Origin: Bacillota bacterium | GTDB lineage: Bacteria; Bacillota; Limnochordia; Darwinibacteriales; Darwinibacteriaceae | Direction: 5' to 3' | NCBI GenBank assembly: GCA_012838305.1 | Contig: DUPN01000003.1 | Coordinates: 29,335 to 93,334, forward strand | DNA length: 64,000 nucleotides | Part shown: piece by piece, positions 1 to 64,000 of the stretch | How the letters are laid out: every line of letters begins with the position of its first letter | How positions within the stretch are numbered: position 1 is the first letter of the stretch | Translations under genes and position numbers: made by a program | Notes under the pieces: model-generated | Seen by the model: only the letters and a program-made list of their open reading frames with translations | The model's database searches: none | What the model was told of the DNA's origin: nothing

Positions 1-617
1 GCGATGATCGCTATTTCTACATCGGCGAGGTGCAAACCAAGACCAACGAGCTGAAGAAGGTCCTTGTCTATGACTTGGGTACCAAAGGCTTCCCCAGCAT
101 TACCACGGCCCAGCGAGGCCTCTTTCAGGACCGGAGCTGGGTTCTATCCGATGGTGTCTATCAGGAACTGGATGAAGAAGGCTTTGTGCAGTTTGAAAGC
201 CGTTTTCAAAAGATGGAGATCACCACAGAGCAGGAAGGCGAAGTCTATCTGGGCAACCAGCGCACTACGGATGAGATGAACCGCCGCGAGCTGGCAGAAC
301 ATATCCAGCGCTTTCAGCGCGGTGGTTTGAAGGTACTCTACTTTGTCGTCGATTACCACATGAAACTGGCCTTGCCCATGGCTTCCTTTGTTTTTGCTCT
401 CTTTGCAGCTCCCTTAGCCCTGCTCGGCAAGGGGGGGCGTTCGTTTGGAGTTGTCTTGAGTTTGGTCATTTTACTTGTGTATTATGTGGGCATGTCGGTC
501 TCCCGTTCCATGGGAGTGAATGAGATGCTGCCGCCTGTGGTTGCGGCCTGGCTGGTTAACGCATTCTTTGCCCTTTCCGGGAGTATCTTATTGGTGGGCT
601 CCGATCGGCTGCGCTAG
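1..617 (+). CDS. LptF/LptG-family (YjgP/YjgQ) LPS export permease, C-terminal fragment; the 5' end lies outside the window
   Basis: The ORF runs to the window edge. The C-terminal hydrophobic segments (FVFALFAAPLALLG, VVLSLVILLVYYVGMSV, VVAAWLVNAFFALSGSILLV) are typical of LptF/G permeases, and it sits immediately upstream of lptD. Confidence 0.55.
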   Translation, partial: DDRYFYIGEVQTKTNELKKVLVYDLGTKGFPSITTAQRGLFQDRSWVLSDGVYQELDEEGFVQFESRFQKMEITTEQEGEVYLGNQRTTDEMNRRELAEHIQRFQRGGLKVLYFVVDYHMKLALPMASFVFALFAAPLALLGKGGRSFGVVLSLVILLVYYVGMSVSRSMGVNEMLPPVVAAWLVNAFFALSGSILLVGSDRLR

Positions 618-631
618 ATGGGGGAGGTTCC

Positions 632-2776
632 ATGGCTCGATGGGGAAAACGAGGCGTCTTAACAGCGTTCATCCTTGGTCTGCTGCTTCCTTGGCTTGCG
701 GTCTTCGCTTCTGAAGCCCAGGAGGGGGTGCGGGTTCGAGCCCAGCAGGCGGGGTCCTATGACTGGGAATCCCAGGTGTTTGTGGCCCAGGGAGAGGTGG
801 AGATCACCCATGGCGACTTACTGCTCACAGGTAACCTTCTGACCATGGATTTGAGCACAGGTGAAGTCCGCCTGGAGGGCGATGTCCGTATGGTCCAAGA
901 GGACCAGGAGCTTGAGGGGGATCTTCTGATCTATGATCTGGAGACGAAAAAGGGGAGAATGGACCAGGCTAGCGCGGAAGTGCTCTTGTCGTCCGGGACA
1001 GGGAGCATCTTTCTGTCCGGTGAGTCCGTGGGCCTAGCTGACGGGGCTTATAGCGTGCGCTCAGCCAAAGTGACCACTTGTGATGATCTGGACAGCCATT
1101 ACCACTTGGCCACCAAAGAATTGGAATATTACCCTGGGGATCGGGTGATCATCAGGGGCGTCACCTATTACGAGGGCAAGATACCCCTCTTTTACTGGCC
1201 TTACTTGGTGGTTCCCCTCGATAGGGATGGGACAAGCGTCTTTAACCTGCCCGTCTTTGGTTACAGCGAGCAGGAAGGGTATTACATGAAGAATTCCTTC
1301 AACTACCACCTTTCCTCCAAAGCCCATGGCCATCTCTATCTGGACTTGTACACCCGCTTAGGCCTGGGCCTAGGAGCCCGGCACATGTATGATCTGGGCC
1401 GTTTTGGTCAAGGTTCAGTTTACCTCTATGCCGTTCCCACCAGCGAGAGTCCTGTTCTGAAGAGTGCTTTTTCCCATCAATGGACCAAGGAACACTGGGA
1501 TTTTAAGACCACCACCAGCTATGAGAATTGGTGGGCTAAACATGAGCTGAAATCGGACAACCGCCTCAAGCTCACTCTGCCCAGCACAAACGCGGAGGCG
1601 TCCTTTGTCTACAAGAAGAACCCCGAGGCCACCATTTCGGAACAACGGGATATGGGGATCCGCTGGTCGCAGAATCTCACCGAGAGGTGGCGCCTGAACC
1701 TGCAGGGGTCCCGTATTGATCAAGTCAGGGGCGAGGACTCCTTGCGGCTGATCAGTTATCTAGCGGAGACGACCTATCGCCAAGACAGGCACACCCTTAC
1801 TCTCGCAGCCCAGCAGCAGTACAACCCCGACCTTTTAGAGGGTGAAACCCCGGCCTGGCGGACGGTGCAGCGACTCCCGGAGTTCAAATGGGTGGTGAGC
1901 AATTGGGGCCTGAACAGTCTGCCCCTGGGGACAGAGGTTATCTTGGGTCACTATGGGGAACGGCCGTCTACTGTCACCATGAATCGGGCCTTTGGCCAGC
2001 TCACCTTGGGCAGGCGATCCTGGCGCCCGGCAGAGCGCACCACCGTGGATTATCAAGGACTCTTGGGCGGAGCTCTCTATGGTGATGGGCAAAGACAGGC
2101 CTGGACCTTCGCCCGTCTGGGCTTGAATCAAAGACTGACGGATCGTCTCCAGTTCAGTTCCACCTATAGCCGCAGAGATGTGTGGGGCCATAGCCCCTTT
2201 CGCTTTGACGCCCAGCGGCCGCAGGAGGATCTTGGTTTGCGCCTAAGCTACTCTGCTCCGGCCTTGCGGGCCAGTTTGAACACGAACTACAACTTTCTCA
2301 CGGAGCGGTTTAGTGTGCTCACCTTAAGTACGTCCTGGCGGCCGAATTCTGCTTGGAATCTGAGCCTCTCCGCCGCATTTGATCTGAACAGCATGGAGCT
2401 CACTCGAGTGGTTCCCATGGTAGAATACAAAAAGGACCAGTTTGATCTGCGCCTTGCTGTCCGTTATCACCCCACGGATCAGGTGCTCGAACGTTTGGAT
2501 GCGCGCTTTACTCTGCCTGTGGGAACAACATGGCTTGTGAGCTATGATAGCATTTATGAGCCGCTGAAACAGGCGTTTTCCAAAGGCAGTGTCTCCATTA
2601 CCAAGGACTTGCATTGCCGAGAACTTCGCCTTTCCTATGATCATGTGGGAAAGAGTGTGGCCCTGCAATACACCATCAAGGCCTTTCCCACCTTGCCCAT
2701 TGGCTGGGACTCCCAGGGAGGCTTGAGTCTCTTTGACCTTGAGGATGTGGCGGACCTTGTTGGTGTGGAGGAGTGA
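632..2776 (+). CDS. lptD: LptD/OstA-family outer-membrane LPS assembly protein
   Basis: 714 aa with an N-terminal signal peptide (LLLPWLAVFASEA). It has an OstA-N-like jellyroll motif (LLTGNLLTMDLSTGEVRLEGDVRMVQ), a long beta-rich C-terminal region, and a GGAGG RBS. The lptF/G-lptD-lptC-lptA context supports the call. Confidence 0.6.
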   Translation: MARWGKRGVLTAFILGLLLPWLAVFASEAQEGVRVRAQQAGSYDWESQVFVAQGEVEITHGDLLLTGNLLTMDLSTGEVRLEGDVRMVQEDQELEGDLLIYDLETKKGRMDQASAEVLLSSGTGSIFLSGESVGLADGAYSVRSAKVTTCDDLDSHYHLATKELEYYPGDRVIIRGVTYYEGKIPLFYWPYLVVPLDRDGTSVFNLPVFGYSEQEGYYMKNSFNYHLSSKAHGHLYLDLYTRLGLGLGARHMYDLGRFGQGSVYLYAVPTSESPVLKSAFSHQWTKEHWDFKTTTSYENWWAKHELKSDNRLKLTLPSTNAEASFVYKKNPEATISEQRDMGIRWSQNLTERWRLNLQGSRIDQVRGEDSLRLISYLAETTYRQDRHTLTLAAQQQYNPDLLEGETPAWRTVQRLPEFKWVVSNWGLNSLPLGTEVILGHYGERPSTVTMNRAFGQLTLGRRSWRPAERTTVDYQGLLGGALYGDGQRQAWTFARLGLNQRLTDRLQFSSTYSRRDVWGHSPFRFDAQRPQEDLGLRLSYSAPALRASLNTNYNFLTERFSVLTLSTSWRPNSAWNLSLSAAFDLNSMELTRVVPMVEYKKDQFDLRLAVRYHPTDQVLERLDARFTLPVGTTWLVSYDSIYEPLKQAFSKGSVSITKDLHCRELRLSYDHVGKSVALQYTIKAFPTLPIGWDSQGGLSLFDLEDVADLVGVEE

Positions 2777-2815
2777 TCGATTCTGAAGACGAAGAGAGTT
2801 CTGATCGCTTTAACC

Positions 2816-3406
2816 GTGGTGGCGGCAGTCATCTACCTCGTTTTCCGTTCCTTCGTTCAACCTCCGCCGCCCCCTGTGGCTGTGCCCCCCAGTGTTCAGC
2901 TTCTAGAATCCAGGCTGATTGGGCGCCAGGACGGTGAGAGGCAGTGGGAGATTTTGGCGAAATCCGTGTTACAGACCGGTGATGTCGTGACCTTGACCGA
3001 TTTGGACGAGATCATCATGTTCCAGGATGGCGAACCCTATTTAGCGATTGACGCGGACAGAGCGATCTGGGATCGCACAAGAGATGTTTTGGAACTGCAA
3101 AACTCTGTGGTTGGCGATCTTGATGGAGGTTTTCGGCTAGAAAGTGATGTTCTGTTTTGGAATGGTACAGAGGAAACCCTCACATCGCCGGGTCCTGCTT
3201 TAATGCTGTGGGACGGCCTTGAGATCCGGGCCGCGGAAATGGTTTTGGAGTCAAAGGAGAATCTGCTGTATCTCAAAGGTGATGTGCAGATTCGGGACGG
3301 ATCCATGGCATGGATCGCAGAGCAGGCTGTCTATGACTTGGACCACGAACGTATGGATTTCTATGGGAGCTTGATTCTCAAACAGGAGGCAGAGGATGAT
3401 GAGTAG
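2816..3406 (+). CDS. lptC: LptC-like periplasmic LPS transport protein; start codon uncertain
   Basis: It has the size and position of LptC, between lptD and lptA, and overlaps lptA by 11 nt. The N-terminal hydrophobic anchor continues in frame upstream of the first canonical start (VLIALTVVAAVIYLVF), so a non-canonical start is possible. Confidence 0.45.
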   Translation: MVAAVIYLVFRSFVQPPPPPVAVPPSVQLLESRLIGRQDGERQWEILAKSVLQTGDVVTLTDLDEIIMFQDGEPYLAIDADRAIWDRTRDVLELQNSVVGDLDGGFRLESDVLFWNGTEETLTSPGPALMLWDGLEIRAAEMVLESKENLLYLKGDVQIRDGSMAWIAEQAVYDLDHERMDFYGSLILKQEAEDDE

Positions 3407-3962
3407 GAAGTTGGCAGCTTTGTTCATGCTTGCAGCTGTAGCCCTCGGGAGTTGTGGTGCGGTTGGGGCGCAAAGCCAGGTCGGGACGTTGGAAATCACG
3501 GGAGTTCCCCCAGAGATGTCCGCGGGACGCTATGATCGCCAGGCGGGAGTGTTTTTCGCCGATGTCCGTGAGATCCCAGGTGCTTTGATCACGGTCAAGC
3601 TGGAGGATGTCGAGGTAGTGGGGAAAACCCTGGAGTGGCGTACCGACGACAACTACTTGATCATGACCGTGGACGCTAGGCTCACCAAGGAAGACTTTAC
3701 GCTATCCGGCGATGTGGTGGAATACTTTGGTGAAACGAAGAGACTTGTGTCCGAGGGCCATGTGGAGGTGATGACGGAGGATGCCACCGTGTCTGCCGAT
3801 CATCTCGACTACGATGAAGAAACGGACCAAGCTCTGTTTACAGGTCAGGTAAAGGTGGTCTTTTCCGACGGGGTTCTCTCGGGTGAACGCTTCTTGATGC
3901 TGCTGGAGCAAAGCGAACTGCAGTTCTTTGGCTCCTTCCAAGGTGAGTTCAAGGACGAGTAG
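3396..3962 (+). CDS. lptA: LptA-like periplasmic LPS transport protein (OstA-N domain) with a signal peptide
   Basis: 188 aa with signal peptide MMSRKLAALFMLAAVALGSCGAVGA. It is beta-rich and lies downstream of lptC in the lpt cluster. Confidence 0.5.
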   Translation: MMSRKLAALFMLAAVALGSCGAVGAQSQVGTLEITGVPPEMSAGRYDRQAGVFFADVREIPGALITVKLEDVEVVGKTLEWRTDDNYLIMTVDARLTKEDFTLSGDVVEYFGETKRLVSEGHVEVMTEDATVSADHLDYDEETDQALFTGQVKVVFSDGVLSGERFLMLLEQSELQFFGSFQGEFKDE

Positions 3963-4022
3963 AAGTACAGTAATTTCTGACAATATTAACGGGCATTACC
4001 AGTTAAACCCCAGCTAGCGGCA

Positions 4023-4031
4023 TGTTATAAT
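4023..4031 (+). promoter_or_regulatory. Extended -10 promoter element (TGtTATAAT) upstream of the permease/ATPase pair
   Basis: tgttataat lies about 28 nt upstream of the ATG at 4059, which has a GGTGAGGAGG RBS. No good -35 element is present. Confidence 0.3.
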
Positions 4032-4058
4032 GGAAGCGCTAGGTGAGGAGGCGAGGTC

Positions 4059-6161
4059 ATGCTCGTTTTTTTTCGAGACGGTTTTTATAAAGACCTGGTT
4101 CTTTTGCTGGTCGTAACCGTAATGATTGGCGCGGTGTTTTCCCAGGGTGTGGCCTGGGCTATTGACACCTATTTTGGTGACACCCTGGATGGAATGATCG
4201 GCGAATATGGTGAATACGATTTGATTCTGCATATACGTGATGAAGCTAAAGAAGCGGCCTTAAGGGAACTTGAACGCATCGGTGAGCAGTCCTTTCCGGG
4301 ATACAGACTCAACCAGACCTTAACCATTGCTGGACAGGCGAACTTCTTTATTGGGCTACCGGAGGACTATCGTACCAAGGAGGTATTGGAGAGCATTACC
4401 TCCTATTTTGGCGCGGTTCCAGGTATAAACGGATATACTTTAATGGTGGAACCCAGTGTTTTGCTGCGGGGCGTGCACCCTGCTGTCCGGGATGAGCTGA
4501 AGGAACAGCTAGAGGATCTAAGGGATGTTCGATTTGTGGTCCAGGACGGTGTCAATCTCGTGGTTGTTCTGACCCGAGAAGACGCTGTGAGCGGAGTTAC
4601 AGCGGCCATTGAAGACATTCTGCAGCAATATCAGATTGTAGAGTTGCGCTTCCCCATGGGCTTTGAGGTGGACACCCGAGAGGTTGGCGAGAAGGCCATG
4701 GCTATCCTGCGCTCCCAAGAAGGGATGGGCGGAACGTACCGCAATGTTACCTCTGCGGAGTACGGGGAAGACTTAGATGCCTTTTTGAAGACCCTCGTGG
4801 AAATGCGGGACTTTTTGGGCAGCTACGCTTCGCAGGTTCGCATCGCCCCGGCCCCCGGCGTCCGGCTTATGGTGGGGGAGTGGATCCTTTTGGAGGACGA
4901 TATTACCGTGGAGATCACAGGGGTGTTCGGAGATTTGGTGGAGGGCATGATTGTGGAAGGATCTCCTGTGCAATCCACAGACACCGTAGTGTATCAGGGT
5001 TTTCGCCGGCTGGCAGAAGGGGAGCAGGGCGAATTTGTGGGCGACGTGGAGATTGAAAACGAGCGCTACCGCCTAGCTTATGCGGTGGATGAGAGTTTGC
5101 GGCTCTTGGCTGAGCTGGAGGAGTTGTCGGTGCAGGCAAGTACCGCTGTGGACAACGCCGATGCGGTCTTGACCACCTTCCAGGAGGCTTTGATGCAGCT
5201 GGAAGTGCTGCAAGTGCAAATGCGCCAGCTCAATGAGGGCATAGCCACAGGCGAGGCCAAGTCTTCGGGGGAGCAGTTTCTAGTCAGCCTGCTTCTAAAT
5301 GGACTCTTCCAGACCTTAGCCCAGGGAGTTATTCATTCTGGGGAGGAGTCGTTGGATTCCCTGGAACACCTAGATATTGAAGCCATGCGCAACAGTCTGA
5401 GTGGAATCAGCGAGCAAATCGCCAATGTGCAGGAAATTGATGTGACTGCAATTATGGAGCAAATTGGCTTTGTCCGAGATACACTCCCCAATCTCAATGA
5501 CGCGGAAATCGGACAGTCTATCCGCCTGATCAACACCTATTTGGGGGGTCAGGTGATCCCCGGAGAGCGGGTACAGCTGCTCCTTGAGGGGGGTCGGGTG
5601 GATGAGAAGGCCTTGGAGAAGCTGTTTCAAAAAGAACTTGAAAACCCCTATCTGCACACCTATTCCACATCGGTGGGCATGGTGTCCCCCGATGCCAGGG
5701 GCGAGATTTTCCGCATTCTGAAAGAGGTTCGTTCCATTGTGGCCGGGATACTGTCCATCATCTTTACCGTCATGGTCCTGGTTTTGGACCATGCCACCAT
5801 CTTCAGCACCCTTAAGCATCTGCTGGCTTCCAGGAAGCCCCTGCGGTCCCTGTGGCGGCGTCTGCTGAATCCCATCCTGATCTTAGGGGGAACGCTCGGA
5901 GCCTTTCTTCTCACGAGTGTTTACTATCTGTCACGATCGCAGATTCCCTACTTCCAGTGGCCCGCCGTGGTGGTTTTAGGCTTTGTCCTGGGGGTGCTGA
6001 TTGTGGTCTTTGCCGAACGCTTCAGTCCGGTGGACAGTATGGAACTCATGGCCGCGCAGTCCCTAGGTCTCTCCAATTGTGAAATCATGCGGGAAGTGGT
6101 GATTCCCCCGAGTCGCCCGGGGCTAATGGTGATGCTCAATCGTTTCAAGAAGCAATTCTAG
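4059..6161 (+). CDS. Atypical ABC-transporter permease: an N-terminal TM helix, an ectodomain of about 530 aa with a coiled-coil segment, and a C-terminal 3-TM bundle ending in an EAA-loop-like motif
   Basis: The N-terminal TM is LVLLLVVTVMIGAVF. The large hydrophilic domain includes the coiled-coil stretch LRLLAELEELSVQ...LQVQMRQLNEG. Three C-terminal TMs are followed by MAAQSLGLSNCEIMREVVIPPSRPGLM, which resembles the EAA loop of type-I importer permeases (compare MetI EAAESMGASP..IPEALPAL in this same window). It is immediately followed by an ABC ATPase. Confidence 0.5.
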   Translation: MLVFFRDGFYKDLVLLLVVTVMIGAVFSQGVAWAIDTYFGDTLDGMIGEYGEYDLILHIRDEAKEAALRELERIGEQSFPGYRLNQTLTIAGQANFFIGLPEDYRTKEVLESITSYFGAVPGINGYTLMVEPSVLLRGVHPAVRDELKEQLEDLRDVRFVVQDGVNLVVVLTREDAVSGVTAAIEDILQQYQIVELRFPMGFEVDTREVGEKAMAILRSQEGMGGTYRNVTSAEYGEDLDAFLKTLVEMRDFLGSYASQVRIAPAPGVRLMVGEWILLEDDITVEITGVFGDLVEGMIVEGSPVQSTDTVVYQGFRRLAEGEQGEFVGDVEIENERYRLAYAVDESLRLLAELEELSVQASTAVDNADAVLTTFQEALMQLEVLQVQMRQLNEGIATGEAKSSGEQFLVSLLLNGLFQTLAQGVIHSGEESLDSLEHLDIEAMRNSLSGISEQIANVQEIDVTAIMEQIGFVRDTLPNLNDAEIGQSIRLINTYLGGQVIPGERVQLLLEGGRVDEKALEKLFQKELENPYLHTYSTSVGMVSPDARGEIFRILKEVRSIVAGILSIIFTVMVLVLDHATIFSTLKHLLASRKPLRSLWRRLLNPILILGGTLGAFLLTSVYYLSRSQIPYFQWPAVVVLGFVLGVLIVVFAERFSPVDSMELMAAQSLGLSNCEIMREVVIPPSRPGLMVMLNRFKKQF

Positions 6162-6173
6162 AGGAGTGTTCAT

Positions 6174-6902
6174 GTGCTGCAGATTCAGGGTTTACGCAAA
6201 TCGTATGGAAAACTCGTGGCACTTGATGGGGTAGACTTGACGGTAGAAAAGGGGGAGACTGTTGTGATCATGGGTCCGTCCGGCTGCGGCAAGTCTACCC
6301 TGATCCGTTGTGTCAATCGTTTAACTGAGCCCGATGAGGGTACCATCTTGCTGCAGGGGCAGAATGTATTGGAACTTGGCCACATCGAGCTCCAGGACCT
6401 CAGGCGCAAGGTTGGTTTTGTATTTCAGCAGTTCAACCTGATCAGTCGCCTCACGGTCTTGGATAATGTCATCTTCCACCTTGTCCTCGGGGGCATGGAC
6501 CGCGATCAGGCCGCGACCAGAGGGCGCAGGGTTTTGGCCCGGGTGGGCCTGGCCAATACGGAGGATCGCCGACCCCATGAGTTAAGCGGCGGTCAGCAGC
6601 AGAGGGTGGGCATTGCCAGGGCTTTGGTAACCAATCCCGAGATCATGCTTTGGGATGAACCCACAGCCTCTTTAGATCCGATCTTAGTGGGTGAGGTCCT
6701 GGAAGTGATGGAGGAGCTGGTGAAAACAACATCGACCACCATGGTCATCGTCACCCATGAGGTGTCCTTCGCCCTCAGGGCGGCGGAGCGTATTGTGTTT
6801 ATGGACAAGGGTCAAATCGTGGAAGAAGGACGGCCCCAGGAGGTCTTGGCCAATCCTCAATCCGAAATCGCCTGCCTGTACAGGAAACTTTTGGTGCAGT
6901 GA
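6174..6902 (+). CDS. ABC transporter ATP-binding protein (polar amino acid/phosphonate importer-type NBD)
   Basis: Walker A is GPSGCGKST, the ABC signature is LSGGQQQRVGIARAL, Walker B is MLWDEPTASLD and the H-loop is VTHE. It has a GTG start with a GAGGAG RBS. Confidence 0.8.
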   Translation: MLQIQGLRKSYGKLVALDGVDLTVEKGETVVIMGPSGCGKSTLIRCVNRLTEPDEGTILLQGQNVLELGHIELQDLRRKVGFVFQQFNLISRLTVLDNVIFHLVLGGMDRDQAATRGRRVLARVGLANTEDRRPHELSGGQQQRVGIARALVTNPEIMLWDEPTASLDPILVGEVLEVMEELVKTTSTTMVIVTHEVSFALRAAERIVFMDKGQIVEEGRPQEVLANPQSEIACLYRKLLVQ

Positions 6903-6995
6903 CGAGTTTGGGCGTCAAAAGAGGAAATGGAAACTCTGTGCCGAAAGTTGTATCAGCGCAGTTATGGCTTTCCTGGCCAAAAAGGAGTGAGACCT

Positions 6996-7451
6996 TTGTC
7001 AGAAGGACAGCTAGAAGAGCTCTCCATTGATCAGATTCGAAACCTCCTGCCCCATCGGTATCCTTTTTTGCTGGTGGATCGGGTCTTGGAGCGTGAAGAA
7101 GGTCACAGAGTTGTTGCTCTCAAGAATGTCACAATCAATGAGCCCTTCTTCCAGGGACATTATCCCCAAACTCCGGTGATGCCCGGGGTCCTCATCGTGG
7201 AGACCATGGCGCAGGTGGGGGGGTTGGCGGTGCAAGAAACGCCCCATGATCAGATCCTGCCCCTGCTTGCTGCCATTGAGAAGGTGCGTTTTCGCGAAGT
7301 GGTCAAGCCCGGCGATCAGCTGGTGGTTGAAGCTACCGTGAAGGCCAGCCGGGCAGGGATCGTGAAGATTGCAGCTGAAGCCAGAGTAGATGCAAAGGTT
7401 GTAGCTCAAGGCGAATTGACATTTGCCCTTGTGTCCAGGAGGGATAGTTAG
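6996..7451 (+). CDS. fabZ: 3-hydroxyacyl-ACP dehydratase FabZ
   Basis: The hotdog-fold motif is LPHRYPFLLVDRV...FFQGHYP..PVMPGVLIVETMAQ. The probable start is TTG at 6996 after an AAAGGAG RBS; the longer ORF from 6927 is unlikely. Confidence 0.85.
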   Translation: MSEGQLEELSIDQIRNLLPHRYPFLLVDRVLEREEGHRVVALKNVTINEPFFQGHYPQTPVMPGVLIVETMAQVGGLAVQETPHDQILPLLAAIEKVRFREVVKPGDQLVVEATVKASRAGIVKIAAEARVDAKVVAQGELTFALVSRRDS

Positions 7452-7454
7452 GCT

Positions 7455-8612
7455 ATGAGTAAGATCATGATGATTGGCGGAGACAACACCAGTGACCGTT
7501 TTGGTTCGGCTTTAGCCCGGAAGGTACTGGAGAAATGCCCCCAAGCGAAACTCTTTGGAGTGGGTGGACCCCTGATGAATGACGCCGGGGTACGCCTGCT
7601 TTATGATATCTCGGAACAGGTGAGTTTGGGGATTTTCCAATCTGTAAAGGGTTCTTTGGTGGTCAAACGTATGCTGAAGCGGATTGCAGAAGCCATGACC
7701 CAAGAGGAACCGTCTCTGGTGATGCAGATCGGCTTACCCGTCTTTGGTTACCGGCTCCTTGAGATTGCCCGGGGGAAAGGGATCCCTGTTTTGTATTATT
7801 ACACGCCTTTGAGCCGCGGTTTGCGCAATGTCAAGGCCAGCCACTTCCCTACGGTTGTGGATAAAGTGGCTGGTATAAGCCATTTTGAGGTGGCTCAGTG
7901 CCAAGAAGCGGGCCTGGATTGCGAGTTTGTGGGACACCCCTTGATGGACTTGACCGATTTCTCCATGACACCTCAGGAAGCCAGGGCGAAGCTTGGTATC
8001 GCTTCGGAAGAGACCCGGATTATTGCTGTTTTGCCTGGCGCCCGGGAAGTGGAAGTGCGCAACGCCCTGCCTAGCGTACTAAAGGCCCTGGATGAGGTGT
8101 TGGAGCGCCACGAGGATGTGCAGATTATTGTTTCCGCCGCTCCCACCATTCGCAGTGTACTCATGGATGAGATCTTAAAAAAATCGGCTCGAACAGTGCG
8201 CGTGGAGCGACATACCTACCTTGTGCTGCGATCGGCGGATGTGGCCGTCACCTCCATTGGTACAAGCTCTCTGGAGGCTTCTTTGCTGGGAGTCCCGTCG
8301 GTGGCTGTCTACCGTGTGCCCTGCACCACATATTTCACCGAGAAATTGCTGGATCGTAAGCCCAATATGACAATAACCAATAATGTCTTGCGAAAGAGTG
8401 TAATACCCGAGTTTATTCAGGGCGACTTTGTCCCCAGTAAGATCGCGCAGGCCATTGAGAACCTGCTCTATAATGAGCAGGCCAGACAGGCGATGCTGGC
8501 GGAGTTTGCCAGTCTTCCAGATCAGCTGGGTAAACCAGGTTCGCTGGAACGCGCTGCCGCTCTTGTGGTGGATATGGCTGGGTGTGACGACGATGACACA
8601 ATTAGTAGCTGA
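7455..8612 (+). CDS. lpxB: Lipid-A-disaccharide synthase LpxB
   Basis: The N-terminus MSKIMMIGGDNTSDRFGSALARKV...FGVGGPLM is a glycosyltransferase family 19 pattern. The 385 aa length fits, and it follows fabZ as in lipid A clusters. Confidence 0.8.
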   Translation: MSKIMMIGGDNTSDRFGSALARKVLEKCPQAKLFGVGGPLMNDAGVRLLYDISEQVSLGIFQSVKGSLVVKRMLKRIAEAMTQEEPSLVMQIGLPVFGYRLLEIARGKGIPVLYYYTPLSRGLRNVKASHFPTVVDKVAGISHFEVAQCQEAGLDCEFVGHPLMDLTDFSMTPQEARAKLGIASEETRIIAVLPGAREVEVRNALPSVLKALDEVLERHEDVQIIVSAAPTIRSVLMDEILKKSARTVRVERHTYLVLRSADVAVTSIGTSSLEASLLGVPSVAVYRVPCTTYFTEKLLDRKPNMTITNNVLRKSVIPEFIQGDFVPSKIAQAIENLLYNEQARQAMLAEFASLPDQLGKPGSLERAAALVVDMAGCDDDDTISS

Positions 8613-9318
8613 GAAGCTTGTGAAGGCCTATGGCCAGCGTACGGTGGTTCAGAATGTGGATTTTGAGGCGAGCCGCGGAGAAATTGTGGGTCTTTTGGGA
8701 CCCAATGGCGCGGGGAAAACAACAACCTTCGGTTTGATTATTGGCCTGGGTAAGCCCAAGAGCGGACGCATTTTCCTGGATGGCCGCGATATTACGGAGC
8801 TGCCCATGCACAAGCGTACCCGTCTCGGTCTGGGCTACCTGCCGCAGGAGCCGTCGGTATTTCGCAAGCTGACTGTGGAAGAGAATGTGCAGGGAGTGCT
8901 CGAACTGCGTCGAGACGTATCCCGGGACGAGCAGGCGCATCGTCTAGCCGATCTGATGGAGGAGTTCAACTTACGTGAGGTGCGGCATCAAAAGGGTTAC
9001 CAGTTGTCCGGGGGCGAGCGTCGCCGTACTGAAATAGCCAGGGCACTGGCTCTAGATCCCGCTTTTTTGTTTCTGGACGAACCTTTCGCGGGGGTCGATC
9101 CCATTGCAGTGGCGGAGATTCAGGCCATCATTGCCCGCCTGCGCTCACGGAACTTAGGCATTATTATTACAGATCATAATGTCAGAGAGACACTGCGGAT
9201 TACCGATCGGGCCTATATTATGCATCTGGGGGAGATTCTTGTTTCCGGCTCCACGGAGGATTTGGCCCAAAACCCACTGGCCCGCAAGTATTACCTCGGA
9301 GCCAATTTCTCTCTGTAA
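8593..9318 (+). CDS. lptB: LPS export ABC transporter ATP-binding protein LptB
   Basis: It begins MTQLVAEKLVKAYGQRTVV. Walker A is GPNGAGKTT and the signature is LSGGERRRTEIARAL. The true ATG at 8593 overlaps the end of lpxB; the upstream part of the 8428 ORF is spurious. Confidence 0.75.
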   Translation: MTQLVAEKLVKAYGQRTVVQNVDFEASRGEIVGLLGPNGAGKTTTFGLIIGLGKPKSGRIFLDGRDITELPMHKRTRLGLGYLPQEPSVFRKLTVEENVQGVLELRRDVSRDEQAHRLADLMEEFNLREVRHQKGYQLSGGERRRTEIARALALDPAFLFLDEPFAGVDPIAVAEIQAIIARLRSRNLGIIITDHNVRETLRITDRAYIMHLGEILVSGSTEDLAQNPLARKYYLGANFSL

Positions 9319-9329
9319 GGAAAGAAGGT

Positions 9330-10463
9330 GTGCAGGCCATGTATGGTTTTACCCTTATCTTGACCTTGGTCATTGTCGGCGGGGTGATTGCCTACATTGG
9401 CGATCGCTTGGGAATGCACGTTGGCCGTAAAAAGCTAACGTTATTTGGTCTGCGCCCCAAACATACCAGTATTGTAGTGACAATTGTCACAGGTATCCTT
9501 ATTTCCGCCGCGTCCATCGGCGTTTTATCCATCGGTTCGTCTGATGTGCGCACTGCTCTTTTCAATATGAAGGCAATCCAAGATGAGCTGCGAGGGATCC
9601 AGCGTGACTATGTGGTCATGAAGGGTCAGAGGGATGCAGCTCAAGTCGAGTTGGAGCAGGTCGAGGCGAGCTATCAGGAGATTACAGCTCTCCTTTTGGA
9701 AGCGGAGTCTACAGTGGATGCCCTGCAGAGACAGGCTGTGGTCCTCACGGAGGAAGTGGAAGAACTGGAGGCCAGAACCGAGCAGCTGCGGTCATCCTAC
9801 GCCCTCCTGGAAGAGAACTACGACCTTGTGGCCACGGCCTGGGGCCAGATTCGGGCGGGGAACATTGCCTTTAACGCCAGCGAAGTCATTTTGACCACTG
9901 TGATCAGAAAGGGTCTTGGCCGGGAGGAGGTCCGTGCCCACCTCGAGCGTTTCATGGAGGAAGTGGATGATGTGGCTTACCTTCGCAGTGCCAGAGCCCC
10001 AGAATCCGACACCTACAGGGCCATTTTTCTGCAGCCGGGTGTGCTAGATATGGCGGTGGAATCGGTCCTCTTGTCTCCAGGGGATGTCATCGTCCGGGCG
10101 GTAAGCGAGGGCAATAGTATTCCTGGGGTGCCGGTCTTGGTATACTTAGAGAATTTCCGCGATCAGATGGTCTTTTCCCAGGGAACTGTGTTGGCCTCCA
10201 GCCGGTGGGATCCTAGGGAAGGGATGGAGATTGATCGTGTGATCCTGCTCATGCTCAATGAAGCGCACAGCAATGCCATTAATGCCGGCATGGCCATCAG
10301 CCGGGAGCGGGGAGATGCAGTCTTACTTCCCGGTGACAGTTTCCGCGATGCTATCTTTGCCTCCAGAGACATTGAAGAATCCGTGGAAGTGCGGCTGGTG
10401 GTGGCCGAAGATACCTGGCGTTCGGAAACACCTGTTGAATTGTATCTCGAACTGGTTTTCTAA
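9330..10463 (+). CDS. Membrane-anchored coiled-coil protein, DUF3084-like
   Basis: It has an N-terminal TM (FTLILTLVIVGGVIAYIG), a long coiled coil (QDELRGIQRDY...LEEN) and a C-terminal globular region. The architecture matches DUF3084; the family assignment is from memory, not a search. Confidence 0.4.
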   Translation: MQAMYGFTLILTLVIVGGVIAYIGDRLGMHVGRKKLTLFGLRPKHTSIVVTIVTGILISAASIGVLSIGSSDVRTALFNMKAIQDELRGIQRDYVVMKGQRDAAQVELEQVEASYQEITALLLEAESTVDALQRQAVVLTEEVEELEARTEQLRSSYALLEENYDLVATAWGQIRAGNIAFNASEVILTTVIRKGLGREEVRAHLERFMEEVDDVAYLRSARAPESDTYRAIFLQPGVLDMAVESVLLSPGDVIVRAVSEGNSIPGVPVLVYLENFRDQMVFSQGTVLASSRWDPREGMEIDRVILLMLNEAHSNAINAGMAISRERGDAVLLPGDSFRDAIFASRDIEESVEVRLVVAEDTWRSETPVELYLELVF

Positions 10464-10545
10464 GGTTCCAGCAAATGTCAAACTGCCTTTAGAAGGAATT
10501 TCTCGCTGGATATGGAATTTTGGTATCGCCATCATCCTTGTTCTA

Positions 10546-10554
10546 TGCTACAAT
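10546..10554 (+). promoter_or_regulatory. Candidate extended -10 element (TGcTACAAT) at the start of a ~300-nt leader upstream of ompM
   Basis: tgctacaat sits inside a 385-nt intergenic region and has no convincing -35 element. Confidence 0.25.
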
Positions 10555-10848
10555 CAAATGTGGGAGGCATATTCTTCCAACGCCGCAACCTGAGAAAAAG
10601 ATCCAGCTCTGAGAAGGAATTGGGAGATGTGTGGAGAATGTCTTCTAATACGGTATTGTTTTCAGTATCTTACAAGTTAGGACGGTCAGAAAGGAGGTGC
10701 CCGCGGTTTCCGTCGACTGGGGATACTGAAAGATGAACACACTCTTGTCATGCCTGAAGCTGAGGGAACAAGGAGACTCAAAAGATAGCAAACAAGAGGG
10801 TTTTCATCAACACATACATCAAAAACGAACCTAAACCAAGGGGGTAAA

Positions 10849-13038
10849 ATGAATATGAAAATGAAGAAGCTTGCTTTAGTACTAGTCGTTGTTTTGATGG
10901 CTAGTGCAGCAATGCCCGCAATGGCCAGCCCATTCGCAGATGTTCCTGCTGATCACTGGGCCTATGATTCCGTAGCGGAATTGGCTGCTGCAGGTTTGAT
11001 TGAAGGATATCCAGATGGAACCTATGGCGGTTCCAGAATGATGACTCGTTACGAAGCTGCTATGGTATTTGCCAGAGCGCTCAATCGTCTCGAGAGTCAA
11101 ATCGCCAACAACAACCTTCTACCAGAGCTTGACAAGATCAAGGCTGAACTCATGGCTGAGATTGAAGCACAGATGGCTGCTGCTGACAAGCCTGTTGTAG
11201 AAACCATTGAAACCAAGGTAATTGAGCAGCGCATCGATGAACAAGCACTTGCTCGCATCCGTGCCAACGAGATCGCCATCGACGCACTCGAAGGCGACAT
11301 GGCCTACCTGGAAGCCAGAATGCTTGGTTTGATTGATGGCATTCGCTTCGACATGAACCAACTCGAAGAGCAACAGGTAACAGGTGTAGAACCACCTTCC
11401 ATGGATGAAATCGAAGCTTTGATTGCTGCTAGAATCCAAGAAAGCCTTTTGGATGTTGCCAGCGGCGTTAAAGAGACCACCATCGTGGAGAGGGTTGTTT
11501 CCACCACTCCTGAGATGACCAAGCAAGATGTGGAGTTCATCGCCGAAGCACTCATCCGTGAGCAGGTTCAAGGTGTTGAGCGCAAAGTTCAAGAGAACAG
11601 AGACCTCATCGTTGGCCTCGTTGACTGGGTTGATGAGCTTGACGCAGATGTGACCGTTCTCAAAGACGATGTTGCAGGTTTGAAGGCATCTGTTGCTGAT
11701 CTGGAGAAAGCCCCCAGACTCAGCGGTGACTTAACTCTGAAGGGTGAATACAAGCTGCCAGATGGCGCTGACGAGAAAGAATATGTTCTCACCCAGACCG
11801 GTGCTCTTACACTGGGCATCAAGGCCTCTGACACCACCAATGTTAAGGCTATTTTGGGATTCAAGGTTGCTGCAGGTAGCCTGGTAGACGAATTAACAAA
11901 CTACCGCGTGGAAGTGGATTCTACCACACCCATCAGCAAAGTGGTTGTAGGGAAAATTGCTAAGGGTAATCTCTCTCCCTACGTCGACCGTTACGTCCTT
12001 GCCTCCAACGACCATGCCTTTGGCGGACTGGGCAAGATCAACATTATGGATGATCTGACACTGGATCTCTTTGTTGGTCAGAAAGCTGTTGGAGCACATG
12101 AGAATATGCAGGCTGCAGCGGCGCTGCAGTACAAGTTCATCCCTGAACTTGGTCTGAGACTGTCCGGTGCTCTCCAGAAACCAACCGGTGAGATGTTTGT
12201 GAACTATGCAGCTGGTATCGGCCTCTTTGGTGAAGTAGCCGGTGTTACCTATGCTGGTGACTTTGCCATGGACTTCAATGCAGATGAGAAAAACTTCATC
12301 GGCGTTCTTGAGGCCGAAACAACCTTGGATCCTGTGACCCTTGATCTGAAGGGAATCTACCAGGGAGAAAACTACGCCATCAGAAACCTGCTAGTTAACA
12401 CCGATAATGCCTTTGCTGTTGAAGGCGGCCTCAAGGCTGGTCTCAAAGATCTGCTCGGTTTCGATGCCAACCTCGGCGGTCGTGCCTACTATGAAGGTGC
12501 CATTGGTGCAGAGGAAGGAGATCCTGATACCTCGATTATAGCCTTCAAGCTGGATGCAGACGCAACCTTTGATGTATTCGTACCTGTGACCATTGAAGGT
12601 CGCTTCGTAGGTAACATCACCGGCGGCGCAGACATGGAAAGCAATATCTTTGCCAAGTTGTCCGCTGCACAGAAGGGCGACTACGGACTTCGCTACGGTG
12701 CATATGCTTCCTACGAGAAGAATGTCCTGACGGATGTTAAGTGGAAAGATGTTGCTAAGTTTACAGGTAACGACGATGCGAAGTTTGGTGCTAATGTAGG
12801 TTATGGTGTCGACTGGAGCGGTGCGAAAGTTGACCTCGACTACAATGCTGACTTTGTATTGCCAATCGTACCCGAAGGCGATCCAGAGAGAGACATGACC
12901 CTCACCAACAAACTGGTTGTTGGCTACGGCTTTACCAACAATGTCAAGCTCACCTTTGGTGCGAGTGTCAAGTCAACGTTCAGCGATCCTCTCGCCAACC
13001 GCTTCTTCTACGATGCAGGTTTGACAGTTAAGTTCTAA
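10849..13038 (+). CDS. ompM: OmpM-type outer-membrane porin with an N-terminal SLH domain, a coiled-coil stalk and a C-terminal beta-barrel
   Basis: It has a signal peptide and the SLH motif FADVPADHWAYDSVAELAAAGLIEGYPDGTYGG..MTRYEAAMVFARAL. A coiled-coil region of about 200 aa is followed by an alternating amphipathic beta-strand region that ends with a terminal Phe (LTVKF). Confidence 0.85.
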   Translation: MNMKMKKLALVLVVVLMASAAMPAMASPFADVPADHWAYDSVAELAAAGLIEGYPDGTYGGSRMMTRYEAAMVFARALNRLESQIANNNLLPELDKIKAELMAEIEAQMAAADKPVVETIETKVIEQRIDEQALARIRANEIAIDALEGDMAYLEARMLGLIDGIRFDMNQLEEQQVTGVEPPSMDEIEALIAARIQESLLDVASGVKETTIVERVVSTTPEMTKQDVEFIAEALIREQVQGVERKVQENRDLIVGLVDWVDELDADVTVLKDDVAGLKASVADLEKAPRLSGDLTLKGEYKLPDGADEKEYVLTQTGALTLGIKASDTTNVKAILGFKVAAGSLVDELTNYRVEVDSTTPISKVVVGKIAKGNLSPYVDRYVLASNDHAFGGLGKINIMDDLTLDLFVGQKAVGAHENMQAAAALQYKFIPELGLRLSGALQKPTGEMFVNYAAGIGLFGEVAGVTYAGDFAMDFNADEKNFIGVLEAETTLDPVTLDLKGIYQGENYAIRNLLVNTDNAFAVEGGLKAGLKDLLGFDANLGGRAYYEGAIGAEEGDPDTSIIAFKLDADATFDVFVPVTIEGRFVGNITGGADMESNIFAKLSAAQKGDYGLRYGAYASYEKNVLTDVKWKDVAKFTGNDDAKFGANVGYGVDWSGAKVDLDYNADFVLPIVPEGDPERDMTLTNKLVVGYGFTNNVKLTFGASVKSTFSDPLANRFFYDAGLTVKF

Positions 13039-13063
13039 GAACTTAGCTCCCAGAGAAACACAA

Positions 13064-13090
13064 GGTCCTCCTGAGGGAGGACCTTTTTTT
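13064..13090 (+). terminator. Rho-independent terminator of ompM
   Basis: The stem is GGTCCTCC-TGAG-GGAGGACC and is followed by TTTTTTT. Confidence 0.7.
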
Positions 13091-13133
13091 ACCCTCAGAA
13101 GGGGTAGTCGAAAAGCGAATGATCTGATCCGAG

Positions 13134-13529
13134 GTGGTGAGTCAGGTGATCGTTTTGGGAATCGATCCGGGACGTGAAAAATGCGGTTTAGCTGTGGTTT
13201 CCCCTAATCTGGTGCTGGTGAAGCGAGTGGTGGCCCGGGGAGAATTCTTGGATTTGGCCCGCGAGTATATTCGACAGTATAATGTGGCTAGAATCGTTCT
13301 TGGCGATGGAACGGGATCGAAGGATTTTCTTCAGGAGATAGAAGGGGTTTTACCCGTGGTCACAGTTGATGAGCAATATACCACGGAAGAGGCAAGAAAA
13401 AGATATTGGCTTGACCACCGTCCCAAGGGATGGAGACGCTTTTTGCCCACGAGTATGCAGGTGCCGCCGGAGCCCTTCGATGACTATGTCGCCGTGATCC
13501 TGGCGGAACGGTATTTATCCGAGATCTAA
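13134..13529 (+). CDS. YqgF/RuvX-like (RNase H-fold) putative Holliday-junction resolvase or pre-16S rRNA nuclease family protein
   Basis: VLGIDPGREKCGLAV aligns with the YqgF motif ILGLDLGTKTLGVA, RIVLGDGTG with IVLGFP, and DEQYTTEEA with DERLTT. The 131 aa length fits the family. Confidence 0.5.
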   Translation: MVSQVIVLGIDPGREKCGLAVVSPNLVLVKRVVARGEFLDLAREYIRQYNVARIVLGDGTGSKDFLQEIEGVLPVVTVDEQYTTEEARKRYWLDHRPKGWRRFLPTSMQVPPEPFDDYVAVILAERYLSEI

Positions 13530-13634
13530 TGTATGCGTTCTCATTTATTGGGAATATGGGCAAGGGGAGGGTTTTCCCTAGTATTTGGAGAACTAAAATG
13601 TGATACCTAGGTTTGGCGGAGAGGAGGAGAGCGA

Positions 13635-14891
13635 ATGCACAGAAGTCTACGGTTTGCTGCGGTTTTCTGTATGCTTTTGCTGCTTAGTCATGGTGTTTTG
13701 GCCAACTCTCCTTCAGGCTCATCCCTGCTGTCACAGGACTGGGCCGATCTGGCCATTGAAGAATTGGGAAGGGATCGGGGAATACCTGATTTTGACATTC
13801 CTGCCCAGCCCAACCGGAATCAAAGGGCTCTTTTGGTCGCCCGTCTTCTGCAGCATTTGAGCGGCGAGGATCATCTCCAATCGCGCCGCTTCGGCGTGAG
13901 CAAGAATGTTTATTTGGACAATATGATCTTCACCTACAATCAGCGAGTGGTACCTGAGATGGCCCTCACCGTAAGCCAAGTGGAGGCCCTTTACAGGCTG
14001 GTCTTGGAGTTCAGCGACGAGCTGGAGATCTTAGGCTATGCCATCCAGGACTTCAACCTCCTCCAGTCCGAGGGATTTGTGGAGCAGCAGGAAGGCCTGT
14101 TTGCCAACCGCAACCTGCTCTATTCTGAACAGGCGCTGTCCGCCGCCCGCAAGCGTGACGAACAGCGAACGGCTGTGCAGAGCGTTGAGGTGGTTGCTGC
14201 ACCTGAAACAAGCATTGCCGAGATCATTCCTGAACCTGTTCGACCCCGCAACCTCTGGACGGGCCAGTTTTCTCCTGTGACCCGCACGCTGCCGCCGTCT
14301 TCAAGTATTGTGGCTCAAGAATCCCTGGCGGAACAGAGTCGACCCCTTTCCCTTGGGGGCTTTGAAGTCACAACCGCATTGCGGCCTGCCCCTTCCGGAA
14401 GTCAGAGTAGTATAGAGAGCTCGAGTTCCAGTACAGCCGAAGGAGGTGGCTATGGTATTGCGCTGCGCATGGGCGATGTGGCCTTGCGCACAGATCTGGC
14501 TCTGAATCCCGAGAAGGTGAGCACATCCGTCGATTTGAGCTGGGCATGGGCGGATCTTTTTACACTGAGCGCGGGTTACAGGCAGGGCCTCAGACTCAAG
14601 GAGGACGCGGAGTCCGAGGACGAAGCCCCCGTTGTTGCTTCTCTGGGAGTGGTGGTCCCCCTCAATCGGGGACAGGTACATTTAGGCATGACCCAGGAGT
14701 GGAATTTTGCAGATCTAGAAGGAAATCCCATGCGCCCTGGTGAACTAGGTATGGGTACCAGTACTGCCGAGCTTGGGTTGAGCTATGACCTCAAAAACGA
14801 CAGTTCGCTGCGGTTTAACTACCGATTCATTGACTTTAGCAATATGGAATCAGGCACGGAAGCGGAAGCCGCTTTTTCTATCAAGTTTTGA
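13635..14891 (+). CDS. Putative outer-membrane beta-barrel protein with a degenerate N-terminal SLH-like segment (an OmpM paralog?)
   Basis: It has a signal peptide and an SLH-like stretch (DWADLAIEELGRDRGIPDFDIP...RALLVARLL). The C-terminal beta-rich region ends in a terminal Phe (FSIKF), and there is a GAGGAGGAG RBS. Confidence 0.45.
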   Translation: MHRSLRFAAVFCMLLLLSHGVLANSPSGSSLLSQDWADLAIEELGRDRGIPDFDIPAQPNRNQRALLVARLLQHLSGEDHLQSRRFGVSKNVYLDNMIFTYNQRVVPEMALTVSQVEALYRLVLEFSDELEILGYAIQDFNLLQSEGFVEQQEGLFANRNLLYSEQALSAARKRDEQRTAVQSVEVVAAPETSIAEIIPEPVRPRNLWTGQFSPVTRTLPPSSSIVAQESLAEQSRPLSLGGFEVTTALRPAPSGSQSSIESSSSSTAEGGGYGIALRMGDVALRTDLALNPEKVSTSVDLSWAWADLFTLSAGYRQGLRLKEDAESEDEAPVVASLGVVVPLNRGQVHLGMTQEWNFADLEGNPMRPGELGMGTSTAELGLSYDLKNDSSLRFNYRFIDFSNMESGTEAEAAFSIKF

Positions 14892-14908
14892 GATCTGGAG
14901 GGAAGTTC

Positions 14909-15844
14909 ATGAGGAAAAGTGTTGCTTTGGTCTTATCTTTAGCTCTAGTACTAACTTTGATCCCCCCTGTACTGCTGCCTGATGCATCAGCCAATGTGAC
15001 TCCACTTGGCTCTTTGGTCATTGTAGAAGAAATGCTCTACGGCGAGAGCCAAACCGGTTCTCTTTTGGCCCGCATTGAGCAGGTGGAGATGGACATTTAC
15101 GGTGCAGTGCAGCAAGGAGCCGTCCTGATGCGCATCGATCGTGTCCTCGGTTTTCTCCAGGATTCAGAGGGTGACGGCGGTTTGCAGCTGCTTCTCAACT
15201 TGGCTGAATGGGGTTTTTCTGCCACCTTGAGCGGAGAGAAGCCCATGGTGGAGAGGCTGGACAATCTTGAACTTGTCCTCTACGGTACCGCCCAGCCAGG
15301 CACCATTTCGGAACGGGCCGAGCAGCTGATGCTTGATGTCTGGGGAACTACCAACCTTGACGTGAAGAGGTTAACGCTGCCTGCCCAGACCTTGGTGAGA
15401 GTGGCCCTGGCGAGTACGGTGGATTCGAGTACAGCGCAAGTGGGCGATCAGGTCCAGTATCGTGTTGTGGAAGATGTGATGATTGAGGGGCGTGTGGTGA
15501 TACCTCTAGGCGCGACGGGGTTAGCTACTGTTGCGGAGGCCACGGCTGCAGGGGGGCTAGGTAAAGATGGACGGGTTGTCCTGGACTTCGGCAAGATCAC
15601 GGCCCTCGATGGCACCCAGGTTCGCTTAAGGGTGGATGAGACCGCAACCCAGCGCAACAGGTCGTTGGAACTTGCTGCAGGGGCCAGTATGGCCGGGGTG
15701 ATCTTGCTCGGACCCGTAGGCTTAGTGAGCGGCTACTTTGTGCGCGGCAAGAACGTGCAAATTGTAGAAAACACCCAGTTTTATGTGGAAACCGAGCGAG
15801 CTGTGCCAACTTTGGGTTTCTATTTTAGACCCGCTATCAACTAG
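14909..15844 (+). CDS. Secreted hypothetical protein with two tandem ~40-aa repeats
   Basis: The signal peptide is MRKSVALVLSLALVLTLIPPVLLPDASA. The repeats are LARIEQVEMDIYGAVQQGAVLMRIDRVLG and VERLDNLELVLYGTAQPGTISERAEQLMLDVWG. The RBS is GGAGGG. Confidence 0.4.
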   Translation: MRKSVALVLSLALVLTLIPPVLLPDASANVTPLGSLVIVEEMLYGESQTGSLLARIEQVEMDIYGAVQQGAVLMRIDRVLGFLQDSEGDGGLQLLLNLAEWGFSATLSGEKPMVERLDNLELVLYGTAQPGTISERAEQLMLDVWGTTNLDVKRLTLPAQTLVRVALASTVDSSTAQVGDQVQYRVVEDVMIEGRVVIPLGATGLATVAEATAAGGLGKDGRVVLDFGKITALDGTQVRLRVDETATQRNRSLELAAGASMAGVILLGPVGLVSGYFVRGKNVQIVENTQFYVETERAVPTLGFYFRPAIN

Positions 15845-15954
15845 GGGTTGCGATCGTTGTGAGCCAGAGAACCGGGGTCCGCAAGGTTCCGCGGTTCTTG
15901 TCTTACAGCGGCCGGTGCAGTCTATCTCAAATTGATCTGAGGTGTCAAAGTGCG

Positions 15955-18633
15955 ATGAAAAACTTAAGGACAAACATCGTGGCGAGCATTCTGCTACTCC
16001 TGGTTCTGCTGGGGAGTGGCCCCCTTGCAGCCAATGAATATTTGTTGGGTGTGGGGGACGCGGTGAGGATAACCGTTTGGGGTCACGAGGAGCTGGCGAC
16101 CCAGACGGTGGTACGGCCCGATGGGTATCTTACGTTTCCTTTAGTCGGCGATATCTGGGCGGTGGACAAGACCACTCGCCAACTCCGTACCGAGCTGCAG
16201 AGTCTGTTAGCAGATTTTGTGGTCAATCCGCAGGTGACGGTGATCGTGACCCAGTTTCGTACGGTGCGCGTGCAGCTGCTCGGAGAGGTTGCCAGACCGG
16301 GGAACTATAACCTCTCGTCTGGTGCTCGTCTCCTCGATGTCCTGGCTTCCGCTGGTGGACCATTGAACAATGCCGATCTGAGCCGTGTCAATATCACCAG
16401 ATATGAGCTTGGCGGCCAGCAGTCCAAGGTACTGACCGTTGACGTGAGACTGTTCTTGGAGCAGGGTCAGCTAGAGGGCAATCCTTTAGTTGAGGGTGAC
16501 GATATGATCTTTGTCCCCGCTTCAGGACGGGCTACGATTTTCGGCGAAGTGCGTCAACCGAGAAGTTATGACTTGGGCAGCGGCTTAGATCTCTTGGATT
16601 TGATGGCTCTGGCCGGGGGCAGTTTAGATTCCGCTGACCTTGAGAATGTTGTCATTACCAGCCAAATTGACGGGCAGCCTGTGGAGCAGGTGGTCAATGT
16701 CCAGAATTATATGGCCGGGCGCGAAAAACCCGTTGCCATCAAGCCCAATGACGTGATCTTTGTCCCCAAGAAGCAACAGGTGATGGTAGTAGGGGCGGTT
16801 CGAAATCCTGGCATTTATACTTTACATAGTGACGCCCACCTAGTTGACATTTTAGCTCGGGCCGGGGGCGTTACAGCGGCTGGCGATGCTTCCGCTGTGG
16901 CCATTACGCGCAAAGGGATCTCGGATCAGGAAATCCTCATTGTCAATGCCCAGCCCGGCCTCAGCGGCCGAACAGGGGGGGACAACCCTCGTCTTGTTGC
17001 CGATGATCTGATCTTTGTCCCCGAAGGTTATCGTAATGCCCTGGTTCTGGGACAAGTGAGAAGCCCCGGCTCCTATGCCCTCGACGAACAGACTCGGCTC
17101 TTGGATCTTCTGGCAAGGGCTGGGGGAACGACGGATCGCGCCGGCGAGGAGCTAACCTTGACCCGTGATGGGGTGGCCAAGACGGTGGATATAGGAGCTC
17201 TAGAGCGCTTCGGTTTGCAGAACGAACCGGTGGAGCCAGGTGATGTGATCTTTGTTCCTGAAGGGGAACGGCGCGTCTTGATCCTCGGCGAAGTGCGCAG
17301 CCCGGGGTATCACCAATTCCGCCCGGGTGATCGCGTCCTAGATGTGATCGGACTTGCCGGCGGGTTAACAACCAATGCTCTCCAGGAGCAAGTCTCCTTG
17401 AGCAGGCCCACGCCTGAGGGAACGGACATCTTCATGATCGATTTCAGCGGTCTGATGGACAACCGTTATTTAGCGGATAATCTTCATGTTCAGGGCGGTG
17501 ATGTGATTATCGTGCCGGCAGAGGATCGTGGTGTGATCGTCCTGGGCGAAGTGCAGCGCCCTGGATATTATACGTATCGTTCCGGTGACGGGCTTCTAGA
17601 TGCCATTATGCTGGCCGGTGGTTTCACCCAAAATGCGAATGAGGAAAGGGTGTCGCTGACCCGGCAGACAGGGGGCGAGACCGAAGTTGAAAGTATTGAT
17701 TTCAGTCTGCTTATGGAGGATGGCTTTTTGGCCCAGGACAAGCCCCTGCAGGGCGGCGATATCATCATGGTGCCCCGCAGTGAACGGAACGTCCTGGTTC
17801 TGGGGGAAGTACGCAATCCCGGTTACTATTCCTTTGCCAAAGGACAGAGCTTTGTGGAGCTGATTGGCCGGGCTGGAGGCTTTACCGCCAATGCTGACGT
17901 GGCTAAGGTACATGTCACCATGGAAACAGCCGACGGCTTACTCACGGAAGTGTTGAACCTGGATGTACTGGCGGGGGCAAATGATAATCGGCCTTTGCAG
18001 GGCGGCGAAGTGATTACGGTTCCCCGAGCCAATAATGTGGTTCTCGTCTTTGGCGAAGTGGTGCGGCCTGGAGCCTATACTCTGGCGCCCCAGGGGCGTC
18101 TCCTGGATATTCTGGCTGCCGCAGGAGGATTACAGTCCAATGTAGGATCTGAGAATGTGGTTGTGACACGTCAAGATGGCAATGAAGAACAGGTCTGGCA
18201 AGTGAACTATGGTAGTTTAATGGCGGCCCAGAGCGAGAATAATCTGGCTTTGGCCGGGGGTGATGTGATTTATGTACCTGCATCGAGAAGGCAAATTCTG
18301 GTGTTAGGTATGGTCAAGAATCCCGGTGTCTATACTCTGCCGATGGGCGCTCGTGTCCTGGATGCCCTGGCGATGGCCGGCGGGCCCCTGGAACGTGCTG
18401 CCCTGGAAAATGTCGGTATTTACCGCGATGGTTCCCTGGAAGGGGCTGACATCGTGGCCATGGGTCAGGACAAGATGCTCTTTACTGGCGATGCCAGTGA
18501 AAATCCCCTCCTACAAGCAGGAGACATTATCTACGTGCCTGAGACCAAAAAACCTGATTGGACAAAGATTTTTGGCTTCGTGGGCGCAATCAGCACATTC
18601 AAGAATTCCTTGCTGAACATTATTCGATGGTAG
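15955..18633 (+). CDS. Wza/KpsD-family polysaccharide export protein with a Poly_export domain followed by eight SLBB repeats and a C-terminal amphipathic helix
   Basis: The N-terminal Poly_export-like region is GDAVRITVWGHEEL..VRPDGYLTFPLVGDIWAV. A module GD.I.VPE....V.LGEVR.PG.Y.L....LLD.LA.AGG recurs about eight times. The C-terminus is WTKIFGFVGAISTFKNSLLNIIRW. Confidence 0.8.
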   Translation: MKNLRTNIVASILLLLVLLGSGPLAANEYLLGVGDAVRITVWGHEELATQTVVRPDGYLTFPLVGDIWAVDKTTRQLRTELQSLLADFVVNPQVTVIVTQFRTVRVQLLGEVARPGNYNLSSGARLLDVLASAGGPLNNADLSRVNITRYELGGQQSKVLTVDVRLFLEQGQLEGNPLVEGDDMIFVPASGRATIFGEVRQPRSYDLGSGLDLLDLMALAGGSLDSADLENVVITSQIDGQPVEQVVNVQNYMAGREKPVAIKPNDVIFVPKKQQVMVVGAVRNPGIYTLHSDAHLVDILARAGGVTAAGDASAVAITRKGISDQEILIVNAQPGLSGRTGGDNPRLVADDLIFVPEGYRNALVLGQVRSPGSYALDEQTRLLDLLARAGGTTDRAGEELTLTRDGVAKTVDIGALERFGLQNEPVEPGDVIFVPEGERRVLILGEVRSPGYHQFRPGDRVLDVIGLAGGLTTNALQEQVSLSRPTPEGTDIFMIDFSGLMDNRYLADNLHVQGGDVIIVPAEDRGVIVLGEVQRPGYYTYRSGDGLLDAIMLAGGFTQNANEERVSLTRQTGGETEVESIDFSLLMEDGFLAQDKPLQGGDIIMVPRSERNVLVLGEVRNPGYYSFAKGQSFVELIGRAGGFTANADVAKVHVTMETADGLLTEVLNLDVLAGANDNRPLQGGEVITVPRANNVVLVFGEVVRPGAYTLAPQGRLLDILAAAGGLQSNVGSENVVVTRQDGNEEQVWQVNYGSLMAAQSENNLALAGGDVIYVPASRRQILVLGMVKNPGVYTLPMGARVLDALAMAGGPLERAALENVGIYRDGSLEGADIVAMGQDKMLFTGDASENPLLQAGDIIYVPETKKPDWTKIFGFVGAISTFKNSLLNIIRW

Positions 18634-18636
18634 GAG

Positions 18637-20091
18637 GTGATGGCCTTGGAAATGGAAGAAATGGATCTACGAGAGTACTGGGATATTATTGTCAAGAAAC
18701 GGGGAATTGTTGCCATCGTTTTTATCGTAACGGTCCTCGCCGTCACCGTGTACAGTCTTTTGGCCACGCCCATTTATGAGGCGTTCACAACAGTAATCGT
18801 GAGGGAGTCTGGCCTTTCCATGCAGTCCATGTTTCTGGAAGGTGTGATGGGAGGCACCGGGACGGCCAATACAGCCCAGAATTACATGCAGATTATGAAG
18901 AGCAGGACTATCTTAGAACAGGTGTCCAACATATTGGGAAGCGAGGATTTGACGCCCAGGGCCTTGGAAAAGGCCATCACAGTGCAGCCCATTCAGGGCA
19001 GTGATGTGCTGAAGATCTCTATGGAGTCCCCCGAACCTGAGCTGGCGCAGCGGACTGTTAACACCCTAGCCGATGTCTTTATCAACTGGAACACCCTCTA
19101 CCAGAGAGATGATAGAAGGACGGCCAGGCTCTTTATTGAGGTCCAGCTTGAAGGGGCCGCCGAGAACCTGCGGCTGGCGGAGGAAGAACTGAAAGCGTAT
19201 AAGGAGCGGGAGAGGGTTTTTTCTCTGGCTGACGAAACGGTGGCGAAAATCGCGCAGGTGAGCCAGCTAGAGGCTAACTTGACGGAGACACAAATCGCCA
19301 TTCAAGAAGTACAGGAACGGATTGGGCAGGTACGCGCGAGCCTGGAGAGGGAGGATGAGACACTCATTTCCTCCACAACAATTGCCCAGAATACCTTTGT
19401 AACCGAGTATCGCAGACGTTTGTCCGACTTGGAGATTCGCCTGTCCAGTGCCAGAGAGAAGTACACCGATCGCCATCCCACTATTATCTCCCTGCTGGCT
19501 GAAATTGAGGATGTCAAGGCGAAGCTCGCTGAAGAGGTGCAGCGCGTGATTGGTACAGAGACGATGTCGGTGAATCCTGTGCATCGGCAATTGTACGGTA
19601 ATCTGATTGATCTGGAAGTGGAGACCATGGGCCTGCACGCCCGGGAGACCGCTCTGCTCACCCTGATCGCGGAACAGGAAAAGGAATTGGATCTTCTGCC
19701 CACCCGGGAGTTGGAACTGGCGCGCCTCATGCGCAATGCCAAGGTAATGGAAGAATTGTATCTTCTGCTGAGGACAAGGTATGAAGAGGCCCGGATCTCA
19801 GAAGTGATGCAGACCGCGGATGTGCAGGTTATTGATGATGCTATTTTGCCGGAGAATCCCGTGAAACCAAGGGTGAAGCTGAACATTGCCATCGGTATTG
19901 TGCTCGGTCTGTTCTTAGGTGTTGGACTCGCCTTCCTTTTGGAGTTCATGGACAACACCATCAATGACCAAGACGATGTGGAACGTTGGTTGGGACTGCC
20001 TGTACTGGCGCAGATTCCCGAATTGAGTGTGACGGAGGCTCGGCACAGAAAATCTGTGCGGAGGAAAAAAGGACGTGAGCTCGGTGCGTAG
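18637..20091 (+). CDS. Wzz/CapA-type polysaccharide co-polymerase (chain-length determinant), the membrane partner of the BY-kinase
   Basis: The N-terminus has a Wzz-type TM (IVAIVFIVTVLAVTVYSLL), a long coiled-coil periplasmic domain and a C-terminal TM (IAIGIVLGLFLGVGLAFLLEF). The exact start is ambiguous among GTG/ATG/TTG near 18637-18652. Confidence 0.8.
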   Translation: MMALEMEEMDLREYWDIIVKKRGIVAIVFIVTVLAVTVYSLLATPIYEAFTTVIVRESGLSMQSMFLEGVMGGTGTANTAQNYMQIMKSRTILEQVSNILGSEDLTPRALEKAITVQPIQGSDVLKISMESPEPELAQRTVNTLADVFINWNTLYQRDDRRTARLFIEVQLEGAAENLRLAEEELKAYKERERVFSLADETVAKIAQVSQLEANLTETQIAIQEVQERIGQVRASLEREDETLISSTTIAQNTFVTEYRRRLSDLEIRLSSAREKYTDRHPTIISLLAEIEDVKAKLAEEVQRVIGTETMSVNPVHRQLYGNLIDLEVETMGLHARETALLTLIAEQEKELDLLPTRELELARLMRNAKVMEELYLLLRTRYEEARISEVMQTADVQVIDDAILPENPVKPRVKLNIAIGIVLGLFLGVGLAFLLEFMDNTINDQDDVERWLGLPVLAQIPELSVTEARHRKSVRRKKGRELGA

Positions 20092-20803
20092 ACCCAAGAA
20101 ACGAAGTCGTGACCGCCATGGTCACTTGATCGTTCAAACGGATCCCAAAGCAATTGCGAGCGAGGCATTTCGCTCCCTTCGTACAAACCTGCAGTTCAGC
20201 AGCGTTGATCAGCAGCTGAAAACGATTCTGTTTACCAGTCCAGGACCGGGGGACGGCAAGTCAACTGTCGTTTCGAACCTTGCTGTGGCTTGGGCCCAGT
20301 CGGGTCAGCGGGTGGTCTTAGTAGGCTGTGATCTCAGAAAACCTGTACTGCACAGGATCTTCCCCATGAGCAACACCCCTGGTTTGACCGGTTACTTGAC
20401 TGGCCAGGCCAGCTTGGAGGAAATTATTGTGCCCAGCAGAGAGGTTTCCAGTCTAGATCTGATACCCTCAGGCCCTGTTCCGCCCAGCCCTGCGGATCTA
20501 CTGCAATCGAGGGCTATGATAGATGCCATTGCCGAGCTAAGGGAACGCTATGACCTGGTCTTATTTGATGGAACTCCTGCCGTGGCGGTAACGGATGCGG
20601 TGGTCATTGCCAATCAGGTCGATGGCACAGTCTTGGTTGTCCGTGCCAATGAAGTGCCGAGGGATGTCGCCCTCCATGCAAAGCAGGTTTTGGAGCAGGC
20701 CAATGCCAGGATTTTGGGTGTCGTTTTGAACGGGGTCAACCCGAAAGGGCAAAGCGACTATCACTATTACTATTACTATTATTACAATGCGGAGCGAGCC
20801 TAA
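20075..20803 (+). CDS. Capsular/EPS tyrosine-protein kinase (CpsD/YwqD/CapB-type BY-kinase) with a poly-tyrosine C-terminal tail
   Basis: Walker A is SPGPGDGKSTV and Walker A' is VVLVGCDLR. The C-terminal Tyr cluster is YHYYYYYYYNAERA. Confidence 0.8.
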   Translation: MSSVRRPKKRSRDRHGHLIVQTDPKAIASEAFRSLRTNLQFSSVDQQLKTILFTSPGPGDGKSTVVSNLAVAWAQSGQRVVLVGCDLRKPVLHRIFPMSNTPGLTGYLTGQASLEEIIVPSREVSSLDLIPSGPVPPSPADLLQSRAMIDAIAELRERYDLVLFDGTPAVAVTDAVVIANQVDGTVLVVRANEVPRDVALHAKQVLEQANARILGVVLNGVNPKGQSDYHYYYYYYYNAERA

Positions 20804-21570
20804 TGATTGATTTACACACCCACATCTTACCCGGCGTGGATGATGGGGCTGCTGATCTCGACATGGCTTTAGCCATGGGGCGTTCCGCCTGGGAGGCCGG
20901 GATAACAGCTATCGCTGTCACGCCGCATTTCTACGAGATTCCCTCCTGGAGCAGGGTTAAGCAGAAGGTAAAGGAGCTTCAAACGGAGTTTGCCCGGGCG
21001 CAAATTGGGGTGGAACTGGTCCCCGGCGCAGAGCTTCTGATGGATCTTGATCTTTTGGAGATGAAGAAAGAGGAGATTCCTACCTACGGGGATGCTGGAC
21101 GCTATTGCTTGGTAGAACTGCCCGCCTTGCAGATTCCCCTCTATGCTGAACAGGTCTTGTTTGCTGTCCAGACCAAGAACATCACGCCCATCATCGCCCA
21201 CCCCGAACGCTATGCTGCGGTGGTGAGCGATCCCAATTTGGTCTTGACCTGGATCGAGCAGGGGTGTTTGGTTCAAATGAATTCTGGAAGTATATTGGGT
21301 CGTTTTGGCCCAGCCATTCAGCACACGGCGAAAATCCTCCTAAGACAGGGTATGGTCCAAGTGGTGGCCAGCGATGGTCATGGCAGCGACCGTCGGCGGC
21401 TGAACCTGGGGGAAGCCTTTGATGCCTTGGCCGCTCTTCTGGGACCTATCAAAGCCCGCGACCTTGTGGAGACGAATCCTCGCCGTATTTTGGATGGTGA
21501 TTTTGAGTTGAAGGAAGAACCGCTGGAGTATCGCAGGAAAAGGCGGTTTTTCTTTTCCCGCTTTGCATAG
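20803..21570 (+). CDS. PHP-family protein-tyrosine phosphatase (CpsB/YwqE)
   Basis: It has the motif MIDLHTHILPGVDDGA and a PHP-domain histidine pattern (HPERY, SDGHG). Its start overlaps the kinase stop codon. Confidence 0.85.
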   Translation: MIDLHTHILPGVDDGAADLDMALAMGRSAWEAGITAIAVTPHFYEIPSWSRVKQKVKELQTEFARAQIGVELVPGAELLMDLDLLEMKKEEIPTYGDAGRYCLVELPALQIPLYAEQVLFAVQTKNITPIIAHPERYAAVVSDPNLVLTWIEQGCLVQMNSGSILGRFGPAIQHTAKILLRQGMVQVVASDGHGSDRRRLNLGEAFDALAALLGPIKARDLVETNPRRILDGDFELKEEPLEYRRKRRFFFSRFA

Positions 21571-21606
21571 AACTAGAGTAGACGCACCCTATCGGAAGGG
21601 GAAACA

Positions 21607-22059
21607 ATGTTGATCCAATGGGCCATTGTGGCAGTTTATGTTATAGCCATGTTTTTGTTTGCAGGCCAAGAGGCTTCTAGTGCAGGTTTTTCAAGCACAT
21701 TACTGCAAAGGCTGTGGCCTCACTTAACCAGGTCCGAGCTTAGGCACTGGGTTTTGGTACTGCGAAAAGCCGGTCACTTCCTGGCCTATGCCGTCTTAAC
21801 TCTGCTAGTATACTATGCGGCTCGCAGGACCAAGAAGCTGCAGCGCGCTGCGCTGCCAATTGCGGCCGCGTTTGCCTTCCTTGTGGCCATAGCCGATGAG
21901 AACTACCAAAGCCGTCTGCACTATCGTACCGGGACCTGGCAGGACGTACTCATCGATGGTCTGGGGATCGCTTTGACGGTCTTGGGTGTTTTTGTATGTG
22001 CAAGGATCAGGAAGAAGCGTAAGGAGGTCGCCAAAGAGGATGTTGAGAACGAATATTGA
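21607..22059 (+). CDS. VanZ-like family membrane protein
   Basis: 150 aa with four TMs and the VanZ motif RKAGHFLAYAVLTLL. Confidence 0.55.
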   Translation: MLIQWAIVAVYVIAMFLFAGQEASSAGFSSTLLQRLWPHLTRSELRHWVLVLRKAGHFLAYAVLTLLVYYAARRTKKLQRAALPIAAAFAFLVAIADENYQSRLHYRTGTWQDVLIDGLGIALTVLGVFVCARIRKKRKEVAKEDVENEY

Positions 22060-22921
22060 CACTCTGGTCAAGCTGTCGGTGCAGGGGCAAATTACACCAC
22101 CTCTCATGAGGGGTCCCTACAGAGTCAGCCGGGAAGGGGTACCCTTTGTTCTACCGGGAACTGGGGGGATTAGCTACAATGTGAAGGTGGGTCATTTGGC
22201 CTTTGGCTGGAGCGGAGATCATGTGGAACCTGGTGTATCCACCGCCGCCACCATTGATGACCGCGGCAGCGCCAAGAACACCGCGTATAATACCCTAGCA
22301 TGCGTGGGCAATGAGGCCGTCGTTATCTCTGGTGATGCCAAGGGGGCCAAAGGCGTCGTCACAGGCATGCACGGGGGAATTGAACACGTCCTAATTGATT
22401 TTGCCCAAGAGGATCTCGAGAAGATGGTCATTGAGGACAAAATCTTGATCAAGTCCTTTGGACAGGGATTGGAATTGTTGGACTACCCGGGGATTACAGT
22501 TCGGAACCTAGACCCGCAACTTTTGGAGCGTCTAGGGGTAAAGGAAGACCATGGTCAGCTGGTGGTACCGGTGGCGGGAAGAATCCCGGCCAAACTCATG
22601 GGTTCTGGAATTGGCAGTCCATCGAGCGCTTCAGGGGATTATGACATTACCACCACAGACCAAGAGGAGATTAAGGCCCTTGGCCTTGATCAACTGCGGT
22701 TTGGTGATTTCGTGGCCTTGGAGGACTGCGACAATCGTTTTGGCCGCAGCTACCGGCGGGGGGCCGTCTCCGTTGGCATAGTGGTCCATTCCGATTGCCT
22801 GCTGGCCGGTCATGGACCCGGAGTGACCACCTTGTTTACAGCCATTGACGGCAGCCTCGCAGTGCGGATCGATCCCGAGGCCAACCTGGCGCGTCTTTTG
22901 GGCATCGGTTCCTATCGCTAA
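22040..22921 (+). CDS. Conserved hypothetical protein, possibly DUF4438-like
   Basis: The ATG at 22040 has an AAGGAGG RBS and overlaps the end of the VanZ-like gene by 20 nt. The product is a Gly-rich globular protein of 293 aa. The family call is tentative. Confidence 0.35.
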   Translation: MLRTNIDTLVKLSVQGQITPPLMRGPYRVSREGVPFVLPGTGGISYNVKVGHLAFGWSGDHVEPGVSTAATIDDRGSAKNTAYNTLACVGNEAVVISGDAKGAKGVVTGMHGGIEHVLIDFAQEDLEKMVIEDKILIKSFGQGLELLDYPGITVRNLDPQLLERLGVKEDHGQLVVPVAGRIPAKLMGSGIGSPSSASGDYDITTTDQEEIKALGLDQLRFGDFVALEDCDNRFGRSYRRGAVSVGIVVHSDCLLAGHGPGVTTLFTAIDGSLAVRIDPEANLARLLGIGSYR

Positions 22922-22925
22922 AGGA

Positions 22926-24113
22926 TCACCCTTTACGGTTCACCTCAAGGAGTTCGGTCTTCTCCAGGGCTTCTTGGACGAGTCCCTCTAGATCGAGTTC
23001 CGCTTCAGCCGCTAAGACCTGCTCCAAACGGGGCCTGGTGGCGGGGTTTTTCGGGACGAACACCGTGCAGCAATCATCATAGGGCAGGATTGAGGTCTCG
23101 TAAGTGCCAATTTTCATGGCCAGATTGATGATCTCCTGTTTGTCCAGGCCAATTAGGGGCCTGTAGATCGGTTCTGAGGTGACAGCGTTGATCACATGGA
23201 TGCTTTCCATGGTCTGGCTGGCCACTTGTCCCAGGCTGTCACCGGTAATCAGGGCTAGGGCCTTTTCCCGCTGGGCCAACTTGGCCGCGATACGCAGCAT
23301 AAAGCGGCGCATCAGGGTGATGGAGAGGGTGGGGAAGGAGCTTTTCTGGAGAGCCTTTTGGATTTCTGTGAAATAGGCGATCCAGAGCCTTAAGGAACCC
23401 CTGGCATTGTAGGGGGCTAGGAGGGCGGCCAGTTCCACAACCTTCTCTTTCGAACGTTCCGAGGTAAAGGGGTAGGAGTAGAAGTGCAAACCTTCGATTC
23501 TTACCCCTCGTTTCATTGCTAAAAAGCCTGCAACAGGACTGTCGATGCCCCCGGACAGCAGCAAAAGACCCTTTCCAGAGGAGCCCGCGGGCAGACCTCC
23601 TAAGCATGGAATAATCTTGGAGTACAAAAAGGCTCCCTCTTTGCGGAGCTCTACGTGCAGAATCAAATCGGGGTTATGCACGTCTACCGTAAGATGGGGG
23701 AAGTTTCTGAGGATATGATCACCTAGGGCATGAGATATCTCGGGCGAGGTTAAGGGAAATGCTTTATTGGGGCGCCGGGTCTCAACTTTAAAGGTGCTGC
23801 CTTGGGAATCCTGGATGACGAGGGAAGCACCCTCCTGTATCGCCTCGAGATCTAAGTCTCGCCTCAAAACCGGTGAGACCGAGACGATGCCAAACACGCT
23901 CTGCAGTCTTGCGACCAGCTCCTCCCAATTGCCCCTGGTTTCCAGGTAGATACGGCCAAATGTCTTGGTAACCGGGCCGTGGGGAACGCCCATTAGGCGA
24001 GAGCGAATATTCGTGAGCAAGAGATCTTCGAAGGTTTTGCGATTCCGTCCTTTCAGACTGAGTTCGCCATATCGGATTAAGAGCAAGGGGTACATAGGCA
24101 TCTCCTTAGACAT
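22926..24113 (-). CDS. thiI: tRNA 4-thiouridine(8) synthase ThiI
   Basis: It has an N-terminal THUMP-like region (LLLIRYGELSLKGRNR) and the PP-loop motif SGGIDSPVA. The 395 aa length fits ThiI. Confidence 0.85.
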   Translation of the reverse strand: MSKEMPMYPLLLIRYGELSLKGRNRKTFEDLLLTNIRSRLMGVPHGPVTKTFGRIYLETRGNWEELVARLQSVFGIVSVSPVLRRDLDLEAIQEGASLVIQDSQGSTFKVETRRPNKAFPLTSPEISHALGDHILRNFPHLTVDVHNPDLILHVELRKEGAFLYSKIIPCLGGLPAGSSGKGLLLLSGGIDSPVAGFLAMKRGVRIEGLHFYSYPFTSERSKEKVVELAALLAPYNARGSLRLWIAYFTEIQKALQKSSFPTLSITLMRRFMLRIAAKLAQREKALALITGDSLGQVASQTMESIHVINAVTSEPIYRPLIGLDKQEIINLAMKIGTYETSILPYDDCCTVFVPKNPATRPRLEQVLAAEAELDLEGLVQEALEKTELLEVNRKG

Positions 24114-25275
24114 AGATGTTGCGAATTTCTTCCACCGTTTCCTTTAGACTATAAACGACATAGCGAATCTGGTCAAGGGTCAGGCTGGGAGCCAGGCTGA
24201 ACCGAATAGCCGAATGAATGGCCTCGGATTCGAGCCCGATGGACTCCAGGACATGGGATACGCCTTTTTTCTTTGATGAACAGGCAGCCCCCATGGCCAC
24301 GAAAATGCGCTTCTGCTCAAGAAAGTGCACCAACACTTCGCCGCGCAGCCCTGGAAAACTGGCATTCAGCAGATGAGGAGCACCGTCGCCCGGGCTGTTG
24401 ATGCCGGCATCGGGGATCGTTTCAATGCCGCCGATCAGTTCCTGGCGCAGGGCGTAGAGCTGTTTTCGATTTGTGTCCAGGTTTTCTACGGCCAATTGGA
24501 TGGCCTTAGTGAGCCCTACGATGGCGGGGATGTTTTCTGTCCCCGGTCTCAAACCGCCTTCTTGGTTCCCACCGAAGAGGATGGGCCGCAGTTGAGCCTG
24601 CTGGTGAGCGTAGAGGAGCCCGATGCCCTTCGGTCCGAACACTTTGTGTCCGCTGAAGGTGCACAAATGGACCTTGCCGCCAGAGATATCCAGGGGCACA
24701 TGGCCTAAGGCCTGGACAGCGTCGACGTGATAGATGATCTTGTGCTGCCTTGCGGCATTGGCCTTCTCGATGATACGGCCAATCTCGCTGATGGGTGCGA
24801 TCGTGCCCAGTTCATTGTTGACCAGCATGGTGCTGACAATCTTCGTGTCAGGCTGTAAGAGCTCCGCCACTTCCTGGGGCTCAACCCGGCCGAAGCCGTC
24901 AACCTTCAGGTAGCTGACAGACCACCCCAGCTCCTCGAGGTGTTTGATCACATTCAAAACGGAGGGATGTTCGATAGGTGTGGTGATGATGTGCCCTGGA
25001 TTGCGCCGGAAATAGGGGATGTTGGCCACGCCTTGCAGTGCTAGGTTGTTGGCCTCTGTCCCGCTCCCGGTGAAAAATAGGCGCGCCGGATTGACCTTGA
25101 GGATCGATCCCAGTTGGCTCCGGCAGGCGTTCATGGTCTTTTCGGCCGCAACTCCTCGCAGGTGAGGCGAGGAGGGGTTCCCGTATTGGATGGACCAATA
25201 CGGTTCCATGGCCTGCATCACCTCGTCCGATGCTGGAGTCGTGGCACTGTTGTCTAGATAGATCTCGTTACGCAT
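24106..25275 (-). CDS. iscS: Cysteine desulfurase (IscS/NifS family)
   Basis: Class-V aminotransferase motifs are present: YLDNSATTP, HVDAVQALGH, and the PLP-lysine context SGHKVFGPKGIG. The probable start is MRNEIY, preceded by an AAGGAGG RBS. It overlaps thiI by 8 nt, as in the nifZ-thiI operon. Confidence 0.85.
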   Translation of the reverse strand: MRNEIYLDNSATTPASDEVMQAMEPYWSIQYGNPSSPHLRGVAAEKTMNACRSQLGSILKVNPARLFFTGSGTEANNLALQGVANIPYFRRNPGHIITTPIEHPSVLNVIKHLEELGWSVSYLKVDGFGRVEPQEVAELLQPDTKIVSTMLVNNELGTIAPISEIGRIIEKANAARQHKIIYHVDAVQALGHVPLDISGGKVHLCTFSGHKVFGPKGIGLLYAHQQAQLRPILFGGNQEGGLRPGTENIPAIVGLTKAIQLAVENLDTNRKQLYALRQELIGGIETIPDAGINSPGDGAPHLLNASFPGLRGEVLVHFLEQKRIFVAMGAACSSKKKGVSHVLESIGLESEAIHSAIRFSLAPSLTLDQIRYVVYSLKETVEEIRNIYV

Positions 25276-25496
25276 AGGCGTACCTCCTTGAGCCATGCAA
25301 AAGCACGACGTAGCGTATTTCGAGGCAAGATGCCCTTATTCCTGCTTGTCAGAATTTACTGTTTCCATAATTTGTATACCTGCCAGCTCTAGAATGTTTT
25401 GGCATAAGTGGGGGCTGTTGGTAGGGAAATCAGGCTTTCTGGCGAAATAAGGATAAGCATGAAATTCCAGAAAGACAGTGAAACGGAGGAAGAAGA

Positions 25497-26204
25497 GTGA
25501 AACGCAAACTAAGTTTATTGGTGCTGATCGCCTTGCTCCTGGTCGGTTGTGCCAGTTATGAGAGGGAGCAGTTGCCTCCGAAGGTGACCGTTGGTGGTGG
25601 AAATACCGTTGCTGTCATATTCTTTGATAACTTCACCGACGATTATTCCCTTAGCTATGAAGTGGAACAGAGAATCCTGCAGACCCTGTCGGAGTACTAC
25701 CGCGTGGTGGACCCGTCCGAAACGGAGTGGGCCCTAGTGCGTCTAGGCCTCTTACGGGGACAGTCTCCCAATCGGGATCAGGCGGTCCGCCTTGGTCAAA
25801 TGCTGGGTGTGGACGCCTTGGTTATGGGTGAGGTGTCAGCCTATTTTGCCCCCGTTACCCAGACCGAGCCCTATATGAGCAGACAAAGAGCGGTAGGCGA
25901 TAAGACGGAATTTGAGTGGGAAGTAGCCCAAAATACCAGAGTTATGGTTAGTTTCACCGGTCGAGTGATGGAAACGAGATCGGGCAATGTGATTCACCGT
26001 GTTCGGGCAGAAGGAGAAAGCTATGTGGATACGAAAAAGGCTATTGGTTGGTTCCGCCAAGGCGAGAAGCCTGGCTTTTGGAACATCCCTTCGCCCCACA
26101 AAAACGACATTCCCGGTGTTAGGCAAAGCGCTGTGCGCAAGGCTGTCAGCCAGTTCACCGAGGATTTGATGCCGACCTACCGGTGGGTAAAGGTAGACGA
26201 CTAA
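25497..26204 (+). CDS. Putative lipoprotein of unknown function
   Basis: The signal peptide carries a lipobox (LLLVGC|AS). The 235 aa product is globular and has no recognisable catalytic motif. Confidence 0.4.
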   Translation: MKRKLSLLVLIALLLVGCASYEREQLPPKVTVGGGNTVAVIFFDNFTDDYSLSYEVEQRILQTLSEYYRVVDPSETEWALVRLGLLRGQSPNRDQAVRLGQMLGVDALVMGEVSAYFAPVTQTEPYMSRQRAVGDKTEFEWEVAQNTRVMVSFTGRVMETRSGNVIHRVRAEGESYVDTKKAIGWFRQGEKPGFWNIPSPHKNDIPGVRQSAVRKAVSQFTEDLMPTYRWVKVDD

Positions 26205-26265
26205 GTACCAGCTGAACCAGGGGTTCTTGACGGCTCCGAAGCAAAGTGCTACACTTAACCCAATT

Positions 26266-26392
26266 GAATAGGCTCATCAAGAGTGGCGGAGGGACTGGCC
26301 CAATGAAGCCCGGCAACCAGTGGAATGCTTTTTCACCAGGTGCTAATTCCTGCAAAGCTACTGTTCGGTAGTTTTGGCCGATGAGGGTGGAT
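26266..26392 (+). promoter_or_regulatory. SAM-I (S-box) riboswitch aptamer upstream of metK
   Basis: CTCATCAAGAGTGGCGGAGGGACTGGCCCAATGAAGCCCGGCAACC ... GGTGCTAATTCCTGCAAAG ... GATGAG (the P1 3' strand) matches the S-box consensus. Confidence 0.8.
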
Positions 26393-26403
26393 AGTTGGAT
26401 GAT

Positions 26404-26438
26404 AAATCCTCTCTCGCAAGGGAGAGGATTTACGTTTG
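26404..26438 (+). terminator. Riboswitch expression-platform terminator hairpin
   Basis: The stem is AAATCCTCTCTC-GCAA-GGGAGAGGATTT, followed by ACGTTTGG, and it sits immediately upstream of the metK RBS. Confidence 0.55.
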
Positions 26439-26453
26439 GAAAGGATGAGAAGG

Positions 26454-27635
26454 ATGGCGGCAACAAAGTATCTATTTACATCAGAATCTGTAACGGAGGG
26501 TCACCCTGACAAAGTGTGTGACCAGATTTCCGATGCTATTTTGGACGCAATACTGGCACAAGATCCCACAGCCCGAGTGGCCTGTGAGACGGCAATCTCC
26601 ACGGGATTGGTCCTGATTTTGGGGGAAATCAGCACCGACTGTTATGTGGAAATCCCGCGCCTTGTGCGCGATGTGGTGCGGGATGTGGGATATGACCGGG
26701 CTAAATACGGCTTTGACGCGGACACCTGCGCAGTGCTGACATCCATTCAAGAGCAGTCACCTGATATTGCCCTGGGCGTAAATGAAGCCCTCGAGCGGAG
26801 GTCAGGGGACTCGGACTTTGACTCTACGATGGGCGCAGGGGATCAGGGCATTGTCTTTGGTTATGCCACAGATGAGACGCCTGAGTACATGCCCATGCCC
26901 ATAGCTTTAGCCCATAAGCTGGCGAAACGTTTAGCTGATGTTCGAAAAAGCGGTCTGATTCCCTACCTAAGACCAGACGGCAAGACCCAGGTGACCATTT
27001 GTTACGATGAAGATCATCGTCCCGTCGCGGTGGACAATATCATCGTCTCGGCACAGCATCATCCCGAAGCGGATCAAGCCACCATCTATCAGGATGTGCG
27101 CCAACATGTGATTGAGCCGATTGTTCCGAAGCAGTTGTGGACAGACCAGACCAAGGTCTTGGTGAACCCCACAGGCCGTTTCGTGGTGGGGGGCCCCTTG
27201 GGTGATGCGGGGCTCACGGGCCGTAAGATTATTGTTGATAGCTATGGTGGAGTTGGTCGGCATGGCGGAGGAGCCTTTTCAGGAAAAGATCCGTCGAAGG
27301 TGGATCGCTCAGCATCGTATGCCGCCCGTCATGCGGCCAAGAATGTTGTGGCCGCGGGCCTTGCTAAAAGGGCGGAGGTGCAGGTGGCCTATGCTATAGG
27401 AGTAGCCAAGCCGGTATCGCTCTTTGTTGATACCTTCGGAACTGGGGTGATCCCCGATCGGCAGATCGAAGAGCTGCTGCGCACACACTTTGATCTTCGC
27501 CCCAGAGCGATCATTCGCAACCTGGATCTGGAGCGTCCTATCTACCGGCAGGTGGCAGCGTATGGGCATTTTGGGCGACTGGATCTGGATTTGCCTTGGG
27601 AAAGGCTGGACAAGGTGAAAGAGCTCCGGGGTTAG
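26454..27635 (+). CDS. metK: S-adenosylmethionine synthetase MetK
   Basis: It begins [27 protein letters not shown] and contains [12 protein letters not shown] and [16 protein letters not shown]. The preferred start is ATG at 26454 after AAGGA; the listed ORF begins at TTG 26436. Confidence 0.9.
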
Positions 27636-27643
27636 CTTTGTAA

Positions 27644-27681
27644 GGGTTGGTGTATGCTGATGCACCAACCCCCTTTTTTTT
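27644..27681 (+). terminator. Rho-independent terminator of metK
   Basis: The stem is GGGTTGGTG-(loop)-CACCAACCC, followed by CCTTTTTTTT. Confidence 0.6.
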
Positions 27682-27724
27682 GCTAAGAGAAATCAGAAAA
27701 AAGGGAATAACAGAAAAGATGCAA

Positions 27725-27753
27725 TTGACAGATACAGATCTGCAGTATATAAT
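27725..27753 (+). promoter_or_regulatory. Consensus sigma-70/sigma-A promoter (TTGACA-17 bp-TATAAT) for the 27787-31001 operon
   Basis: It is a perfect TTGACA at 27725-27730, a 17-bp spacer, then TATAAT at 27748-27753. It lies about 34 nt upstream of the ATG at 27787, which has an AAGGAGG RBS. Confidence 0.55.
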
Positions 27754-27786
27754 CGACGTAGGGTCTATCCTCGCAAGGAGGAAATC

Positions 27787-28246
27787 AATGCTTAAGAAGA
27801 AGCTGTTGGCAGGATTGTTCTGCCTCGCTGTGCTTTTGGTTTGGGTCGGAGGGATCCAGGCTTCAGGACTGGTTACGTTTAGAGTTGAGGTCATTTCGGG
27901 GATGACAATCTCCAGCCCGAGTGAGCTGGTCTTTTCATCGGTGGTTCCAGGCATACCAGCGGAAAAGGACTTGGAGATCATCGTATGGTCGAATGTGGAG
28001 TGGGAGTTGAAGGGAAAGGCTGTTGACGACGGTCTAGGTGGTCTTGAGGGATTGATAGAAGCACAAGATTCACATGGAACATGGTATGATCTAGCCGCGG
28101 ATGAATGGATTCTTCGACGGGCAGAATCACCCACGGGAGAGGATGGACTGACGCTGGACATCCCATTCCGTTTCACCGCCAGTTATTCCGATGCTCCTGC
28201 GAATTATCAGTTTGAGATTGAGTTGACTGTGGTACCGGCGATATGA
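27787..28246 (+). CDS. Small secreted beta-rich protein, pilin-like (candidate fibre subunit)
   Basis: The signal peptide is MLKKKLLAGLFCLAVLLVWVGGIQA. The mature N-terminus has alternating hydrophobics (SGLVTFRVEVISGMTIS) and the C-terminus is an alternating strand (NYQFEIELTVVPAI). The mature protein is 128 aa. Confidence 0.4.
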
Positions 28247-28935
28247 GGTCAGCACTAAGGCAATTCACCTTGGTGATGATGGCGCTGCTTCTTTTCAGTG
28301 GCGGGAGCCAGGCCGCTCTATCCGTTGCGCCGGTGATCATTGAAGCCGCCAAGGTGCAGGCAGGGCAGACCTTTGCGATTGTCTGCCGGAACCAGGGTGA
28401 GGAGGAGATCCACCTCCGGCTCTCCTTAGCCCTCTTTGACCAGGATGAGATGGGGAGCGTGGTTTTCCTTGAAGATGCCGAAGCCGTTCAAAAGGCTCGG
28501 GATGTGCTTCTTCTGGACCTAGAGGAGCTTTCCCTGGAACCAAAGGGCAAAGAGACCGTAGAGGTCAGGCTAAGAGGCGATGACTTTGACCACCTCTACG
28601 CTGTTCTCTTTATCCAATCGAACGAACCCGGGGTTCAGATTCGTTTTGCCGTGTTGTTCCTCCTGTCCACGGCGGGAAACCAGGCCGATGTATCGGTGGT
28701 AGCATCAAGACATCATCAGCAGGTCTTGCGTTTCACGGTGGAAAATGGCGGCCGCAGGCATGGCCCCTGGGAAGGGGAACTGCATCTCTTTGACAGTGCC
28801 GGCCAACTAGGGGAGAAGCTGCCCTTGACGAGCGGCTTAGTCCTAGCGGGTCGCAGCCGATCTGTGGAGGTGTCTTTGCCCGGCTGGGTTGAGCGGGTGG
28901 AAATTGTTTCGCCTCAGACCGGGCGGTCACCATGA
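28243..28935 (+). CDS. Periplasmic protein with two Ig-like repeats, PapD-like chaperone candidate
   Basis: The signal peptide ends ...FSGGSQA. The N-terminal region LSVAPVIIEAAKVQAGQTFAIVCRNQGEEEIHLRLSL resembles pilus-chaperone N-domains, and a second repeat is DVSVVASRHHQQVLRFTVENGG. Its start overlaps the upstream stop (ATGA). Confidence 0.35.
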   Translation: MRSALRQFTLVMMALLLFSGGSQAALSVAPVIIEAAKVQAGQTFAIVCRNQGEEEIHLRLSLALFDQDEMGSVVFLEDAEAVQKARDVLLLDLEELSLEPKGKETVEVRLRGDDFDHLYAVLFIQSNEPGVQIRFAVLFLLSTAGNQADVSVVASRHHQQVLRFTVENGGRRHGPWEGELHLFDSAGQLGEKLPLTSGLVLAGRSRSVEVSLPGWVERVEIVSPQTGRSP

Positions 28936-31001
28936 GGACTTCAATCCTGGCTGTTGTGTTTTTCTTGCTCTTTTCCCAGCCATGTGCAGCGGACGAGCCC
29001 ATGATTAGGCATGTGGCTCATCGAACAGCTGTGGAGAGTGTGGAACGGCAGAACGTCGATTTGTGGATTGATGCCCAAGGTCCTTGGTCCTTGAAGGCCC
29101 TGACCCCTCTTGGTATGGCCTTCCTGACTCAAGACGAGGAGATCACCAATGAGGGCGTGCTTACGAGCGGTATGGCATCGGTTGAGACTGCTTTGGAACT
29201 GCAGACACACTTTAATCTAGGTCTGCTTGGTGAGGGTGTCCACACCCTTCCCATGCAGGTAATCTTGGAGGGAGCCCAAGGTGTCTTGGGTCTCTCCATT
29301 TCCGCAGATTACTGGATTATGCCCTTGAACAGTGATCAGACCTGGGTGGAAAGGGAGGGAGTTCAGCCCCTGCTGCTTGCATCGGGGCAGTGGTTTTTAT
29401 TGCAGGAAGGAGACCTACTTTACCATGGTGAGCAGGGGATCTGCTTGCCTTCATCGGTTTTCAATGTGATGGAACTCCCAGATTACCAAGAACCCACTGC
29501 GATCTGGTGGGAGTCGCCTCCCCACCTGGAGGCTGGGGATCGGGCGATGGTCAACTTGTGCCTGAGGGGACCGAGTTCTGCTAGTGAACTGATCCTTGTG
29601 TCCGACCCACATCTGCAGATCGACAGCCCTTGGCTTTTAAACGGCCAAGAGCTAAGGGGGCAGCCGGGGGCGAACGGACGCTACCTTGTCCAGTTGCCGT
29701 CCCTGGGATCAGGTAGTCACGAACTGCAAGGTACTGTGCTGGCTTTCTTGCCGCCCGATCGGGATCCAGTGATAATCCGAGCGTGCTGGCGGGGGGTAGA
29801 GGCTGTATTACCAATTGTGATTGGGCGCAGCTGGTTTGACTATGATGGTATGCAGCGCATTCAGGTAGACACGGATGCCGCTTTGCTGCTCCCCAGCGGG
29901 CGCGTGCGCAGCGGCAGCGGCGGCCATGTGCTTGTGGAAGACGAAGGGTTGAACGTGGTCCTTCCTTTGGCTAATCCCACCGCGCCTTTTTGGGTGGGGA
30001 CTAAAGTTGCAGAGAGCGTACTATGGTCTTCCAAAGGAATCGGCGCTGATGGGGAGGGTTTTGTTCTGCCCATCTTCTTGTGGGATCAAGGACTCTCTTG
30101 GCGTCTTGTGGCCAAGGCAGGGCAGGTCCTCTTGGATGCCACAGGGCAGAGGCAGCTCTTCAGGGGGCAGTTCGGGTCCGCCTCACTTGAGATCGGGCCG
30201 AAGGGCATGGTGTTTGCAAGCGCTTCTCCATCGCCCGAGCAGAAGGACGGTTGGCGCTGGCTGGAGACGATGGAGCTCCACAAAGGGACCTATCATCAGG
30301 GGCCTTGGCTGTGGAGTCTGGAGATACCTCGTGACGCCAGTCATCTTCCTTCTTTGGGTGTCCAGTACCGTGGCGAGAGGGTGGGCTTTCGTCTGACACC
30401 CGGTGATGTGCAGCTCAGGTTGTCCTACGAGAATTGGGCTTGGGGAGCCAGGGCCAGCACACGCACCTTGTGGCTCGAAACGATCCAGCCCCATTTGCGA
30501 GGGGAGCTGAACCCCCAAGGCCTATCCTTTCAGTACAGAGCCGGTGAAAACAAGGGAGTGAAACTCGACTGGAAAGTAGAGAATACACTTGAGTTTAGGC
30601 TGGAGTGGGCACCGTGGGAAGCCTATCTGAGGACGGGATTCGCTGCTGATTCGGAGGCTGGTCTCCGCTATAAGCAGGCTTTCTCTAGGGGCCGTTGGCT
30701 GTCGTTGATCAAGGCCGCAATCCAGACGAAAAACGAACTGTTGCTGATGGAAACCGGAGGGCATTTAGGCTACGTGCTGGCTCCTTGCTGCACCTTGTAC
30801 GTTGGAGGAACCTGCAGTGCGACCATGCGTAGGGGGCCCGACCGTCCGCTCATGGATCTTCGTTATGAGGCAGGCTTGCTCTTTCATCCCCTTCCTCAGC
30901 TGCTAGCTTCGCTAAGTTGGAGCACGGACAAGGGATGGCAGGTCAAAGGAGGCATCGCCATACCCATTATGAGCAGGAGAACAGACGGGGATTCAGAATA
31001 G
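28932..31001 (+). CDS. Large secreted beta-rich protein, candidate outer-membrane usher/pore (689 aa)
   Basis: It has a signal peptide (LAVVFFLLFSQPCAADEP) and its start overlaps the upstream stop (ATGA). The C-terminal 250 aa have W/Y-rich alternating strands typical of a beta-barrel. Confidence 0.35.
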   Translation: MRTSILAVVFFLLFSQPCAADEPMIRHVAHRTAVESVERQNVDLWIDAQGPWSLKALTPLGMAFLTQDEEITNEGVLTSGMASVETALELQTHFNLGLLGEGVHTLPMQVILEGAQGVLGLSISADYWIMPLNSDQTWVEREGVQPLLLASGQWFLLQEGDLLYHGEQGICLPSSVFNVMELPDYQEPTAIWWESPPHLEAGDRAMVNLCLRGPSSASELILVSDPHLQIDSPWLLNGQELRGQPGANGRYLVQLPSLGSGSHELQGTVLAFLPPDRDPVIIRACWRGVEAVLPIVIGRSWFDYDGMQRIQVDTDAALLLPSGRVRSGSGGHVLVEDEGLNVVLPLANPTAPFWVGTKVAESVLWSSKGIGADGEGFVLPIFLWDQGLSWRLVAKAGQVLLDATGQRQLFRGQFGSASLEIGPKGMVFASASPSPEQKDGWRWLETMELHKGTYHQGPWLWSLEIPRDASHLPSLGVQYRGERVGFRLTPGDVQLRLSYENWAWGARASTRTLWLETIQPHLRGELNPQGLSFQYRAGENKGVKLDWKVENTLEFRLEWAPWEAYLRTGFAADSEAGLRYKQAFSRGRWLSLIKAAIQTKNELLLMETGGHLGYVLAPCCTLYVGGTCSATMRRGPDRPLMDLRYEAGLLFHPLPQLLASLSWSTDKGWQVKGGIAIPIMSRRTDGDSE

Positions 31002-31037
31002 GAGTAGTGCCAGACTTGCCAAAAGGAGTGGTGGTAA

Positions 31038-32768
31038 ATGCTACGGGAAGCAGTGTTTCATGTGGCCCACGGAAGTTATGCCTACCCAGTTGCAGACGAC
31101 ACGCTACGGCTGACACTTCGAACGGCCAGGGGAGACATGCAGAAGGTAACCGTTCTTTATGAAGACCGCTATCAAGGTTCTGAGCCCCGTACGGCCGTTA
31201 TGGAAGTAGCCGCGGAAGACGAGATGTTTTCTTTTTACCAAGCAGATATCAGGCTGGAGACAAAGCGCTTCAGGTATGTCTTTTTGCTCGACGACGGAGT
31301 ACATGAGGCTTTTTACACAGAAAAGGGCTTTTTCGATGATGTAGTGCCTCATACCCAGTTTCACTACCCTTATATCGCCGTGCGGGATTTGTGGGCACCT
31401 CCCAAGTGGGCCCAGGGCGCTGTTGTCTATCAGATTTTCCCTGAACGATTTGCCAATGGTGATCCCCAAAACGATCCTGCCAATGTGGAAGATTGGGATG
31501 CGATTCCTACGGTGACAAGCCAAAAGGGTGGGGATCTGCAAGGCATAATGGACCGGTTTGATCATCTTGTGGACTTAGGGGTTGACGTGATTTACCTTAC
31601 TCCCATCTTTGAAGCTCCGAGCAATCACAAGTACGATACGGTAGACTACTACAGCATCGATCCCCACTTCGGTGACGAAGCAACCGTGCGCGAACTGATT
31701 GAAATTGCCCATGCACATGGGATCAAAATCGTCTTCGATGCCGTCTTTAACCACAGCGGTTATGGCTTCTTCGCCTTTCAGGATGTGCTGGATAAGGGGG
31801 AGGAATCGCCCTATGCCCACTGGTTCAACATCGATAGTTTTCCCGTTGAAACGGATCCTCCCAATTACGAGACCTTTGCCAATCAGATTGCCACCATGCC
31901 CAAACTCATGACCGGCCAGGAGGATGTAAGAGAGTACTTTCTCGATGTAGGGACCTACTGGGTGCGGGAGTTTGGTATTGACGGCTGGCGCCTGGACGTG
32001 GCCAATGAAATTGATCATCAGTTCTGGCGGGAGTTTCGTCAGGCTGTCAAGGGCGAGAATCCTGAAACCTTAATCGTGGGAGAACTGTGGCACGAAGCCA
32101 GTGAATGGGTGCGGGGGGATCAGTTCGACTCTGTGATGAACTATTCTCTGCAGTATGCCTGCTTCGATTTTTTCGCCCAGGGAACGATTCGAGCTCGCTC
32201 CTTTGCCAATCGTCTGGCCAAGGTCCAGATGAATTACACCCAGAGCGTGAATCTGGCCATGTTCAATCTCTTGGGAAGCCATGATACCGAACGGTTCTTA
32301 ACGAGCTGCGGCGGGGACGCCGACAAGTTCGCTCTTGCCGTTGCCTTCCAACTAACCTATGAGGGTGCTCCCATGATCTATTATGGAGATGAAGTGGGGA
32401 TGGTGGGAAGAAACGACCCTGACTGCAGGCGAGGAATGATCTGGGATCCTAAAGAGCAGGACCTAGAACTCTTAGGGTGGTACAAGAGTCTCATTGCTCT
32501 GCGCAGAGAACACCCTGTATTGCGCTTTGGCCAGTGCCGCACCGTGTGGGCGGACAGTGCCTCCAACATCTTCGGTTTTGTACGCTTTGATCAAGAACGC
32601 CAGGTCTTGGTGCTCCTCAACAACCAAGGGAAGACCCAGAGGATAGACTTGACGAAGGTGGTATGGCCGGTGGCCGTACCCAAGCAGGTGCAGGATTTGC
32701 TCACCAAAGAGACGTTTGCCTTAGGGGAAATTGTGATCAAACCCTATGGAAGCAGAATCCTAGGATAG
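31038..32768 (+). CDS. GH13 alpha-amylase family enzyme (neopullulanase/cyclomaltodextrinase/maltogenic amylase type) with an N-terminal domain
   Basis: GH13 regions I-IV are present: DVIYLTPIFEAPSNHKYDTVDYYSIDPHFG, GIDGWRLDVANEID, IVGELWH, and FNLLGSHDTERF. The product is 576 aa and has no signal peptide. The RBS is AAAGGAG. Confidence 0.85.
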   Translation: MLREAVFHVAHGSYAYPVADDTLRLTLRTARGDMQKVTVLYEDRYQGSEPRTAVMEVAAEDEMFSFYQADIRLETKRFRYVFLLDDGVHEAFYTEKGFFDDVVPHTQFHYPYIAVRDLWAPPKWAQGAVVYQIFPERFANGDPQNDPANVEDWDAIPTVTSQKGGDLQGIMDRFDHLVDLGVDVIYLTPIFEAPSNHKYDTVDYYSIDPHFGDEATVRELIEIAHAHGIKIVFDAVFNHSGYGFFAFQDVLDKGEESPYAHWFNIDSFPVETDPPNYETFANQIATMPKLMTGQEDVREYFLDVGTYWVREFGIDGWRLDVANEIDHQFWREFRQAVKGENPETLIVGELWHEASEWVRGDQFDSVMNYSLQYACFDFFAQGTIRARSFANRLAKVQMNYTQSVNLAMFNLLGSHDTERFLTSCGGDADKFALAVAFQLTYEGAPMIYYGDEVGMVGRNDPDCRRGMIWDPKEQDLELLGWYKSLIALRREHPVLRFGQCRTVWADSASNIFGFVRFDQERQVLVLLNNQGKTQRIDLTKVVWPVAVPKQVQDLLTKETFALGEIVIKPYGSRILG

Positions 32769-32775
32769 AAAAAAA

Positions 32776-32794
32776 GGGGCGGAATGCCCCTTTT
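32776..32794. terminator. Bidirectional Rho-independent terminator between GH13 and metQ
   Basis: AAAAAA-GGGGC-GGAAT-GCCCC-TTTT sits between the convergent genes. Confidence 0.6.
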
Positions 32795-32805
32795 GTGATC
32801 AAAGC

Positions 32806-33591
32806 CTAGAATACCGGGACAACTGCTCCCCCATAGGTTTCCAGAATAAAGCTGCGCACTTTGTCGCTCTGTAAGGCTTCCGCCAGTTTAAGCAAGGCCG
32901 CATTGGCCTCATCTCCGGCTCGAACAGCGATAATGTTGACATAGGGCGACTCGGCACCTTCCAGGAAAATGGCATCTTTGGCGGGGTTTAAATTGGCCTG
33001 CAAGGCATAGTTACCATTGATCACGGCTGCATCCACGTCGGGAAGACTGCGGCTCAGCTGAGCGGCCTCCAGTTCCACGAAGCGGATGCGCCGCGGATTC
33101 GAAGTGAGGTCAAAGATCGTTGGGGTGATACCCGCTTTGGAGTCCAACTCAACGAGGCCGGCCGTCGCAAGCAGTAGCAGTGCCCGGCCTCCGTTGGTGG
33201 CGTCGTTGGGGATGGCCAAGGTGGCACCGTCGGGCAATTCATCCAGAGAACCGAATTTCACCGAGAACACGCCGAGAGGTTCCACATGGACGCCGACCAA
33301 AGCAATGAGATCTGTGCCCGCATCTAGGTTAAAGGATTCCAGATAGGGCACATGTTGGAAAAAGTTGGCGTCCAACTCGCCTTCCTGTAAGGCTAGATTT
33401 GGCCGGACATAGTCGGTGAACTCCACAATGTCCAAAGCAATACCTTCCTGTTCCAAGAGGGGGACAAGCATCTCCAGGATCTCTGCATGGGGGACCGGTG
33501 TGGCACCCACTTTGAGAGTCTCTCCTTGACAGGCTCCTACACCAGACAGCACAACAAACAGCACACTCGCAATGATTAGGGTCCTCTTCAT
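32806..33591 (-). CDS. metQ: Methionine ABC transporter substrate-binding lipoprotein MetQ (NlpA family)
   Basis: It carries a lipobox (LSGVGAC) and NlpA-family features (KVGATPVPHAEILE, GTDLIALVGVHVEP). Confidence 0.85.
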   Translation of the reverse strand: MKRTLIIASVLFVVLSGVGACQGETLKVGATPVPHAEILEMLVPLLEQEGIALDIVEFTDYVRPNLALQEGELDANFFQHVPYLESFNLDAGTDLIALVGVHVEPLGVFSVKFGSLDELPDGATLAIPNDATNGGRALLLLATAGLVELDSKAGITPTIFDLTSNPRRIRFVELEAAQLSRSLPDVDAAVINGNYALQANLNPAKDAIFLEGAESPYVNIIAVRAGDEANAALLKLAEALQSDKVRSFILETYGGAVVPVF

Positions 33592-33603
33592 TTTTCCTTC
33601 CTC

Positions 33604-34263
33604 CTATTGTCGATGATAGAGTCTTTGGGCGATTTTATCGCCCAGCATTTGGATTCCTTGCACCAAAAGCACCAAAATGACAACGGTTTGCAGCATGATA
33701 TCGCCACGAAAACGTTGGTAGCCATAACGGATGGCCAGATCTCCGAGGCCGCCTCCGCCAATGGCCCCAGCCATGGCCGAATAACCAACAAGGTTGACGG
33801 CGGTAAGGGTTACAGCCAAAATGAGTGCAGGTAAGGCTTCCGGGATCATCACCTTAAAGATTATCACTGGGGGTGAAGCCCCCATGCTTTCCGCAGCCTC
33901 AATTACACCCGGGTCAATTTCTTTGAATGCCCCGTCGATCAGTCGGGCCACAAAGGGGATAGCAGCCACTGTCAAGGGTACTACGGCTGCCGTGGTACCG
34001 ATGGAGCTGCCCACAAGGAGACGGGTAAAGGGAATGATCGCCACCATTAGAATGATAAAGGGGACGGAGCGGCCGATGTTGACGATGCCCCCTAAGGCGC
34101 GGTGTACGAGGGGTTGCTCTAGGATGTGCTTGGGCGCCGTTGTGGCCAGCAAAATTCCTAGCGGCAAGCCCAGGACAGTGGCCAGGGCTGTGCCTAGGCC
34201 CACCATGGTCAAGGTGTCTAGAGTGGCAGTCCAGAGCATAGAGAGCATGACTGGATTGATCAT
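33604..34263 (-). CDS. metI: Methionine ABC transporter permease MetI
   Basis: It has five TMs and the EAA loop EAAESMGASPPVIIFKVMIPEALPALILAV. Confidence 0.85.
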   Translation of the reverse strand: MINPVMLSMLWTATLDTLTMVGLGTALATVLGLPLGILLATTAPKHILEQPLVHRALGGIVNIGRSVPFIILMVAIIPFTRLLVGSSIGTTAAVVPLTVAAIPFVARLIDGAFKEIDPGVIEAAESMGASPPVIIFKVMIPEALPALILAVTLTAVNLVGYSAMAGAIGGGGLGDLAIRYGYQRFRGDIMLQTVVILVLLVQGIQMLGDKIAQRLYHRQ

Positions 34264-35267
34264 GGGCTAAGCACCTCCACTTCCACTTGGTTTTTCTGCA
34301 GGAACTGCACGGCCTCGGTTACCTGCTCCCTTGTCCCATCAAGCTCCACCAGCAGCATGCCGAAGGGTGTTGTCTTCATCTGGTCGATGCGGCCGTAGAG
34401 GATGTTCACATCCAGATCATGGGTCCGAATCATCTGGGAGATAATGGGCTGATGAGCCCGTTGATCGATAAAGGTCAGGCGCACGAGGGTGTTGGCCGAT
34501 CCCTTGCTTCTGAGTTCTGCGGGGAGTTTGCTGCCGTGCAATCCCTGCAGCATGTTTGCAGTCGCTTGAGACTGAGGACGGGTAAAGACGTCAATCACCC
34601 GGCCTGTTTCACGCAGCACGCCGTCCTCGAGGACCGCTACATGATCGCAGATCTGTTGAATCACCGCCATTTCATGGGTGATTAAGACGATGGTAAGACC
34701 GAGATTCTCGTTGATGGTCCGCAGCAGACTGAGCACCGATCTTGTGGTCTCAGGATCCAGAGCCGAAGTGGCTTCGTCGCAGAGCAAAAGCTTCGGTTCG
34801 GTGGCCAAAGCCCGAGCGATGCCAACCCTCTGTTTTTGTCCTCCGCTCAGCTGCCTGGGATAGGTCTGCAGTTTATCGGTTAGCCCCACCAGCTCCGCCA
34901 GCTGGCCCACTCTGCTTCGCACCTTGTCCTTGGAGACCCCTGCCAGCTCCAGGGGAAAGGCGATGTTCTGGAATACGGTGCGGGAGCTTAAGAGGTTGAA
35001 ATGTTGAAAGATCATTCCCGTCTCTTTGCGGGCCTGCCGCAGCTCTTTAGGGCTGAGGCGATTCATGAGAATCCCATCCACCCAGACTTCGCCGGAGTCG
35101 GGGCGTTCTAACATGTTGATGCAGCGGATCAGGGTTGACTTACCTGCGCCGCTTTGCCCAATTACCCCGAAAATCCCTCCCGCCGGAATTTTGAGGCTAA
35201 CCCCTTTGAGGGCGTGAACGGTGTTTTTTCCTGTGAAGGTCTTTGTCACGTCCTTGAACTCAATCAC
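34260..35267 (-). CDS. metN: Methionine ABC transporter ATP-binding protein MetN
   Basis: Walker A is GQSGAGKSTL and the signature is LSGGQKQRVGIARAL, with a C-terminal NIL/ACT-like domain. The probable start is the GTG of MIEFKDV after AAGGAGAG; the listed ORF is longer and runs into the riboswitch. Confidence 0.85.
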   Translation of the reverse strand: MIEFKDVTKTFTGKNTVHALKGVSLKIPAGGIFGVIGQSGAGKSTLIRCINMLERPDSGEVWVDGILMNRLSPKELRQARKETGMIFQHFNLLSSRTVFQNIAFPLELAGVSKDKVRSRVGQLAELVGLTDKLQTYPRQLSGGQKQRVGIARALATEPKLLLCDEATSALDPETTRSVLSLLRTINENLGLTIVLITHEMAVIQQICDHVAVLEDGVLRETGRVIDVFTRPQSQATANMLQGLHGSKLPAELRSKGSANTLVRLTFIDQRAHQPIISQMIRTHDLDVNILYGRIDQMKTTPFGMLLVELDGTREQVTEAVQFLQKNQVEVEVLSP

Positions 35268-35284
35268 ATGGGTCTCTCCTTTAC

Positions 35285-35316
35285 ACAAAAAACCTCTTCC
35301 TGAAAGAAGAGGTTTC
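35285..35316 (-). terminator. Expression-platform terminator of the metNIQ SAM riboswitch
   Basis: On the minus strand it reads GAAACCTCTTC-TTTCAG-GAAGAGGTTTTTTGTG, directly upstream of the metN RBS. Confidence 0.6.
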
Positions 35317-35339
35317 TCGATACCTGAATAGAAAACGCC

Positions 35340-35460
35340 TCTCCTCTCATCTCTCTGAACACCTGGTTCAGCTGGAATTGGCACCTTGTGCAAGAAATGA
35401 CTTGCACTGGTTGCCGGGCTTCATAGGGCCAGTCCCTCCGCCTCTCTGGATAAGAGCAGT
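35340..35460 (-). promoter_or_regulatory. SAM-I (S-box) riboswitch aptamer upstream of metNIQ
   Basis: The minus strand reads CTCTTATCCAGAGAGGCGGAGGGACTGGCCCTATGAAGCCCGGCAACC...GGTGCCAATTCCAGC...GATGAGAG. Confidence 0.8.
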
Positions 35461-35532
35461 AAATAAGTATTCGTGTAATTAGGTTAAGTATAAGCGTGCG
35501 TTGGGCCTCTGTCAACAGATAATTTGCAGTAA

Positions 35533-36228
35533 CTAGTCCAGACTGCTGGTGAGTTGGCCGAGAAACTCCAGGTCATTGATTAACAGCCGGAAACGGCACC
35601 CCAAAAGAGTGGAGGCCTCTTTGCACATCTCCATGCGCGTCAGGTAGATCTCAAAGAAGTCCATGATCTGGCAGATCTCTTGGTCAAACGAAATCTCCAG
35701 GGTGATGGTTTTTCGCTCTTGATCCACATAGAGCTGGCTGTCGGTGATCGCCAAATTGACCCGATCATGAATGCCTGGGCGACGATGGTTTTCCCTGCGG
35801 TTGGCCCTGGTGCGGTGGGCATCGCTCTTATCGGCCAGAATCAGGGCCGATGCCACAGGACTCACGGCCTTGCCGATCTCTTCCTCGTGATTGCCAATGG
35901 CGGTGACAATGGTACAGATTTCCTCCAGATCCATGCCCAGACGCCGCAGCTCACCGTAGACGATGCTGGCGCCTGTGATGGAGTGGTGCATGCGGTTGAG
36001 GAGATTCCCCAGGTCGTGGAGATATCCGGCGATGGCCCCCAGTTCTACCGTGCGCTGGTCATATCCAAGCTCAGAGAGGACCTGTGCCGTTTTCCTTGAA
36101 ACATAGGCCACGTGACGGAGTCCATGATCCGTATAGCCACGCATCTTAAGATAGGTACTGGAATTATCAATCAGAGTGAGAAAGACGGGATCCTCCTCAA
36201 TATCCTGCAGCGTGATCAGCTTCGCCAT
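35533..36228 (-). CDS. HD-domain phosphohydrolase family protein
   Basis: HD-motif context is present (HGLRHVAYVS, IAGYLHDLGN, plus a downstream NHEEE). The probable start is MAKLITL after a GGAGGTG RBS; the longer listed ORF is unlikely. Confidence 0.6.
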   Translation of the reverse strand: MAKLITLQDIEEDPVFLTLIDNSSTYLKMRGYTDHGLRHVAYVSRKTAQVLSELGYDQRTVELGAIAGYLHDLGNLLNRMHHSITGASIVYGELRRLGMDLEEICTIVTAIGNHEEEIGKAVSPVASALILADKSDAHRTRANRRENHRRPGIHDRVNLAITDSQLYVDQERKTITLEISFDQEICQIMDFFEIYLTRMEMCKEASTLLGCRFRLLINDLEFLGQLTSSLD

Positions 36229-36418
36229 CACGTCCACCTCCGCCAAGTTTGTTCTCTTAGTTATATCATAGCCCAATCGTCTTGACAAATGACCGGTACT
36301 CAAATCCCAACCCTGGCTTCCCGTTTTCTGTTGTTGTCCCTTCCTTTTGTGGACATTGAGCAGGCAGGCGAATACAATAGACCACAACACAGGAGTAAAT
36401 TGGGTAGGAGGGCGGCAT

Positions 36419-36631
36419 ATGGACGAAAAGACCCTTTCTCTCCTTACCCCACGGGAGCGCGAGGTCCTAAAGCTGATAGCACAAGGTCTCTCCAATGGAG
36501 AGATTGCTGCGACCTTGTTTATAAGCCAGCACACTGTAAAAAATCATGTGAGCAATGTCTACCGTAAGCTGGGGGAACATGATCGCACAAGGGTTGCGCT
36601 ATTGGCTGCTGGGGAAGACATGGTGGAGTAA
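36419..36631 (+). CDS. Small LuxR/GerE-family HTH transcriptional regulator (DNA-binding domain only)
   Basis: The motif is LTPREREVLKLIAQGLSNGEIAATLFISQHTVKNHVSNVYRKLG, in a 70 aa product. The RBS is GTAGGAGGG. Confidence 0.7.
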   Translation: MDEKTLSLLTPREREVLKLIAQGLSNGEIAATLFISQHTVKNHVSNVYRKLGEHDRTRVALLAAGEDMVE

Positions 36632-36741
36632 AATGAAGGAGCGAAGGCGACATTTCTCGGGCGAGGTGTCGCTTTCTTGCTTGCAGGATTTCTAGACGGA
36701 TAGGGAGAAGAAAATAGGGCCCAGGGTCTGAGGAGGGCCTT

Positions 36742-38424
36742 ATGCAAAAATTACAGATTTGTGTGTTCAAATATCAAGGAGCCTATCGCCTGTGTTTGGT
36801 GCGCCACCCGAGGCACTTAGGGGATCTTTCGTTAGGCGCAGCGGAGGGCGTGGCTATTCTCTCTCCGCCTCTGTCCAGTACCGCGGCGTACAAGTCGCTT
36901 GGCATCTGGCAGGGTCGCTTTCGGGGTAGGTGGAGCCGCCTGTGGTGGGCTCTGGCCCTAAGGCAGATGCACGCAAAGGGCTGGACCGTCAAGGCCCAGG
37001 CCGCAGAAGGGCAAGAACGTGTCTTCGATGTCTTGGACAGATTGAGACAACTCCTAGAGGGTCGTCTTCTGTCCGAGCAGCGCTTGATGCGGTTGCTGCG
37101 GCAGGAGGGATTTTGGCCCAGCGATATTAGCAGAGCATTGGACCTAGGGGTGCAGCGATCAGAGTTAAGGCAAGTCCCAGGATTTGTGCAGGGTTCTTGG
37201 GGACGCCTCATCTGTTCGCGGTGTCAAAGTGAAGAGGCGCAGGCGTTCCCCTGTATGGTTTGCGGAAGCGGGGACTGTCTCCTCTGTCTGGAGTGCCGCT
37301 CCATGGGTGAACACCGCTCCTGCAGTGTCTTGTTTTCCCTGCAGGCGTCTCCCAGGCCCGCTGGCCCACGTCCTGTGGAACTTAGTCTAACGTATACATT
37401 GACAGAACCGCAAAAACAGGCTAGCCAAGCCCTTCGCCAGTTCTGGCTGAGAGGTGAAGGCAAGGCTTTGGTCTGGGCGGCCTGCGGCGCAGGAAAAACG
37501 GAAGTGACCTTCGCCGTGATCCGAGACGTTCTGCAGGGGGGCGGAGAAGTGCTTTTTGCCATCCCCAGGCAGGATATTGTCAAAGAGATGGCAGATCGCC
37601 TGCGCCGCGCATTTCCCCATGTCCAGGTGGCGGCCCATTACAGCGGTCAACCCTGGTTAGCTCCTGGACCGTTGGTTGTGGCTACGACCCATCAAGTACT
37701 CCATTTCCACCGGCGCTTTCACTTGGCCATCCTTGATGAGGTGGATGCTTTTCCGTACCAAGGCAATGAAATGCTGCGCCTTGGTTTGAAGCGCGCCCTT
37801 CAACCCCAGGGAAAGCTCGTCGAAATGACCGCCACCCCCCAGGCCCAGCGCGAGTATGGGCAGATCATTACCATCCCCGCACGCTACCATGGTTTTGCCC
37901 TACCCGAGCCCGAGCTTGTGGCTTGGGCCTTGCCTCCCTGGTCTGTGTTACAGGCCGAGGATTTTCCGGCTTTTCTCTTGGACAGGCTGGGAGGCGCAGG
38001 CCACCCCTGGCTCATTTTCGCCCCCACCATTTCTGCCTGCAGTGCCCTGCACAAGGTCTTGGCGGAGGTTACGGACAAGTCCGTGGGTCTCTGCCATTCC
38101 AAAGTGCCCGACCGCGCTGAGGTGGTTCGGGATTTTCGGGAAAATAGGCTAGAGATGGTTGTGTCAACGTCTGTACTGGAACGGGGCGTAAACTTCCCGG
38201 GAGTCGGGGTGATGGTGCTCTATGCGGACCACAGTGTTTTTTCCGTGAGTACGCTGGTACAGATGGCAGGACGTGTAGGTCGAACAGCGGACTCGCCAAG
38301 GGGTACAGTCATCTTCGCCGCGGCCAGGATCGCCTGGCCCATGAAAAAATCTTTGCAGTTGATCCGCCACCTGAATGATCAGGCCAAAGAGAGGGGGCTT
38401 CTCTTCAATGAAGGCACTGCGTGA
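36742..38424 (+). CDS. comFA: Competence helicase ComFA (DEAD/DEAH-box, with a zinc-finger N-region)
   Basis: It has a Cys cluster (CSRCQ..CMVCGSGDCLLCLEC). Helicase motifs are WAACGAGKTE, ILDEVDAFPY and TIPARYHGFALPEP, which is co-linear with B. subtilis ComFA. The RBS is GAGGAGGG. Confidence 0.8.
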   Translation: MQKLQICVFKYQGAYRLCLVRHPRHLGDLSLGAAEGVAILSPPLSSTAAYKSLGIWQGRFRGRWSRLWWALALRQMHAKGWTVKAQAAEGQERVFDVLDRLRQLLEGRLLSEQRLMRLLRQEGFWPSDISRALDLGVQRSELRQVPGFVQGSWGRLICSRCQSEEAQAFPCMVCGSGDCLLCLECRSMGEHRSCSVLFSLQASPRPAGPRPVELSLTYTLTEPQKQASQALRQFWLRGEGKALVWAACGAGKTEVTFAVIRDVLQGGGEVLFAIPRQDIVKEMADRLRRAFPHVQVAAHYSGQPWLAPGPLVVATTHQVLHFHRRFHLAILDEVDAFPYQGNEMLRLGLKRALQPQGKLVEMTATPQAQREYGQIITIPARYHGFALPEPELVAWALPPWSVLQAEDFPAFLLDRLGGAGHPWLIFAPTISACSALHKVLAEVTDKSVGLCHSKVPDRAEVVRDFRENRLEMVVSTSVLERGVNFPGVGVMVLYADHSVFSVSTLVQMAGRVGRTADSPRGTVIFAAARIAWPMKKSLQLIRHLNDQAKERGLLFNEGTA

Positions 38425-39085
38425 CTGGTGGAAGGCACTAGAGCAGCTGCTGCTCCCTGCAACCCCCCCTTGCGGCCTGTGCGGAGAGTATCCCCGTTTG
38501 CCTGTGGGGGCCTGCCGGGCTTGCCTAGATTCGCTAGCGATTCGCTGGGAGCGATGGGACGTACAGGGCTACCCCTGTTTCTCCCTGTTTCCCTACCAAG
38601 GCTTCGGGCGGGACATAATCCATCGCATGAAATTCCAAGGCGGGCTGGAGATTGCCTCTACCCTTGGGTTTTTCCTGGGATTGGCCGCACGGGAAGAACC
38701 ACAGCTCGCGCAGGTTGATCTCCTCGTTCCTGTTCCTCTGCATCCAGCGAGGTTGCAGCAGAGAGGGTTCAACCAAACGGTGATTTTGTGCCAGTACATG
38801 CAGACAGCCTGGAAGCGGCCTGTCTGCGATTTTGTTTTGCGCACCCGCAGGACAGAGACCCAGAGCGGACTGTCGTCTGCCAAGCGAAAACATAATCTAC
38901 GCAGGGCCTTTGCCCTGCTGCCCGGTTTCGACTTTCGCAAGAAGCGCTGCTTAATTGTGGACGATGTGATCACTTCGGGCCATACCTTTGCCTCCCTGGC
39001 TCAGCTGATCGAAGAGTATGGAGGCCAACCCATGGGGATTTTTGCAGCCCGCACAGAAAGGTGGAATAGAGGTTATCAGCTTTAG
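38408..39085 (+). CDS. comFC: ComFC-family phosphoribosyltransferase-domain competence protein
   Basis: An N-terminal Cys pair (CGLCG..CRAC) is followed by a PRTase motif (CLIVDDVITSGHTF). It overlaps the end of comFA. Confidence 0.75.
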   Translation: MKALRDWWKALEQLLLPATPPCGLCGEYPRLPVGACRACLDSLAIRWERWDVQGYPCFSLFPYQGFGRDIIHRMKFQGGLEIASTLGFFLGLAAREEPQLAQVDLLVPVPLHPARLQQRGFNQTVILCQYMQTAWKRPVCDFVLRTRRTETQSGLSSAKRKHNLRRAFALLPGFDFRKKRCLIVDDVITSGHTFASLAQLIEEYGGQPMGIFAARTERWNRGYQL

Positions 39086-39162
39086 AAGGCTGCTTCATCT
39101 TGGTTTCCCTCCTGTCTAAATCCTGGAATTTCGGGAAGACTACTAGCTAGGGAGGGACAAAT

Positions 39163-39405
39163 ATGCTCGTATTAACACGTAAAGTCGATCAGAGCATTAT
39201 GATTGGTGATGAGATCCGCATTGTGGTCGTGGATGTCCGGGGAGACCAAGTGAAAATCGGGATCGATGCTCCCCGCGACATTATGGTGCATCGCCACGAA
39301 ATCTACCAAGGTATTCAGGAGGAAAATCAAAGAATTTCCGATCCGAAGGGGATGGGGTTTGGCGTCGTGGACAGCCCTGTCCAAGACATGACCCCTCCGA
39401 GATAA
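39163..39405 (+). CDS. csrA: Carbon storage regulator CsrA
   Basis: [48 protein letters not shown] is a canonical CsrA sequence. Confidence 0.85.
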
Positions 39406-39533
39406 CTGACAACGTTGCCCTCTGCCAAGCATGTTGATTTCCAAACCTTGACAATAGCTTGTGTATTATGATAAAGTTAAGTCACCGGAAAATTTAGGAC
39501 CGGAGTTTTAGATTTTAGGAGGAATGTTTACCA

Positions 39534-39734
39534 ATGCTAGGTAAGGTGAAGTGGTTCAACGCTGAAAAGGGTTATGGATTCATCGAGCGGGAAGACGGGG
39601 AAGGGGATGTGTTCGTACACTTTTCGGCAATTCAGCAAGAGGGCTTTAAATCTCTCCAAGAAGGCGAAAGTGTGGAATTCGATATCGTTTCTGGTGACCG
39701 AGGACCCCAAGCGGCCAACGTCGTTAAAATCTAA
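39534..39734 (+). CDS. cspA: Cold-shock protein (CspA family)
   Basis: [31 protein letters not shown] carries the RNP1 and RNP2 motifs. The product is 66 aa. Confidence 0.9.
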
Positions 39735-39742
39735 CTGTGAAA

Positions 39743-39773
39743 GGACTGAGTGCAGACTCAGTCCATTTTTTTC
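39743..39773 (+). terminator. Rho-independent terminator of cspA
   Basis: The stem is GGACTGAGT-GCAG-ACTCAGTCC, followed by ATTTTTTTC. Confidence 0.6.
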
Positions 39774-39851
39774 TTTGGGGGAGGATTTTCGCTTCAGTAT
39801 GGGAAATATTAGGTACTAAGAACGAGGTTTATCATTGAAGGAGTGATTAAT

Positions 39852-40397
39852 GTGGCCACAATTAGGATCAATATTACGGGGAAGAATCTAGAGATTACGC
39901 AGTCTTTGCGGGGCTATGTAGAAAGAAAAGTTGCCAAGCTCGAAAAATACCTCAATGATAATCGAACATTTTCCGCTGAAGTAATGCTCAGGACCGAACG
40001 GGGCATTCATATCGCAGAAGTAACCATGAACCTATCCGGCATACTTCTGCGGGGAGAGGGCAAGACAGGTGATATGTATGCGTCTATCGATGCGGCGGTG
40101 GACCGCATTGAGCGTCAGTTCAACAAGTACAAGGCGAAGATCGGTCGCAGAGTGTCCGGGCCAAAACTCGGTGAAATGGCAGCGCAGGCCCAAACAACCG
40201 CGGACGATGCACCGGAGCCGCGTATTGTCCGCACGAAGCGGTTTGCCCTCCGGCCCATGGATGTGGAGGAGGCCGTGATGCAGATGGAGCTGCTTGGACA
40301 CGATTTCTTTGTGTTCCGAGACGCCGACAGTGGTGACGTCAGTGTTGTTTATAAACGGCGGGACGGCAATTACGGCCTGATCGAGTCGGAGTTCTAG
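39852..40397 (+). CDS. hpf: Ribosome hibernation promoting factor, long form (Hpf/YvyD)
   Basis: It has the sigma-54-modulation/S30EA N-domain (INITGKNLEITQSLRGYVERKVAKLEKY) and the C-terminal dimerisation domain (FFVFRDADSGDVSVVYKRRDGNYGLIE). The start is GTG at 39852 after GAAGGAG. Confidence 0.85.
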   Translation: MATIRINITGKNLEITQSLRGYVERKVAKLEKYLNDNRTFSAEVMLRTERGIHIAEVTMNLSGILLRGEGKTGDMYASIDAAVDRIERQFNKYKAKIGRRVSGPKLGEMAAQAQTTADDAPEPRIVRTKRFALRPMDVEEAVMQMELLGHDFFVFRDADSGDVSVVYKRRDGNYGLIESEF

Positions 40398-40463
40398 ATT
40401 GACGCGGTCCTTCCTAAGGTCCCCAAGAGCGCCGCTTCATTGTTCAAAACAAGAGTCATTTAC

Positions 40464-40492
40464 GGGGGAGCACAAGCTCCCTCCTTTGGTTT
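40464..40492 (+). terminator. Candidate terminator after hpf
   Basis: GGGGGAGC-ACAA-GCTCCC is followed by TCCTTTGGTTT, which is a weak U-tract. Confidence 0.35.
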
Positions 40493-40498
40493 CGTCGA

Positions 40499-41872
40499 AT
40501 GTATCCCGATGAGGTGATGGCCATATTCCAGACAACGCACGACGTAGAGAACTTTGTTTATGCGTCCTACATGAAAGCCCTACCCCATATACCTCCCGGC
40601 TTGCCCGACAAGGATGTTCGAAATCCTATTTATTCTAGAATGCTCCTGGACAAGCTGGGGCGGCCCGACGCTGCGCAGTATAATCTCTTAGTTACAGGGA
40701 GCAAGGGCAAGGGTTCTGTGAGCAGAATGGTTTCCAGCCTTCTCCAAGCACACGGATACAAGGTGGGCTTGTTTTCCGGGCCTCATCTTGTGCAGTTTAA
40801 TGAACGCATCCGCATTAACGGACGGGCTGTTTCCGATCAAGATCTGATGCGCTATGCTGATTTGATTCAGCCTGCTGTGGATGGGATTCAGAGTACTCTA
40901 CCCGCCAACCACTACCTAGGACCGGTGGGTATTATCGCTGTCATGGCCATGCTGTACTTCCTTGACAACGCAACCCAGTACAATGTGATTGAGTGCGGCA
41001 AAGGGGCAAGATATGATGATGTCAACATGGTGTCCAGCAATGGATCCCTGATTAACACAGTGTTTGAAGAGCACATGCCCAAGCTGGGGACCAGTATTGT
41101 AGAAATTGCCCGTGACAAGGCCGCGGTGATCAAGTCTACGCAGGACTTTACGCTTTCCGCGGCGCAGAGGCCAGAAGTACATGAGATCATTCGCAAGGAA
41201 GCGAACAGTAAGGGTGTGCCCCTTTACAGCTATGACCATCATTTTTGCTGCAAGAATGTGGAGGTCACATCCCAAGGTACCCGCTTTGATGTCAGCACGG
41301 AGCAGGGGAGTTATCCCAATCTCAGCCTAAGACTTCTAGGCCGGCATCAGGCCTATAACGCTGCTTTGGCCATAGGTGCGGCAGAAAAGATCCTAGGGGG
41401 TCTCGATGCGGATCGGGTCGCCCACTGTTTTCAGAACCTCACTTGGCCGGGAAGGCTGGAAATCATTGACCATGATCCCACTGTAGTCTTGGATGGATGT
41501 ATTAACAGGGAGTGTGCCCAGTACATCGCCGAATTTGTGGAGTCGACCGGGAAAAAGCAAGTTGTCTTCATTGTGGGAATACCTGATGACAAGGATTACA
41601 TGGGCGTCATTCAACGCATCAAACCGTTAGCGGCCGCCATTATCCTGACCCAGACCAAGAACAGATATTTGAAGTTTTGCGGTGATCAGCTGCAGCGAGT
41701 GAAGGATGCGATGGGGGGTCCCGTCTATTTTGCCCCCACCATTGACCAGGCTCTGCATCAGGCGCAGGCGCTCGTCAGTGCGGAGGATATGGTTTGTATC
41801 ATTGGCACGCAATCTCTAGTCAAGGATACGAAAGAACTCTTTCACCAAGATACGCTGCATCTCGATGGATAG
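40499..41872 (+). CDS. FolC-family Mur-ligase-type protein (folylpolyglutamate synthase/dihydrofolate synthase-like)
   Basis: The P-loop is LLVTGSKGKGSV, and GYKVGLFSGPHLVQFNERIRINGRAVSD closely parallels E. coli FolC GYKVGVYSSPHLVRYTERVRVQG. A C-terminal GRLE motif is also present. Confidence 0.7.
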   Translation: MYPDEVMAIFQTTHDVENFVYASYMKALPHIPPGLPDKDVRNPIYSRMLLDKLGRPDAAQYNLLVTGSKGKGSVSRMVSSLLQAHGYKVGLFSGPHLVQFNERIRINGRAVSDQDLMRYADLIQPAVDGIQSTLPANHYLGPVGIIAVMAMLYFLDNATQYNVIECGKGARYDDVNMVSSNGSLINTVFEEHMPKLGTSIVEIARDKAAVIKSTQDFTLSAAQRPEVHEIIRKEANSKGVPLYSYDHHFCCKNVEVTSQGTRFDVSTEQGSYPNLSLRLLGRHQAYNAALAIGAAEKILGGLDADRVAHCFQNLTWPGRLEIIDHDPTVVLDGCINRECAQYIAEFVESTGKKQVVFIVGIPDDKDYMGVIQRIKPLAAAIILTQTKNRYLKFCGDQLQRVKDAMGGPVYFAPTIDQALHQAQALVSAEDMVCIIGTQSLVKDTKELFHQDTLHLDG

Positions 41873-41889
41873 GAGGTTGGTGAGTAGAC

Positions 41890-43887
41890 GTGGATGTTCT
41901 CCTGGACAAGAATCGGTTATTGCAGCAGGCGATCCGCCATGAACAACGGTTCTCATCCCATGGATACGATGGGCAGCCTCAAGCAGGTAGCTTCGTGTAC
42001 CAGCAAGGAACCATACCCATTTTACTGTCGGCTCCCCATGCTGTAAATCACTTTAGAGATGGGCGGTTGAAAGCGGCCGAGGTCTACACCGGGGCCATAT
42101 CGCTGCTCCTGCATGAGCTGACGCGATGCCACATCATCTATAAAGCGAAGAATGACGGGAAAGATCCCAACCACGATAGCTTCGAGGAGGATCATGGCTA
42201 TAAGCAGCGGATTGTCGATTCCTGCAGGGAACATGGGATTACGCTGTTTATTGATTTACACGGCGCCGCAGCCAGCAGGGAGATTGATCTGGATCTGGGA
42301 ACCAATCACGGCCAGTCTCTACAAGAGTTTGATTGCTTGCCCCGGATCATCCAGGTCCTTTGTGCACAGCACGGCCTGGACAATGTGGGACACAACAAAA
42401 TCTTCAGTGCCGACCCGCCGAATAATGTGACCAGAAATGTGGGGGAACGGGGCATGATCCCGGCCCTCCAGTTTGAAGTGAATCGGCGTTTTCGCCAGCC
42501 GCAGGAAGACCCCGAACGCTTCGTACACTTTGTGCAGGCTCTCTGTGACATCATTGGGTTTTTTGCCGCCTTCAACTGGAATCCGGAAACCTATGTCCTC
42601 AAGGCCAAGCGAAGCAATATACCTCTACCCATGGATAAGGTGGAGTTTGCGGCCCAGGAGATTGCCAGGTACGGCCTGAGCCAGCATGATACCTTCCAGC
42701 TTATGCCCATCCAGCCCGGGACGGCGCCCTCGCCCTTTTTGGGACGGCTGAAAATGCCAACAAGGACGAAACCACTGCACCCGGGGTATGTTTACTTAAC
42801 CACGAAGCTGTACGAAGAGGTAGTAGGGCCCTTGGCCAAAGCGTCTGGACAGGAGTATATTCTCGTCCAAAAGAGCCCAAGAAAGGATGTATCCCTGGGC
42901 ATTCCCAGGGTGGGTGTGGACCGGGTGTTTCTAGGTTCGGAACTGGTCAAAGACCTTGATCCGAAGAAGGGATACCAACTCTACAATCGTAACGATGATA
43001 TTGACTACACCTTAGACTGTGTCCAGGAGTATCAGCCAAGAAAGCTCAGTAATCGCCTGTATCTGAACTACTTTCAGCGGCAGCTGATGAATCTGAACAT
43101 CCCCAAAAAAGTGATCCCGGCCGAGCAGTACGCCTCCTATCTGAACAAAGCTGAGTTGAGTCCTGCAGAAAAGGCACTGCTGCAAGAAGCTTATGAGAAC
43201 CATAAACAGTATTATAGAATCAAAAAGGAGTATATTACCGATGAGAGCCTAAAGGCAGTGTTTCGCACACTTCGACTGGACAGAGTTGAGCTGATCGAGA
43301 TCCAAGGCGATGCACCCAGGCAGACCGAACGTGGTCTGCAGCAAACGATCCGGTGTCTAGCCGAGGGTGTACTGCGCCGGCTGATTGACACCAAACCTAT
43401 TCAGCTGCGCAGCGGGAGGCCGTACAGCACCGACGAGGATAGTGACATTGTCCGCATTATGCCCACCACCATGAAAATCCTAGGTATTTGTGAGCTCGAT
43501 AAGGTTGTGATTGAGCACAGAGGCAAAAGGGTGGTCCTGCGAGCTCTCGAGTTTGATTCGTTTGACCCGCTCCTGGACGCCAATCCCCTCGTTTATGATG
43601 AGGCGGAGGCCAATGTGCTGATCGGTATCCCCGCCAAGTACCGGCATGAGCTCGGTATCTTATCTCTGAACAGTATCGTCACGGTATCCCGGGATATGCA
43701 GTACCTTTTCGTGAAGAACGGCAATCACCAGGTCTTGCCCATTATTGGTGTCGTCTTCACCATCCTACAGACATTCCAACAGCCCATCTATCGAATTTTA
43801 TTATGCTGCGCTGCCGTACCTGCCGCTATCTATGTGAGCTTGTCACAGGAGCGAGCCCGAATTGACCGTAGACAAGGTAGGCTATAG
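41890..43887 (+). CDS. Large multidomain hypothetical protein whose N-terminal domain resembles the DUF867/PghP poly-gamma-glutamate hydrolase (zinc amidohydrolase) family, with a ~430 aa uncharacterised C-terminal region and a hydrophobic tail
   Basis: [10 protein letters not shown]...AAEVYTG...LFIDLHGAA parallels the PghP metal-binding pattern (APHGG...E...HG). The C-terminal segment is hydrophobic ([12 protein letters not shown]...[11 protein letters not shown]). The start is GTG after GGAGGTTGG. Confidence 0.35.
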
Positions 43888-43909
43888 AATAGACCCAGGA
43901 GGTAGAGAT

Positions 43910-46414
43910 GTGCTCAAGAGTATAAAGAACTTTTTCGATCCTACGGAGCGAGAATTGAAACGTCTGGACTCCGTTGTGCAGTCAATCAACGCCTTAGAGC
44001 CGGAGATGAAGGGACTCAGCGATGATCAGCTGCGTAATAAGACCAGCTACTTCCAGGCGAAATTGCAGGACGGAGCTACTCTGGACGATATACTCCCCGC
44101 AGCCTTTGCCGTTGTGCGCGAGACATCGCGGCGGGTCTTAAAGATGCGCCACTTTGATGTGCAGCTTCTCGGTGGAATCATCTTGCACCAAGGGCGCATT
44201 GCCGAGATGAAGACGGGGGAAGGAAAGACATTGGTGGCCACCTTGCCGGTCTACCTCAATGCCTTGACCAACCAGGGAGTCCATGTAGTCACCGTTAATG
44301 ACTACCTGGCTCGGCGTGACGCGGAATGGATGGGACAGATCTATGAGTTCCTCGGGCTCGAGGTTGGCGTGGTGGTCCATGGGCTTAGTTTTGAAGAACG
44401 TAAAGCAGCGTATAGTGCACATATCACCTATGGAACCAACAATGAATTCGGCTTTGACTATTTGCGGGACAATATGGTTGTCTATCCGGAACAAATGGTG
44501 CAAAGGGAGCTTCATTATGCCATTGTGGACGAAGTAGACTCCATCTTAATCGACGAAGCGAGAACTCCGCTGATCATCTCTGGCGCAGCGGAAGATTCAG
44601 CTCAGCACTACATGCGTTTTGCTCAGATTGTTCCCCAGCTCAAGCCGGAACGGGACTATGCTGTTGACGAGAAGGCGAGAACGATTGCCATTACGGAAGA
44701 CGGGGTGGCGAGGGTTGAGAAGATTCTCGGTGTCGAAAACCTCTTTGATGATGTGCATTTTGAACTCAACCATTACTTGAACCAAGCACTGAAGGCCAAA
44801 GAATTCTTTATGCGGGACCGGGATTATGTTGTCAAAGACGGCGAAGTGATCATCGTTGACGAGTTTACGGGCCGCATGATGCCGGGCCGGCGCTATTCCG
44901 ACGGGCTTCACCAGAGTATCGAGGCGAAAGAAGGGGTTTCTGTCTTAAAGGAAAGCCAGACCCTAGCCTCTATTACCTATCAGAATTATTTCCGAATGTA
45001 TACTAAGCTTGCGGGAATGACCGGAACGGCCAAGACCGAAGAAGACGAGTTTCGGAAAATCTATGGGCTCGATGTAGCCGTGATCCCCACGAACATGCCT
45101 ATGATTCGAAAGGACTATCCCGACGCGGTCTACAAGACTGTTAAGGGTAAAGCTGATGCCATTATTCGAGATATCATGGAGCGTCACAGTAAAGGCCAAC
45201 CTGTCTTGGTGGGTACCATCAGCATTGAAGCGTCGGAAATGTACAGCGCACTGTTGAAACGCAAGGGCATCGAGCACCAGGTGCTCAATGCCAAGTATCA
45301 TGACAAGGAAGCGGAGATTGTGAAACAGGCTGGTCAGCGGGGCATGGTCACCATTGCCACGAATATGGCTGGCCGGGGGACAGACATTGTCCTTGGAGAA
45401 GGCGTGGTGGAACTGGGCGGTCTGCATATCATTGGTACTGAGCGCCATGAGTCCCGCCGTATCGATAATCAGCTGCGGGGACGTTCCGGGCGGCAAGGGG
45501 ATCCAGGTTCCTCCCAGTTTTATGTGTCCATGGAAGATGACATCATGCGCCTCTTCGGCTCCGATCGGATTATGGGGCTGATGGATCGTCTTGGCTGGGA
45601 AGAGGATCAGGTGATTGACCATCCCCAGATCAGCAAAGGGATTGAGAACGCGCAAAAACGCGTGGAGAGCCGCCACTTTGAAATACGAAAACAGGTTCTG
45701 GAATATGACGATGTCATGAACCAGCAGCGGGAAGTGATCTACGAGCAAAGACGGGGTGTATTACTGAACGAAAACATCTCCGAGCAGATTGATGCCATGT
45801 TCGAGCCTGTCTTTGAGCGCTTGGTGCAGCGCTATGCCGATGAGAAGGTCATCCCGGAGGAATGGAATATTGAGGCCATTCAACAGCAGTACAAAGAGAT
45901 CGTAGGGAGACCCCTTGCCAAGACGAGCCAGGAGCTGGGCGATCTCACCCCTGCTCAGATGGTGCAGGAGCTCACGGCCCTGGCCAGGCAGGCCTACGAG
46001 CAGAGGACGGCGGAGTACGGAGCGGACTTGCAGAGACAGATTGAGAAAGTGGTTCTTCTTCAGATCACGGATCAGAAATGGATGAACCATTTAAGTGCCA
46101 TGGATGACTTGCGGGAAGGAATTGGGCTGCGGGCTTACGCCCAGAGGGATCCCCTTCTGGAGTACCGTTTTGAAGCGTATGAGATGTTCCAGGAGATGAT
46201 CCACAGCATCCAGGAAGATACCATCAGTATGCTCTTCAAGGTTCGTTTGACCTCGCCGGAGAGCAGCAGGCCCAAAGACCGCCTGGCCGGTGCCCAAACG
46301 AATCAAGGTGACGAAGTGGAGAAGCAGCCCCGTCGAGTGGAAAAGAAGGTGGGTCGCAATGATCCATGTCCTTGCGGAAGCGGGAAGAAATACAAGAAGT
46401 GTCATGGGAGGTAA
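43910..46414 (+). CDS. secA: Preprotein translocase ATPase SecA
   Basis: It begins MLKSIKNFF.. and has the motifs [35 protein letters not shown] and the C-terminal zinc finger [14 protein letters not shown]. The start is GTG at 43910 after AGGAGG. Confidence 0.9.
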
Positions 46415-46418
46415 TCTA

Positions 46419-47502
46419 GTGCACGAACGACTAAAAGACTTAGGCAGGCGGATTGAGGAAATGCGGGGATATCTTTGACATCGATCAAAAGGAGACCAAC
46501 CTCAAGGAGCTGGAGCAAGGTATGTTGGCCGCAGGATTCTGGGATAACCAAGAATTGGCTCAGCAGACCACCAAGGAGATCAGTATCCTCAAACGAACTA
46601 TAGAAGAGTGGAATTCCGTCCATGCTCTCCATGAAGATGCCTTGACGTTGGTAGAATTACTGGATGAAGCGGAGGACGAGAACTTCCGGGCCGAACTGGA
46701 GAGTCTCTTCCCCCGTCTGGAGCGTGCCGTGGATGAACTGGAGTTGGCCTCGCTGCTAAATGGCGAGTATGATCACGGAAATGCTATTTTGACCATCCAT
46801 CCAGGAGCAGGGGGAACGGAGTCCCAAGACTGGGCATCCATGTTACACAGGATGTATGTCCGCTGGGCTGAAGATCAAGGTTACGACGTAGAAGTCCTTG
46901 ATTACCAGGCAGGGGATGAAGCTGGATTGAAGGATGCAACTCTCCTCATCAAGGGACTCAATGCTTACGGCTATCTGCGCAGCGAAAAGGGGGTCCATCG
47001 TCTGGTTCGAATTTCGCCCTTTGACTCATCGGGGCGCAGGCATACTTCCTTTTCATCGGTGGAGGTCCTGCCGGAGATCGAGGATGATCTCACCATCGAG
47101 ATCAATCCCGATGATCTGCGCGTCGACACCTATCGAGCGAGCGGTGCAGGGGGCCAGCACGTGAACAAGACCGACTCAGCGATTCGCATCACCCATTTGC
47201 CTTCCGGTATCGTGGTGCAATGCCAGTCGGAGCGATCCCAGCATGCCAACCGTGAAGCGGCGTTGAAAATCCTCAGAGCGCGTCTTCTGGAGCGGCAGCT
47301 AGAGGAGCAGCGGGCCAAGCTGGAGAGTATCAAGGGCCAGCAGCAGGATATTGCCTGGGGCAGCCAAATCCGCTCCTATGTGTTCTGCCCCTACACCATG
47401 GTGAAGGACCATCGCAGCAATGTGGAAACGGGCAATGTAGATGGTGTCATGGACGGACATTTGGAACCATTCATTGAGGGCTTCCTCAAGTTGAAGCAAT
47501 GA
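46419..47502 (+). CDS. prfB: Peptide chain release factor 2 (PrfB), made by a programmed +1 frameshift: frame 0 covers 46419-46475 and the +1 frame covers 46477-47502
   Basis: Frame 0 encodes MHERLKDLGRRIEEMRGYL up to CTT-TGA-C (46473-46479), preceded by the internal SD-like GGGGAT. The +1 frame continues DIDQKETNLKEL... through the RF2 SPF motif (RISPFDSSGRRHTSF) and the GGQ motif (RASGAGGQHVNKTDSA). Confidence 0.85.
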
Positions 47503-47560
47503 AGATGATGGCCTTTTTCATTGGAGAGAAAAGGGCCATTTTTCGAGAGGCGGAACGACG

Positions 47561-48256
47561 ATGAAACCTTACTTGCTGGGCGCAGTTCTCGTCATGATCC
47601 TACTTCTTCTATCTATGCCCCGCTTGGTCTTGGTGCCCCTGGTTGTCCAGGAACTAGAAGACGAAGTGGGACAGTTTCTCCAGGCGCAACAGGTCCAAGT
47701 CCAACTAGAGGCGCCCTGGGGCTGGGAACTGGTTTTTGGGCGATTGCCCCGTTTGGACATTGTGGCCAACGATGCACGTATGGACGCACTCAGGGTGTTT
47801 CAGGTTACCATCCATGGAGAACAGATCCGCTTTGACCCCCGTTCTCTCTGGCAGGATAAAGAACTAGTCTATACAGAAGCATCGAGCTTGTGGGGGGAGA
47901 TGATCCTCACGGAAGAGGACCTGAACGCCTATTTTTGGCAAGAGGTTGATCAGGATCGCCTCTTGCGACTTCGGGTCGCCCCCGGCGAGATTGGCTTAGG
48001 CGGCCAGATAAGTTTCTGGAACATGGAGTGGACTATCACGCTGCTGGGGGATTTGGAGGTGCATCAAGGCAGTTCGCTGCGCTTTGTCCTCAAGAATCTG
48101 GAAGTACAAGAAACAAGGATCCCCTCGGTTTTGCTAGAAGTTCTCAGCGAGCATTATGATTTCGTAGTGGATTTCGGTGTGTTCCCCTATCCTGTGGAGC
48201 TCAGAGAGGTTCACCTGCAGGAGGAGCAGATTCTAGTCACCTTCGGAGGGCTGTAA
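47561..48256 (+). CDS. Hypothetical membrane-anchored protein, DUF2993-like
   Basis: It has an N-terminal TM (LLGAVLVMILLLLSM) and a beta-rich globular domain. The family call is tentative. Confidence 0.35.
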   Translation: MKPYLLGAVLVMILLLLSMPRLVLVPLVVQELEDEVGQFLQAQQVQVQLEAPWGWELVFGRLPRLDIVANDARMDALRVFQVTIHGEQIRFDPRSLWQDKELVYTEASSLWGEMILTEEDLNAYFWQEVDQDRLLRLRVAPGEIGLGGQISFWNMEWTITLLGDLEVHQGSSLRFVLKNLEVQETRIPSVLLEVLSEHYDFVVDFGVFPYPVELREVHLQEEQILVTFGGL

Positions 48257-49902
48257 TGAAACGAACTTTGTGGATGATCATACTATTAGCTGCCTGCGTC
48301 TCCTTGGGAGTGGTTGTGCAGCGTTGGAACGTGGAGCGGCCCAATCGCACGGTAGAAATCGTTTATGATCTACCGGGCCTGCTCGAAGTAAGCGCTACGA
48401 CCGGTCTGGATCTTGACCGGATCATAGCGGATCTTCACTCCGCCGGGGTCGAGACCATTGCGGTTCAGCCCGCTAGCATAGGCGATATTCTGCTAACTGG
48501 GGATGTGGTCCCTGCAGACATACGCTCGCAATTGCCAGGACATATTCCGGATTTGGCCAAGCTTCTGACCCTGCCCGTCGCTTTCCAGGAGGAGCAGTTT
48601 GAATGGGTACAATCTGCAGGCTTAAAGACGGCGCCGAAAATCAATACTGCACCCTGGAATGTCGAACCGATTTGGTCCGCTTACCAACCGGAGCTGCTGA
48701 TTGTGAGCGGGCAGGGGATGATGGATCTGACCGAGCTTGAGCTGAGCGGGGCCAGACTGGCCTTGGTCGAGTTTTCCACACCGCAGATTCGTCCCGCTGA
48801 CCCAGGGAGCATGGTTCGACTGCACGGCATTAGTGCGCCGGAGATGTTGGTCCTCTCCCAGGAGCGTATTCTCAATCGTTATCTGCGGGCCGTTAGGGAA
48901 CGCAATATCCGGGTGCTCTATGTGCGGCCCTTTGTCCACGGCGAGGACAGCTGGGATCGTTCCTTGGATCTGCTCAAAGCGCTCGGGGAGAAGCTGGAGA
49001 AAGCAGGTTTTCCGCTGGGACAGGCCCGCCCCTTTAGTCCCTGGAGTCCCCATGGGATCTGGACAGCCCTGGCGGCTGTAGGAATTTGGGCAGCCGCTCT
49101 GCTCTATGCCTGGGGGCTGCTGGCGGAGTGGAGAAAGATCCTGCCCTGGGGAGCTCTTGTGGCCCTAGCAGCAAATCTGGTTCTATTATTCCTAAGTCCC
49201 CTCCTGGCCAAGCAGGTTCTGGCCCTGGTTGCTGCCATTGTCTTCCCCTGTCTGGCTTTGCAGTGGGGAATGATGGCCAAGACTTGCTGGCAGCGCTATT
49301 GGTTCACTGCCGCGATTTCCATGCTTGGCGCCGTCTTTGTGGTGACGGTCTTAAGCGGCACGGAGTTCTTGCTCAAGCTCCAGGAGTTCCGCGGCGTAAA
49401 GGTAATGCATGCAGTTCCCGTTGCTTTGGCTCTCTATACCTTGGCTCGACCTCTGAAGAGTTGGCTAAACAAGAATGTGCCCATTCGGTACCTGGTTCTT
49501 GCCGCTTTTGTGGGTTTGGCCGGTGTGTTCTATATTCTACGTACAGGCAATTTCGGACTTCCCGTGATCGGTTTGGAAGTGAAGGCCCGGGAGTTTCTGG
49601 AGAATCTGCTCCTGGTTCGTCCTCGGACCAAGGAGCTGTTCCTGGGGCATCCGGCCCTCTACTTTGCTGCCCAATCCCAGCAGCCCCAGAGGTCATGGTG
49701 GCTCCCTGTGGCCGTTATTGGACAGATTTCGCTGGTGAATACCTTTACGCACATCCACACTTTCTTGGGGGTCAGCCTCTTAAGGACGCTGTATGGATTG
49801 GTTTTTGGCTATTTACTGGGCTGGTTGGCTTGGAAGGTGTTTCAGTGGGGGAAGAGGTGGTGGGAACGTGATCATGGTTTCCGGATACTACGGTTTCCAT
49901 AA
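48256..49902 (+). CDS. Membrane protein with an N-terminal extracytoplasmic domain and a C-terminal polytopic region, of the kind usually linked to csaB (DUF5693-like)
   Basis: A signal/anchor segment (LWMIILLAACVSLGVVV) is followed by a soluble domain of about 300 aa and then at least seven TM helices. It overlaps the csaB start. Confidence 0.4.
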   Translation: MKRTLWMIILLAACVSLGVVVQRWNVERPNRTVEIVYDLPGLLEVSATTGLDLDRIIADLHSAGVETIAVQPASIGDILLTGDVVPADIRSQLPGHIPDLAKLLTLPVAFQEEQFEWVQSAGLKTAPKINTAPWNVEPIWSAYQPELLIVSGQGMMDLTELELSGARLALVEFSTPQIRPADPGSMVRLHGISAPEMLVLSQERILNRYLRAVRERNIRVLYVRPFVHGEDSWDRSLDLLKALGEKLEKAGFPLGQARPFSPWSPHGIWTALAAVGIWAAALLYAWGLLAEWRKILPWGALVALAANLVLLFLSPLLAKQVLALVAAIVFPCLALQWGMMAKTCWQRYWFTAAISMLGAVFVVTVLSGTEFLLKLQEFRGVKVMHAVPVALALYTLARPLKSWLNKNVPIRYLVLAAFVGLAGVFYILRTGNFGLPVIGLEVKAREFLENLLLVRPRTKELFLGHPALYFAAQSQQPQRSWWLPVAVIGQISLVNTFTHIHTFLGVSLLRTLYGLVFGYLLGWLAWKVFQWGKRWWERDHGFRILRFP

Positions 49903-50899
49903 TCTCGGGGACGAAGCCATCCTGGCTGTATTGTGCCAGGATTTGGTTGATCTCGGTTGGTCCCGGCAGGACATTCTAGTGCTCTCGCAAGACCCCGATC
50001 AAACCCGAGCAGATCATGGCGTGACCGCACTGCCCCGCTATGATCTTCGCCAGATCCTGCGCCGCTTGGGATCCACCAGCTTTTTTCTGAGCGGAGGAGG
50101 CTCCCTGCTGCAGGATGTGACCAGTAAACGGAGCATCCCCTATTACCTAGGCTTGGTGGAGGCAGCCCTATGGCGCAGGGTTCCGGTGATTATGTATGGC
50201 CAGGGTCTAGGCCCTGTGCAAAGCCGCACTCTGCGCTCATGGGTGGGAAGGGCCTTCCGCCGCAGTCTAGCCTGCTCGGTGCGGGATGAAGGGAGCCTGA
50301 AATTTCTCTTGGATCTGGGAATCTCCCGGGAAACGATTACCTTGGCTGCAGACCCCGTTTTCCAACAGACTCCGCTCCAAGGTGTTCGGCATGACGAAAA
50401 AAGGCTTTTATTGAATCTTAGACCCTATCGGGGCTGGCAGGAACACCGCCAGATCTATCTGGAGTATGTGAGGTTGTGGCGGAGCCAGGGTTTTTCTCTG
50501 GAGTTTGTGGCCCTTGGCCCTGGAGATGCGGCCATGGGCAGGGTTTTACAGGAAGGGTGCCCCGAGCTCGTGGTTCATCACGGCTTGACACTAAAGACCG
50601 TTGCACCGATTGTATCCGGTGCCAATCTCTTTGTCTCCATGCGCCTCCATGGATTGATTTTCGCTGTTCTCCATGACTGCCTTCCCCTGGGCCTGGTCTA
50701 TGATCCTAAGGTGGCAGCCATCAGCAGGCAGCTCAATACACCCTGCTTGGAGCTGGCGGATGTACAAGGTCTGGGCCGAGAGGTGGTCCATGTACTGGGA
50801 AGGGCTGCGGAGCATAGACTGAACTATCGAAGGGCTCTAGACGTACTACAGGGTGCTGCCATGGAGAATCGCGCCATGTTGGCCCGGGTGTTGAGGTGA
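49874..50899 (+). CDS. csaB: Polysaccharide pyruvyl transferase CsaB (secondary cell-wall polymer pyruvylation)
   Basis: The N-terminal motif is MVSGYYGFHNLGDEAILAVL, which is the PS_pyruv_trans family pattern. The start is ATG at 49874, with GTG at 49868 as an alternative. Confidence 0.75.
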   Translation: MVSGYYGFHNLGDEAILAVLCQDLVDLGWSRQDILVLSQDPDQTRADHGVTALPRYDLRQILRRLGSTSFFLSGGGSLLQDVTSKRSIPYYLGLVEAALWRRVPVIMYGQGLGPVQSRTLRSWVGRAFRRSLACSVRDEGSLKFLLDLGISRETITLAADPVFQQTPLQGVRHDEKRLLLNLRPYRGWQEHRQIYLEYVRLWRSQGFSLEFVALGPGDAAMGRVLQEGCPELVVHHGLTLKTVAPIVSGANLFVSMRLHGLIFAVLHDCLPLGLVYDPKVAAISRQLNTPCLELADVQGLGREVVHVLGRAAEHRLNYRRALDVLQGAAMENRAMLARVLR

Positions 50900-50903
50900 G
50901 AGC

Positions 50904-51641
50904 ATGGCTAGAACGGAGATTTTGGGAGTTGGTTTTGATCCTGTCACCATGGATCAGGCCCAGGCAGAAATGGCTTCTTACGCACTCCAAAACGCCTCTC
51001 ATCTGGTGGTTACTGCCAATCCGGAGATGGTGATGAGGGCTAGAGGGGATCAACTCTTAGCGGAAATCCTCGCTAGGGCTGATTTGGTTGTGGCCGACGG
51101 TATTGGGGTGGTGTGGGCCAGCCGTATGCTGCAGAAGGCTGTTCCCGAAAGGATCCCCGGAATTGAACTGGCCGAGGGCCTGCTCTGCCAGGCGGCCCAA
51201 GAGGGTTGGACGGTGTTTTTGCTCGGGGCTGCAGAGGGGGTTGCCAGACAGGCCGCCACTAAGCTCCAGCAAAGGCTGCCTGGACTGAAGATCGTAGGTA
51301 CACATCATGGCTACTTTCAGGCAGGACCAGAGGAAGATGTGATTATTCAGGAGATTCAGGAGAAAAAGCCCCACATTCTTCTGGTGGCCCTGGGCGTGCC
51401 CCGTGCGGAAAAATGGTTGGCAGCACATTTGGGCACCATGAAAGTATCGGTGGCGATGGGAGTGGGAGGTAGTTTCAATGTCTGGGCGGGCGTGGACAGG
51501 CGAGCGCCGCTGTGGATGCGAAACATCCACCTAGAATGGCTCTACCGTCTAATCAGGCAGCCATGGAGGATCAAACGTCTCTTAGTCTTGCCCGTTTTTG
51601 TCCTCTTGGTACTGGTCGCACGCTTCAAGTCAGGGAGGTAG
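50904..51641 (+). CDS. tagA: WecB/TagA/CpsF-family glycosyltransferase (N-acetylmannosaminyltransferase-like)
   Basis: ILGVGFDPVTMDQA...VVTANPEMVM...ADGIGVVWASR...GVGGSFNVWAG is the GT26 pattern. Confidence 0.8.
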   Translation: MARTEILGVGFDPVTMDQAQAEMASYALQNASHLVVTANPEMVMRARGDQLLAEILARADLVVADGIGVVWASRMLQKAVPERIPGIELAEGLLCQAAQEGWTVFLLGAAEGVARQAATKLQQRLPGLKIVGTHHGYFQAGPEEDVIIQEIQEKKPHILLVALGVPRAEKWLAAHLGTMKVSVAMGVGGSFNVWAGVDRRAPLWMRNIHLEWLYRLIRQPWRIKRLLVLPVFVLLVLVARFKSGR

Positions 51642-51644
51642 GTC

Positions 51645-52481
51645 ATGGTCAAGCGGTTTGTGCTGGGATATGGCGGGGTCTTGGTTGGTGTCATCATCGC
51701 TGCAGCCGGGGTGAGTTATTTCCTCATTCCTGCTAAGATTGCTGCTGGCGGCGTCAGTGGTTTGGCTACCGTCATCTACTACCTGATGCGGCTTCCCGTT
51801 GGTGTCACCATGCTCCTTTTGAATATCCCCCTCTTTCTTTTGAGTTGGAAGATTATCGGACCTGTTTTTGGCGCAAAAACCCTCTTTGGTACCCTGGCCA
51901 TGTCGGTGTTTGTCGATCTGTTTAATCAAATTGCGGTGCCCATGACCGAAGATTTGCTTTTGGCGGCCATCTATGGGGGTGTCCTCTCCGGTATTGGGCT
52001 TGGCATCGCCTTCCGGGCGGGGGGATCGACCGGGGGTACGGATATGGCCGCCCAGTTGGTGGCAAGATTCTTCCCAACCAGTGTGGGCCAGGCCCTGCTG
52101 ATTGTGGATGGTATGGTGATTGTACTGGCCGGCATCGCCTTCGGTCTGGAACTGGCCATGTACGCCTTGATTGCAGTCTTCATCACCACAAAAACAGTGG
52201 ACGTGGTCCAGGAGGGACCAAACTATGCTAAAGCATGCCTGATTATCTCCGATCATCCTGAACCTATCGGCGAGAGCATTATGCAACGCTTGGAACGGGG
52301 TGTAACCATGCTTGATGGTCGGGGGATGTACACCAAGTATGACAAGGAGGTCCTGCTGGTCATTGTGTCCCGGATGGAAATCGCGGCGGTGAAGAGTATT
52401 GTGGCCGAGGTGGATCGAAAAGCATTTGTGATCATTTACGACGTCCATGAGGTTCTGGGAGAAGGTTTCAGGGGGCTCTAG
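51645..52481 (+). CDS. YitT-family membrane protein (DUF161/DUF2179)
   Basis: It has five or six TMs, a GGxTGGT-type motif (GGSTGGTDMAAQL) and the C-terminal DUF2179 soluble domain. Confidence 0.7.
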   Translation: MVKRFVLGYGGVLVGVIIAAAGVSYFLIPAKIAAGGVSGLATVIYYLMRLPVGVTMLLLNIPLFLLSWKIIGPVFGAKTLFGTLAMSVFVDLFNQIAVPMTEDLLLAAIYGGVLSGIGLGIAFRAGGSTGGTDMAAQLVARFFPTSVGQALLIVDGMVIVLAGIAFGLELAMYALIAVFITTKTVDVVQEGPNYAKACLIISDHPEPIGESIMQRLERGVTMLDGRGMYTKYDKEVLLVIVSRMEIAAVKSIVAEVDRKAFVIIYDVHEVLGEGFRGL

Positions 52482-52503
52482 CATGTGCCGGCCGGAGCAG
52501 GCA

Positions 52504-52533
52504 CTTGCCAATTGCCCTGGGTTTTTGGTATGA
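52504..52533 (+). promoter_or_regulatory. Candidate promoter for ctpA (TTGCCA, 18-bp spacer, extended -10 TGgTATGAT)
   Basis: The elements were identified by eye; the region is intergenic, 52482-52606. Confidence 0.3.
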
Positions 52534-52606
52534 TAGTGTGAATCATGATCGTCTATCAACTGGAGTCTTCACATATAGTTTGCCTAGATAGAAAGCTGGT
52601 GACGGA

Positions 52607-53818
52607 GTGAGCCGAAAAGCAACTCTAATAATCATAACCTTGGTAGCTTTGTTGTCTGTGTCCCTTGTCTATGGGTCCTATCAAGGGAACACCCAGGTCG
52701 GTCAGGAAGAGACTCGCTATGAGAGCATTGGAACGGCCCTGGAAGTGATCGCCCTGGTCAAGACGAGACACTATTTTCAGCCCGTAAGCACCTTTGAGCT
52801 GATCAAGGCCTATGTCAAAAACGGTACCATTAACGGAATGCTTAAAGAAGCTCTGGATGATCCTTACACGCGCCATATGGATGCCATTGCCTTTGAGAAT
52901 ATGATGAACACTACAACGGGAATCTACGGTGGTATAGGGCTTTCCGTAGGTATCGTGGACGATCGGGTCACGGTGGTCGCGCCCATTAAGGGAACGCCTG
53001 GAGAACGGGCAGGTCTCAGGCGCGGAGATAAGATCATGGCCATCGATGGCAAAGATACCACTTATATGACCTTGGATGAAGCAGTGAGCTTGATGCGGGG
53101 ACCGGAAGATACGGAGCTGGATTTGACCATCAGGAGGGACGAAGAGGAGTTTGAGGTACACATTGTACGGGAACTGATCAACGTGATCTCCGTACCTGAC
53201 TACAGGATCATCGATGAAGAGTATCGAATCGGCTATATCGAAATCACCAACTTTTCCGAACGCACCTATGATGAACTGCTAACAGCATTAGCCACCCTTG
53301 ACGGGCAGGGCCAACGAGCATTGATCCTGGATTTCCGCTTTAACCCCGGTGGGACCCTAAGTGCCGCCTTGCAGATGGCCAATGAGTTTGTCTCTGGAGC
53401 ACCCTTGCTCTACCTGGAGGATAAGGAAGGAAATCGCACTCCATTCGACAGTATACTGGCGGGAACGCGTAAACCCATGCCCATGGTAGCCTTAATCAAT
53501 GGCAGCAGCGCCAGTGCTTCCGAGATTGTCACCGGTGCGCTGCAAGACAATGGTTTGGCCACTTTAGTCGGTACTACCACCTTTGGCAAGGGTCTGGTGC
53601 AATCCCTCTATCCTTTGCGTGATGGGAGCGCCCTGACCGTGACCGAACAGGGTTATCTTACCTCTGGTGGTAAAGATATCAATGGTGTGGGTATCGAGCC
53701 AGATATTGTGGTGGAGGTCACATTGGAGGAAGAGGAGGCCATCTACCTCGATGAGGCCGAGATTGATCCGCAGCTGGAAAAGGCTCTGGAGGTTCTGCGC
53801 ACACAGCTCGAAACGTAA
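52607..53818 (+). CDS. ctpA: Carboxy-terminal processing protease CtpA (S41 family) with a PDZ domain
   Basis: It has a signal/anchor, a PDZ domain (GTPGERAGLRRGDKIMAIDG) and an S41 catalytic region (GSSASASEIVTGALQD ... TFGKGLVQS). Confidence 0.8.
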   Translation: MSRKATLIIITLVALLSVSLVYGSYQGNTQVGQEETRYESIGTALEVIALVKTRHYFQPVSTFELIKAYVKNGTINGMLKEALDDPYTRHMDAIAFENMMNTTTGIYGGIGLSVGIVDDRVTVVAPIKGTPGERAGLRRGDKIMAIDGKDTTYMTLDEAVSLMRGPEDTELDLTIRRDEEEFEVHIVRELINVISVPDYRIIDEEYRIGYIEITNFSERTYDELLTALATLDGQGQRALILDFRFNPGGTLSAALQMANEFVSGAPLLYLEDKEGNRTPFDSILAGTRKPMPMVALINGSSASASEIVTGALQDNGLATLVGTTTFGKGLVQSLYPLRDGSALTVTEQGYLTSGGKDINGVGIEPDIVVEVTLEEEEAIYLDEAEIDPQLEKALEVLRTQLET

Positions 53819-53881
53819 TTTCCACCCCGGAGTCCTTTCCGGGGTTGCCTTTTTCTTAAGGGAAATCAGGGAGGAAGAATT

Positions 53882-55135
53882 GTGGATCGAATTTGGGAAT
53901 TGGTCAAAATCACCTTTCAGGCTTTCACATTTATGGTCACCGATTTGCGTTACATTCTCCTGATGGCGCTAGTCTTTGTGTTGGTGTATCGCCAATACGC
54001 AAAAATTCGCCAATACGAACAGGAGTTCTTTGGTTTAAAGCGAATCAATCCTTTGATGGAGACAATCACCTCCCTGGTCTATGGGATCGGAGGAGGAATT
54101 GTGGCCACTGTCTTCTTCATTCTCCTTGGTGTGTCCATGAGCGATGCAGGCGTAGCGTACCTCTGGTTGGCGGCGATTTTGCTGATGCTGATCAATCAAC
54201 GTTTTCTCTGTTTTGCTTACGCTGGCGGTCTCGTTGGTCTAGTGGCCCTTTTCACCGGATATCCCCAAATCCACATTCCCACCCTAATGGCACTGGTGGC
54301 GGTTTTGCACTTGGTGGAATCGCTGCTCATTTTCGTTAACGGCTATCACAACGCCTCACCTATGTTTTTTAAACACCGCAGTGGCAAGGTAGTTGGGGGA
54401 TTTGCCCTGCGGAAGTTTTGGCCCATGCCCACCGTTGCGTTAGTAGGCATGGTCATGATCACCTCCGGAGCGGACTTCCAGTCCATAGCTATGCCGGACT
54501 GGTGGCCTATCTTCCAGCCAGGGCTGGATGTACCCGAAAGCCATGTCTTAATGCACGTTCTGTTTCCCCTCGTGGTAGCCTTGGGCTATGGTGATTATGC
54601 GCAGACGGAACTACCCAAGGCGAAGGCCCGCCGCAGTGCCGGCATGCTCTTTTTGTACAGCCTTGTGCTCCTGGGCTTAGCTGTCTTGGCGAACCAGTAT
54701 CCCATCCTGTCCATCTTCGCCGTGCTCTATGCGCCCCTCGGGCATGAACTGGTGATCCAATTCGGGCAGCGGAGGGAAGAGAGGAGAACGCCTGTCTTCC
54801 GTGGGGAAGAAGGCGTTATGGTTCTCGCTGTTTATCCCAACTCACCGGCAGAGCAGATGGGTTTGGAGGCGGGGGATGTGATCCGCAGCATCAATGGCAT
54901 CGAGACCCCTGATTTGTCCGCCTTGGCGGAGCAGATGTCTCCCTGGGCGATTGATCCTGTGTTGGTGGTGGAGAGTCAGTTCCGGCAGCCAGCTCAACGG
55001 GAAATTGCCTACAAGGGCAAGATTCCGCCCCTGGGCATCGTACCTGCGCCCCAAGGGGAGCAGAGGACCTACGTTCGCTTCAAAGATGGATTTTTGCAGA
55101 GCGTTTGGAAGAAATGGAAAACCGGGAGGAAGTGA
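53882..55135 (+). CDS. Polytopic membrane protein with a C-terminal PDZ domain
   Basis: It has about eight TMs. The C-terminal PDZ-like segment is GLEAGDVIRSINGIETPDLSAL. No HExxH motif is present, so it is not an obvious site-2 protease. Confidence 0.4.
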   Translation: MDRIWELVKITFQAFTFMVTDLRYILLMALVFVLVYRQYAKIRQYEQEFFGLKRINPLMETITSLVYGIGGGIVATVFFILLGVSMSDAGVAYLWLAAILLMLINQRFLCFAYAGGLVGLVALFTGYPQIHIPTLMALVAVLHLVESLLIFVNGYHNASPMFFKHRSGKVVGGFALRKFWPMPTVALVGMVMITSGADFQSIAMPDWWPIFQPGLDVPESHVLMHVLFPLVVALGYGDYAQTELPKAKARRSAGMLFLYSLVLLGLAVLANQYPILSIFAVLYAPLGHELVIQFGQRREERRTPVFRGEEGVMVLAVYPNSPAEQMGLEAGDVIRSINGIETPDLSALAEQMSPWAIDPVLVVESQFRQPAQREIAYKGKIPPLGIVPAPQGEQRTYVRFKDGFLQSVWKKWKTGRK

Positions 55136-55139
55136 GACC

Positions 55140-56390
55140 ATGATGCGATTGCGCTGGGATGATGATCAGACGTCCATCGTTGTGCTCCTCGGCATTTTGG
55201 CCATGAGCTCCTTGGGTTTTGCCATTTTCAGTCTGGTGTTTGGACCCGAGCTGCAAGTGGAGTTGGAGCCCCGGCCCCAAGTTGTGGTGCAGATTGCCCG
55301 GCCAGAGATGCCTGCACTCGATCAGTCGGCCGAGTTTTGGGAGGAAAGCGGTTTTATTGTGCTTAGCCGCGATCAGGAGTATGCTTTGCAGAAGAGCGCG
55401 GGTCCGGATCGGGGGGTGTGGATCCAGGGGCGAGAGACCTTGGTCTTGGTGCCCCAGCGCTATGATCTCAAGCTTGCTTCCTCTGTGCTCCAGATGAGTG
55501 CCTCCTTTCTTGAGGCGGGATGGATGATCCAGCTTGAGGCCACAGATCATGGTTATACCATTGCTTTTTGGAGCCGTGTCCCTGGTTGGGATCACAGGGT
55601 CTTGTCCTACCTGTGGGACATTGAACTCCTGAATCCCGAAAACTATGGCCACCACTATGGAGGGTTCATTTCCGTCATGGGTCAGTTTTTTGATCCGGCA
55701 GGATTTCGCCGAGGCACGCCCCAAGCTCCTGTCCTGTCCTTGATCATCGATGATTGGGGATACGACACTGCCGCGGCCGATCCCATGATTGCCTATCCCT
55801 TCCCCCTGACTATGGCGGTCTTGCCCCATTTGGCTGTCTCCCGGGAAGTAGGAGAACGTATCCAGAGAGCCGGTCATGAGGTGCTCTTACATCAACCCAT
55901 GGAGGCCTTGGATAGCAGTTTGGATCTGGGTCCGGGCGGCATCATCCTGGGAATGGATCGGATCGCAGTAGAGGCCCAACTAAAGGAGAATGCGGCTTCT
56001 CTCCCCATGGCGGTCGGCATGAACAATCACATGGGATCATCGGTCACAGCTGACTATGACACCATGCGCCACGTACTTGAAGTGGTGAAAGAGCTGGGTC
56101 TGTTTTTTGTGGATAGTCGAACCACGACATCCAGTGTGGTGGCGGATGTCGCGGGCCAAGTGGGCATTCCCTATGGAGTCAACAACTTTTTTATCGACAA
56201 TGAGAGTGATGTGGACAAGATCAAGGCGCAGCTGCGTTCAGGCTTAGCTTTGGCACAAAGACAGGGACATGCCGTCCTAATTGGGCATGTCCGACCGACA
56301 ACTGTGATTGCGCTCTGGGAGATGATCCCAGAACTCTTGGATTCGGGCGTACAGTTTGTGCCCATTTCCTGTTTGCTGTATGAAGATTAG
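55140..56390 (+). CDS. Divergent polysaccharide deacetylase family protein (YibQ-like) with an N-terminal membrane anchor
   Basis: The start is ATG at 55140 after GGGAGGAAG. The TM is IVVLLGILAMSSLGFAIFSLVF. The C-terminal domain contains NNHMGSSVTAD...GLFFVDSRTT...VLIGHVRPTTV, the PF04748-like pattern. Confidence 0.6.
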   Translation: MMRLRWDDDQTSIVVLLGILAMSSLGFAIFSLVFGPELQVELEPRPQVVVQIARPEMPALDQSAEFWEESGFIVLSRDQEYALQKSAGPDRGVWIQGRETLVLVPQRYDLKLASSVLQMSASFLEAGWMIQLEATDHGYTIAFWSRVPGWDHRVLSYLWDIELLNPENYGHHYGGFISVMGQFFDPAGFRRGTPQAPVLSLIIDDWGYDTAAADPMIAYPFPLTMAVLPHLAVSREVGERIQRAGHEVLLHQPMEALDSSLDLGPGGIILGMDRIAVEAQLKENAASLPMAVGMNNHMGSSVTADYDTMRHVLEVVKELGLFFVDSRTTTSSVVADVAGQVGIPYGVNNFFIDNESDVDKIKAQLRSGLALAQRQGHAVLIGHVRPTTVIALWEMIPELLDSGVQFVPISCLLYED

Positions 56391-56869
56391 CCCGCATGAA
56401 TATAACGGGCTTGGGCTTCGGCTACAAAACGTTTGGCCTCTTCTTTACCCAACCAGTCGCCTACTTTCGTCTTCTTCTTCTCCAGGTCTTTGTAGACCTG
56501 GAAGAAATGGGTGATCTCTTTAAGCAGGTGTGGCGGGACATCCTCCAGGGTTCTTACCCAGTTCCATTGGGGATCACTGACGGGCACACACAGGATTTTC
56601 TGGTCGGGTCCCTTTTCATCCCACATCTCAAAGGCCGCTACAGGCTCCACCCGAATCAGGCAGCCTGGAAAGGTGGCTTCTCCCACCAGGGCTAGGGCAT
56701 CAAGGGCATCGCCGTCTTCGGCCAGTGTCTCAGGGATAAAACCATAGTCGGAAGGATAATGGACCGAGGAGAAGAGCATGCGGTCTAGATAGAAGCGTTT
56801 CGTCTCACTGTCATACTCGTATTTGTTGCGGCTGCCCCGTGGAATCTCTACCATCATGATTAGACTCAT
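56387..56869 (-). CDS. ppa: Inorganic pyrophosphatase (family I)
   Basis: EIPRGSRNKYEYD...DGDALDALAL is the family I PPase signature. The start is MSLIM after a GGGAGGT RBS. Confidence 0.85.
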   Translation of the reverse strand: MSLIMMVEIPRGSRNKYEYDSETKRFYLDRMLFSSVHYPSDYGFIPETLAEDGDALDALALVGEATFPGCLIRVEPVAAFEMWDEKGPDQKILCVPVSDPQWNWVRTLEDVPPHLLKEITHFFQVYKDLEKKKTKVGDWLGKEEAKRFVAEAQARYIHAG

Positions 56870-56963
56870 AGCATAACCTCCCAAAAACTAGTGCTTCTGT
56901 TAGTATTAGCCGCACAGGCAAAATTACCTACTGAGAATGGAAAAAAGGAGATGTCGAAGGACA

Positions 56964-58958
56964 ATGATGGTGGACAATCCCTTCCGAGTAGTGGCTCCCT
57001 TTGAACCGCAGGGCGATCAGCCCAAGGCAATCCAGGCATTGGTTTCAGGAATTCGTGCCGGAATGAAACACCAGACCTTGCTGGGCGTGACCGGTTCGGG
57101 AAAAACCTATACCATGGCCAAGGTGGTAGAGGCGGTGCAAAAGCCCACCTTGGTTCTGGCCCACAACAAAACCTTGGCAGCGCAGCTCTGCAGTGAATTT
57201 CGGGAGTTTTTCCCCCACAATGCAGTGCACTACTTCGTGAGTTACTATGACTATTACCAGCCTGAGGCTTATGTGCCTACTAGCGACACATATATCGAGA
57301 AGGATGCTTCGATCAATGATGAGATCGATCGCCTGCGTCATGCGGCCACCAGCGCACTTTTTGAACGACGTGATGTGCTCATTGTGGCCAGTGTCTCCTG
57401 CATCTACGGCTTGGGATCGCCGGAGGACTACGCGGGGATGACCTTCTCCCTTAAGAATGGGGAGTACAGAGACCGCGATCACATTTTACGGCGTTTGGTG
57501 GGGATTCAATATGAACGCAACGATATCGGTTTTACCCGTGGCAGCTTTAGGGTCCGCGGTGATGTGGTGGAGATCAATCCCGTGGGCAGCGAAACGGTGA
57601 TTCGGATCGAGATGTTTGGAGACGAGATTGAGCGGATTCAAGAGATCGATCCGATTACTGGAGAAATCCTAGGCCATCGCGATCAGCTTACTATCTATCC
57701 AGCGTCTCACTTTATCACGCCTGAGGAGAAACTTAAACGAGCCTTACCGGTCATCGAGGCTGAATTGGAGGAACGGCTCCAGGTGCTGCGCAGTCAGGAC
57801 AAACTCCTGGAAGCACAGCGGCTGGAGCAGAGGACCCGCTATGACTTGGAGATGTTGGCTGAGCTTGGTTATTGTACCGGGGTGGAAAATTACTCCGCAC
57901 CTTTGAGCGGCCGCAGACCGGGCGAAACCCCGGCCACGCTCCTTGACTATTTCCCCAAAGACTACTTGATGATCATTGATGAAGCCCATGTGACGATACC
58001 GCAGGTCAGGGCGATGTACTTCGGAGACCGCTCCCGGAAGGAAAACCTGGTGGAATATGGTTTCCGCCTGCCGTCAGCCTTGGACAATCGGCCTTTACAG
58101 TTTCCCGAATTTGAGGCCCATATGAATCAGGTAGTCTATGTTTCGGCGACGCCGGGGCCTTATGAACTGGAGCACTCGGAACAAGTGGTGGAGCAAGTGA
58201 TTCGCCCCACAGGACTGGTTGATCCCCAGGTTGTGGTGCGCCCTGTGCAGGGACAGATTGATGATCTGATCGACGAAATTGGGTTGGTCTTGGCCAGGAA
58301 GGAGCGGGTTCTCGTGACCACGCTGACCAAACGCATGGCAGAAGACCTTACCCAGTACTTCACTGAAGTGGGGCTGAAAGTGCGCTATCTGCACTCTGAT
58401 GTGGAAACCTTGGATCGCATTGAGATCCTGCGGGAACTGCGCCAAGGGGTCTTCGATGTTCTGGTGGGGATCAACCTTCTCCGTGAAGGTCTGGATCTGC
58501 CGGAGGTGTCCTTAGTGGCCATATTGGATGCAGATCAGGAGGGCTTCTTGCGGTCGTCCACATCTCTGGTACAGACGATTGGTCGTGCCGCCCGAAATGT
58601 GGAAGGCAAGGTGATCATGTATGCTGATCGCATCACCGATTCCATGCGATATGCCATCGATGAAACGAATCGCCGCCGAGCGATTCAGATGGAATACAAT
58701 GAACGCATGGGGATTACACCAGCGAGCATTGAGAAGTCGATTCGGGACATTGCCCAAGAGATCTCCGCGGATCAGGTGGCGGAGGAGAAACCAAGCTATG
58801 GGGCCCGCCTCGGCGGTTCGCTCAAAGAGGTAATAGCTCTCATTCAGGAGCTGGAAGAGGAGATGTACAGAGCGGCCCAAGATCTCAATTTCGAGCGGGC
58901 TGCTGAACTCCGGGATGAGATCCAGGAGATACGGGTTGAAATGGGGTTGTCAGTTTGA
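56964..58958 (+). CDS. uvrB: Excinuclease ABC subunit B (UvrB)
   Basis: It has [20 protein letters not shown] and the helicase motifs, plus the C-terminal UVR domain ([12 protein letters not shown]). Confidence 0.9.
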
Positions 58959-61789
58959 AGGACAAATTAATCATACAAGGTGCAAGACAGCACAATTTAA
59001 AGAATATCAACGTGGAAATACCCAGAAACAAGCTGGTTGTGGTGACCGGATTATCCGGGTCGGGCAAGTCATCATTGGCCTTTGATACCATCTATGCGGA
59101 GGGACAGCGCCGCTATGTCGAGTCCTTGTCTGCCTATGCCCGGCAATTCTTGGGGCAGATGGATAAACCTGATGTGGACAGCATTGAAGGGCTGTCACCG
59201 GCCATTTCCATTGATCAGAAAACGACCAGTCGTAATCCCCGTTCCACCGTGGGAACGGTAACGGAGATTTACGACTATTTGCGCCTCCTTTTCGCCAGGG
59301 TGGGCCGGCCCCATTGTCCTAACTGCGGAAAGCCCATTACTCAACAAACGGTAGAGCAAATCGTGGATCAAATCCTCAGCCTCCCCCAGGGTACGAGAAT
59401 TCAGGTCTTGGCCCCCATCGTTCGGGGACGAAAGGGGGAGCACAGAAAAACCATTGAAGGAGTGGCTAAGGAGGGTTTTGTGCGGATTCGCATCGATGGC
59501 GAGCTTCGCGAGGTGACCGATCTACCTGAGCTGGAAAAGAATAAGAAGCACAATATCGAAATTGTGGTGGACCGAATCAGTGTCCGTCCCGATTTGGGCG
59601 GACGGATCAGCGACTCGGTGCAGACCGCCTTGGAGCATGGCGGCGGTCTGGTTTATGTGGATGTTATCGGCCAGGACGAGCTGACCTTTAGTGCCAAATT
59701 CTCCTGTATCGATTGCGGGATTTCCATGGAAGAATTGGCTCCGCGCATGTTTTCCTTTAACAGTCCTTTTGGGGCCTGCCCAGGATGTGAAGGTCTGGGG
59801 ACCAAACAAGAGCTGGATCCAGACCTGCTCTTGGATTTGGATTTGTCCATTGAAGAGGGAGGGCTGATCCCTTGGCGTAACAGCAAGAGCCGCTGGAGGA
59901 ATGCCATTTTAAAGAGCGCCTGCGAAAAATACGGGATCAACAGAGACCTCCCCCTGCGGCAGCTCACAGAGGATCAGCTCAACATGCTCTTGCATGGTCT
60001 CGGCGATGAGCTCCTCAAGTTTCAATACATCAACACGGCGGGCCGAGAACGGACCTATGAGGCTCCGTTTGACGGCCTGATCGGTTCTTTAGAGCGCCGC
60101 TACCGGGAAAGCCCTTCAGAGTGGGTGCGGGCCGATGTGGAGCAGTACATGAGCATTCGAACTTGTAATGAATGTCTGGGCAGGCGCCTCCGCCCCGAGG
60201 TTTTGGGTGTCTTGGTTGGAGATAAGAACATCATGGATGTGACGGGCCTCTCCATTCAGGAGTGTTTAGACTTCTTTGCTAACCTGGACCTGACCTCCAG
60301 GGAGGAACTGATTGCCCGCCAAATTGTGAAGGAGATCCGGGAACGCTTGTCGTTTTTGGTCAATGTGGGCCTGGACTATTTAGCCTTGGACCGTCCTGCA
60401 GCCACGCTCTCCGGAGGAGAAGCGCAGCGCATACGTCTGGCGACGCAAATTGGCTCGAGTCTAACAGGCGTACTTTACATCCTCGATGAGCCCAGTATTG
60501 GCCTGCACCAAAGGGATAACGGCAAGCTCCTGGAGTCCCTGAAGGAGTTGCGGGACTTAGGAAATACCTTGATCATCGTGGAGCACGATGAAGAAACCAT
60601 GACGGTAGCGGACTGGATTGTCGATATGGGGCCAGGTGCGGGCAGTCATGGCGGTGAGGTGGTGGCGCAAGGAACTTGGGATGACATCTGCAGGGAGCCC
60701 AAATCCATTACGGGTAAGTATTTGAAGGGCGAGAAGATGATTCGGGTCCCGCGGGAGCGCCGCAAGCCCAATGGCAACTGGTTGACGATTCGGGGTGCCA
60801 GAGAGCATAACCTCAAGAACATCGATGTGAAACTCCCCTTAGGAGTATTTGTCGCTGTTACAGGTGTGTCCGGCTCGGGCAAGAGCACCTTGATTAATGA
60901 TATTTTGTATAAGAAGCTGAGCCAGGTGATGCATGGAGCTCGCGCTAAGCCGGGGGAGCATGATTCCATCCAGGGTCTAGAGTTCATTGACAAAGTGATC
61001 GAGATTGATCAGTCGCCAATTGGGCGAACCCCCCGTTCCAATCCGGCCACCTACACGGGGGCCTTCGACGGGATTCGGGAGCTCTTTGCCCTCACAACAG
61101 AGGCTAAGGTGCGGGGCTATGATAAGGGGCGCTTTAGTTTTAACGTGAAGGGCGGCCGCTGTGAGGCCTGCAGGGGAGATGGAATCCTCCGCATTGAGAT
61201 GCACTTTTTGCCCGACGTCTATGTGCCTTGTGAAGTGTGTCAGGGGAAACGATATGGTCGGGAAACCCTGGAAGTAAAGTACAAAGGTAAATCCATTGCC
61301 GATGTCTTGAACATGCAGATTGAAGAGGCGGCGGAATTCTTTCAAAATGTGCCGAAAATTCACAGAAAGATTCAAACCCTCTATGATGTTGGCCTGGGCT
61401 ATGTCAAACTGGGACAACCCGCCACAGAGCTCTCCGGCGGGGAAGCTCAGAGGGTGAAGCTCGCCACGGAGCTCAGCCGCAGGAGTAATGGGAAGACACT
61501 CTATCTCTTGGATGAGCCCACCACTGGACTCCATTTCGAAGACATTCGCAAACTGTTGACAGTGCTGGAGCGTCTGGTGGACGCCGGTGATACGGTGGTG
61601 GTGATTGAGCACAATCTTGATGTAATCAAAACCGCCGACTACATTATCGACTTAGGTCCCGAGGGCGGAGAGCGGGGCGGAACCATTGTGGCCCAAGGTA
61701 CGCCGGAAGAAGTGGCCCAGGTACCCACATCCTATACGGGGCAGTTTCTGCAAAAAGTTCTCAGTGACCGGCGGTTGTCGCGGAGGTGA
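58955..61789 (+). CDS. uvrA: Excinuclease ABC subunit A (UvrA)
   Basis: It has two ABC modules ([27 protein letters not shown]), zinc-finger Cys clusters, and a length of 944 aa. Confidence 0.9.
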
Positions 61790-61793
61790 GTGC

Positions 61794-63632
61794 ATGGATC
61801 TTCAAGATAAATTAGCCCTGCTGCCAACGGATCCCGGAGTCTATCTCATGCTGAATGAAGCGGGAGAGGTTATCTATGTGGGCAAGGCCGTCAATTTGCG
61901 CAACCGGGTGCGCTCCTACTTTCAAAAGTCCAGCACCCAGCCCATCAAGGTGCAGGCACTGGTGGAGCATATTGCTGATTTGGAGTACATTGTAACTGAT
62001 TCAGAGATGGAAGCCCTGATCTTGGAGAACAACCTGATCAAAAAGCATTCTCCCCGTTACAATGTGCGGCTGAAAGACGATAAGACCTACCCCTATATCA
62101 AAGTGACCGTCCAGGAGACCTTTCCTCGGGTGCTGATGGTCCGCAAACGCCTGCCGGACGGTGCCCGTTACTTCGGCCCTTACACCGATGTCACTGTGGT
62201 CAAGAAGACCTTGGCCTTTTTGCGCACTCTTTTTCCGGTGCGCAGTTGCAATAAAGCGATTGAAGAGGGAGCACAGGAACGGCCCTGCCTTAACTATCAC
62301 ATTGGACGCTGTCTAGCCCCCTGTGCGGGCCTGGTCAGCAAGGAAGAGTACGGCACCATGATTAGCGAGGTGTTGTTGTTTCTGGAGGGACGGATTGATC
62401 GCCTCATTCCGCAATTGACCAAGGAAATGCATCAAGCCTCCGAACGCCTGGAATATGAGAAGGCCGCCCGCTTTCGCAATCAAATCAGGGGACTCCAGTC
62501 TTTGGCAGAGAAACAGAAGATCGTGGCGGAGCACGCGGAAGATCAAGACTATGTGGGCTATGCCCGCCATGGCGAACTAGTCTGTGCTCAGGTGTTTTTT
62601 GTGCGCAGCGGGAAACTCATTGGCCGGGAGCACTTCTTACTAGAATGCTCGGCCGATGAAGAAGAAGGAGAGATTCTGCGGGGATTTCTCCAGCAATACT
62701 ACGAGGAAGCATCGTATATCCCCCGGGAAATCTTCACTCCGGTAGCTGTGGATCAAGCGGCGGTTATGGAGGATTGGCTGGGGAATCTCAGGGGCAGCCG
62801 AGTCTATTTGCGCCGTCCCCAGCGGGGTGCCAAGAAGCATCTGCTTGACTTGGTAATCAAGAATGCTCAGATTGTTTTGGATGAGACCCGCAGCCGCGGC
62901 AGCTTCAAACAAAGGGCTCTGGAGCGAGCCCTTCAAGACCTGCAGGAGCTCGTGCAGCTGCCTGAGCCCCCCAATCGGATCGAAGCCTTTGATATCTCCA
63001 ATCTACAAGGTAGCAATGTTGTGGCGTCCTTAGTGGTTTGGGAAAACGGGGACTTCAAGAGTTCGGATTACCGCCGTTTTCGGATTCGAGGGGTGGAAGG
63101 AGCTCCCAATGATTACGCGGCGATGCGGGAGGCGGTAGGACGCAGATTTAGGCGGGGATTACAGGAGCAGTCCGGGGAGTCTCTGGAGCAGAAGTTTGCT
63201 GCATTTCCCGATCTTGTGCTCATTGACGGGGGAAAAGGGCAATTGGGAGTAGCCTTGGAGGTAAGGCAGGAGCTGGACTTGATTATTCCTTTTTTATCCC
63301 TGGCGGAAAAGCGAGAAGAAATCTACCTGGAGGGGCAGTCGCAGCCGGTGGTTTGGCCCCTTGACTCACCGGGACTGCTCCTCTTGCGCAGGATCCGGGA
63401 TGAGGCTCATCGCTTTGCCCTCACTTATCACCGCAATTTGCGAGGTAAGGCCACCCGGGGTTCCGTCTTGGATGCGATCCCTGGAGTGGGGCCGAAACGC
63501 AAGAAGGAACTCATTCGGCATTTCGGCACGATTAAGAAGATCCGAGCCGCCACTTTAGACGAACTCAGCGAAGTGACAGGCATCAGTGCCAAACTGGCTG
63601 CGGAGATCTATCAGCATCTGCAACAGAGCTAG
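61794..63632 (+). CDS. uvrC: Excinuclease ABC subunit C (UvrC)
   Basis: It has a GIY-YIG N-terminus (PGVYLMLNEAGEVIYVGKAVNLRNRVRSYF), a UVR domain, and the RNase H-like and HhH C-terminus. The start is ATG at 61794 after GGAGGTG. Confidence 0.9.
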   Translation: MDLQDKLALLPTDPGVYLMLNEAGEVIYVGKAVNLRNRVRSYFQKSSTQPIKVQALVEHIADLEYIVTDSEMEALILENNLIKKHSPRYNVRLKDDKTYPYIKVTVQETFPRVLMVRKRLPDGARYFGPYTDVTVVKKTLAFLRTLFPVRSCNKAIEEGAQERPCLNYHIGRCLAPCAGLVSKEEYGTMISEVLLFLEGRIDRLIPQLTKEMHQASERLEYEKAARFRNQIRGLQSLAEKQKIVAEHAEDQDYVGYARHGELVCAQVFFVRSGKLIGREHFLLECSADEEEGEILRGFLQQYYEEASYIPREIFTPVAVDQAAVMEDWLGNLRGSRVYLRRPQRGAKKHLLDLVIKNAQIVLDETRSRGSFKQRALERALQDLQELVQLPEPPNRIEAFDISNLQGSNVVASLVVWENGDFKSSDYRRFRIRGVEGAPNDYAAMREAVGRRFRRGLQEQSGESLEQKFAAFPDLVLIDGGKGQLGVALEVRQELDLIIPFLSLAEKREEIYLEGQSQPVVWPLDSPGLLLLRRIRDEAHRFALTYHRNLRGKATRGSVLDAIPGVGPKRKKELIRHFGTIKKIRAATLDELSEVTGISAKLAAEIYQHLQQS

Positions 63633-63650
63633 CTGCAGCTAGCCTTCTTT
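63628..63650. terminator. Perfect 16-bp palindrome (GCTAGCTGCAGCTAGC) followed by CTTCTTTT; a candidate terminator hairpin spanning the uvrC stop codon
   Basis: The sequence is self-complementary, with stem GCTAGC, loop TGCA and stem GCTAGC, and has a downstream T-rich run. Confidence 0.35.
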
Positions 63651-63906
63651 TACCAGGAAGTCCACAGCTTCTTTTAGATTCTCGGTAAAGTGCTCGGATA
63701 CGTTGTGTTCTAAATCCACTTCCACTATGAGCTCTATGGGAAAACCCATGCCCCTAAAAGCTTTTGAGTTGCTTCGCTCGCTGACAACAGGGGTTTCGGC
63801 GTCCAGTTCTCTGGTTCCCGCACCAAGAGGCGGCGTCTGCTCTCAGCCTGCGTTTTCGTACAGATAGCCAGGCACGACCTTGCCAGGAAGGAAAGGATCG
63901 AGACTC

Positions 63907-64000
63907 ATGCACAAGGTGCAAGCGCAAGGCATACTGTCAGCTCAAAACGGGATGAACATGTATCGCGGCTGCACTCACCGCTGCATTTACTGTGACTCGC
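63907..64000 (+). CDS. Radical SAM protein, N-terminal fragment (CxxxCxxC); truncated by the window end
   Basis: MHKVQAQGILSAQNGMNMYRGCTHRCIYCDS carries the CTHRCIYC radical-SAM cluster motif in a context resembling SPL/photolyase-like radical SAM proteins. The RBS is AGGAAAGGA. Confidence 0.45.
   Translation, partial: MHKVQAQGILSAQNGMNMYRGCTHRCIYCDS

Follow-up and report, generated by a model that had tools for sequence, protein, structure and literature searches.

A reduced outer-membrane biogenesis cluster, probably from an uncultured Limnochordia-type digester bacterium

Layout of the cluster

The window, which is the whole 64,000-nucleotide stretch of DNA analyzed here, opens within a series of envelope genes that all lie on the forward strand. 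In order, these genes encode the LptF/G permease, an LptD-like outer-membrane (OM) protein, LptC, LptA, a membrane protein referred to as p700, an ABC ATPase, FabZ, an LpxB-like glycosyltransferase, LptB, a DUF3084 protein, and an OmpM-type tether-porin (Table 1). The cluster starts outside the window, with bamA (POTRA and Omp85 domains) and skp/ompH found 1-5 kb upstream, and bases 1-13,090 are probably the downstream two-thirds of an outer-membrane biogenesis cluster. A sequence-only reading of this DNA had listed lptF/G (partial), lptD, lptC, lptA, fabZ, lpxB, lptB, and an SLH-domain porin. All of them are present in that order, but p700, its ATPase, and the DUF3084 gene had been overlooked. 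The DUF3084 gene is a conserved follower of lptB and has the same position in loci L014, L015, and L017, and the gene order is kept in loci L003-L006 and L012.

Table 1. Positions of the envelope features in the window, with the evidence for each.
Feature	Position	Strand	Evidence
lptF/G permease gene, 3' part (C-terminal 204 codons)	1..617 (coding part 3-617)	+	Pfam LptF_LptG E=3e-40; ORF open at window edge
LptD-like OM protein, 714 aa, signal peptide	632..2776	+	LptD_N 22.1 bits vs cutoff 20.4
lptC	2816..3406	+	Pfam LptC 26.8 bits vs cutoff 21; TIGR04409 37.9 bits
lptA, 188 aa, signal peptide	3396..3962	+	Pfam LptD_N/LptA 31 bits; TIGR03002 E=2e-7
p700, membrane subunit of uncharacterised ABC transporter, 700 aa	4059..6161	+	no Pfam/NCBIfam match at default thresholds
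ABC ATPase of the p700 transporter, distinct from LptB	6174..6902	+	ABC_tran E=6e-41
fabZ	6996..7451	+	TIGR01750 183 bits vs cutoff 155
LpxB-like GT19 glycosyltransferase	7455..8612	+	Pfam LpxB E=9e-55
lptB	8593..9318	+	TIGR04406 348 bits vs cutoff 240
DUF3084 membrane protein, 2 TM helices and coiled coil	9339..10463	+	Pfam DUF3084 E=2e-31
Non-coding gap ahead of ompM, 385 bp	10464..10848	+	gap table
OmpM/SlpA-type tether-porin, 729 aa, signal peptide	10849..13038	+	SLH E=2e-11
Intrinsic terminator after ompM, 10-bp stem then T-run	13062..13085	+	
csaB (pyruvyl transferase) and tagA/wecG	49793..51641	+	TIGR03609 CsaB 238 bits vs cutoff 213; Pfam PS_pyruv_trans, Glyco_tran_WecG

Upstream of the gap that precedes ompM, all junctions between genes measure 96 bp or less in the gap table. 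The spacing, together with the terminator behind ompM, makes it probable that lptF/G through DUF3084 form one tightly packed operon and that ompM is transcribed and terminated separately. The gap likely holds ompM's own promoter region, and the one promoter-like match within it (10526-10554) does not exceed what chance would give there.

The Lpt bridge

PMC5007114 defines an Lpt set of LptB, one LptF/G, and two proteins of about 200 residues with OstA domains, and the cluster contains it. LptB clears its curated equivalog cutoff, and the profile matches of LptD, LptC, and LptA are weak. The lptF/G gene encodes 358 residues at full length, as seen in exact-match contigs (L007-L009), and diderm Firmicutes typically have one LptF/G (PMC5007114). 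The LptD-like protein is made of an N-terminal OstA jelly-roll and a beta-rich C-terminal part of about 515 residues. It matches the NCBIfam LptD family over residues 29-270 only (E=1e-12), and in a profile search against LptD structures in the PDB, it matches 7omm (E=3e-8) and 8h1r (E=4e-7). The C-terminal part has a beta-amphipathic composition and no match to the Pfam LptD barrel. In Escherichia coli, the LptD barrel has 26 strands, and in A. longum it has 16 or 26. Orthologues of the LptD-like protein lie in the same slot in loci L012-L015.

Domain searches found no LptE homologue in or near the window, and LptE is likewise absent from other diderm Firmicutes (PMC5007114, PMC5491611). Going by the known families, LptB2 and a homodimer of the single LptF/G would extract a glycolipid from the inner membrane, which would then reach the OM over a jelly-roll bridge of LptC, LptA, and LptD, and BamA and Skp would insert the barrel proteins.

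An additional ABC transporter

The p700 protein has one transmembrane (TM) helix, an ecto-domain of about 515 residues, three more TM helices, and, at its C-terminus, an EAA-like coupling motif. Its AlphaFold2 (AF2) model has a pLDDT of 73. The ecto-domain has tandem ferredoxin-like domains and long helical hairpins, and no global structural match for the p700 model was found. The EAA region matches BPD_transp_1 weakly. The best NCBIfam matches of the ATPase are of the GlnQ/TcyN/MetN type, and LptB is absent among the best 25 listed.

The pair resembles the MlaFE, MacB, and FtsEX-type systems in its separate or fused ATPase and its neighborhood of OM lipid genes, as well as in having four TM helices, the first two of which are long and stalk-like and lie on either side of a large ecto-domain. 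It differs from them in that p700 does not belong at the sequence level to a described permease family (BPD_transp_1, FtsX/MacB, or MlaE), the ATPase is GlnQ/MetN-like, no MCE partner is seen, and the C-terminus of p700 has the EAA-like motif of type-I importers.

Among the relatives, no genes of the cluster are better conserved than p700 and the ATPase, with the ATPase 80-83% identical. The two genes adjoin each other in every complete locus checked and are fused in P0454, P0464, P0477, and P0492; in Carboxydochorda, they make up one protein of 967 residues, whereas they are separate in the window. The pair lies directly upstream of lpxC in every complete Halanaerobiales/Limnochordia-type locus examined, including those of Acetohalobium and Carboxydochorda, and a p700-family gene holds this position in 18 further metagenomic loci. 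In the one Firmicute-type cluster examined that is without the pair (L097), lpxL leads directly to lpxC. The p700 protein and its ATPase form a further ABC transporter of the ancestral cluster, one that would move or sense an envelope lipid, and they are a new and concrete candidate for the handling of envelope lipids in Terrabacteria.

The tether and its probable wall ligand

The OmpM homologue has the SLH domain and the Phe-terminated beta-barrel that had been read from the sequence. The SLH domain spans residues 28-71, with W37, G53, and TRYE at 66-69 (motif definition in PMC10628300). It is followed by a helical region (67-287), a stalk some 220 residues long, which has low pLDDT in the AF2 monomer, and by a barrel (290-728) with 24 DSSP strands (pLDDT about 88 in the AF2 model) that ends in ...LTVKF. 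In Foldseek searches, OM barrels were matched, and the best TM-scores were those of 24-strand ushers. By sequence, the protein matches Veillonella parvula OmpM (8bys and 8bz2) at E of about 1e-15, and Deinococcus radiodurans SlpA (7zgx) over residues 20-218, which are the SLH domain and stalk, at E=1e-14.

The OmpM1 of V. parvula (8BYS, 8BYM, 8BZ2; PMC10628300) shares the signal peptide, the N-terminal SLH domain with W, G, and TRYE, the helical stalk, and the C-terminal barrel. However, it has only about 430 residues, its barrel has 16 strands, and its coiled coil is short, compared to the 729 residues, longer stalk, and about 24 predicted strands of the window protein. SlpA (7ZGX; PMC9388160) shares the SLH domain and the large barrel, and the stalk of the window protein is a putative counterpart of its long coiled coil, but SlpA has 1167 residues and a larger barrel, and no sequence similarity was detected between the two barrels. 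By analogy, the window protein probably forms a trimer; its stalk would span the periplasm, and its SLH domain would pin the OM to the wall. The larger barrel of SlpA has 30 strands.

In Negativicutes, the SLH domain binds polyaminated peptidoglycan, whereas the csaB and tagA genes of the window point to a pyruvylated wall polymer, which is the SLH ligand in the Deinococcus group (PMC10628300). Judged from these genes, the most likely ligand of the OmpM homologue is a secondary cell-wall polymer that is pyruvylated and that their products would synthesize. The presence of csaB and tagA with an SlpA-like OmpM bears on the question of Witwinowski et al. as to the binding partner of OmpM in Limnochordia.

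The missing lipid A genes

The OM clusters of diderm Firmicutes (Antunes 2016, PMC5007114; Taib 2020) share a backbone with the window cluster: bamA, ompH, (lpxD), one or more small conserved ORFs, lptF/G, the LptD-like gene, lptC, lptA, p700/ABC, (lpxC), fabZ, (lpxA, lpxI), lpxB, (msbA), lptB, and DUF3084. The single LptF/G and the OmpM tether are also common to them, but the genes in brackets are absent from the window cluster. These five genes stand at fixed backbone positions in Carboxydochorda subterranea L945 (CP141615.1:2711871-2734774), Acetohalobium arabaticum (CP002105.1:2295216-2316064), and four metagenomic lineages, and genes of the clustered lipid A/Kdo set are at homologous positions in L010, L014, L015, L017, and L019. 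In the window organism and five relatives, “Peptococcaceae bacterium 1109” included, all five are cleanly missing. Three separate conserved slots are emptied in this way, with junctions of only 3-93 bp there, and none of the flanking genes has been lost. Over the 74 kb that run from 10 kb upstream of the window through its end, no lpxA, lpxC, lpxD, lpxH/I, lpxK, lpxL, waaA, kdsA-D, or msbA was found, and the clustered lipid A/Kdo set (lpxACDIBK, waaA, kdsABCD, msbA) is represented by only fabZ and the lpxB homologue. No tamB was found in the same span either.

The protein encoded by this homologue belongs to the GT19 family and aligns with E. coli LpxB (PDB 5W8S) from end to end (E=1e-31), with a TIGR00215 score of 181.5, under the equivalog cutoff of 190.25. 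By the residue list of PMC5785501 (Table 3), Gly93 stands where E. coli has the predicted catalytic base D98, E15 is replaced by Asp10 and S17 by Thr12 (GDNTSD where the canonical motif is GE[AT]SGD), and S200 is replaced by Ala. The donor-side residues P198, G199, R201, T277, and E281 are kept. The changes at D98, E15, and S17 are seen in all four clade members aligned, whereas E. coli and the lpx-complete lineages aligned (5/5) are canonical. Since these active-site residues are not kept, the protein is named LpxB-like rather than LpxB. The clade proteins sit on a long branch, as seen from identity matrices and a tree: they are 24-34% identical to the LpxB of other lineages, which share 36-48% among themselves. 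The ABC ATPase, p700, and LptB of the clade are no such outliers. The lpxB-like gene is under purifying selection, with a dN/dS of about 0.1 relative to L005.

Read from its sequence, the cluster has been reduced: lpxD, lpxC, lpxA, lpxI, and msbA have been removed from it, and the LpxB homologue has lost its predicted catalytic aspartate. The earlier claim of a complete LPS locus does not hold, and by implication the cluster does not support an LPS-containing cell either. The best explanation of the whole, with a probability of about 0.8, is the OM cluster of an uncultured Limnochordia-type diderm digester bacterium, in a reduced form rather than as a complete LPS locus.

A bolder reading, possible but less probable than not, is that canonical lipid A synthesis has been lost and the OM kept, which would make this an LPS-free diderm Firmicute. 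The Lpt bridge and the altered LpxB-like enzyme would then serve another amphiphile, which could be a different glycolipid or, as in Borrelia, lipoproteins. The clean loss from three slots, its recurrence in five relatives, the shared substitutions and divergence of the LpxB-like protein, and the lack of kds, waaA, and lpxK within 74 kb all point this way, and an LptD homologue in LPS-free Borrelia, as cited in PMC13018214, offers a precedent. On the other hand, the Lpt and lpxB-like genes are intact and under purifying selection, and the absence is seen over 74 kb of a 2.9-Mb genome. A search seeded with LpxC was uninformative because the LpxCs of Limnochordia share only 41-45% identity. Also, according to the summary in PMC11456536, OM markers were reportedly detected by Taib et al. 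in every one of the UBA Limnochordia. We lean slightly toward the missing lipid A steps being encoded elsewhere in the genome.

If the loss is genuine, the whole clade of abundant digester Bacillota (the window organism, UBA5420, UBA5493, the AS21/AS23 MAGs, and “Peptococcaceae bacterium 1109”) may, tentatively, have discarded the canonical lipid A (Raetz) pathway and kept the OM, BamA/Skp, OmpM, a complete Lpt bridge, and a re-tooled LpxB-like enzyme. Diderm Firmicutes are a test bed for the idea that Gram-positive cells arose through outer-membrane loss. Should the lpx genes be truly gone, LPS loss can precede OM loss with Lpt retained, and an LPS-free (or non-canonical glycolipid) diderm Firmicute would be an intermediate state relevant to OM loss in the phylum.

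It is very improbable that the cluster is instead decaying toward a monoderm envelope, its genes being pseudogenes in the making. The loss of lpx genes would fit such decay, but all ORFs of the cluster are intact, dN/dS relative to L005 is roughly 0.1-0.2 for every gene tested (the lptD-like, ompM, and lpxB-like genes included), and p700 and the ATPase are well conserved, as described above.

The host and its Firmicute context

The Firmicute features that had been named from the sequence alone are confirmed. The S-box riboswitches are two SAM-I elements (97 and 74 bits), the comFA-comFC and hpf-secA-prfB genes are present, with comFA as a comFA-like helicase, and the YwqD/YwqE-type pair corresponds to a split BY-kinase and a CpsB PHP phosphatase. 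The higher GC content was measured at about 0.54. SecA has its top score with B. subtilis SecA. Upstream of the window, spoIIID and a gene for a spoIVB-like peptidase adjoin bamA, and this is the case in three independent assemblies of the same organism. Relatives identified through homologues and exact-match contigs carry the record names Firmicutes bacterium UBA5420 and UBA5493, Limnochordia bacterium, and Ca. Darwinibacter acetoxidans. Based on record names, synteny, and sporulation genes, the host is probably an uncultured anaerobic-digester bacterium, related to spore formers, in, or next to, the class Limnochordia (Bacillota). The proposed diderm-Firmicute signature is thereby upheld and is of the Limnochordia type, with the gene order of Carboxydochorda and a SecA that agrees.

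The Limnochordia have already been published as diderms (Taib 2020, as summarised in PMC11456536), and C. subterranea, a cultured member, is diderm by TEM (PMC11456536). The core diderm reading is therefore correct but not new. The combination of OM genes with Firmicute features is not new either, and the diderm state of the digester lineage was to be expected from the published work on Limnochordia. The paper in which its close relatives were named (PMC12663870, on Ca. Darwinibacteriales/MBA03) makes no mention of an outer membrane.

There is little chance that the window comes from a classical diderm phylum (Synergistota, Cyanobacteria, or Deinococcota), in which its gene content would be unremarkable. 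SLH-coiled-coil-barrel proteins and CsaB are known from Cyanobacteria and Deinococcota too, and residues 27-125 of the SLH protein weakly match the por_somb iron uptake porin family (NCBIfam NF033921, 42 bits vs a cutoff of 100). Such a host is, however, largely refuted by the SpoIIID and SpoIVB-like genes next to bamA, by the filing of the relatives' records under Firmicutes or Limnochordia, and by the collinearity of the region with Carboxydochorda and Acetohalobium. The single LptF/G, the SAM-I riboswitches, the comF-hpf-secA-prfB order, and the closeness of SecA to that of B. subtilis also speak against it.

Least likely of all is that a monoderm Firmicute acquired the OM genes recently by horizontal transfer, or that they were joined to it in a chimeric assembly: nothing specific favors this beyond the slightly lower GC content of the ompM region (0.49-0.50), the backbone is common to Halanaerobiales, and at least six related assemblies have these genes in an identical order, at 55-85% protein identity. 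A chimeric contig is unlikely because three independent assemblies of the same organism agree, one of them with a 633-kb contig, and the exact p700 protein also lies on a 2.9-Mb contig.

A reduced outer-membrane cluster

In the window's first 13 kb, all genes lie on the same strand, and most of what the sequence-only reading had recognized there is confirmed by Pfam, NCBIfam, and profile matches (see the table). For example, the LptD-like protein matches the NCBIfam LptD family (E=1e-12, confined to residues 29-270) and has a profile match to the solved LptD 7omm (E=3e-8). The claim that this is a complete LPS locus does not hold: lpxD, lpxC, lpxA, lpxI, and msbA are absent at slots that are filled in clusters of the Carboxydochorda and Acetohalobium type.

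Features of the window, with the match or remark that identifies each
Feature	Position	Strand	Match or remark
lptF/G, C-terminal part	3-617	+	Pfam E=3e-40
LptD-like, secreted, 714 aa	632-2776	+	LptD_N 22 bits
lptC	2816-3406	+	Pfam LptC 26.8 bits
lptA	3396-3962	+	Pfam LptD_N/LptA 31 bits
p700, membrane protein, 700 aa	4059-6161	+	without family match
ABC ATPase (partner of p700)	6174-6902	+	ABC_tran E=6e-41
fabZ	6996-7451	+	TIGR01750 exceeds cutoff
lpxB homologue	7455-8612	+	Pfam E=9e-55
lptB	8593-9318	+	TIGR04406 348 bits vs cutoff 240
DUF3084 membrane protein	9339-10463	+	Pfam E=2e-31
SLH protein (OmpM homologue)	10849-13038	+	Pfam SLH E=2e-11; 385-bp gap upstream
Terminator, strong	13062-13085	+	downstream of SLH protein gene
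p418, secreted	13635-14891
Polysaccharide export run	15859-21570		begins with Wza/OPX-type exporter, 924 aa (Poly_export and nine SLBB repeats)
SAM-I riboswitch	26271-26387	+
Large ORF, 689 aa	28932-31001		without Pfam match
SAM-I riboswitch	35344-35456	-
Large ORF, 665 aa	41890-43887		without Pfam match
prfB	46419-47502		GTG start at 46419; frameshift site at 46473
LmeA-like, DUF5693, CsaB, TagA/WecG	47561-51641		directly 3' of prfB

The comparison was made with the homologous clusters of other diderm Firmicutes. In Carboxydochorda subterranea (CP141615.1), bamA, ompH, lpxD, two small ORFs, lptF/G, an 800-aa LptD-like gene, lptC, and lptA are followed by a fusion of p700 and its ATPase (967 aa), lpxC, fabZ, lpxA, lpxI, and lpxB, and then by a second GT19 gene, msbA, an epimerase, lptB, and DUF3084. 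In Acetohalobium arabaticum (Halanaerobiales), the order is tamB, bamA, ompH, an ORF, ompH, lpxD, a YjbH-like ORF, an 810-aa p700 homologue, an ABC ATPase, lpxC, fabZ, lpxA, lpxI, lpxB, msbA, DUF374, lpxK, kdsB, kdsA, and kdsD. The adjacency of p700, ABC ATPase, and lpxC is kept in four more metagenomic lineages (L010, L013, L015, and L017), and on the longer contigs (L010, L015, and L017) fabZ, lpxA, and lpxI come next. The window organism, its four relatives L003-L006, and Peptococcaceae bacterium 1109 (L012) share this backbone, but three separate slots lack their genes (lpxD, lpxC, lpxA, lpxI, and msbA), and the junctions there are only 3-93 bp long. By its gene content, this is the known diderm-Firmicute outer-membrane cluster in reduced form. 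The DUF3084 protein, with two transmembrane helices and a coiled coil, is encoded directly after lptB in the window, Carboxydochorda, L015, and L017.

Host lineage

The exact OmpM, LptD-like, and p700 proteins are present in JGI, ENA, Logan, and NCBI assemblies, including a 633-kb contig of GCA_050952205.1; the exact p700, recorded under locus tag QM451_09360, is also found on a 2.9-Mb contig, and the OmpM cluster representative is 99% identical to the window protein. A scan of species-representative genomes with LpxB returned four loci only, those of Firmicutes bacterium UBA5420 and UBA5493 and of Bacillota bacterium AS21ysBPME_46 and AS23ysBPME_360. For p700 and OmpM, the homologues are recorded as Limnochordia bacterium, Ca. 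Darwinibacter acetoxidans (78%), and Peptococcaceae bacterium 1109 (59%).

Three independent assemblies of the organism extend the view 10 kb 5' of the window, where the order is an M23 peptidase, spoIIID, mreB/mbl, NAGPA, a spoIVB-like S55 peptidase, bamA, a small ORF, ompH/skp, a 198-aa ORF, and lptF/G. The sporulation genes and mreB/mbl directly adjoin bamA-skp (L007, L008, and L009, positions 1-9986). The 198-aa ORF is a homologue of the YjbH-like ORF of Acetohalobium (28% identity, E=2e-17), which there lies 3' of lpxD.

The window SecA scores 1009 bits against that of Bacillus subtilis, compared to 901 for Escherichia coli, 896 for Thermus, and 854 for Thermotoga. A classical diderm phylum as host is unsupported because the relatives are named as Firmicutes or Limnochordia, spoIIID and the spoIVB-like gene lie near bamA, and SecA is closest to that of B. 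subtilis. The same evidence supports the proposal of a diderm, Limnochordia-like Firmicute. This reading is correct and is already known at the class level, the Limnochordia being described in the literature as a third diderm Firmicute lineage. The paper naming the MBA03/DTU010 relatives (PMC12663870) nowhere mentions an outer membrane or LPS, and L. pilosa is the sole Limnochordia entry in the supplements to PMC11448272.

The Firmicute hallmarks that had been claimed are likewise all present: the two riboswitches, a comFA-like helicase and comFC, hpf, secA, and prfB, and a split-type BY-kinase with its CpsB phosphatase. The window (GC ~0.54) also encodes metK and, on the minus strand, metNIQ. 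The 665-aa ORF sits between a Mur-ligase-like gene and secA and breaks the hpf-secA order. In prfB, the first 19 codons lie in a different frame, and the canonical +1 programmed frameshift site is CTTTGAC. In the polysaccharide export run, the genes after the exporter encode a Wzz/GNVR protein, a BY-kinase as a protein of its own, and a CpsB PHP phosphatase, so that an outer-membrane exporter of Gram-negative type is paired with a split kinase and phosphatase of Firmicute type.

The LpxB-like protein and the fate of lipid A

The LpxB-like protein can be aligned with E. coli LpxB over the full length. However, the predicted catalytic base D98 is replaced by glycine (Gly93 in the window) and the GE[AT]SGD motif (E15, S17) by GDNTSD in all four aligned members of the clade, while the donor-side residues P198, G199, R201, T277, and E281 are retained (residue roles from PMC5785501). 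The canonical active site is found in E. coli and in five of five aligned Firmicute lineages with complete lpx sets. The changes are common to all aligned relatives whose clusters are without lpxC, lpxA, lpxI, and lpxD. On these predicted active-site residues, the enzyme fails the test for LpxB. The clade proteins are 24-34% identical to other Firmicute LpxBs, compared to 36-48% among the latter, and a neighbour-joining tree places them on a long branch outside every canonical LpxB; in the same identity comparison, the clade's ABC ATPase, p700, LptB, LptF/G, and FabZ are no outliers. Orthology to the second GT19 gene of Carboxydochorda was rejected: that paralogue scores 41 bits, the canonical copy 163. 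The protein is under purifying selection, with dN/dS about 0.1 against UBA5493. Every cluster gene gives about 0.1-0.2 in that comparison, and judged by these ratios none is decaying.

The reduced cluster can be read in two ways. One could consider that the clade has ceased to make canonical lipid A and that another amphiphile would be served by the Lpt bridge and by the GT19 enzyme in its altered form, a reading to which we give roughly one chance in three. The other is that the genes for the early steps of lipid A synthesis lie in another part of the genome, as may a canonical lpxB. Neither kds genes nor waaA, lpxK, or tamB were found in the 74 kb visible (the window plus 10 kb upstream). 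Limnochordia LpxCs are mutually only 41-45% identical, and among the best 120 of 1634 matches in a search seeded with the L013 LpxC, none could be assigned to the window organism. A metagenome scan with an LpxC alignment gave loci 43-51% identical to the query among the best 80, none of them linked to the window clade via GC or tetranucleotide correlation.

A conserved transporter, beside lpxC in complete clusters

The pair formed by p700 and its ATPase was passed over in the sequence-only reading. The protein p700 has one transmembrane helix at the N terminus and three at the C terminus, and between them an ecto-domain of about 515 residues. Its tail motif, E-x-MAAQSLGLS-x5-REVVIP-x3-PG, resembles the EAA coupling loop of type-I ABC importers, and six of ten distant homologues give sub-threshold BPD_transp_1 matches over this region. 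Four distant homologues are fused to an ABC ATPase, including Carboxydochorda WP_324716177.1, a fusion that ties the two genes of the window together as parts of a single transporter. The best NCBIfam matches of the ATPase are of the GlnQ/TcyN/MetN type; LptB is absent from its 25 best matches, and that identity was rejected. No global Foldseek match of p700 to solved structures was found.

The family is small: 1.84 billion representative proteins, searched exhaustively with a profile, gave only 239 clusters at 50% identity. The named members sampled are all Firmicutes, Bacillota, Clostridia, or Limnochordia, plus one Syntrophothermus MAG. At 77-81% identity in relatives, p700 is the best-conserved large protein in the cluster. 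The pair lies directly 5' of lpxC in every complete locus of Halanaerobiales/Limnochordia type that was opened, and a p700-family gene has the same place in 18 further metagenomic loci among the best 80 for LpxC. We infer an ABC machine related to envelope lipids. A role in lipid trafficking is an attractive hypothesis because Mla reportedly does not occur in Halanaerobiales and is scarce in Limnochordia (bioRxiv 10.1101/2023.06.30.547184). A characterisation of this conserved transporter was not found in a literature search.

A Firmicute-type cluster, L097 (Ga0256405_10000095, 117050-137883), carries tamB, bamA, ompH, lpxD, lpxL, lpxC, lpxA, lpxI, lpxB, msbA, waaA, and kdsB, with fabZ not adjacent; lpxL is followed directly by lpxC, without the p700/ABC pair. 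This cluster may be of the Negativicutes type.

The OmpM homologue and its probable wall ligand

Residues 28-71 of the OmpM homologue form the SLH domain. Its W, G, and TRYE motifs are those reported for SLH domains with secondary cell-wall polymers (SCWP) as ligand (PMC10628300). The domain matches Veillonella parvula OmpM (8bys and 8bz2, E about 1e-15) and, together with the stalk (residues 20-218), Deinococcus radiodurans SlpA (E=1e-14). A monomer AlphaFold model built on 30 homologues has a barrel at 290-728 (pLDDT about 88, 24 DSSP strands) and a helical stalk of about 220 residues with low confidence, as expected if a trimeric coiled coil is modelled as a monomer. In Foldseek, the matches are outer-membrane barrels only, with 24-strand ushers giving the top TM-scores. 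The architecture is of the OmpM type, but the size is nearer SlpA than the 16-strand OmpM of Negativicutes.

In the comparison with UBA5493 (L005, 13387-15582), identity is about 93% over the SLH domain and stalk (residues 1-295) and about 50% over the barrel, which suggests that the periplasmic tether is under strong constraint and the surface-exposed part is evolving fast.

The window encodes CsaB (TIGR03609, 238 bits vs cutoff 213), which adjoins TagA/WecG. Therefore, the likely ligand of the OmpM SLH domain is not polyaminated peptidoglycan but a pyruvylated SCWP, of the kind used in Deinococcota and Cyanobacteria. The four-gene run that holds CsaB and TagA/WecG is likely the machinery of this polymer.

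Downstream of the OmpM homologue, p418 (418 aa) has no Pfam match and was rejected as a second SLH/OmpM paralogue, as SLH similarity was not found. Its conservation extends to UBA5493 and Peptococcaceae bacterium 1109. The N-domain is helical and conserved, the C-terminal ~150 aa are beta-amphipathic and end in FSIKF, and the protein is probably a small outer-membrane barrel.

Follow-up and report, generated by a model that had tools for sequence, protein, structure and literature searches.

The window, i.e., the whole 64-kb stretch of DNA analyzed here, contains two adjacent genes, encoding a membrane protein and an ABC ATPase, in the midst of LPS-related genes. ORF calls together with the Pfam and NCBIfam assignments of the neighbors confirmed that the 700-aa membrane subunit is encoded between lptA and fabZ-lpxB-lptB, as the first-pass annotation had placed it. 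The features of the locus are the following:

30-617, upstream of the pair: C-terminus of LptF/G (Pfam/NCBIfam)
632-2776, upstream of the pair: LptD-like protein (Pfam/NCBIfam)
2816-3406, plus strand: lptC, context only, in the block immediately upstream (2816..3962; Pfam/NCBIfam)
3396-3962, plus strand: lptA-like gene, context only, last gene 5' of the membrane subunit (Pfam/NCBIfam)
4023..4031, plus strand: extended -10 promoter-like motif TGTTATAAT, within the 96 nt that separate lptA from the membrane-subunit gene (read directly)
4045..4051, plus strand: Shine-Dalgarno-like GAGGAGG, 7 nt 5' of the ATG at 4059 (read directly)
4059-6161, plus strand: membrane-subunit ORF, 700 aa (ORF call)
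6161..6166, plus strand: GAGGAG ribosome-binding site, 8 nt before the ATPase GTG (read directly)
6174-6902, plus strand: partner ABC ATPase ORF, GTG start, 242 aa (ORF call)
6927-7451, plus strand: FabZ, context only, first gene 3' of the pair
7455-8612, plus strand: LpxB, context only, 3' of FabZ
within the fabZ-lpxB-lptB block 6927..9318, plus strand: LptB (TIGR04406, 349 bits)

The GAGGAG sequence at 6161..6166 shares bases with the membrane-subunit gene's TAG stop, and this overlap suggests that the two genes are tightly coupled. The pair had also been credited with an extended -10 promoter of its own. The motif TGTTATAAT is indeed present, lying 28 nt 5' of the membrane-subunit ATG, and TGNTATAAT occurs only once in the window, at 4023-4031 (chance expectation, 0.73); a consensus scan detected no -35 element at this site, and the promoter thus stands at the level of the motif.

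We next describe the membrane subunit, in which hydropathy analysis revealed four hydrophobic segments at residues ~13-35, 560-582, 604-624, and 635-652. TM1 is followed by 0 K/R and 6 D/E residues, and the TM2-TM3 loop carries 6 K/R and 0 D/E; because of this charge bias, the protein is predicted to have its N-terminus inside, an ectodomain of ~520 aa outside, and its C-terminus inside. The helices of an AF2 model are consistent with this topology. Altogether, the results bear out the layout first proposed, i.e., one N-terminal TM, a very large ectodomain, and three C-terminal TMs. The regions of the protein map to the DNA as follows:

4095..4163, plus strand: TM1, residues 13-35 (hydropathy); the AF2 helix, residues 9-47, runs on into the periplasm
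4164..5723, plus strand: predicted periplasmic domain, residues 36-555
5724..6014, plus strand: TM2-TM4, residues 556-652, with an invariant D577 and a variable, positively charged TM2-TM3 cytoplasmic loop
6015..6140, plus strand: predicted cytoplasmic EAA-type coupling tail, residues 653-694 (conservation; hhalign versus MetI)

A conserved juxtamembrane motif, YF..T....GEYGEYD, is present in the ectodomain, and LP.L.DEEIG.S is a second such motif of the protein. By fold prediction, the ectodomain has two ferredoxin-like modules, a beta-barrel, a helical hairpin spanning residues 335-457, and a further alpha/beta module. The coiled-coil segment recognized earlier was recovered by AF2 as two long helices, residues 335-396 and 403-457. 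When the predicted ectodomain was used in fold searches, ferredoxin-like/Porter-like modules, a beta-barrel, and long helical hairpins were matched. Of the folds that had been considered for this domain, a substrate-binding-protein fold was not found in these searches, nor was any Pfam family of that kind, and no canonical MacB fold was apparent in the predicted structures. Porter-like alpha/beta modules were picked up on AF2 models of only moderate confidence (full protein, pLDDT 71 and pTM 0.42; membrane domain, pLDDT 73). The hairpin differs in length among lineages, and its matches were generic coiled-coil matches. We also considered the protein as an Lpt or Mla component and rejected this assignment, as Pfam and NCBIfam gave no match to LptF/G, OstA/LptC, or MCE, and the fold searches gave none to a jellyroll or MCE fold.

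In type-I importer permeases, the EAA motif is the sequence by which the permease grips its ATPase, and the two helices after that loop help to line the import pathway. The C-terminal sequence MAAQSLGLSNCEIMREVVIPPSRPGLM of the membrane subunit (residues 664-690) fits the register EAA-x3-G-x9-I-x-L-P over residues 664-683, and the protein terminates 10 residues past the motif, as it does across the family. By BLASTP, the membrane subunit matched MetI encoded in the same window (13/36 identities, E of 3e-4). When a 54-sequence C-terminal profile was compared with a 17-sequence MetI alignment, hhalign returned a probability of 95% (E of 4e-8) for 38 columns, with the register matched in the EAA loop alone, as opposed to 0.4% for the reversed control; because of this difference, the EAA resemblance is statistically real, as judged from sequence profiles. 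PotC and MetI led the PDB profile matches, again at the EAA loop. The likeness to type-I permeases is limited to this 38-residue loop, as the TM helices gave no confident alignment, and it is for the loop that the EAA-like coupling element claimed at the C-terminus was substantiated. Compared to its cutoff of 26.4 bits, BPD_transp_1 (PF00528) scored 19.2 bits against the C-terminal fragment, at profile positions 13-112 of 184; the full-length subunit had no Pfam match to this family, and sub-threshold matches recurred in 12 of 18 family members. Within the family, conservation peaks in the EAA tail, at 2.82 bits per column, with the motif kept in 87 of 94 long representatives, and is lowest in the TM2-TM3 loop, which varies in length, at 1.04 bits per column.

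The partner ATPase matched PF00005 with an E of 6e-41, and its translation contains Walker A (GPSGCGKST), Q-loop (FQQFNL), signature (LSGGQQQRV), Walker B-E (MLWDEPTASLD), and H-loop (VTHE) motifs; by these motifs, the enzyme is predicted to be catalytically intact. Its best NCBIfam matches were GlnQ, TcyN, ProV, EhuA, and PhnC, with scores of 252 bits for GlnQ and 251 for TcyN versus 191 for FtsE and 179 for LolD. The nearest solved relatives are NBDs of polar-amino-acid importers (families and structures GlnQ, TcyN, ArtP, and HisP), and MacB, LolD, FtsE, and LptB were all absent from its top 60 PDB matches. The data support that the ATPase is of the polar-amino-acid-importer type, a typing made by family scores and PDB matches rather than by phylogeny, and they agree with the GlnQ/PhnC-like importer-type NBD that had been proposed as the partner.

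No Pfam (E <= 0.01), NCBIfam, or PDB sequence family matched the full-length membrane subunit. Homologues numbered 111 close sequences and ~240 clusters at 50% identity, full-length members reached down to ~21% identity, and a third search with a diverse alignment made almost no additions. All named members belong to the three diderm lineages of the Bacillota, being from Limnochordia, Sporomusaceae, and Halobacteroidaceae. Related loci were searched for with a 27-sequence alignment and by scanning two peptide patterns. All of the 79 loci have an ATPase gene directly 3', in the same orientation and with a spacing of 14-205 nt, and six cluster representatives are fusions of membrane protein and ATPase, in which the ATPase begins 35-47 aa past the EAA motif and is 45-50% identical to that of the window. 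No binding-protein gene adjoins the pair in the window or in relatives with Pfam-labelled genes.

The surroundings of the pair are conserved as well. Among long loci (at least 12 kb), 61 of 73, from Limnochordia and Sporomusaceae, have an lpt/lpx/bamA cluster context, defined as three or more lpt/lpx/bamA/msbA genes. In Limnochordia, Orenia (Halanaerobiales), and one fused variant, lptA is the gene directly before the pair, and in Sporomusaceae the pair lies between an LpxL-like gene and lpxC; the placement of the pair amid lpt, lpx, bamA, skp, and ompM genes is kept in at least two lineages of diderm Firmicutes. Since this context recurs in the 61 long loci, Orenia, and the fused variant, the gene pair is retained in the lpt loci of relatives and a random insertion is ruled out. 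Twelve Sporomusaceae loci hold a second copy outside LPS clusters, and linkage to LPS genes is therefore not universal among family members. The surroundings of these second copies are variable, and the ATPase is their sole constant neighbor. A TetR/MFP/RND efflux operon beside the second copy of Sporomusa rhizae was followed as a lead to a tripartite pump and dropped, as none of the other 12 second-copy loci examined has it. The Acetonema orthologue adjoins F7NM16/F7NM17.

Type VII ABC subunits consist of TM1, a periplasmic domain, and then TM2-4, with both ends cytoplasmic, and MacB also has a C-terminal helix contacting the NBD (PMC5985334). With the type VII systems MacB, LolCDE, FtsEX, and YbbAP, the pair shares four TMs per subunit, a large periplasmic domain between TM1 and TM2, cytoplasmic termini, long stalk helices, an ATPase that is either separate or fused, and a probable role in the cell envelope; the ATPase-touching helix of MacB is a further likeness, and the Porter-like modules detected in the membrane subunit may be another. 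In MacB, as in other type VII proteins, the major coupling helix lies in the TM2-TM3 loop. The loop is unconserved in the membrane subunit, and coupling to the ATPase appears to proceed via the C-terminal EAA-type tail instead. In addition, the ATPase groups with polar-amino-acid importers and not with MacB, LolD, or FtsE, and the ectodomain is far larger, with an added beta-barrel and a helical hairpin of ~120 residues. FtsX (PF02687) and MacB_PCD (PF12704) gave no match to the full-length protein at E <= 0.01 or to any of four fragments at E <= 10. Altogether, the missing Pfam matches and the placement of conservation in the tail support the earlier view that this is not a permease of the FtsX/MacB type.

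Comparison with type I permeases (MetI, PotC, ArtQ, and HisM) gave the complementary picture. The EAA loop is in register with theirs and the ATPase is of the same type as GlnQ, ArtP, and HisP, whereas the membrane subunit lacks the two TM helices after the loop (the type I core has at least five TMs), has an extra N-terminal TM and a 520-aa ectodomain, has no binding protein, and remains below the BPD_transp_1 cutoff. MacA, EmrA, LipC, Wzz, and Wzc differ in domain order; the membrane subunit has no HlyD or Wzz Pfam match, the similarities are mostly generic coiled coil, and the module here is part of an ABC membrane subunit. Like LptB2FG-C and MlaFEDB, the pair is ABC driven, has periplasmic extensions, and is coded among the same outer-membrane genes, and it probably belongs to the same process. 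The architecture is thus nonstandard, as had been suspected: an importer-type coupling loop and ATPase joined to a MacB-like four-helix layout with a big ectodomain is a combination described by no current ABC class.

The reading we prefer, with a probability of roughly 55%, is that the pair forms a MacB-like mechanotransducer, made from importer-type parts, that serves outer-membrane/LPS biogenesis in double-membraned Bacillota. In the complex, two copies of the membrane subunit would assemble with two ATPases. When ATP closes the ATPase dimer, the EAA tails would be pulled, and this motion would be relayed into the periplasmic domains via TM4/TM2 and the long stalk helices of TM1 and TM2. 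Because the two pathway-lining helices that follow the EAA loop of importers are absent, work would be done in the periplasm and not across the membrane, by mechanotransmission as in MacB, LolCDE, and FtsEX; counter to this explanation, an 8-TM dimer may form a transmembrane pathway. Judging from the gene neighborhood only, the most likely role is the extraction or hand-over of an envelope lipid species en route to the outer membrane, with LPS or lipid A, phospholipid, or lipoprotein as candidate cargo, and the helical hairpin may reach towards the wall or outer membrane. Of the envelope lipid/LPS function initially suggested, the link to lpt/lpx/bamA clusters held, and the more specific Lol-like or Mla-like function is drawn from that same neighborhood. 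Halanaerobiales are reported to code for LolA and LolCDE too (PMC5007114), and a simple Lol-replacement role is therefore disfavored.

Two other readings would retain much of this layout. The protein could be a divergent true member of type VII (FtsX/MacB/LolCE), whose C-terminal "minor coupling helix" is now the main coupler and whose EAA-like sequence is convergent. The common order of TM1, periplasmic domain, and TM2-4 with cytoplasmic ends and the NBD contact of the MacB helix speak for such membership, but not even fragments matched FtsX or MacB_PCD, the region where type VII proteins have their major coupling helix shows the lowest conservation, and the ATPase scores are highest for importers; we regard this as unlikely. 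A little less probable again is a mechanotransducer that moves no lipid and activates or positions a periplasmic or outer-membrane partner, like FtsEX with EnvC, the partner being a wall hydrolase, an LPS-modifying enzyme, or an LptD-like translocon. Its four-TM-plus-ectodomain logic is common to FtsEX, the variable length of the hairpin is in its favor, and the lpt-operon position would suit an Lpt accessory; however, no conserved candidate partner gene was found beyond Lpt and Lpx genes, the second copies in Sporomusaceae retain the ATPase neighbor only, and the hairpin matches generic coiled coil.

The remaining explanations fit the data poorly. A type-I ABC importer with its substrate-binding protein fused to a reduced permease would explain both the EAA loop and an ATPase of importer type, but we rejected it as very improbable, given the missing post-loop helices, an ectodomain showing no binding-protein fold, and conserved neighbors that function in LPS/outer-membrane biogenesis and not in catabolism or uptake. 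That the gene is a truncated or decaying permease, or an artefact of gene calling, could be argued from the partial span of the BPD_transp_1 match; this is effectively refuted by the conservation data, i.e., the full-length architecture across ~240 clusters, the retention of the motif and of the downstream ATPase gene, and the ATPase fusions.

The pair bears on how two-membrane Firmicutes build their outer membrane. In Negativicutes, the Lol pathway, LptE, MlaA/C, and most of TAM are missing (PMC5007114; PMC13018214; PMC10665443). The pair, which all three lineages of diderm Firmicutes carry amid their lpt/lpx genes and for which we found no discussion in the literature searched, is a good candidate for an envelope-building step that is missing. 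This ATP-driven machine, conserved and unannotated, has a large arm in the periplasm and offers a concrete target for knock-out or purification; experiments are feasible, since members are carried by strains that are in culture and completely sequenced, such as Sporomusa ovata DSM 2662, S. acidovorans DSM 3132, and Orenia metallireducens. Because an importer-type loop and ATPase are combined here with a MacB-like layout, the finding suggests that mechanotransducers arose more than once. More tentatively, and well short of even odds, the pair may be the founder of a novel ABC membrane-domain class, in which half of a type-I importer permease and the importer's ATPase were built into a mechanotransducer that performs an outer-membrane assembly step double-membraned Firmicutes otherwise appear to lack. 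If this is true, candidates for that step would be Lol-independent lipoprotein extraction or the anterograde hand-over of lipid/LPS through the periplasm, perhaps also when an outer membrane is rebuilt at spore germination.

The window's host is a Limnochordia-like Bacillota genome, in which the membrane subunit, its partner ATPase and their candidate signals are placed as follows.

4059-6161, + strand, membrane subunit, ORF of 700 aa
6174-6902, + strand, partner ABC ATPase, ORF of 242 aa with a GTG start
4023-4031, promoter-like motif TGTTATAAT, 28 nt 5' of the membrane-subunit ATG
GAGGAG site, overlapping the membrane-subunit stop codon, 8 nt 5' of the ATPase GTG

The first-pass annotation had given the pair an extended -10 promoter of its own. 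The motif is present, and TGNTATAAT occurs only once in the window, at 4023-4031, but no -35 consensus was found for the TGTTATAAT motif.

A Bacillota MAG encodes an identical (100%) copy of the 700-aa protein, labeled 'hypothetical protein'; no Pfam-A or NCBIfam model and no PDB sequence matched the protein. A word-indexed search recovered 111 homologues, and 240 clusters at E ≤ 1e-3, 148 of them at E ≤ 1e-30, were matched when 1.84 billion cluster representatives were searched exhaustively with a profile. Full-length members span 570-1000 aa and are named 'hypothetical protein', now and then 'ABC transporter permease', with a few plainly wrong labels. All named members belong to Bacillota, comprising MAGs of Limnochordia, completely sequenced Sporomusaceae (Sporomusa ovata, S. 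acidovorans, S. rhizae, S. malonica, S. aerivorans, Anaerospora, Lucifera, Pelosinus and Dendrosporobacter) and the Halanaerobiales Orenia metallireducens and Halanaerobaculum tunisiense. Genomes were scanned for family loci with two peptide patterns; in all 79 loci with enough downstream sequence, an ATPase gene was found 3' of the membrane subunit on the same strand, 14-205 nt away. The pair is a conserved two-gene ABC module.

As described in the first-pass annotation, the pair sits between lptA and fabZ-lpxB-lptB: upstream are genes for an LptF/G C-terminus, an LptD-like protein, LptC and an LptA-like protein, and downstream those for FabZ, LpxB, LptB, a DUF3084 protein and an SLH/OmpM-like protein. 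This placement is conserved among relatives, with at least three LPS or outer-membrane biogenesis genes in 61 of the 73 loci of at least 12 kb. The order in Limnochordia is bamA-skp-skp-yjbH-x-lptF/G-lptD-like-lptC-lptA-[pair]-fabZ-lpxB-lptB-DUF3084-ompM. Orenia carries lpxD-yjbH-S8 peptidase-lptF-lptG-894 aa protein-lptC-lptA on the 5' side and lpxC-fabZ-lpxA-lpxI-lpxB-msbA-...-lpxK-kdsB on the 3' side. A variant with both genes fused occupies the identical slot after lptA. Sporomusaceae have the pair flanked by lpxC and the gene for an LpxL-like acyltransferase (tamB-...-bamA-skp-lpxD-yjbH-lpxL-[pair]-lpxC-fabZ-lpxA-lpxI-lpxB-msbA-waaA-lpxK). Altogether, placement in outer-membrane/LPS clusters is conserved across all three diderm Firmicute lineages. 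The remaining 12 loci are second copies in Sporomusaceae, with the ATPase as sole conserved neighbor. One second copy, in S. rhizae DSM 16652 (locus L072, 5617-9825), sits immediately 3' of three genes that encode a TetR regulator, an adaptor of HlyD type and an RND pump of AcrB type, an arrangement absent from the other 12 second-copy Sporomusaceae loci examined.

Several neighbors merit description. The protein at the lptD position (632-2776, +, 714 aa) gave weak LptD_N/LptD matches (E 1e-4 to 3e-3) and 47 bits against the NCBIfam LptD model, whose cutoff is 683; together with the lack of an obvious lptE-like gene in the window, this is in line with 'LptD without LptE' as reported in Acetonema longum, where Lol and LptE are absent according to a 2026 study (PMC13018214). 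That study names the neighbors LpxL (F7NM16) and YjbH (F7NM17), not the pair, and predicts YjbH to be an outer-membrane beta-barrel. The clusters of Limnochordia, Sporomusaceae and Orenia also share a conserved gene for a YjbH-domain protein of ~210 aa (3900-4547 in loci L003/L004, 8226-8858 in L001, 456-1094 in L085). The longest fabZ ORF begins at 6927, with FabZ homology only from about residue 32; a TTG near 6996 preceded by AAGGAG looks like the real start, in which case a gap of ~90 nt (6903-6996) would follow the ATPase gene. The DUF3084 coiled-coil membrane protein (9330-10463, +; PF11283, E 2e-31) follows lptB in nearly all Limnochordia loci. The SLH-domain coiled-coil OmpM-like protein (10849-13038, +, 729 aa, ending ...TVKF) and the 418-aa protein after it (13635-14891, +, with a beta-barrel-type end ...SIKF) are probably outer-membrane proteins. 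Also present is a small ORF (13134-13529, +), whose counterpart after the SLH protein in a relative gave only a faint RuvX (COG0816-type) match. The searched passages of the eLife 2016 cluster analysis (PMC5007114) single out COG0816, DUF3084 and a protease resembling RseP as genes that are conserved but unknown, and do not mention the pair; they also report no LolA in Negativicutes, and LolA with LolCDE in Halanaerobiales. Mla is reported absent from Halanaerobiales and present in few Limnochordia only (PMC10665443).

The membrane subunit has four hydrophobic segments by hydropathy (residues ~13-35, 560-582, 604-624 and 635-652), with no K/R and six D/E after TM1, and six K/R and no D/E in the TM2-TM3 loop. 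Segments and charges place the N-terminus inside, ~520 aa outside, and three TMs before a cytoplasmic C-terminus, and the helices of an AlphaFold2 (AF2) model are consistent with this. It is therefore a four-TM subunit with a large periplasmic domain, as initially proposed. The AF2 model (27-sequence alignment; pLDDT 71, pTM 0.42) predicts a long TM1 stalk helix, two beta-alpha-beta-beta-alpha-beta modules (residues 55-128 and 133-197), a six-stranded beta-barrel (259-333), a helical hairpin with a low-confidence tip (335-457), another beta-alpha-beta-beta module (504-543) and a 45-residue helix running into TM2. Matches of the predicted ectodomain comprised coiled coils, hairpins of adaptor proteins (LipC 8.1, EmrA 7.5) and beta-barrels of the F1-ATPase and eIF2-gamma types; this search gave no fold of the substrate-binding-protein, LolA, MlaD/MCE or OstA kind. 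In alignments, hairpin length differs by lineage, the longest members carrying inserts of tens to roughly 130 residues.

The C-terminal sequence first likened to the EAA coupling loop of type-I importer permeases such as MetI covers residues 664-690, and the protein stops 10 residues on. Conservation across 54 diverse members peaks at residues 653-694 (2.82 bits per column) and is lowest in the TM2-TM3 cytoplasmic loop (1.04 bits); the motif is kept in 87 of 94 long representatives. By BLASTP, the tail shares 13/36 identities with the window's own MetI (E 3e-4), which was also the first non-family match among 4,900 ORFs of the window and relatives' loci. When the family profile was run against PDB sequences, the two leading matches, both at the loop, were PotC (E 0.026) and MetI (E 0.16). 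When the 54-sequence C-terminal profile was compared with a 17-sequence MetI alignment by hhalign, the probability was 95% (E 4e-8 over 38 columns), versus 0.4% for the reversed control. Pfam BPD_transp_1 matched the window protein below threshold (19.2 bits, profile positions 13-112 of 184), as it did in 12 of 18 members (best E 2.6e-4). These comparisons bear out the resemblance, and the membrane subunit carries a C-terminal EAA-type tail. (The metN-metI-metQ operon is preceded by one of two SAM riboswitches [RF00162] in the window, at 35344-35456 [-, 97 bits]; its overlap with the longest metN ORF, 34260-35393, places the true metN start further downstream. The other lies at 26271-26387 [+, 74 bits].)

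The ATPase has a full set of catalytic motifs. Its best family matches, all below their equivalog cutoffs, were GlnQ, TcyN, ProV, EhuA, PhnC, ArtP, PstB, HisP and MetN, with lower scores for FtsE and LolD. Among solved structures, the ATPase is closest to the NBDs of polar-amino-acid importers (4u00, 4yms_J, ArtP, HisP), and the top 60 PDB matches included no MacB, LolD, FtsE or LptB, in agreement with the original importer-type assignment. Six 50%-identity representatives of 930-1000 aa, from high-GC uncultured Bacillota (P0213, P0215, P0219, P0238, P0244 and P0256; locus L086, 10001-12961), are natural fusions, where a linker of 35-47 aa connects the EAA-like motif to an NBD 45-50% identical to the window ATPase. 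Their motif, AARAxG, is nearer to the canonical EAA motif. The ATPase is of importer type, sometimes fused behind the EAA-type tail.

Two known classes were weighed. With type VII systems, the FtsX/MacB/LolCE mechanotransducers (features from PMC5985334), the pair shares a layout that works alike, but it shows no FtsX match, its TM2-TM3 loop is not conserved and its ATPase belongs to another group. With type I importers it has the coupling loop and ATPase in common, but it lacks their post-loop helices, a binding protein and a threshold Pfam match. Given these mixed outcomes, we file the pair as a new variant of ABC system, a member of neither class. The complex would hold two membrane subunits and two ATPases (2+2). 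Closure of the ATPases may be transmitted by the EAA tails to the TM and stalk helices and from these to the periplasmic domains, a mechanotransmission as in MacB, LolCDE and FtsEX. Its work would be done within the periplasm; the candidate target, assigned from gene neighborhood, is either a lipid species of the envelope or a partner protein.

Follow-up and report, generated by a model that had tools for sequence, protein, structure and literature searches.

A FolC-family ligase and a 665-aa hydrolase-type protein, encoded side by side in a Bacillota contig, are the two-gene form of a conserved module that is widespread in bacteria and has so far gone undescribed. The full module consists of an FGase/PghP-fold amidohydrolase, a RimK-type ATP-grasp ligase and a FolC-paralog ligase, and its most likely role is to lengthen and shorten the glutamate tail of some molecule, possibly folate. 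A full-text literature search, whose scope excluded the amidoligase survey of Iyer et al. (2009), returned no description of the trio.

Gene pair between hpf and secA

In the window (the whole 64-kb stretch of DNA that was analysed), both genes are present as ORFs (Table 1), 17 nt apart as an earlier note on this DNA had stated. A consensus scan predicted no terminator in this gap, and ligase and hydrolase are, in that order, probably co-transcribed. An alternative ligase start is possible at Met7 (40517). The pair sits between hpf, with its Ribosomal_S30AE and cognate C-terminal domains, and secA (both identified with Pfam), genes whose adjacency, which the pair would interrupt, is textbook Bacillus synteny. 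The hairpin that follows hpf has a weak T-tract and probably marks, as judged from sequence, the putative 3' end of the hpf transcript. At the other end, the promoter-like element within the 665-aa gene is a candidate secA promoter that may have been retained after module insertion. The most likely secA start is GTG 43910, also returned by an independent gene call, rather than TTG 43862, and with this start secA would not overlap the 665-aa ORF.

Table 1. Features of the gene pair and its flanks (window positions).
Feature	Position	Strand	Basis or remarks
hpf	39843..40397		Pfam; upstream of ligase
Terminator-like hairpin	40464..40483	+	Consensus scan and sequence; after hpf, 16 nt before ligase start codon
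FolC-paralog ATP-dependent amide ligase, 457 aa, cluster-type clade	40499..41872	+	TIGR01499, Mur_ligase_M/C
Shine-Dalgarno AGGAGG for 665-aa gene	41871..41876	+	Overlaps ligase stop codon; 13 nt before GTG
Hydrolase-type ORF, 665 aa	41890..43887	+	GTG start
Domain 1, FGase/PghP-fold metallo-amidohydrolase, aa 1–235	41890..42594	+	Candidate residues H50, E64, D92, N94, H124, E196, R202
Middle region, aa 236–500	42595..43389	+	Beta-rich plus helical, confidently folded in AF2
Double-psi beta-barrel, CDC48/VCP N-domain type, aa 501–602	43390..43695	+	Fold match
Two C-terminal helices, aa 603–628 and 632–650, and basic tail	43696..43887	+	Hydropathy, AF2, conservation
Promoter-like TTGACC-17-TAGAAT	43862..43890	+	Consensus scan, 10/12 matches; inside 3' end of 665-aa gene
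secA, neighbour outside module	43910..46414	+	GTG start, AGGAGG at 43897–43902

The ligase belongs to a separate FolC-paralog clade

The ligase is a FolC-family enzyme, as first proposed in the earlier note. It scored above the cutoff of the TIGR01499 folC model (248.6 bits, cutoff 162.65; 319–336 bits for the canonical FolC neighbours in Peptoniphilus) and matched PF08245 (Mur_ligase_M; 53.2 bits, cutoff 24) and PF02875 (Mur_ligase_C; 38.7 bits, cutoff 28.4), the Mur_ligase_M plus C organisation that it shares with FolC/FPGS-DHFS of known structure (L. casei FPGS, 1FGS; T. maritima, 1O5Z; E. coli FolC, 1W78). Its best PDB matches were all FolC/FPGS, with E values of 7e-41 to 6e-16. Moreover, the P-loop Lys, the Mg ligands, the carbamylated Lys and the Asp of GGxxDxTN are kept: K71, E165, H192 and K207, invariant in alignment A4, align to the P-loop Lys, Glu143, His170 and Lys185 of the L. 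casei enzyme (Lys185 being the position of carbamylation), and the equivalents of R300 and D313 are likewise retained, with H316 replaced by Ile.

This last replacement is characteristic of a clade. At the His position of the DGAHN motif, 19 of the 20 members of the clade have Ile, and every one of the 57 canonical sequences in which the motif could be read has His; FPGS ligand data being scarce, the meaning of the His loss is uncertain (PMC10861534). The clade was monophyletic in 48 of 50 bootstraps (tree from fast distances), its ligases share ~22–26% identity with the canonical FolC encoded next to them, and it is marked by GSKGKGS (P-loop), GKGAxYDDVN (GKGARYDDVN in the window), D(A/G)CIN (DGCIN in the window) and a clade-specific N-terminal extension, EAEDYIYxSY. 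The ligase also fell below both FolC equivalog models (NF008101, 130.4 versus 360 bits; NF047860, 191.9 versus 700 bits), and far below those for PgsB (TIGR04012, 21.5 versus 222.7 bits), cyanophycin (TIGR02068, 28.3 versus 850 bits) and the Mur enzymes. From these sequence comparisons, we assign it to a FolC-paralog clade without the conserved DGAHN His, distinct from ordinary FolC. Given the failed equivalogs and the motif changes (DGAHN to DGCIN, GMGGRxDxTN to GKGAxYDDVN), it may act on an acceptor other than folate or add an amino acid other than glutamate.

Domain architecture of the 665-aa protein

The metal-binding pattern that the earlier note had picked out, SAPH50A...E64...DLH124G, occurs in the protein and is conserved across the family, as are H50 and H124 within it; the acid (E/D64, in 34 of 37 sequences) lies 14 residues past H50, with no acid at H50+5. 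The Zn motif of PghP has the spacing H-x4-E, which is missing here. Domain 1 has an FGase/PghP fold with an intact, conserved set of candidate metal/catalytic residues. Its assignment to PF05908 (DUF867), by comparison, did not hold up in Pfam searches. The window protein gave no PF05908 match even at E≤10, and among relatives one of five matched at E ~1e-3, while P0094 reached 20.2 bits (cutoff 22). PF05013 (FGase), the nearest Pfam family, gave no match with the full-length protein and 29.0 bits (cutoff 28.9) with the isolated domain (aa 1–243), a marginal match limited to aa 108–200; four of five relatives matched it, and other family members scored 29–37 bits. NCBIfam models were silent on this domain, and PDB sequence searches with the full protein and an N-domain profile yielded nothing significant. 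In structure comparison the domain was about equally close to both Pfam families, with PghP and YndL among its close fold neighbours and cell-wall amidases and Csd4 more distant. The best viral structural match was a giant-virus FGase-like protein.

The window protein nonetheless differs from the characterised members of this fold. N-formylglutamate amidohydrolases (PF05013; 2Q7S, 2ODF) share the fold, but the window protein has another architecture and other gene partners, and hut genes are absent beside the hydrolase in the window and in 23 related loci. PghP and YndL (PF05908; 3A9L, 5ONJ) are phage or secreted proteins, whereas the window protein is predicted to be cytoplasmic and membrane-tethered, and carries ~430 extra residues.

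Those residues had been described as a region of unknown function ending in a hydrophobic segment. Part of this stretch can now be annotated, as a barrel and a helical hairpin; the middle region matched no family. An AF2 model from a 3-sequence alignment (pLDDT 41.5) was set aside; in the AF2 model used, pLDDT in the middle region was mostly 83–96. Its conserved motifs are LTNRLIxxLFG, IGxPKA and PRYYRxLLG, and profile searches gave no Pfam match and no significant PDB match. That it duplicates the C-terminal barrel was considered and rejected (hhalign, a match of only 14 columns at probability 2.6%). The barrel itself has a DPBB fold by comparison of predicted structures; against PF02359 it scored 12.9 bits (E 0.13; cutoff 35.1), and its best homolog 32.1 bits. 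No AAA domain was found in the 665-aa protein or in neighbouring genes. The hydrophobic segment was located at aa 633–651, preceded by a second one at aa 615–628, and the two C-terminal helices can be read as a membrane hairpin (~aa 603–652 in the predicted model). In the basic tail that follows, the E654-R655 motif is family-wide. The tail (EER.KVK) was also considered as an acceptor for self-glutamylation, which is unlikely: proteins of the window clade extend beyond it, and since it thus ends at a different residue there, it would be a poor self-acceptor.

The module across genomes

Word-indexed homolog searches returned only 5–6 proteins each and greatly under-represented the family, for which an exhaustive HMMER search found 1590 clusters. 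The hydrolase of the module is usually extended, like that of the window, by the middle region, CDC48-N-like barrel and membrane hairpin; alphaproteobacterial versions are soluble proteins of 246–249 aa without the membrane module. The window pair recurs in its closest relatives (59% and 55% identity for ligase and hydrolase in L001/L007; 50% and 45% in L008), so that the hydrolase gene is indeed conserved beside the ligase, and the two are adjacent in many lineages of several phyla. Most clade-type loci have such neighbours, as opposed to none of 75 canonical FolC loci, which excludes a chance pairing. A hydrolase::RimK gene fusion also exists. Because of this fusion and of the recurrent adjacency, we consider the two genes to be functionally linked, as the earlier note had supposed.

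In most lineages the module includes the RimK-type ligase, and the common gene order is hydrolase, ATP-grasp, Mur-like. The models nearest to this third partner are RimK, MptN, LysX and CofF; it scored 138.5 bits, just below the RimK-family cutoff (143.4), and comparably on the LysX model, and the Bacillaceae versions are divergent ATP-grasp proteins with weak TTL and RimK similarity. No RimK/ATP-grasp gene was found in the 64-kb window by tblastn and profile HMM, and the partner is also absent beside L001/L007 and L008. Four loci (two Sporosarcina, Acetatifactor and a Lachnospiraceae MAG) have the long-form hydrolase with no ligase in reach, and one has RimK and ligase without hydrolase, so the parts of the module can work apart.

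The module adjoins folC in only two of at least seven lineages, and no other folate genes recur near its loci. Flanking genes showed no recurrent theme (ABC-F, Der, PlsY, polysaccharide synthesis, SDR, amidohydrolase, MscS, DinB). Response regulators lie at variable distance from four module loci and are probably generic paralogs. An origin in phage or in anti-phage defence was rejected: no relatives were found on viral contigs, and PADLOC gave no match for the ligase, the 665-aa protein, the RimK-like protein or the C-module.

Proposed function and alternatives

The earlier note had suggested that the pair could be a make-and-trim system for a gamma-glutamylated molecule such as folate, an F420-like cofactor or poly-gamma-glutamylated envelope components, any of which may be the substrate. 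Make-and-trim is still the best reading, strengthened by the finding that an alpha-L-glutamate ligase of RimK type is a frequent third partner; the activities, the substrate, the membrane topology and the direction of regulation are what we infer from the families and their linkage. Taken as a whole, the explanation that FolC paralog, RimK-type ligase and tethered hydrolase together make and trim glutamate tails is one that we favour tentatively, at a little under an even chance. The FolC paralog would act on a small molecule ending in glutamate, using ATP to turn its terminal carboxylate into an acyl-phosphate, to which an amino acid would then be joined (most likely glutamate, gamma-linked). 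In modules that have it, the RimK-type ligase would extend or cap the tail with alpha-linked glutamate, like MptN, CofF and MyfB. The hydrolase domain, presumably held at the cytoplasmic face of the membrane by the C-terminal hairpin, would cleave glutamyl amide bonds and so set tail length or turnover, and the barrel and middle region may dock the substrate or the ligases. Folate/pteroyl-(Glu)n species would be the leading candidate substrate.

Parts of this scheme have precedents. MptN, CofF and, for methylofuran, MyfA/MyfB (PMC8141765) add alpha-linked glutamates to glutamate-tailed cofactors, but they have neither a FolC-type ligase nor a hydrolase as partner, and the RimK-type ligase of the module has both. 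Eukaryotic FPGS and gamma-glutamyl hydrolase (folates) and TTLL and CCP (tubulin) are make-and-trim systems without orthology to the module, whose genes, unlike theirs, are operonic and whose hydrolase bears a barrel and a membrane anchor; gamma-glutamyl hydrolase differs in fold and belongs to the cysteine peptidases. PgsB is a membrane-associated FolC-like ligase. Cyanophycin synthetase CphA1 and PgsBCA combine the two ligase superfamilies of the module, and CphA1, with its hydrolytic N domain (a third active site; PMC9262961), ATP-grasp and Mur-like parts, even has them in the common gene order of the module, in which, however, the proteins are separate and PgsC/PgsA are missing.

A more specific version, which we regard as rather doubtful, is a new, widespread glutamylation system in which a dedicated FolC paralog and the RimK-type ligase build a mixed gamma/alpha glutamate chain on an acceptor outside the standard folate pool, with a membrane-docked FGase/PghP-fold deglutamylase, which would be the first such intracellular enzyme of bacteria and whose barrel would recognise the substrate or a partner. 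The acceptor could be a cofactor or metabolite that is new, or else a separate folate species with an alpha-linked cap. Were it folate, the module would also hold a bacterial counterpart of gamma-glutamyl hydrolase and account for the synthesis of alpha-linked folylpolyglutamate, a gene for which has to our knowledge never been identified.

Unlikely, to our mind, is a role in envelope chemistry, with the module acting at the inner membrane face on a gamma-glutamyl envelope precursor or polymer (peptidoglycan stem-peptide/muropeptide recycling or a poly-glutamate-type polymer), the FolC paralog as a Mur/PgsB-type ligase and the hydrolase as a gamma-glutamyl amidase of PghP, MpaA or Csd4 type. 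The membrane tether predicted in most lineages (hydropathy, AF2), the fold neighbours named above and the derivation of known poly-glutamate makers from two enzyme families, RimK and FolC/PgsB-type ligases, would fit such a role, as would family members with SLH, SH3b or Cu_amine_oxidN1 domains, which are clearly extracytoplasmic. The module hydrolase, however, has no signal peptide and a catalytic domain predicted to be cytoplasmic, its alphaproteobacterial versions lack any membrane module, the ligase clearly has FolC as its nearest kin and falls far short of the PgsB, cyanophycin and Mur equivalogs, and neither PgsC/PgsA nor mur or cell-wall genes recur in module neighbourhoods. For at least some of the family, envelope substrates are indicated by secreted relatives of the hydrolase that carry SLH or SH3b domains, a point against the favoured reading.

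We consider it quite improbable that the module is a bacterial analogue of TTLL/CCP, in which the ligases glutamylate a protein at a side chain or at its C-terminus, the barrel recognises the protein and the M14-like-fold hydrolase deglutamylates it. RimK itself modifies ribosomal protein S6, the Bacillaceae ATP-grasp proteins show weak TTL and RimK similarity, AAA ATPases use barrels of the CDC48-N type to bind proteins or peptides, and the window copy adjoins the ribosome-associated hpf; but this adjacency is unique to the window, the module is not accompanied by any conserved gene that could encode a target, the tail is a poor self-acceptor and, counting further against it, we know of no Mur/FolC-family ligase that acts on a protein.

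Still harder to sustain is small-peptide or amino-group-carrier biosynthesis of LysX/LysW or NAAG type, in which the hydrolase would release or deprotect the product (e.g. by N-acyl removal) rather than reverse the ligation. The LysX score, the deacylation of N-acyl-glutamate implied by the FGase family name and a non-glutamate substrate, which the DGCIN change may mean, speak for it, whereas the module is just two or three genes embedded among housekeeping genes, and genes for carrier proteins, transporters or tailoring enzymes do not recur nearby. Finally, that the ligase is simply the housekeeping FolC and the 665-aa gene an unrelated neighbour, as its TIGR01499 score, the pipeline names of its orthologs and the absence of a second folC from the window (profile search) might suggest, is very hard to reconcile with the conservation of the pair or trio across phyla, the clade-wide His loss, the RimK fusion, the failed equivalogs and the canonical folC that coexists with the clade ligase in Peptoniphilus and Olsenella.

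Implications of a proposed glutamate-tail module

Annotation pipelines hide this conserved module under a housekeeping name: the hydrolase is labelled 'hypothetical protein', and orthologs of the clade ligase 'bifunctional FPGS/DHFS'. FolC may therefore be miscounted when folate pathways are reconstructed for bacteria of gut, rumen and soil. Cofactor retention and enzyme affinity depend on how long glutamate tails are or of what type, and active trimming of the tails is so far known only in eukaryotes. If the make-and-trim reading is true, it would reveal how bacteria control this property, and a CDC48-N-type barrel that stands alone on a bacterial membrane anchor would gain its first function. 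The hypothesis is directly testable, as the module occurs in the cultured strains Peptoniphilus lacrimalis DSM 7455, Butyrivibrio sp. FCS014, Oribacterium asaccharolyticum ACB7 and Niallia sp. Krafla_26.

Organization of the ligase–hydrolase locus

The earlier note had claimed two adjacent ORFs with a 17-nt gap, and both were found exactly so placed: a gene for a FolC-paralog ligase followed, 17 nt downstream, by one for a large hydrolase-type protein of 665 aa, with its own Shine-Dalgarno sequence and no terminator predicted in the intervening gap (see table). The N-terminal domain of the latter (aa 1–235), assigned in the note to DUF867, is by Pfam nearest to FGase instead, with a marginal score. 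The ~430-aa region described there as of unknown function can now be annotated in part, as a CDC48-N-type double-psi barrel and a putative C-terminal membrane hairpin. At 0.52, the GC content of the two genes differs little from that of the window as a whole (about 0.54 on average), and there is thus no sign of recent acquisition. Upstream of hpf (36742–39734) lie genes for a comFA-like helicase and a comFC-like phosphoribosyltransferase, csrA and a cold-shock gene, a Bacillus-like synteny that fits a Bacillota origin and insertion of the module into an hpf-secA-prfB block.

Sequence signals point to GTG 43910 as the most likely start codon of secA, the one also used in an independent gene call (Logan contig, sample SRR11702767), in which case it would not overlap the 665-aa gene. 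TTG 43862, given as the start in a mechanical ORF list, would make the two genes overlap and is the less likely choice, because GTG 43910 has its own AGGAGG and the independent call agrees. A sigma-70-like promoter-like site may keep secA transcription independent.

Features mapped in the window
Feature	Position	Strand	Remarks
SAM (S-box) riboswitch	26271-26387	+	Rfam 74.0 bits, above gathering score
SAM (S-box) riboswitch	35344-35456	-	Rfam 97.3 bits, above gathering score
hpf	39843..40397		upstream of ligase gene
Terminator-like hairpin	40464-40483		3' of hpf, upstream of ligase gene
FolC-paralog ligase gene	40499..41872	+	457 aa, ORF
Shine-Dalgarno AGGAGG of hydrolase gene	41871-41876		overlaps ligase stop codon, 13 nt 5' of GTG
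Hydrolase gene	41890..43887	+	665 aa, GTG start
Promoter-like site TTGACC-17-TAGAAT	43862-43890		sigma-70-like; within 3' end of hydrolase gene
secA	GTG 43910 (likeliest start)		downstream of hydrolase gene; AGGAGG at 43897-43902

The ligase and hydrolase belong to a conserved gene module

An exhaustive profile search for the hydrolase family yielded 1590 clusters at E ≤ 1e-3 and 341 at E ≤ 1e-30, comprising more than 50 full-length forms, many stand-alone domains of ~220 aa and some proteins with only the C-terminal part of the 665-aa protein (C-module). Gene neighbourhoods were collected at 28 loci in genomes and on several contigs from metagenomes. The ligase-then-hydrolase order is shared by the closest relatives, which come from one Tissierella MAG (identities 55% and 59%) and one Bacillota MAG (45% and 50%). 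Another order, hydrolase, RimK-type ATP-grasp ligase and FolC paralog, in many cases with the stop codon of one gene overlapping the start codon of the next, occurs in Lachnospiraceae, Butyrivibrio, Peptoniphilus, Olsenella (Actinomycetota), a Bacteroidota-like lineage and rumen Alphaproteobacteria, the last having a hydrolase of only 246–249 aa without the C-terminal module. In P. lacrimalis, for example, the clade ligase is WP_019034436 and its RimK-like partner WP_019034437. The Bacillaceae loci encode the hydrolase domain and C-module as separate genes, followed by the ligase and a divergent ATP-grasp protein (PF02655, 25.0 bits), and the same split is found in Oribacterium and one Lachnospiraceae MAG.

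When co-occurrence of the pair was checked across genomes, as proposed in the note, the ligase adjoined the hydrolase in 17 of the 23 tabulated loci, among which no gene family besides the module partners recurred; the flanks are unrelated housekeeping genes that differ from lineage to lineage. Four long-form loci (two Sporosarcina, Acetatifactor and one Lachnospiraceae MAG) have no ligase nearby, and one metagenome locus (L039:4953-7335) has a RimK-like gene and a clade-type ligase, that is, a FolC paralog of the kind found with module partners, with no detectable FGase-like gene upstream of these two. A metagenome scan with a P-loop pattern provided a built-in control of 80 FolC-encoding loci: an FGase-like, C-module or RimK-like neighbour within 6 kb was present in none of the 75 canonical-type loci, and the five clade-type loci comprised two with the full trio, one with RimK and two on truncated contigs. 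Moreover, one hydrolase relative (P0116, 496 aa) is a natural fusion of an FGase-like domain (aa 5–206) to a RimK-type ATP-grasp domain (PF08443, aa 303–479, 142.9 bits). The shared loci, the empty canonical controls and this fusion therefore establish the pairing as a real, conserved functional association; with only two genes, the copy in the window is a reduced form of the module.

Two metagenome contigs (L039 and L038:65-1549) carry after the ligase gene a conserved, Gly/Tyr-rich ORF of ~200 aa with the pattern LPSPDTGATM...GIYGI.Y..NYSLTGNYGYGYS. In Marinactinospora rubrisoli (L034:8645-13146), a 519-aa ORF ends in an FGase-like domain. Its neighbour is a 748-aa protein with a weak Mur_ligase_M match only, and the opposite strand carries a FolC-like gene; the arrangement may represent a separate, actinobacterial version of the hydrolase–ligase association.

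The ligase falls in a clade distinct from canonical FolC

The ligase, with Mur_ligase_M and Mur_ligase_C domains, passes the TIGR01499 folC model (248.6 bits; cutoff 162.65) and lies below both FolC equivalog cutoffs (130 vs 360 and 192 vs 700). Among proteins of solved structure, the closest to it are FolC/FPGS enzymes throughout, from T. maritima (1O5Z, E 7e-41), M. tuberculosis, L. casei and E. coli. Alignment with the L. casei enzyme showed that equivalents of the P-loop Lys, E143, H170, K185 (the carbamylated lysine), R300 and D313 are kept, a pattern implying that the ligase should be a competent ATP-dependent amide ligase.

A distance tree was built from 20 ligases of the cluster type and 75 of the canonical FolC type, all recovered from loci in genomes or metagenomes; the cluster-type ligases were monophyletic in 48 of 50 bootstraps. 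The DGAHN motif reads DGCIN in the window ligase, with Ile at the position of the conserved His316; this Ile is present in 19/20 cluster-type ligases, compared to His in all 57 canonical sequences with a readable motif. Because ligand-binding data for FPGS are scarce, the glutamate site being known from modelling only (PMC10861534), we treat the Ile as no more than a signature of the clade. The P-loop is likewise altered (GSKGKGS versus GTNGKGS in canonical FolC), and canonical GMGGRxDxTN is replaced by GKGARYDDVN.

Possible function of the module

FolC/FPGS enzymes add gamma-linked glutamates, and the FGase/PghP superfamily cleaves N-acyl-glutamate and poly-gamma-glutamate bonds. For the RimK-like partner, the closest families are the alpha-L-glutamate ligases RimK, MptN, LysX and CofF (TIGR00768, 138.5 bits; cutoff 143.4), and RimK-type enzymes such as MyfA/MyfB make or cap cofactor glutamate tails (PMC8141765). 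All three families thus point to glutamyl amide chemistry. Going beyond the observed folds, conserved residues, clade structure and gene linkage, the most economical model that we infer is that the module makes and trims the glutamate tail of some small molecule in the cytoplasm. The hydrolase would be held at the membrane in most lineages, and the barrel and middle region would form a docking surface. The reading proposed in the earlier note is partly supported: the functional link and the make-and-trim logic are considerably strengthened, the activities and substrate standing as predictions.

Folate is the leading candidate substrate, because the ligase can still be recognised as FolC, two unrelated lineages have the module next to a canonical folC, and folates of E. 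coli have long been known to carry alpha-linked glutamates (Ferone, 1986, cited in PMC1971073). Against it stand the altered motifs of the ligase, the lack of further folate genes in the neighbourhood and a set of hydrolase paralogs that are clearly extracellular. These paralogs (P0006, P0094, P0114, P0131 and P0152), secreted or cell-wall-anchored proteins with SH3b, SLH or Cu_amine_oxidN1 domains, suggest that an extracellular branch of the family acts on envelope polymers or envelope gamma-glutamyl substrates, and so lend weight to a rival role of the module in envelope/peptidoglycan or polymer chemistry. Further rivals to folate are a TTLL/CCP-like glutamylation of proteins and a small-peptide pathway.

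In the two lineages with an adjoining canonical folC, the module lies directly 3' of valS-folC (Peptoniphilus) or directly 5' of another folC (Olsenella). TIGR01499 scores were 319–336 bits for the neighbouring folC versus 217 for the cluster copy in Peptoniphilus, and 257 versus 209 in Olsenella; the window ligase falls in the lower band with the other scored cluster copies (200–259 bits), all with the clade motifs. The 64-kb window, which comes from an uncultured organism, contains neither another FolC-like gene nor one for an ATP-grasp protein and, judging from its relatives, the window ligase would be an additional paralog beside a canonical FolC. The null model of a housekeeping folC next to an unrelated 665-aa gene is strongly disfavoured.

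Each single domain of the module belongs to a known superfamily. In public databases, proteins of the 665-aa type are entered as "hypothetical protein" and the ligase is entered as either "bifunctional FPGS/DHFS" or "Mur ligase family protein", and in the papers searched in full text we found no description of the ligase clade, the hydrolase-barrel-hairpin architecture or the three-gene module. There was no match to any PADLOC defence model, nor were module relatives found on viral contigs. We group the module with the glutamyl ligase/hydrolase systems. To specialists in folate, cofactors or polyglutamylation, a FolC paralog that is both widespread and cryptic, and that has RimK and hydrolase partners dedicated to it, would come as a surprise, and the hypothesis is testable in the cultured strains that have the module.

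Other hydrolase relatives and features of the window

A 723-aa protein from a JGI contig (P0003) joins a "Lon protease" product in frame to residues ~440–632 of the window 665-aa protein (99% identity); it is most likely a chimeric metagenome assembly, though it may reflect a true rearrangement in a close relative. In P0005 (564 aa), from an AT-rich organism, QueA (S-adenosylmethionine:tRNA ribosyltransferase-isomerase) is followed by a C-terminal FGase-like domain, which could be a true fusion or a gene-call artefact.

The entire 64-kb window has no tRNA genes. The prfB (RF2) region (46419–46480) shows a classic programmed +1 frameshift: a short ORF runs from GTG 46419 (VHERLKDLGRRIEEMRGYL) to a CTT TGA C site (46473–46479), from where the main RF2 frame runs on.
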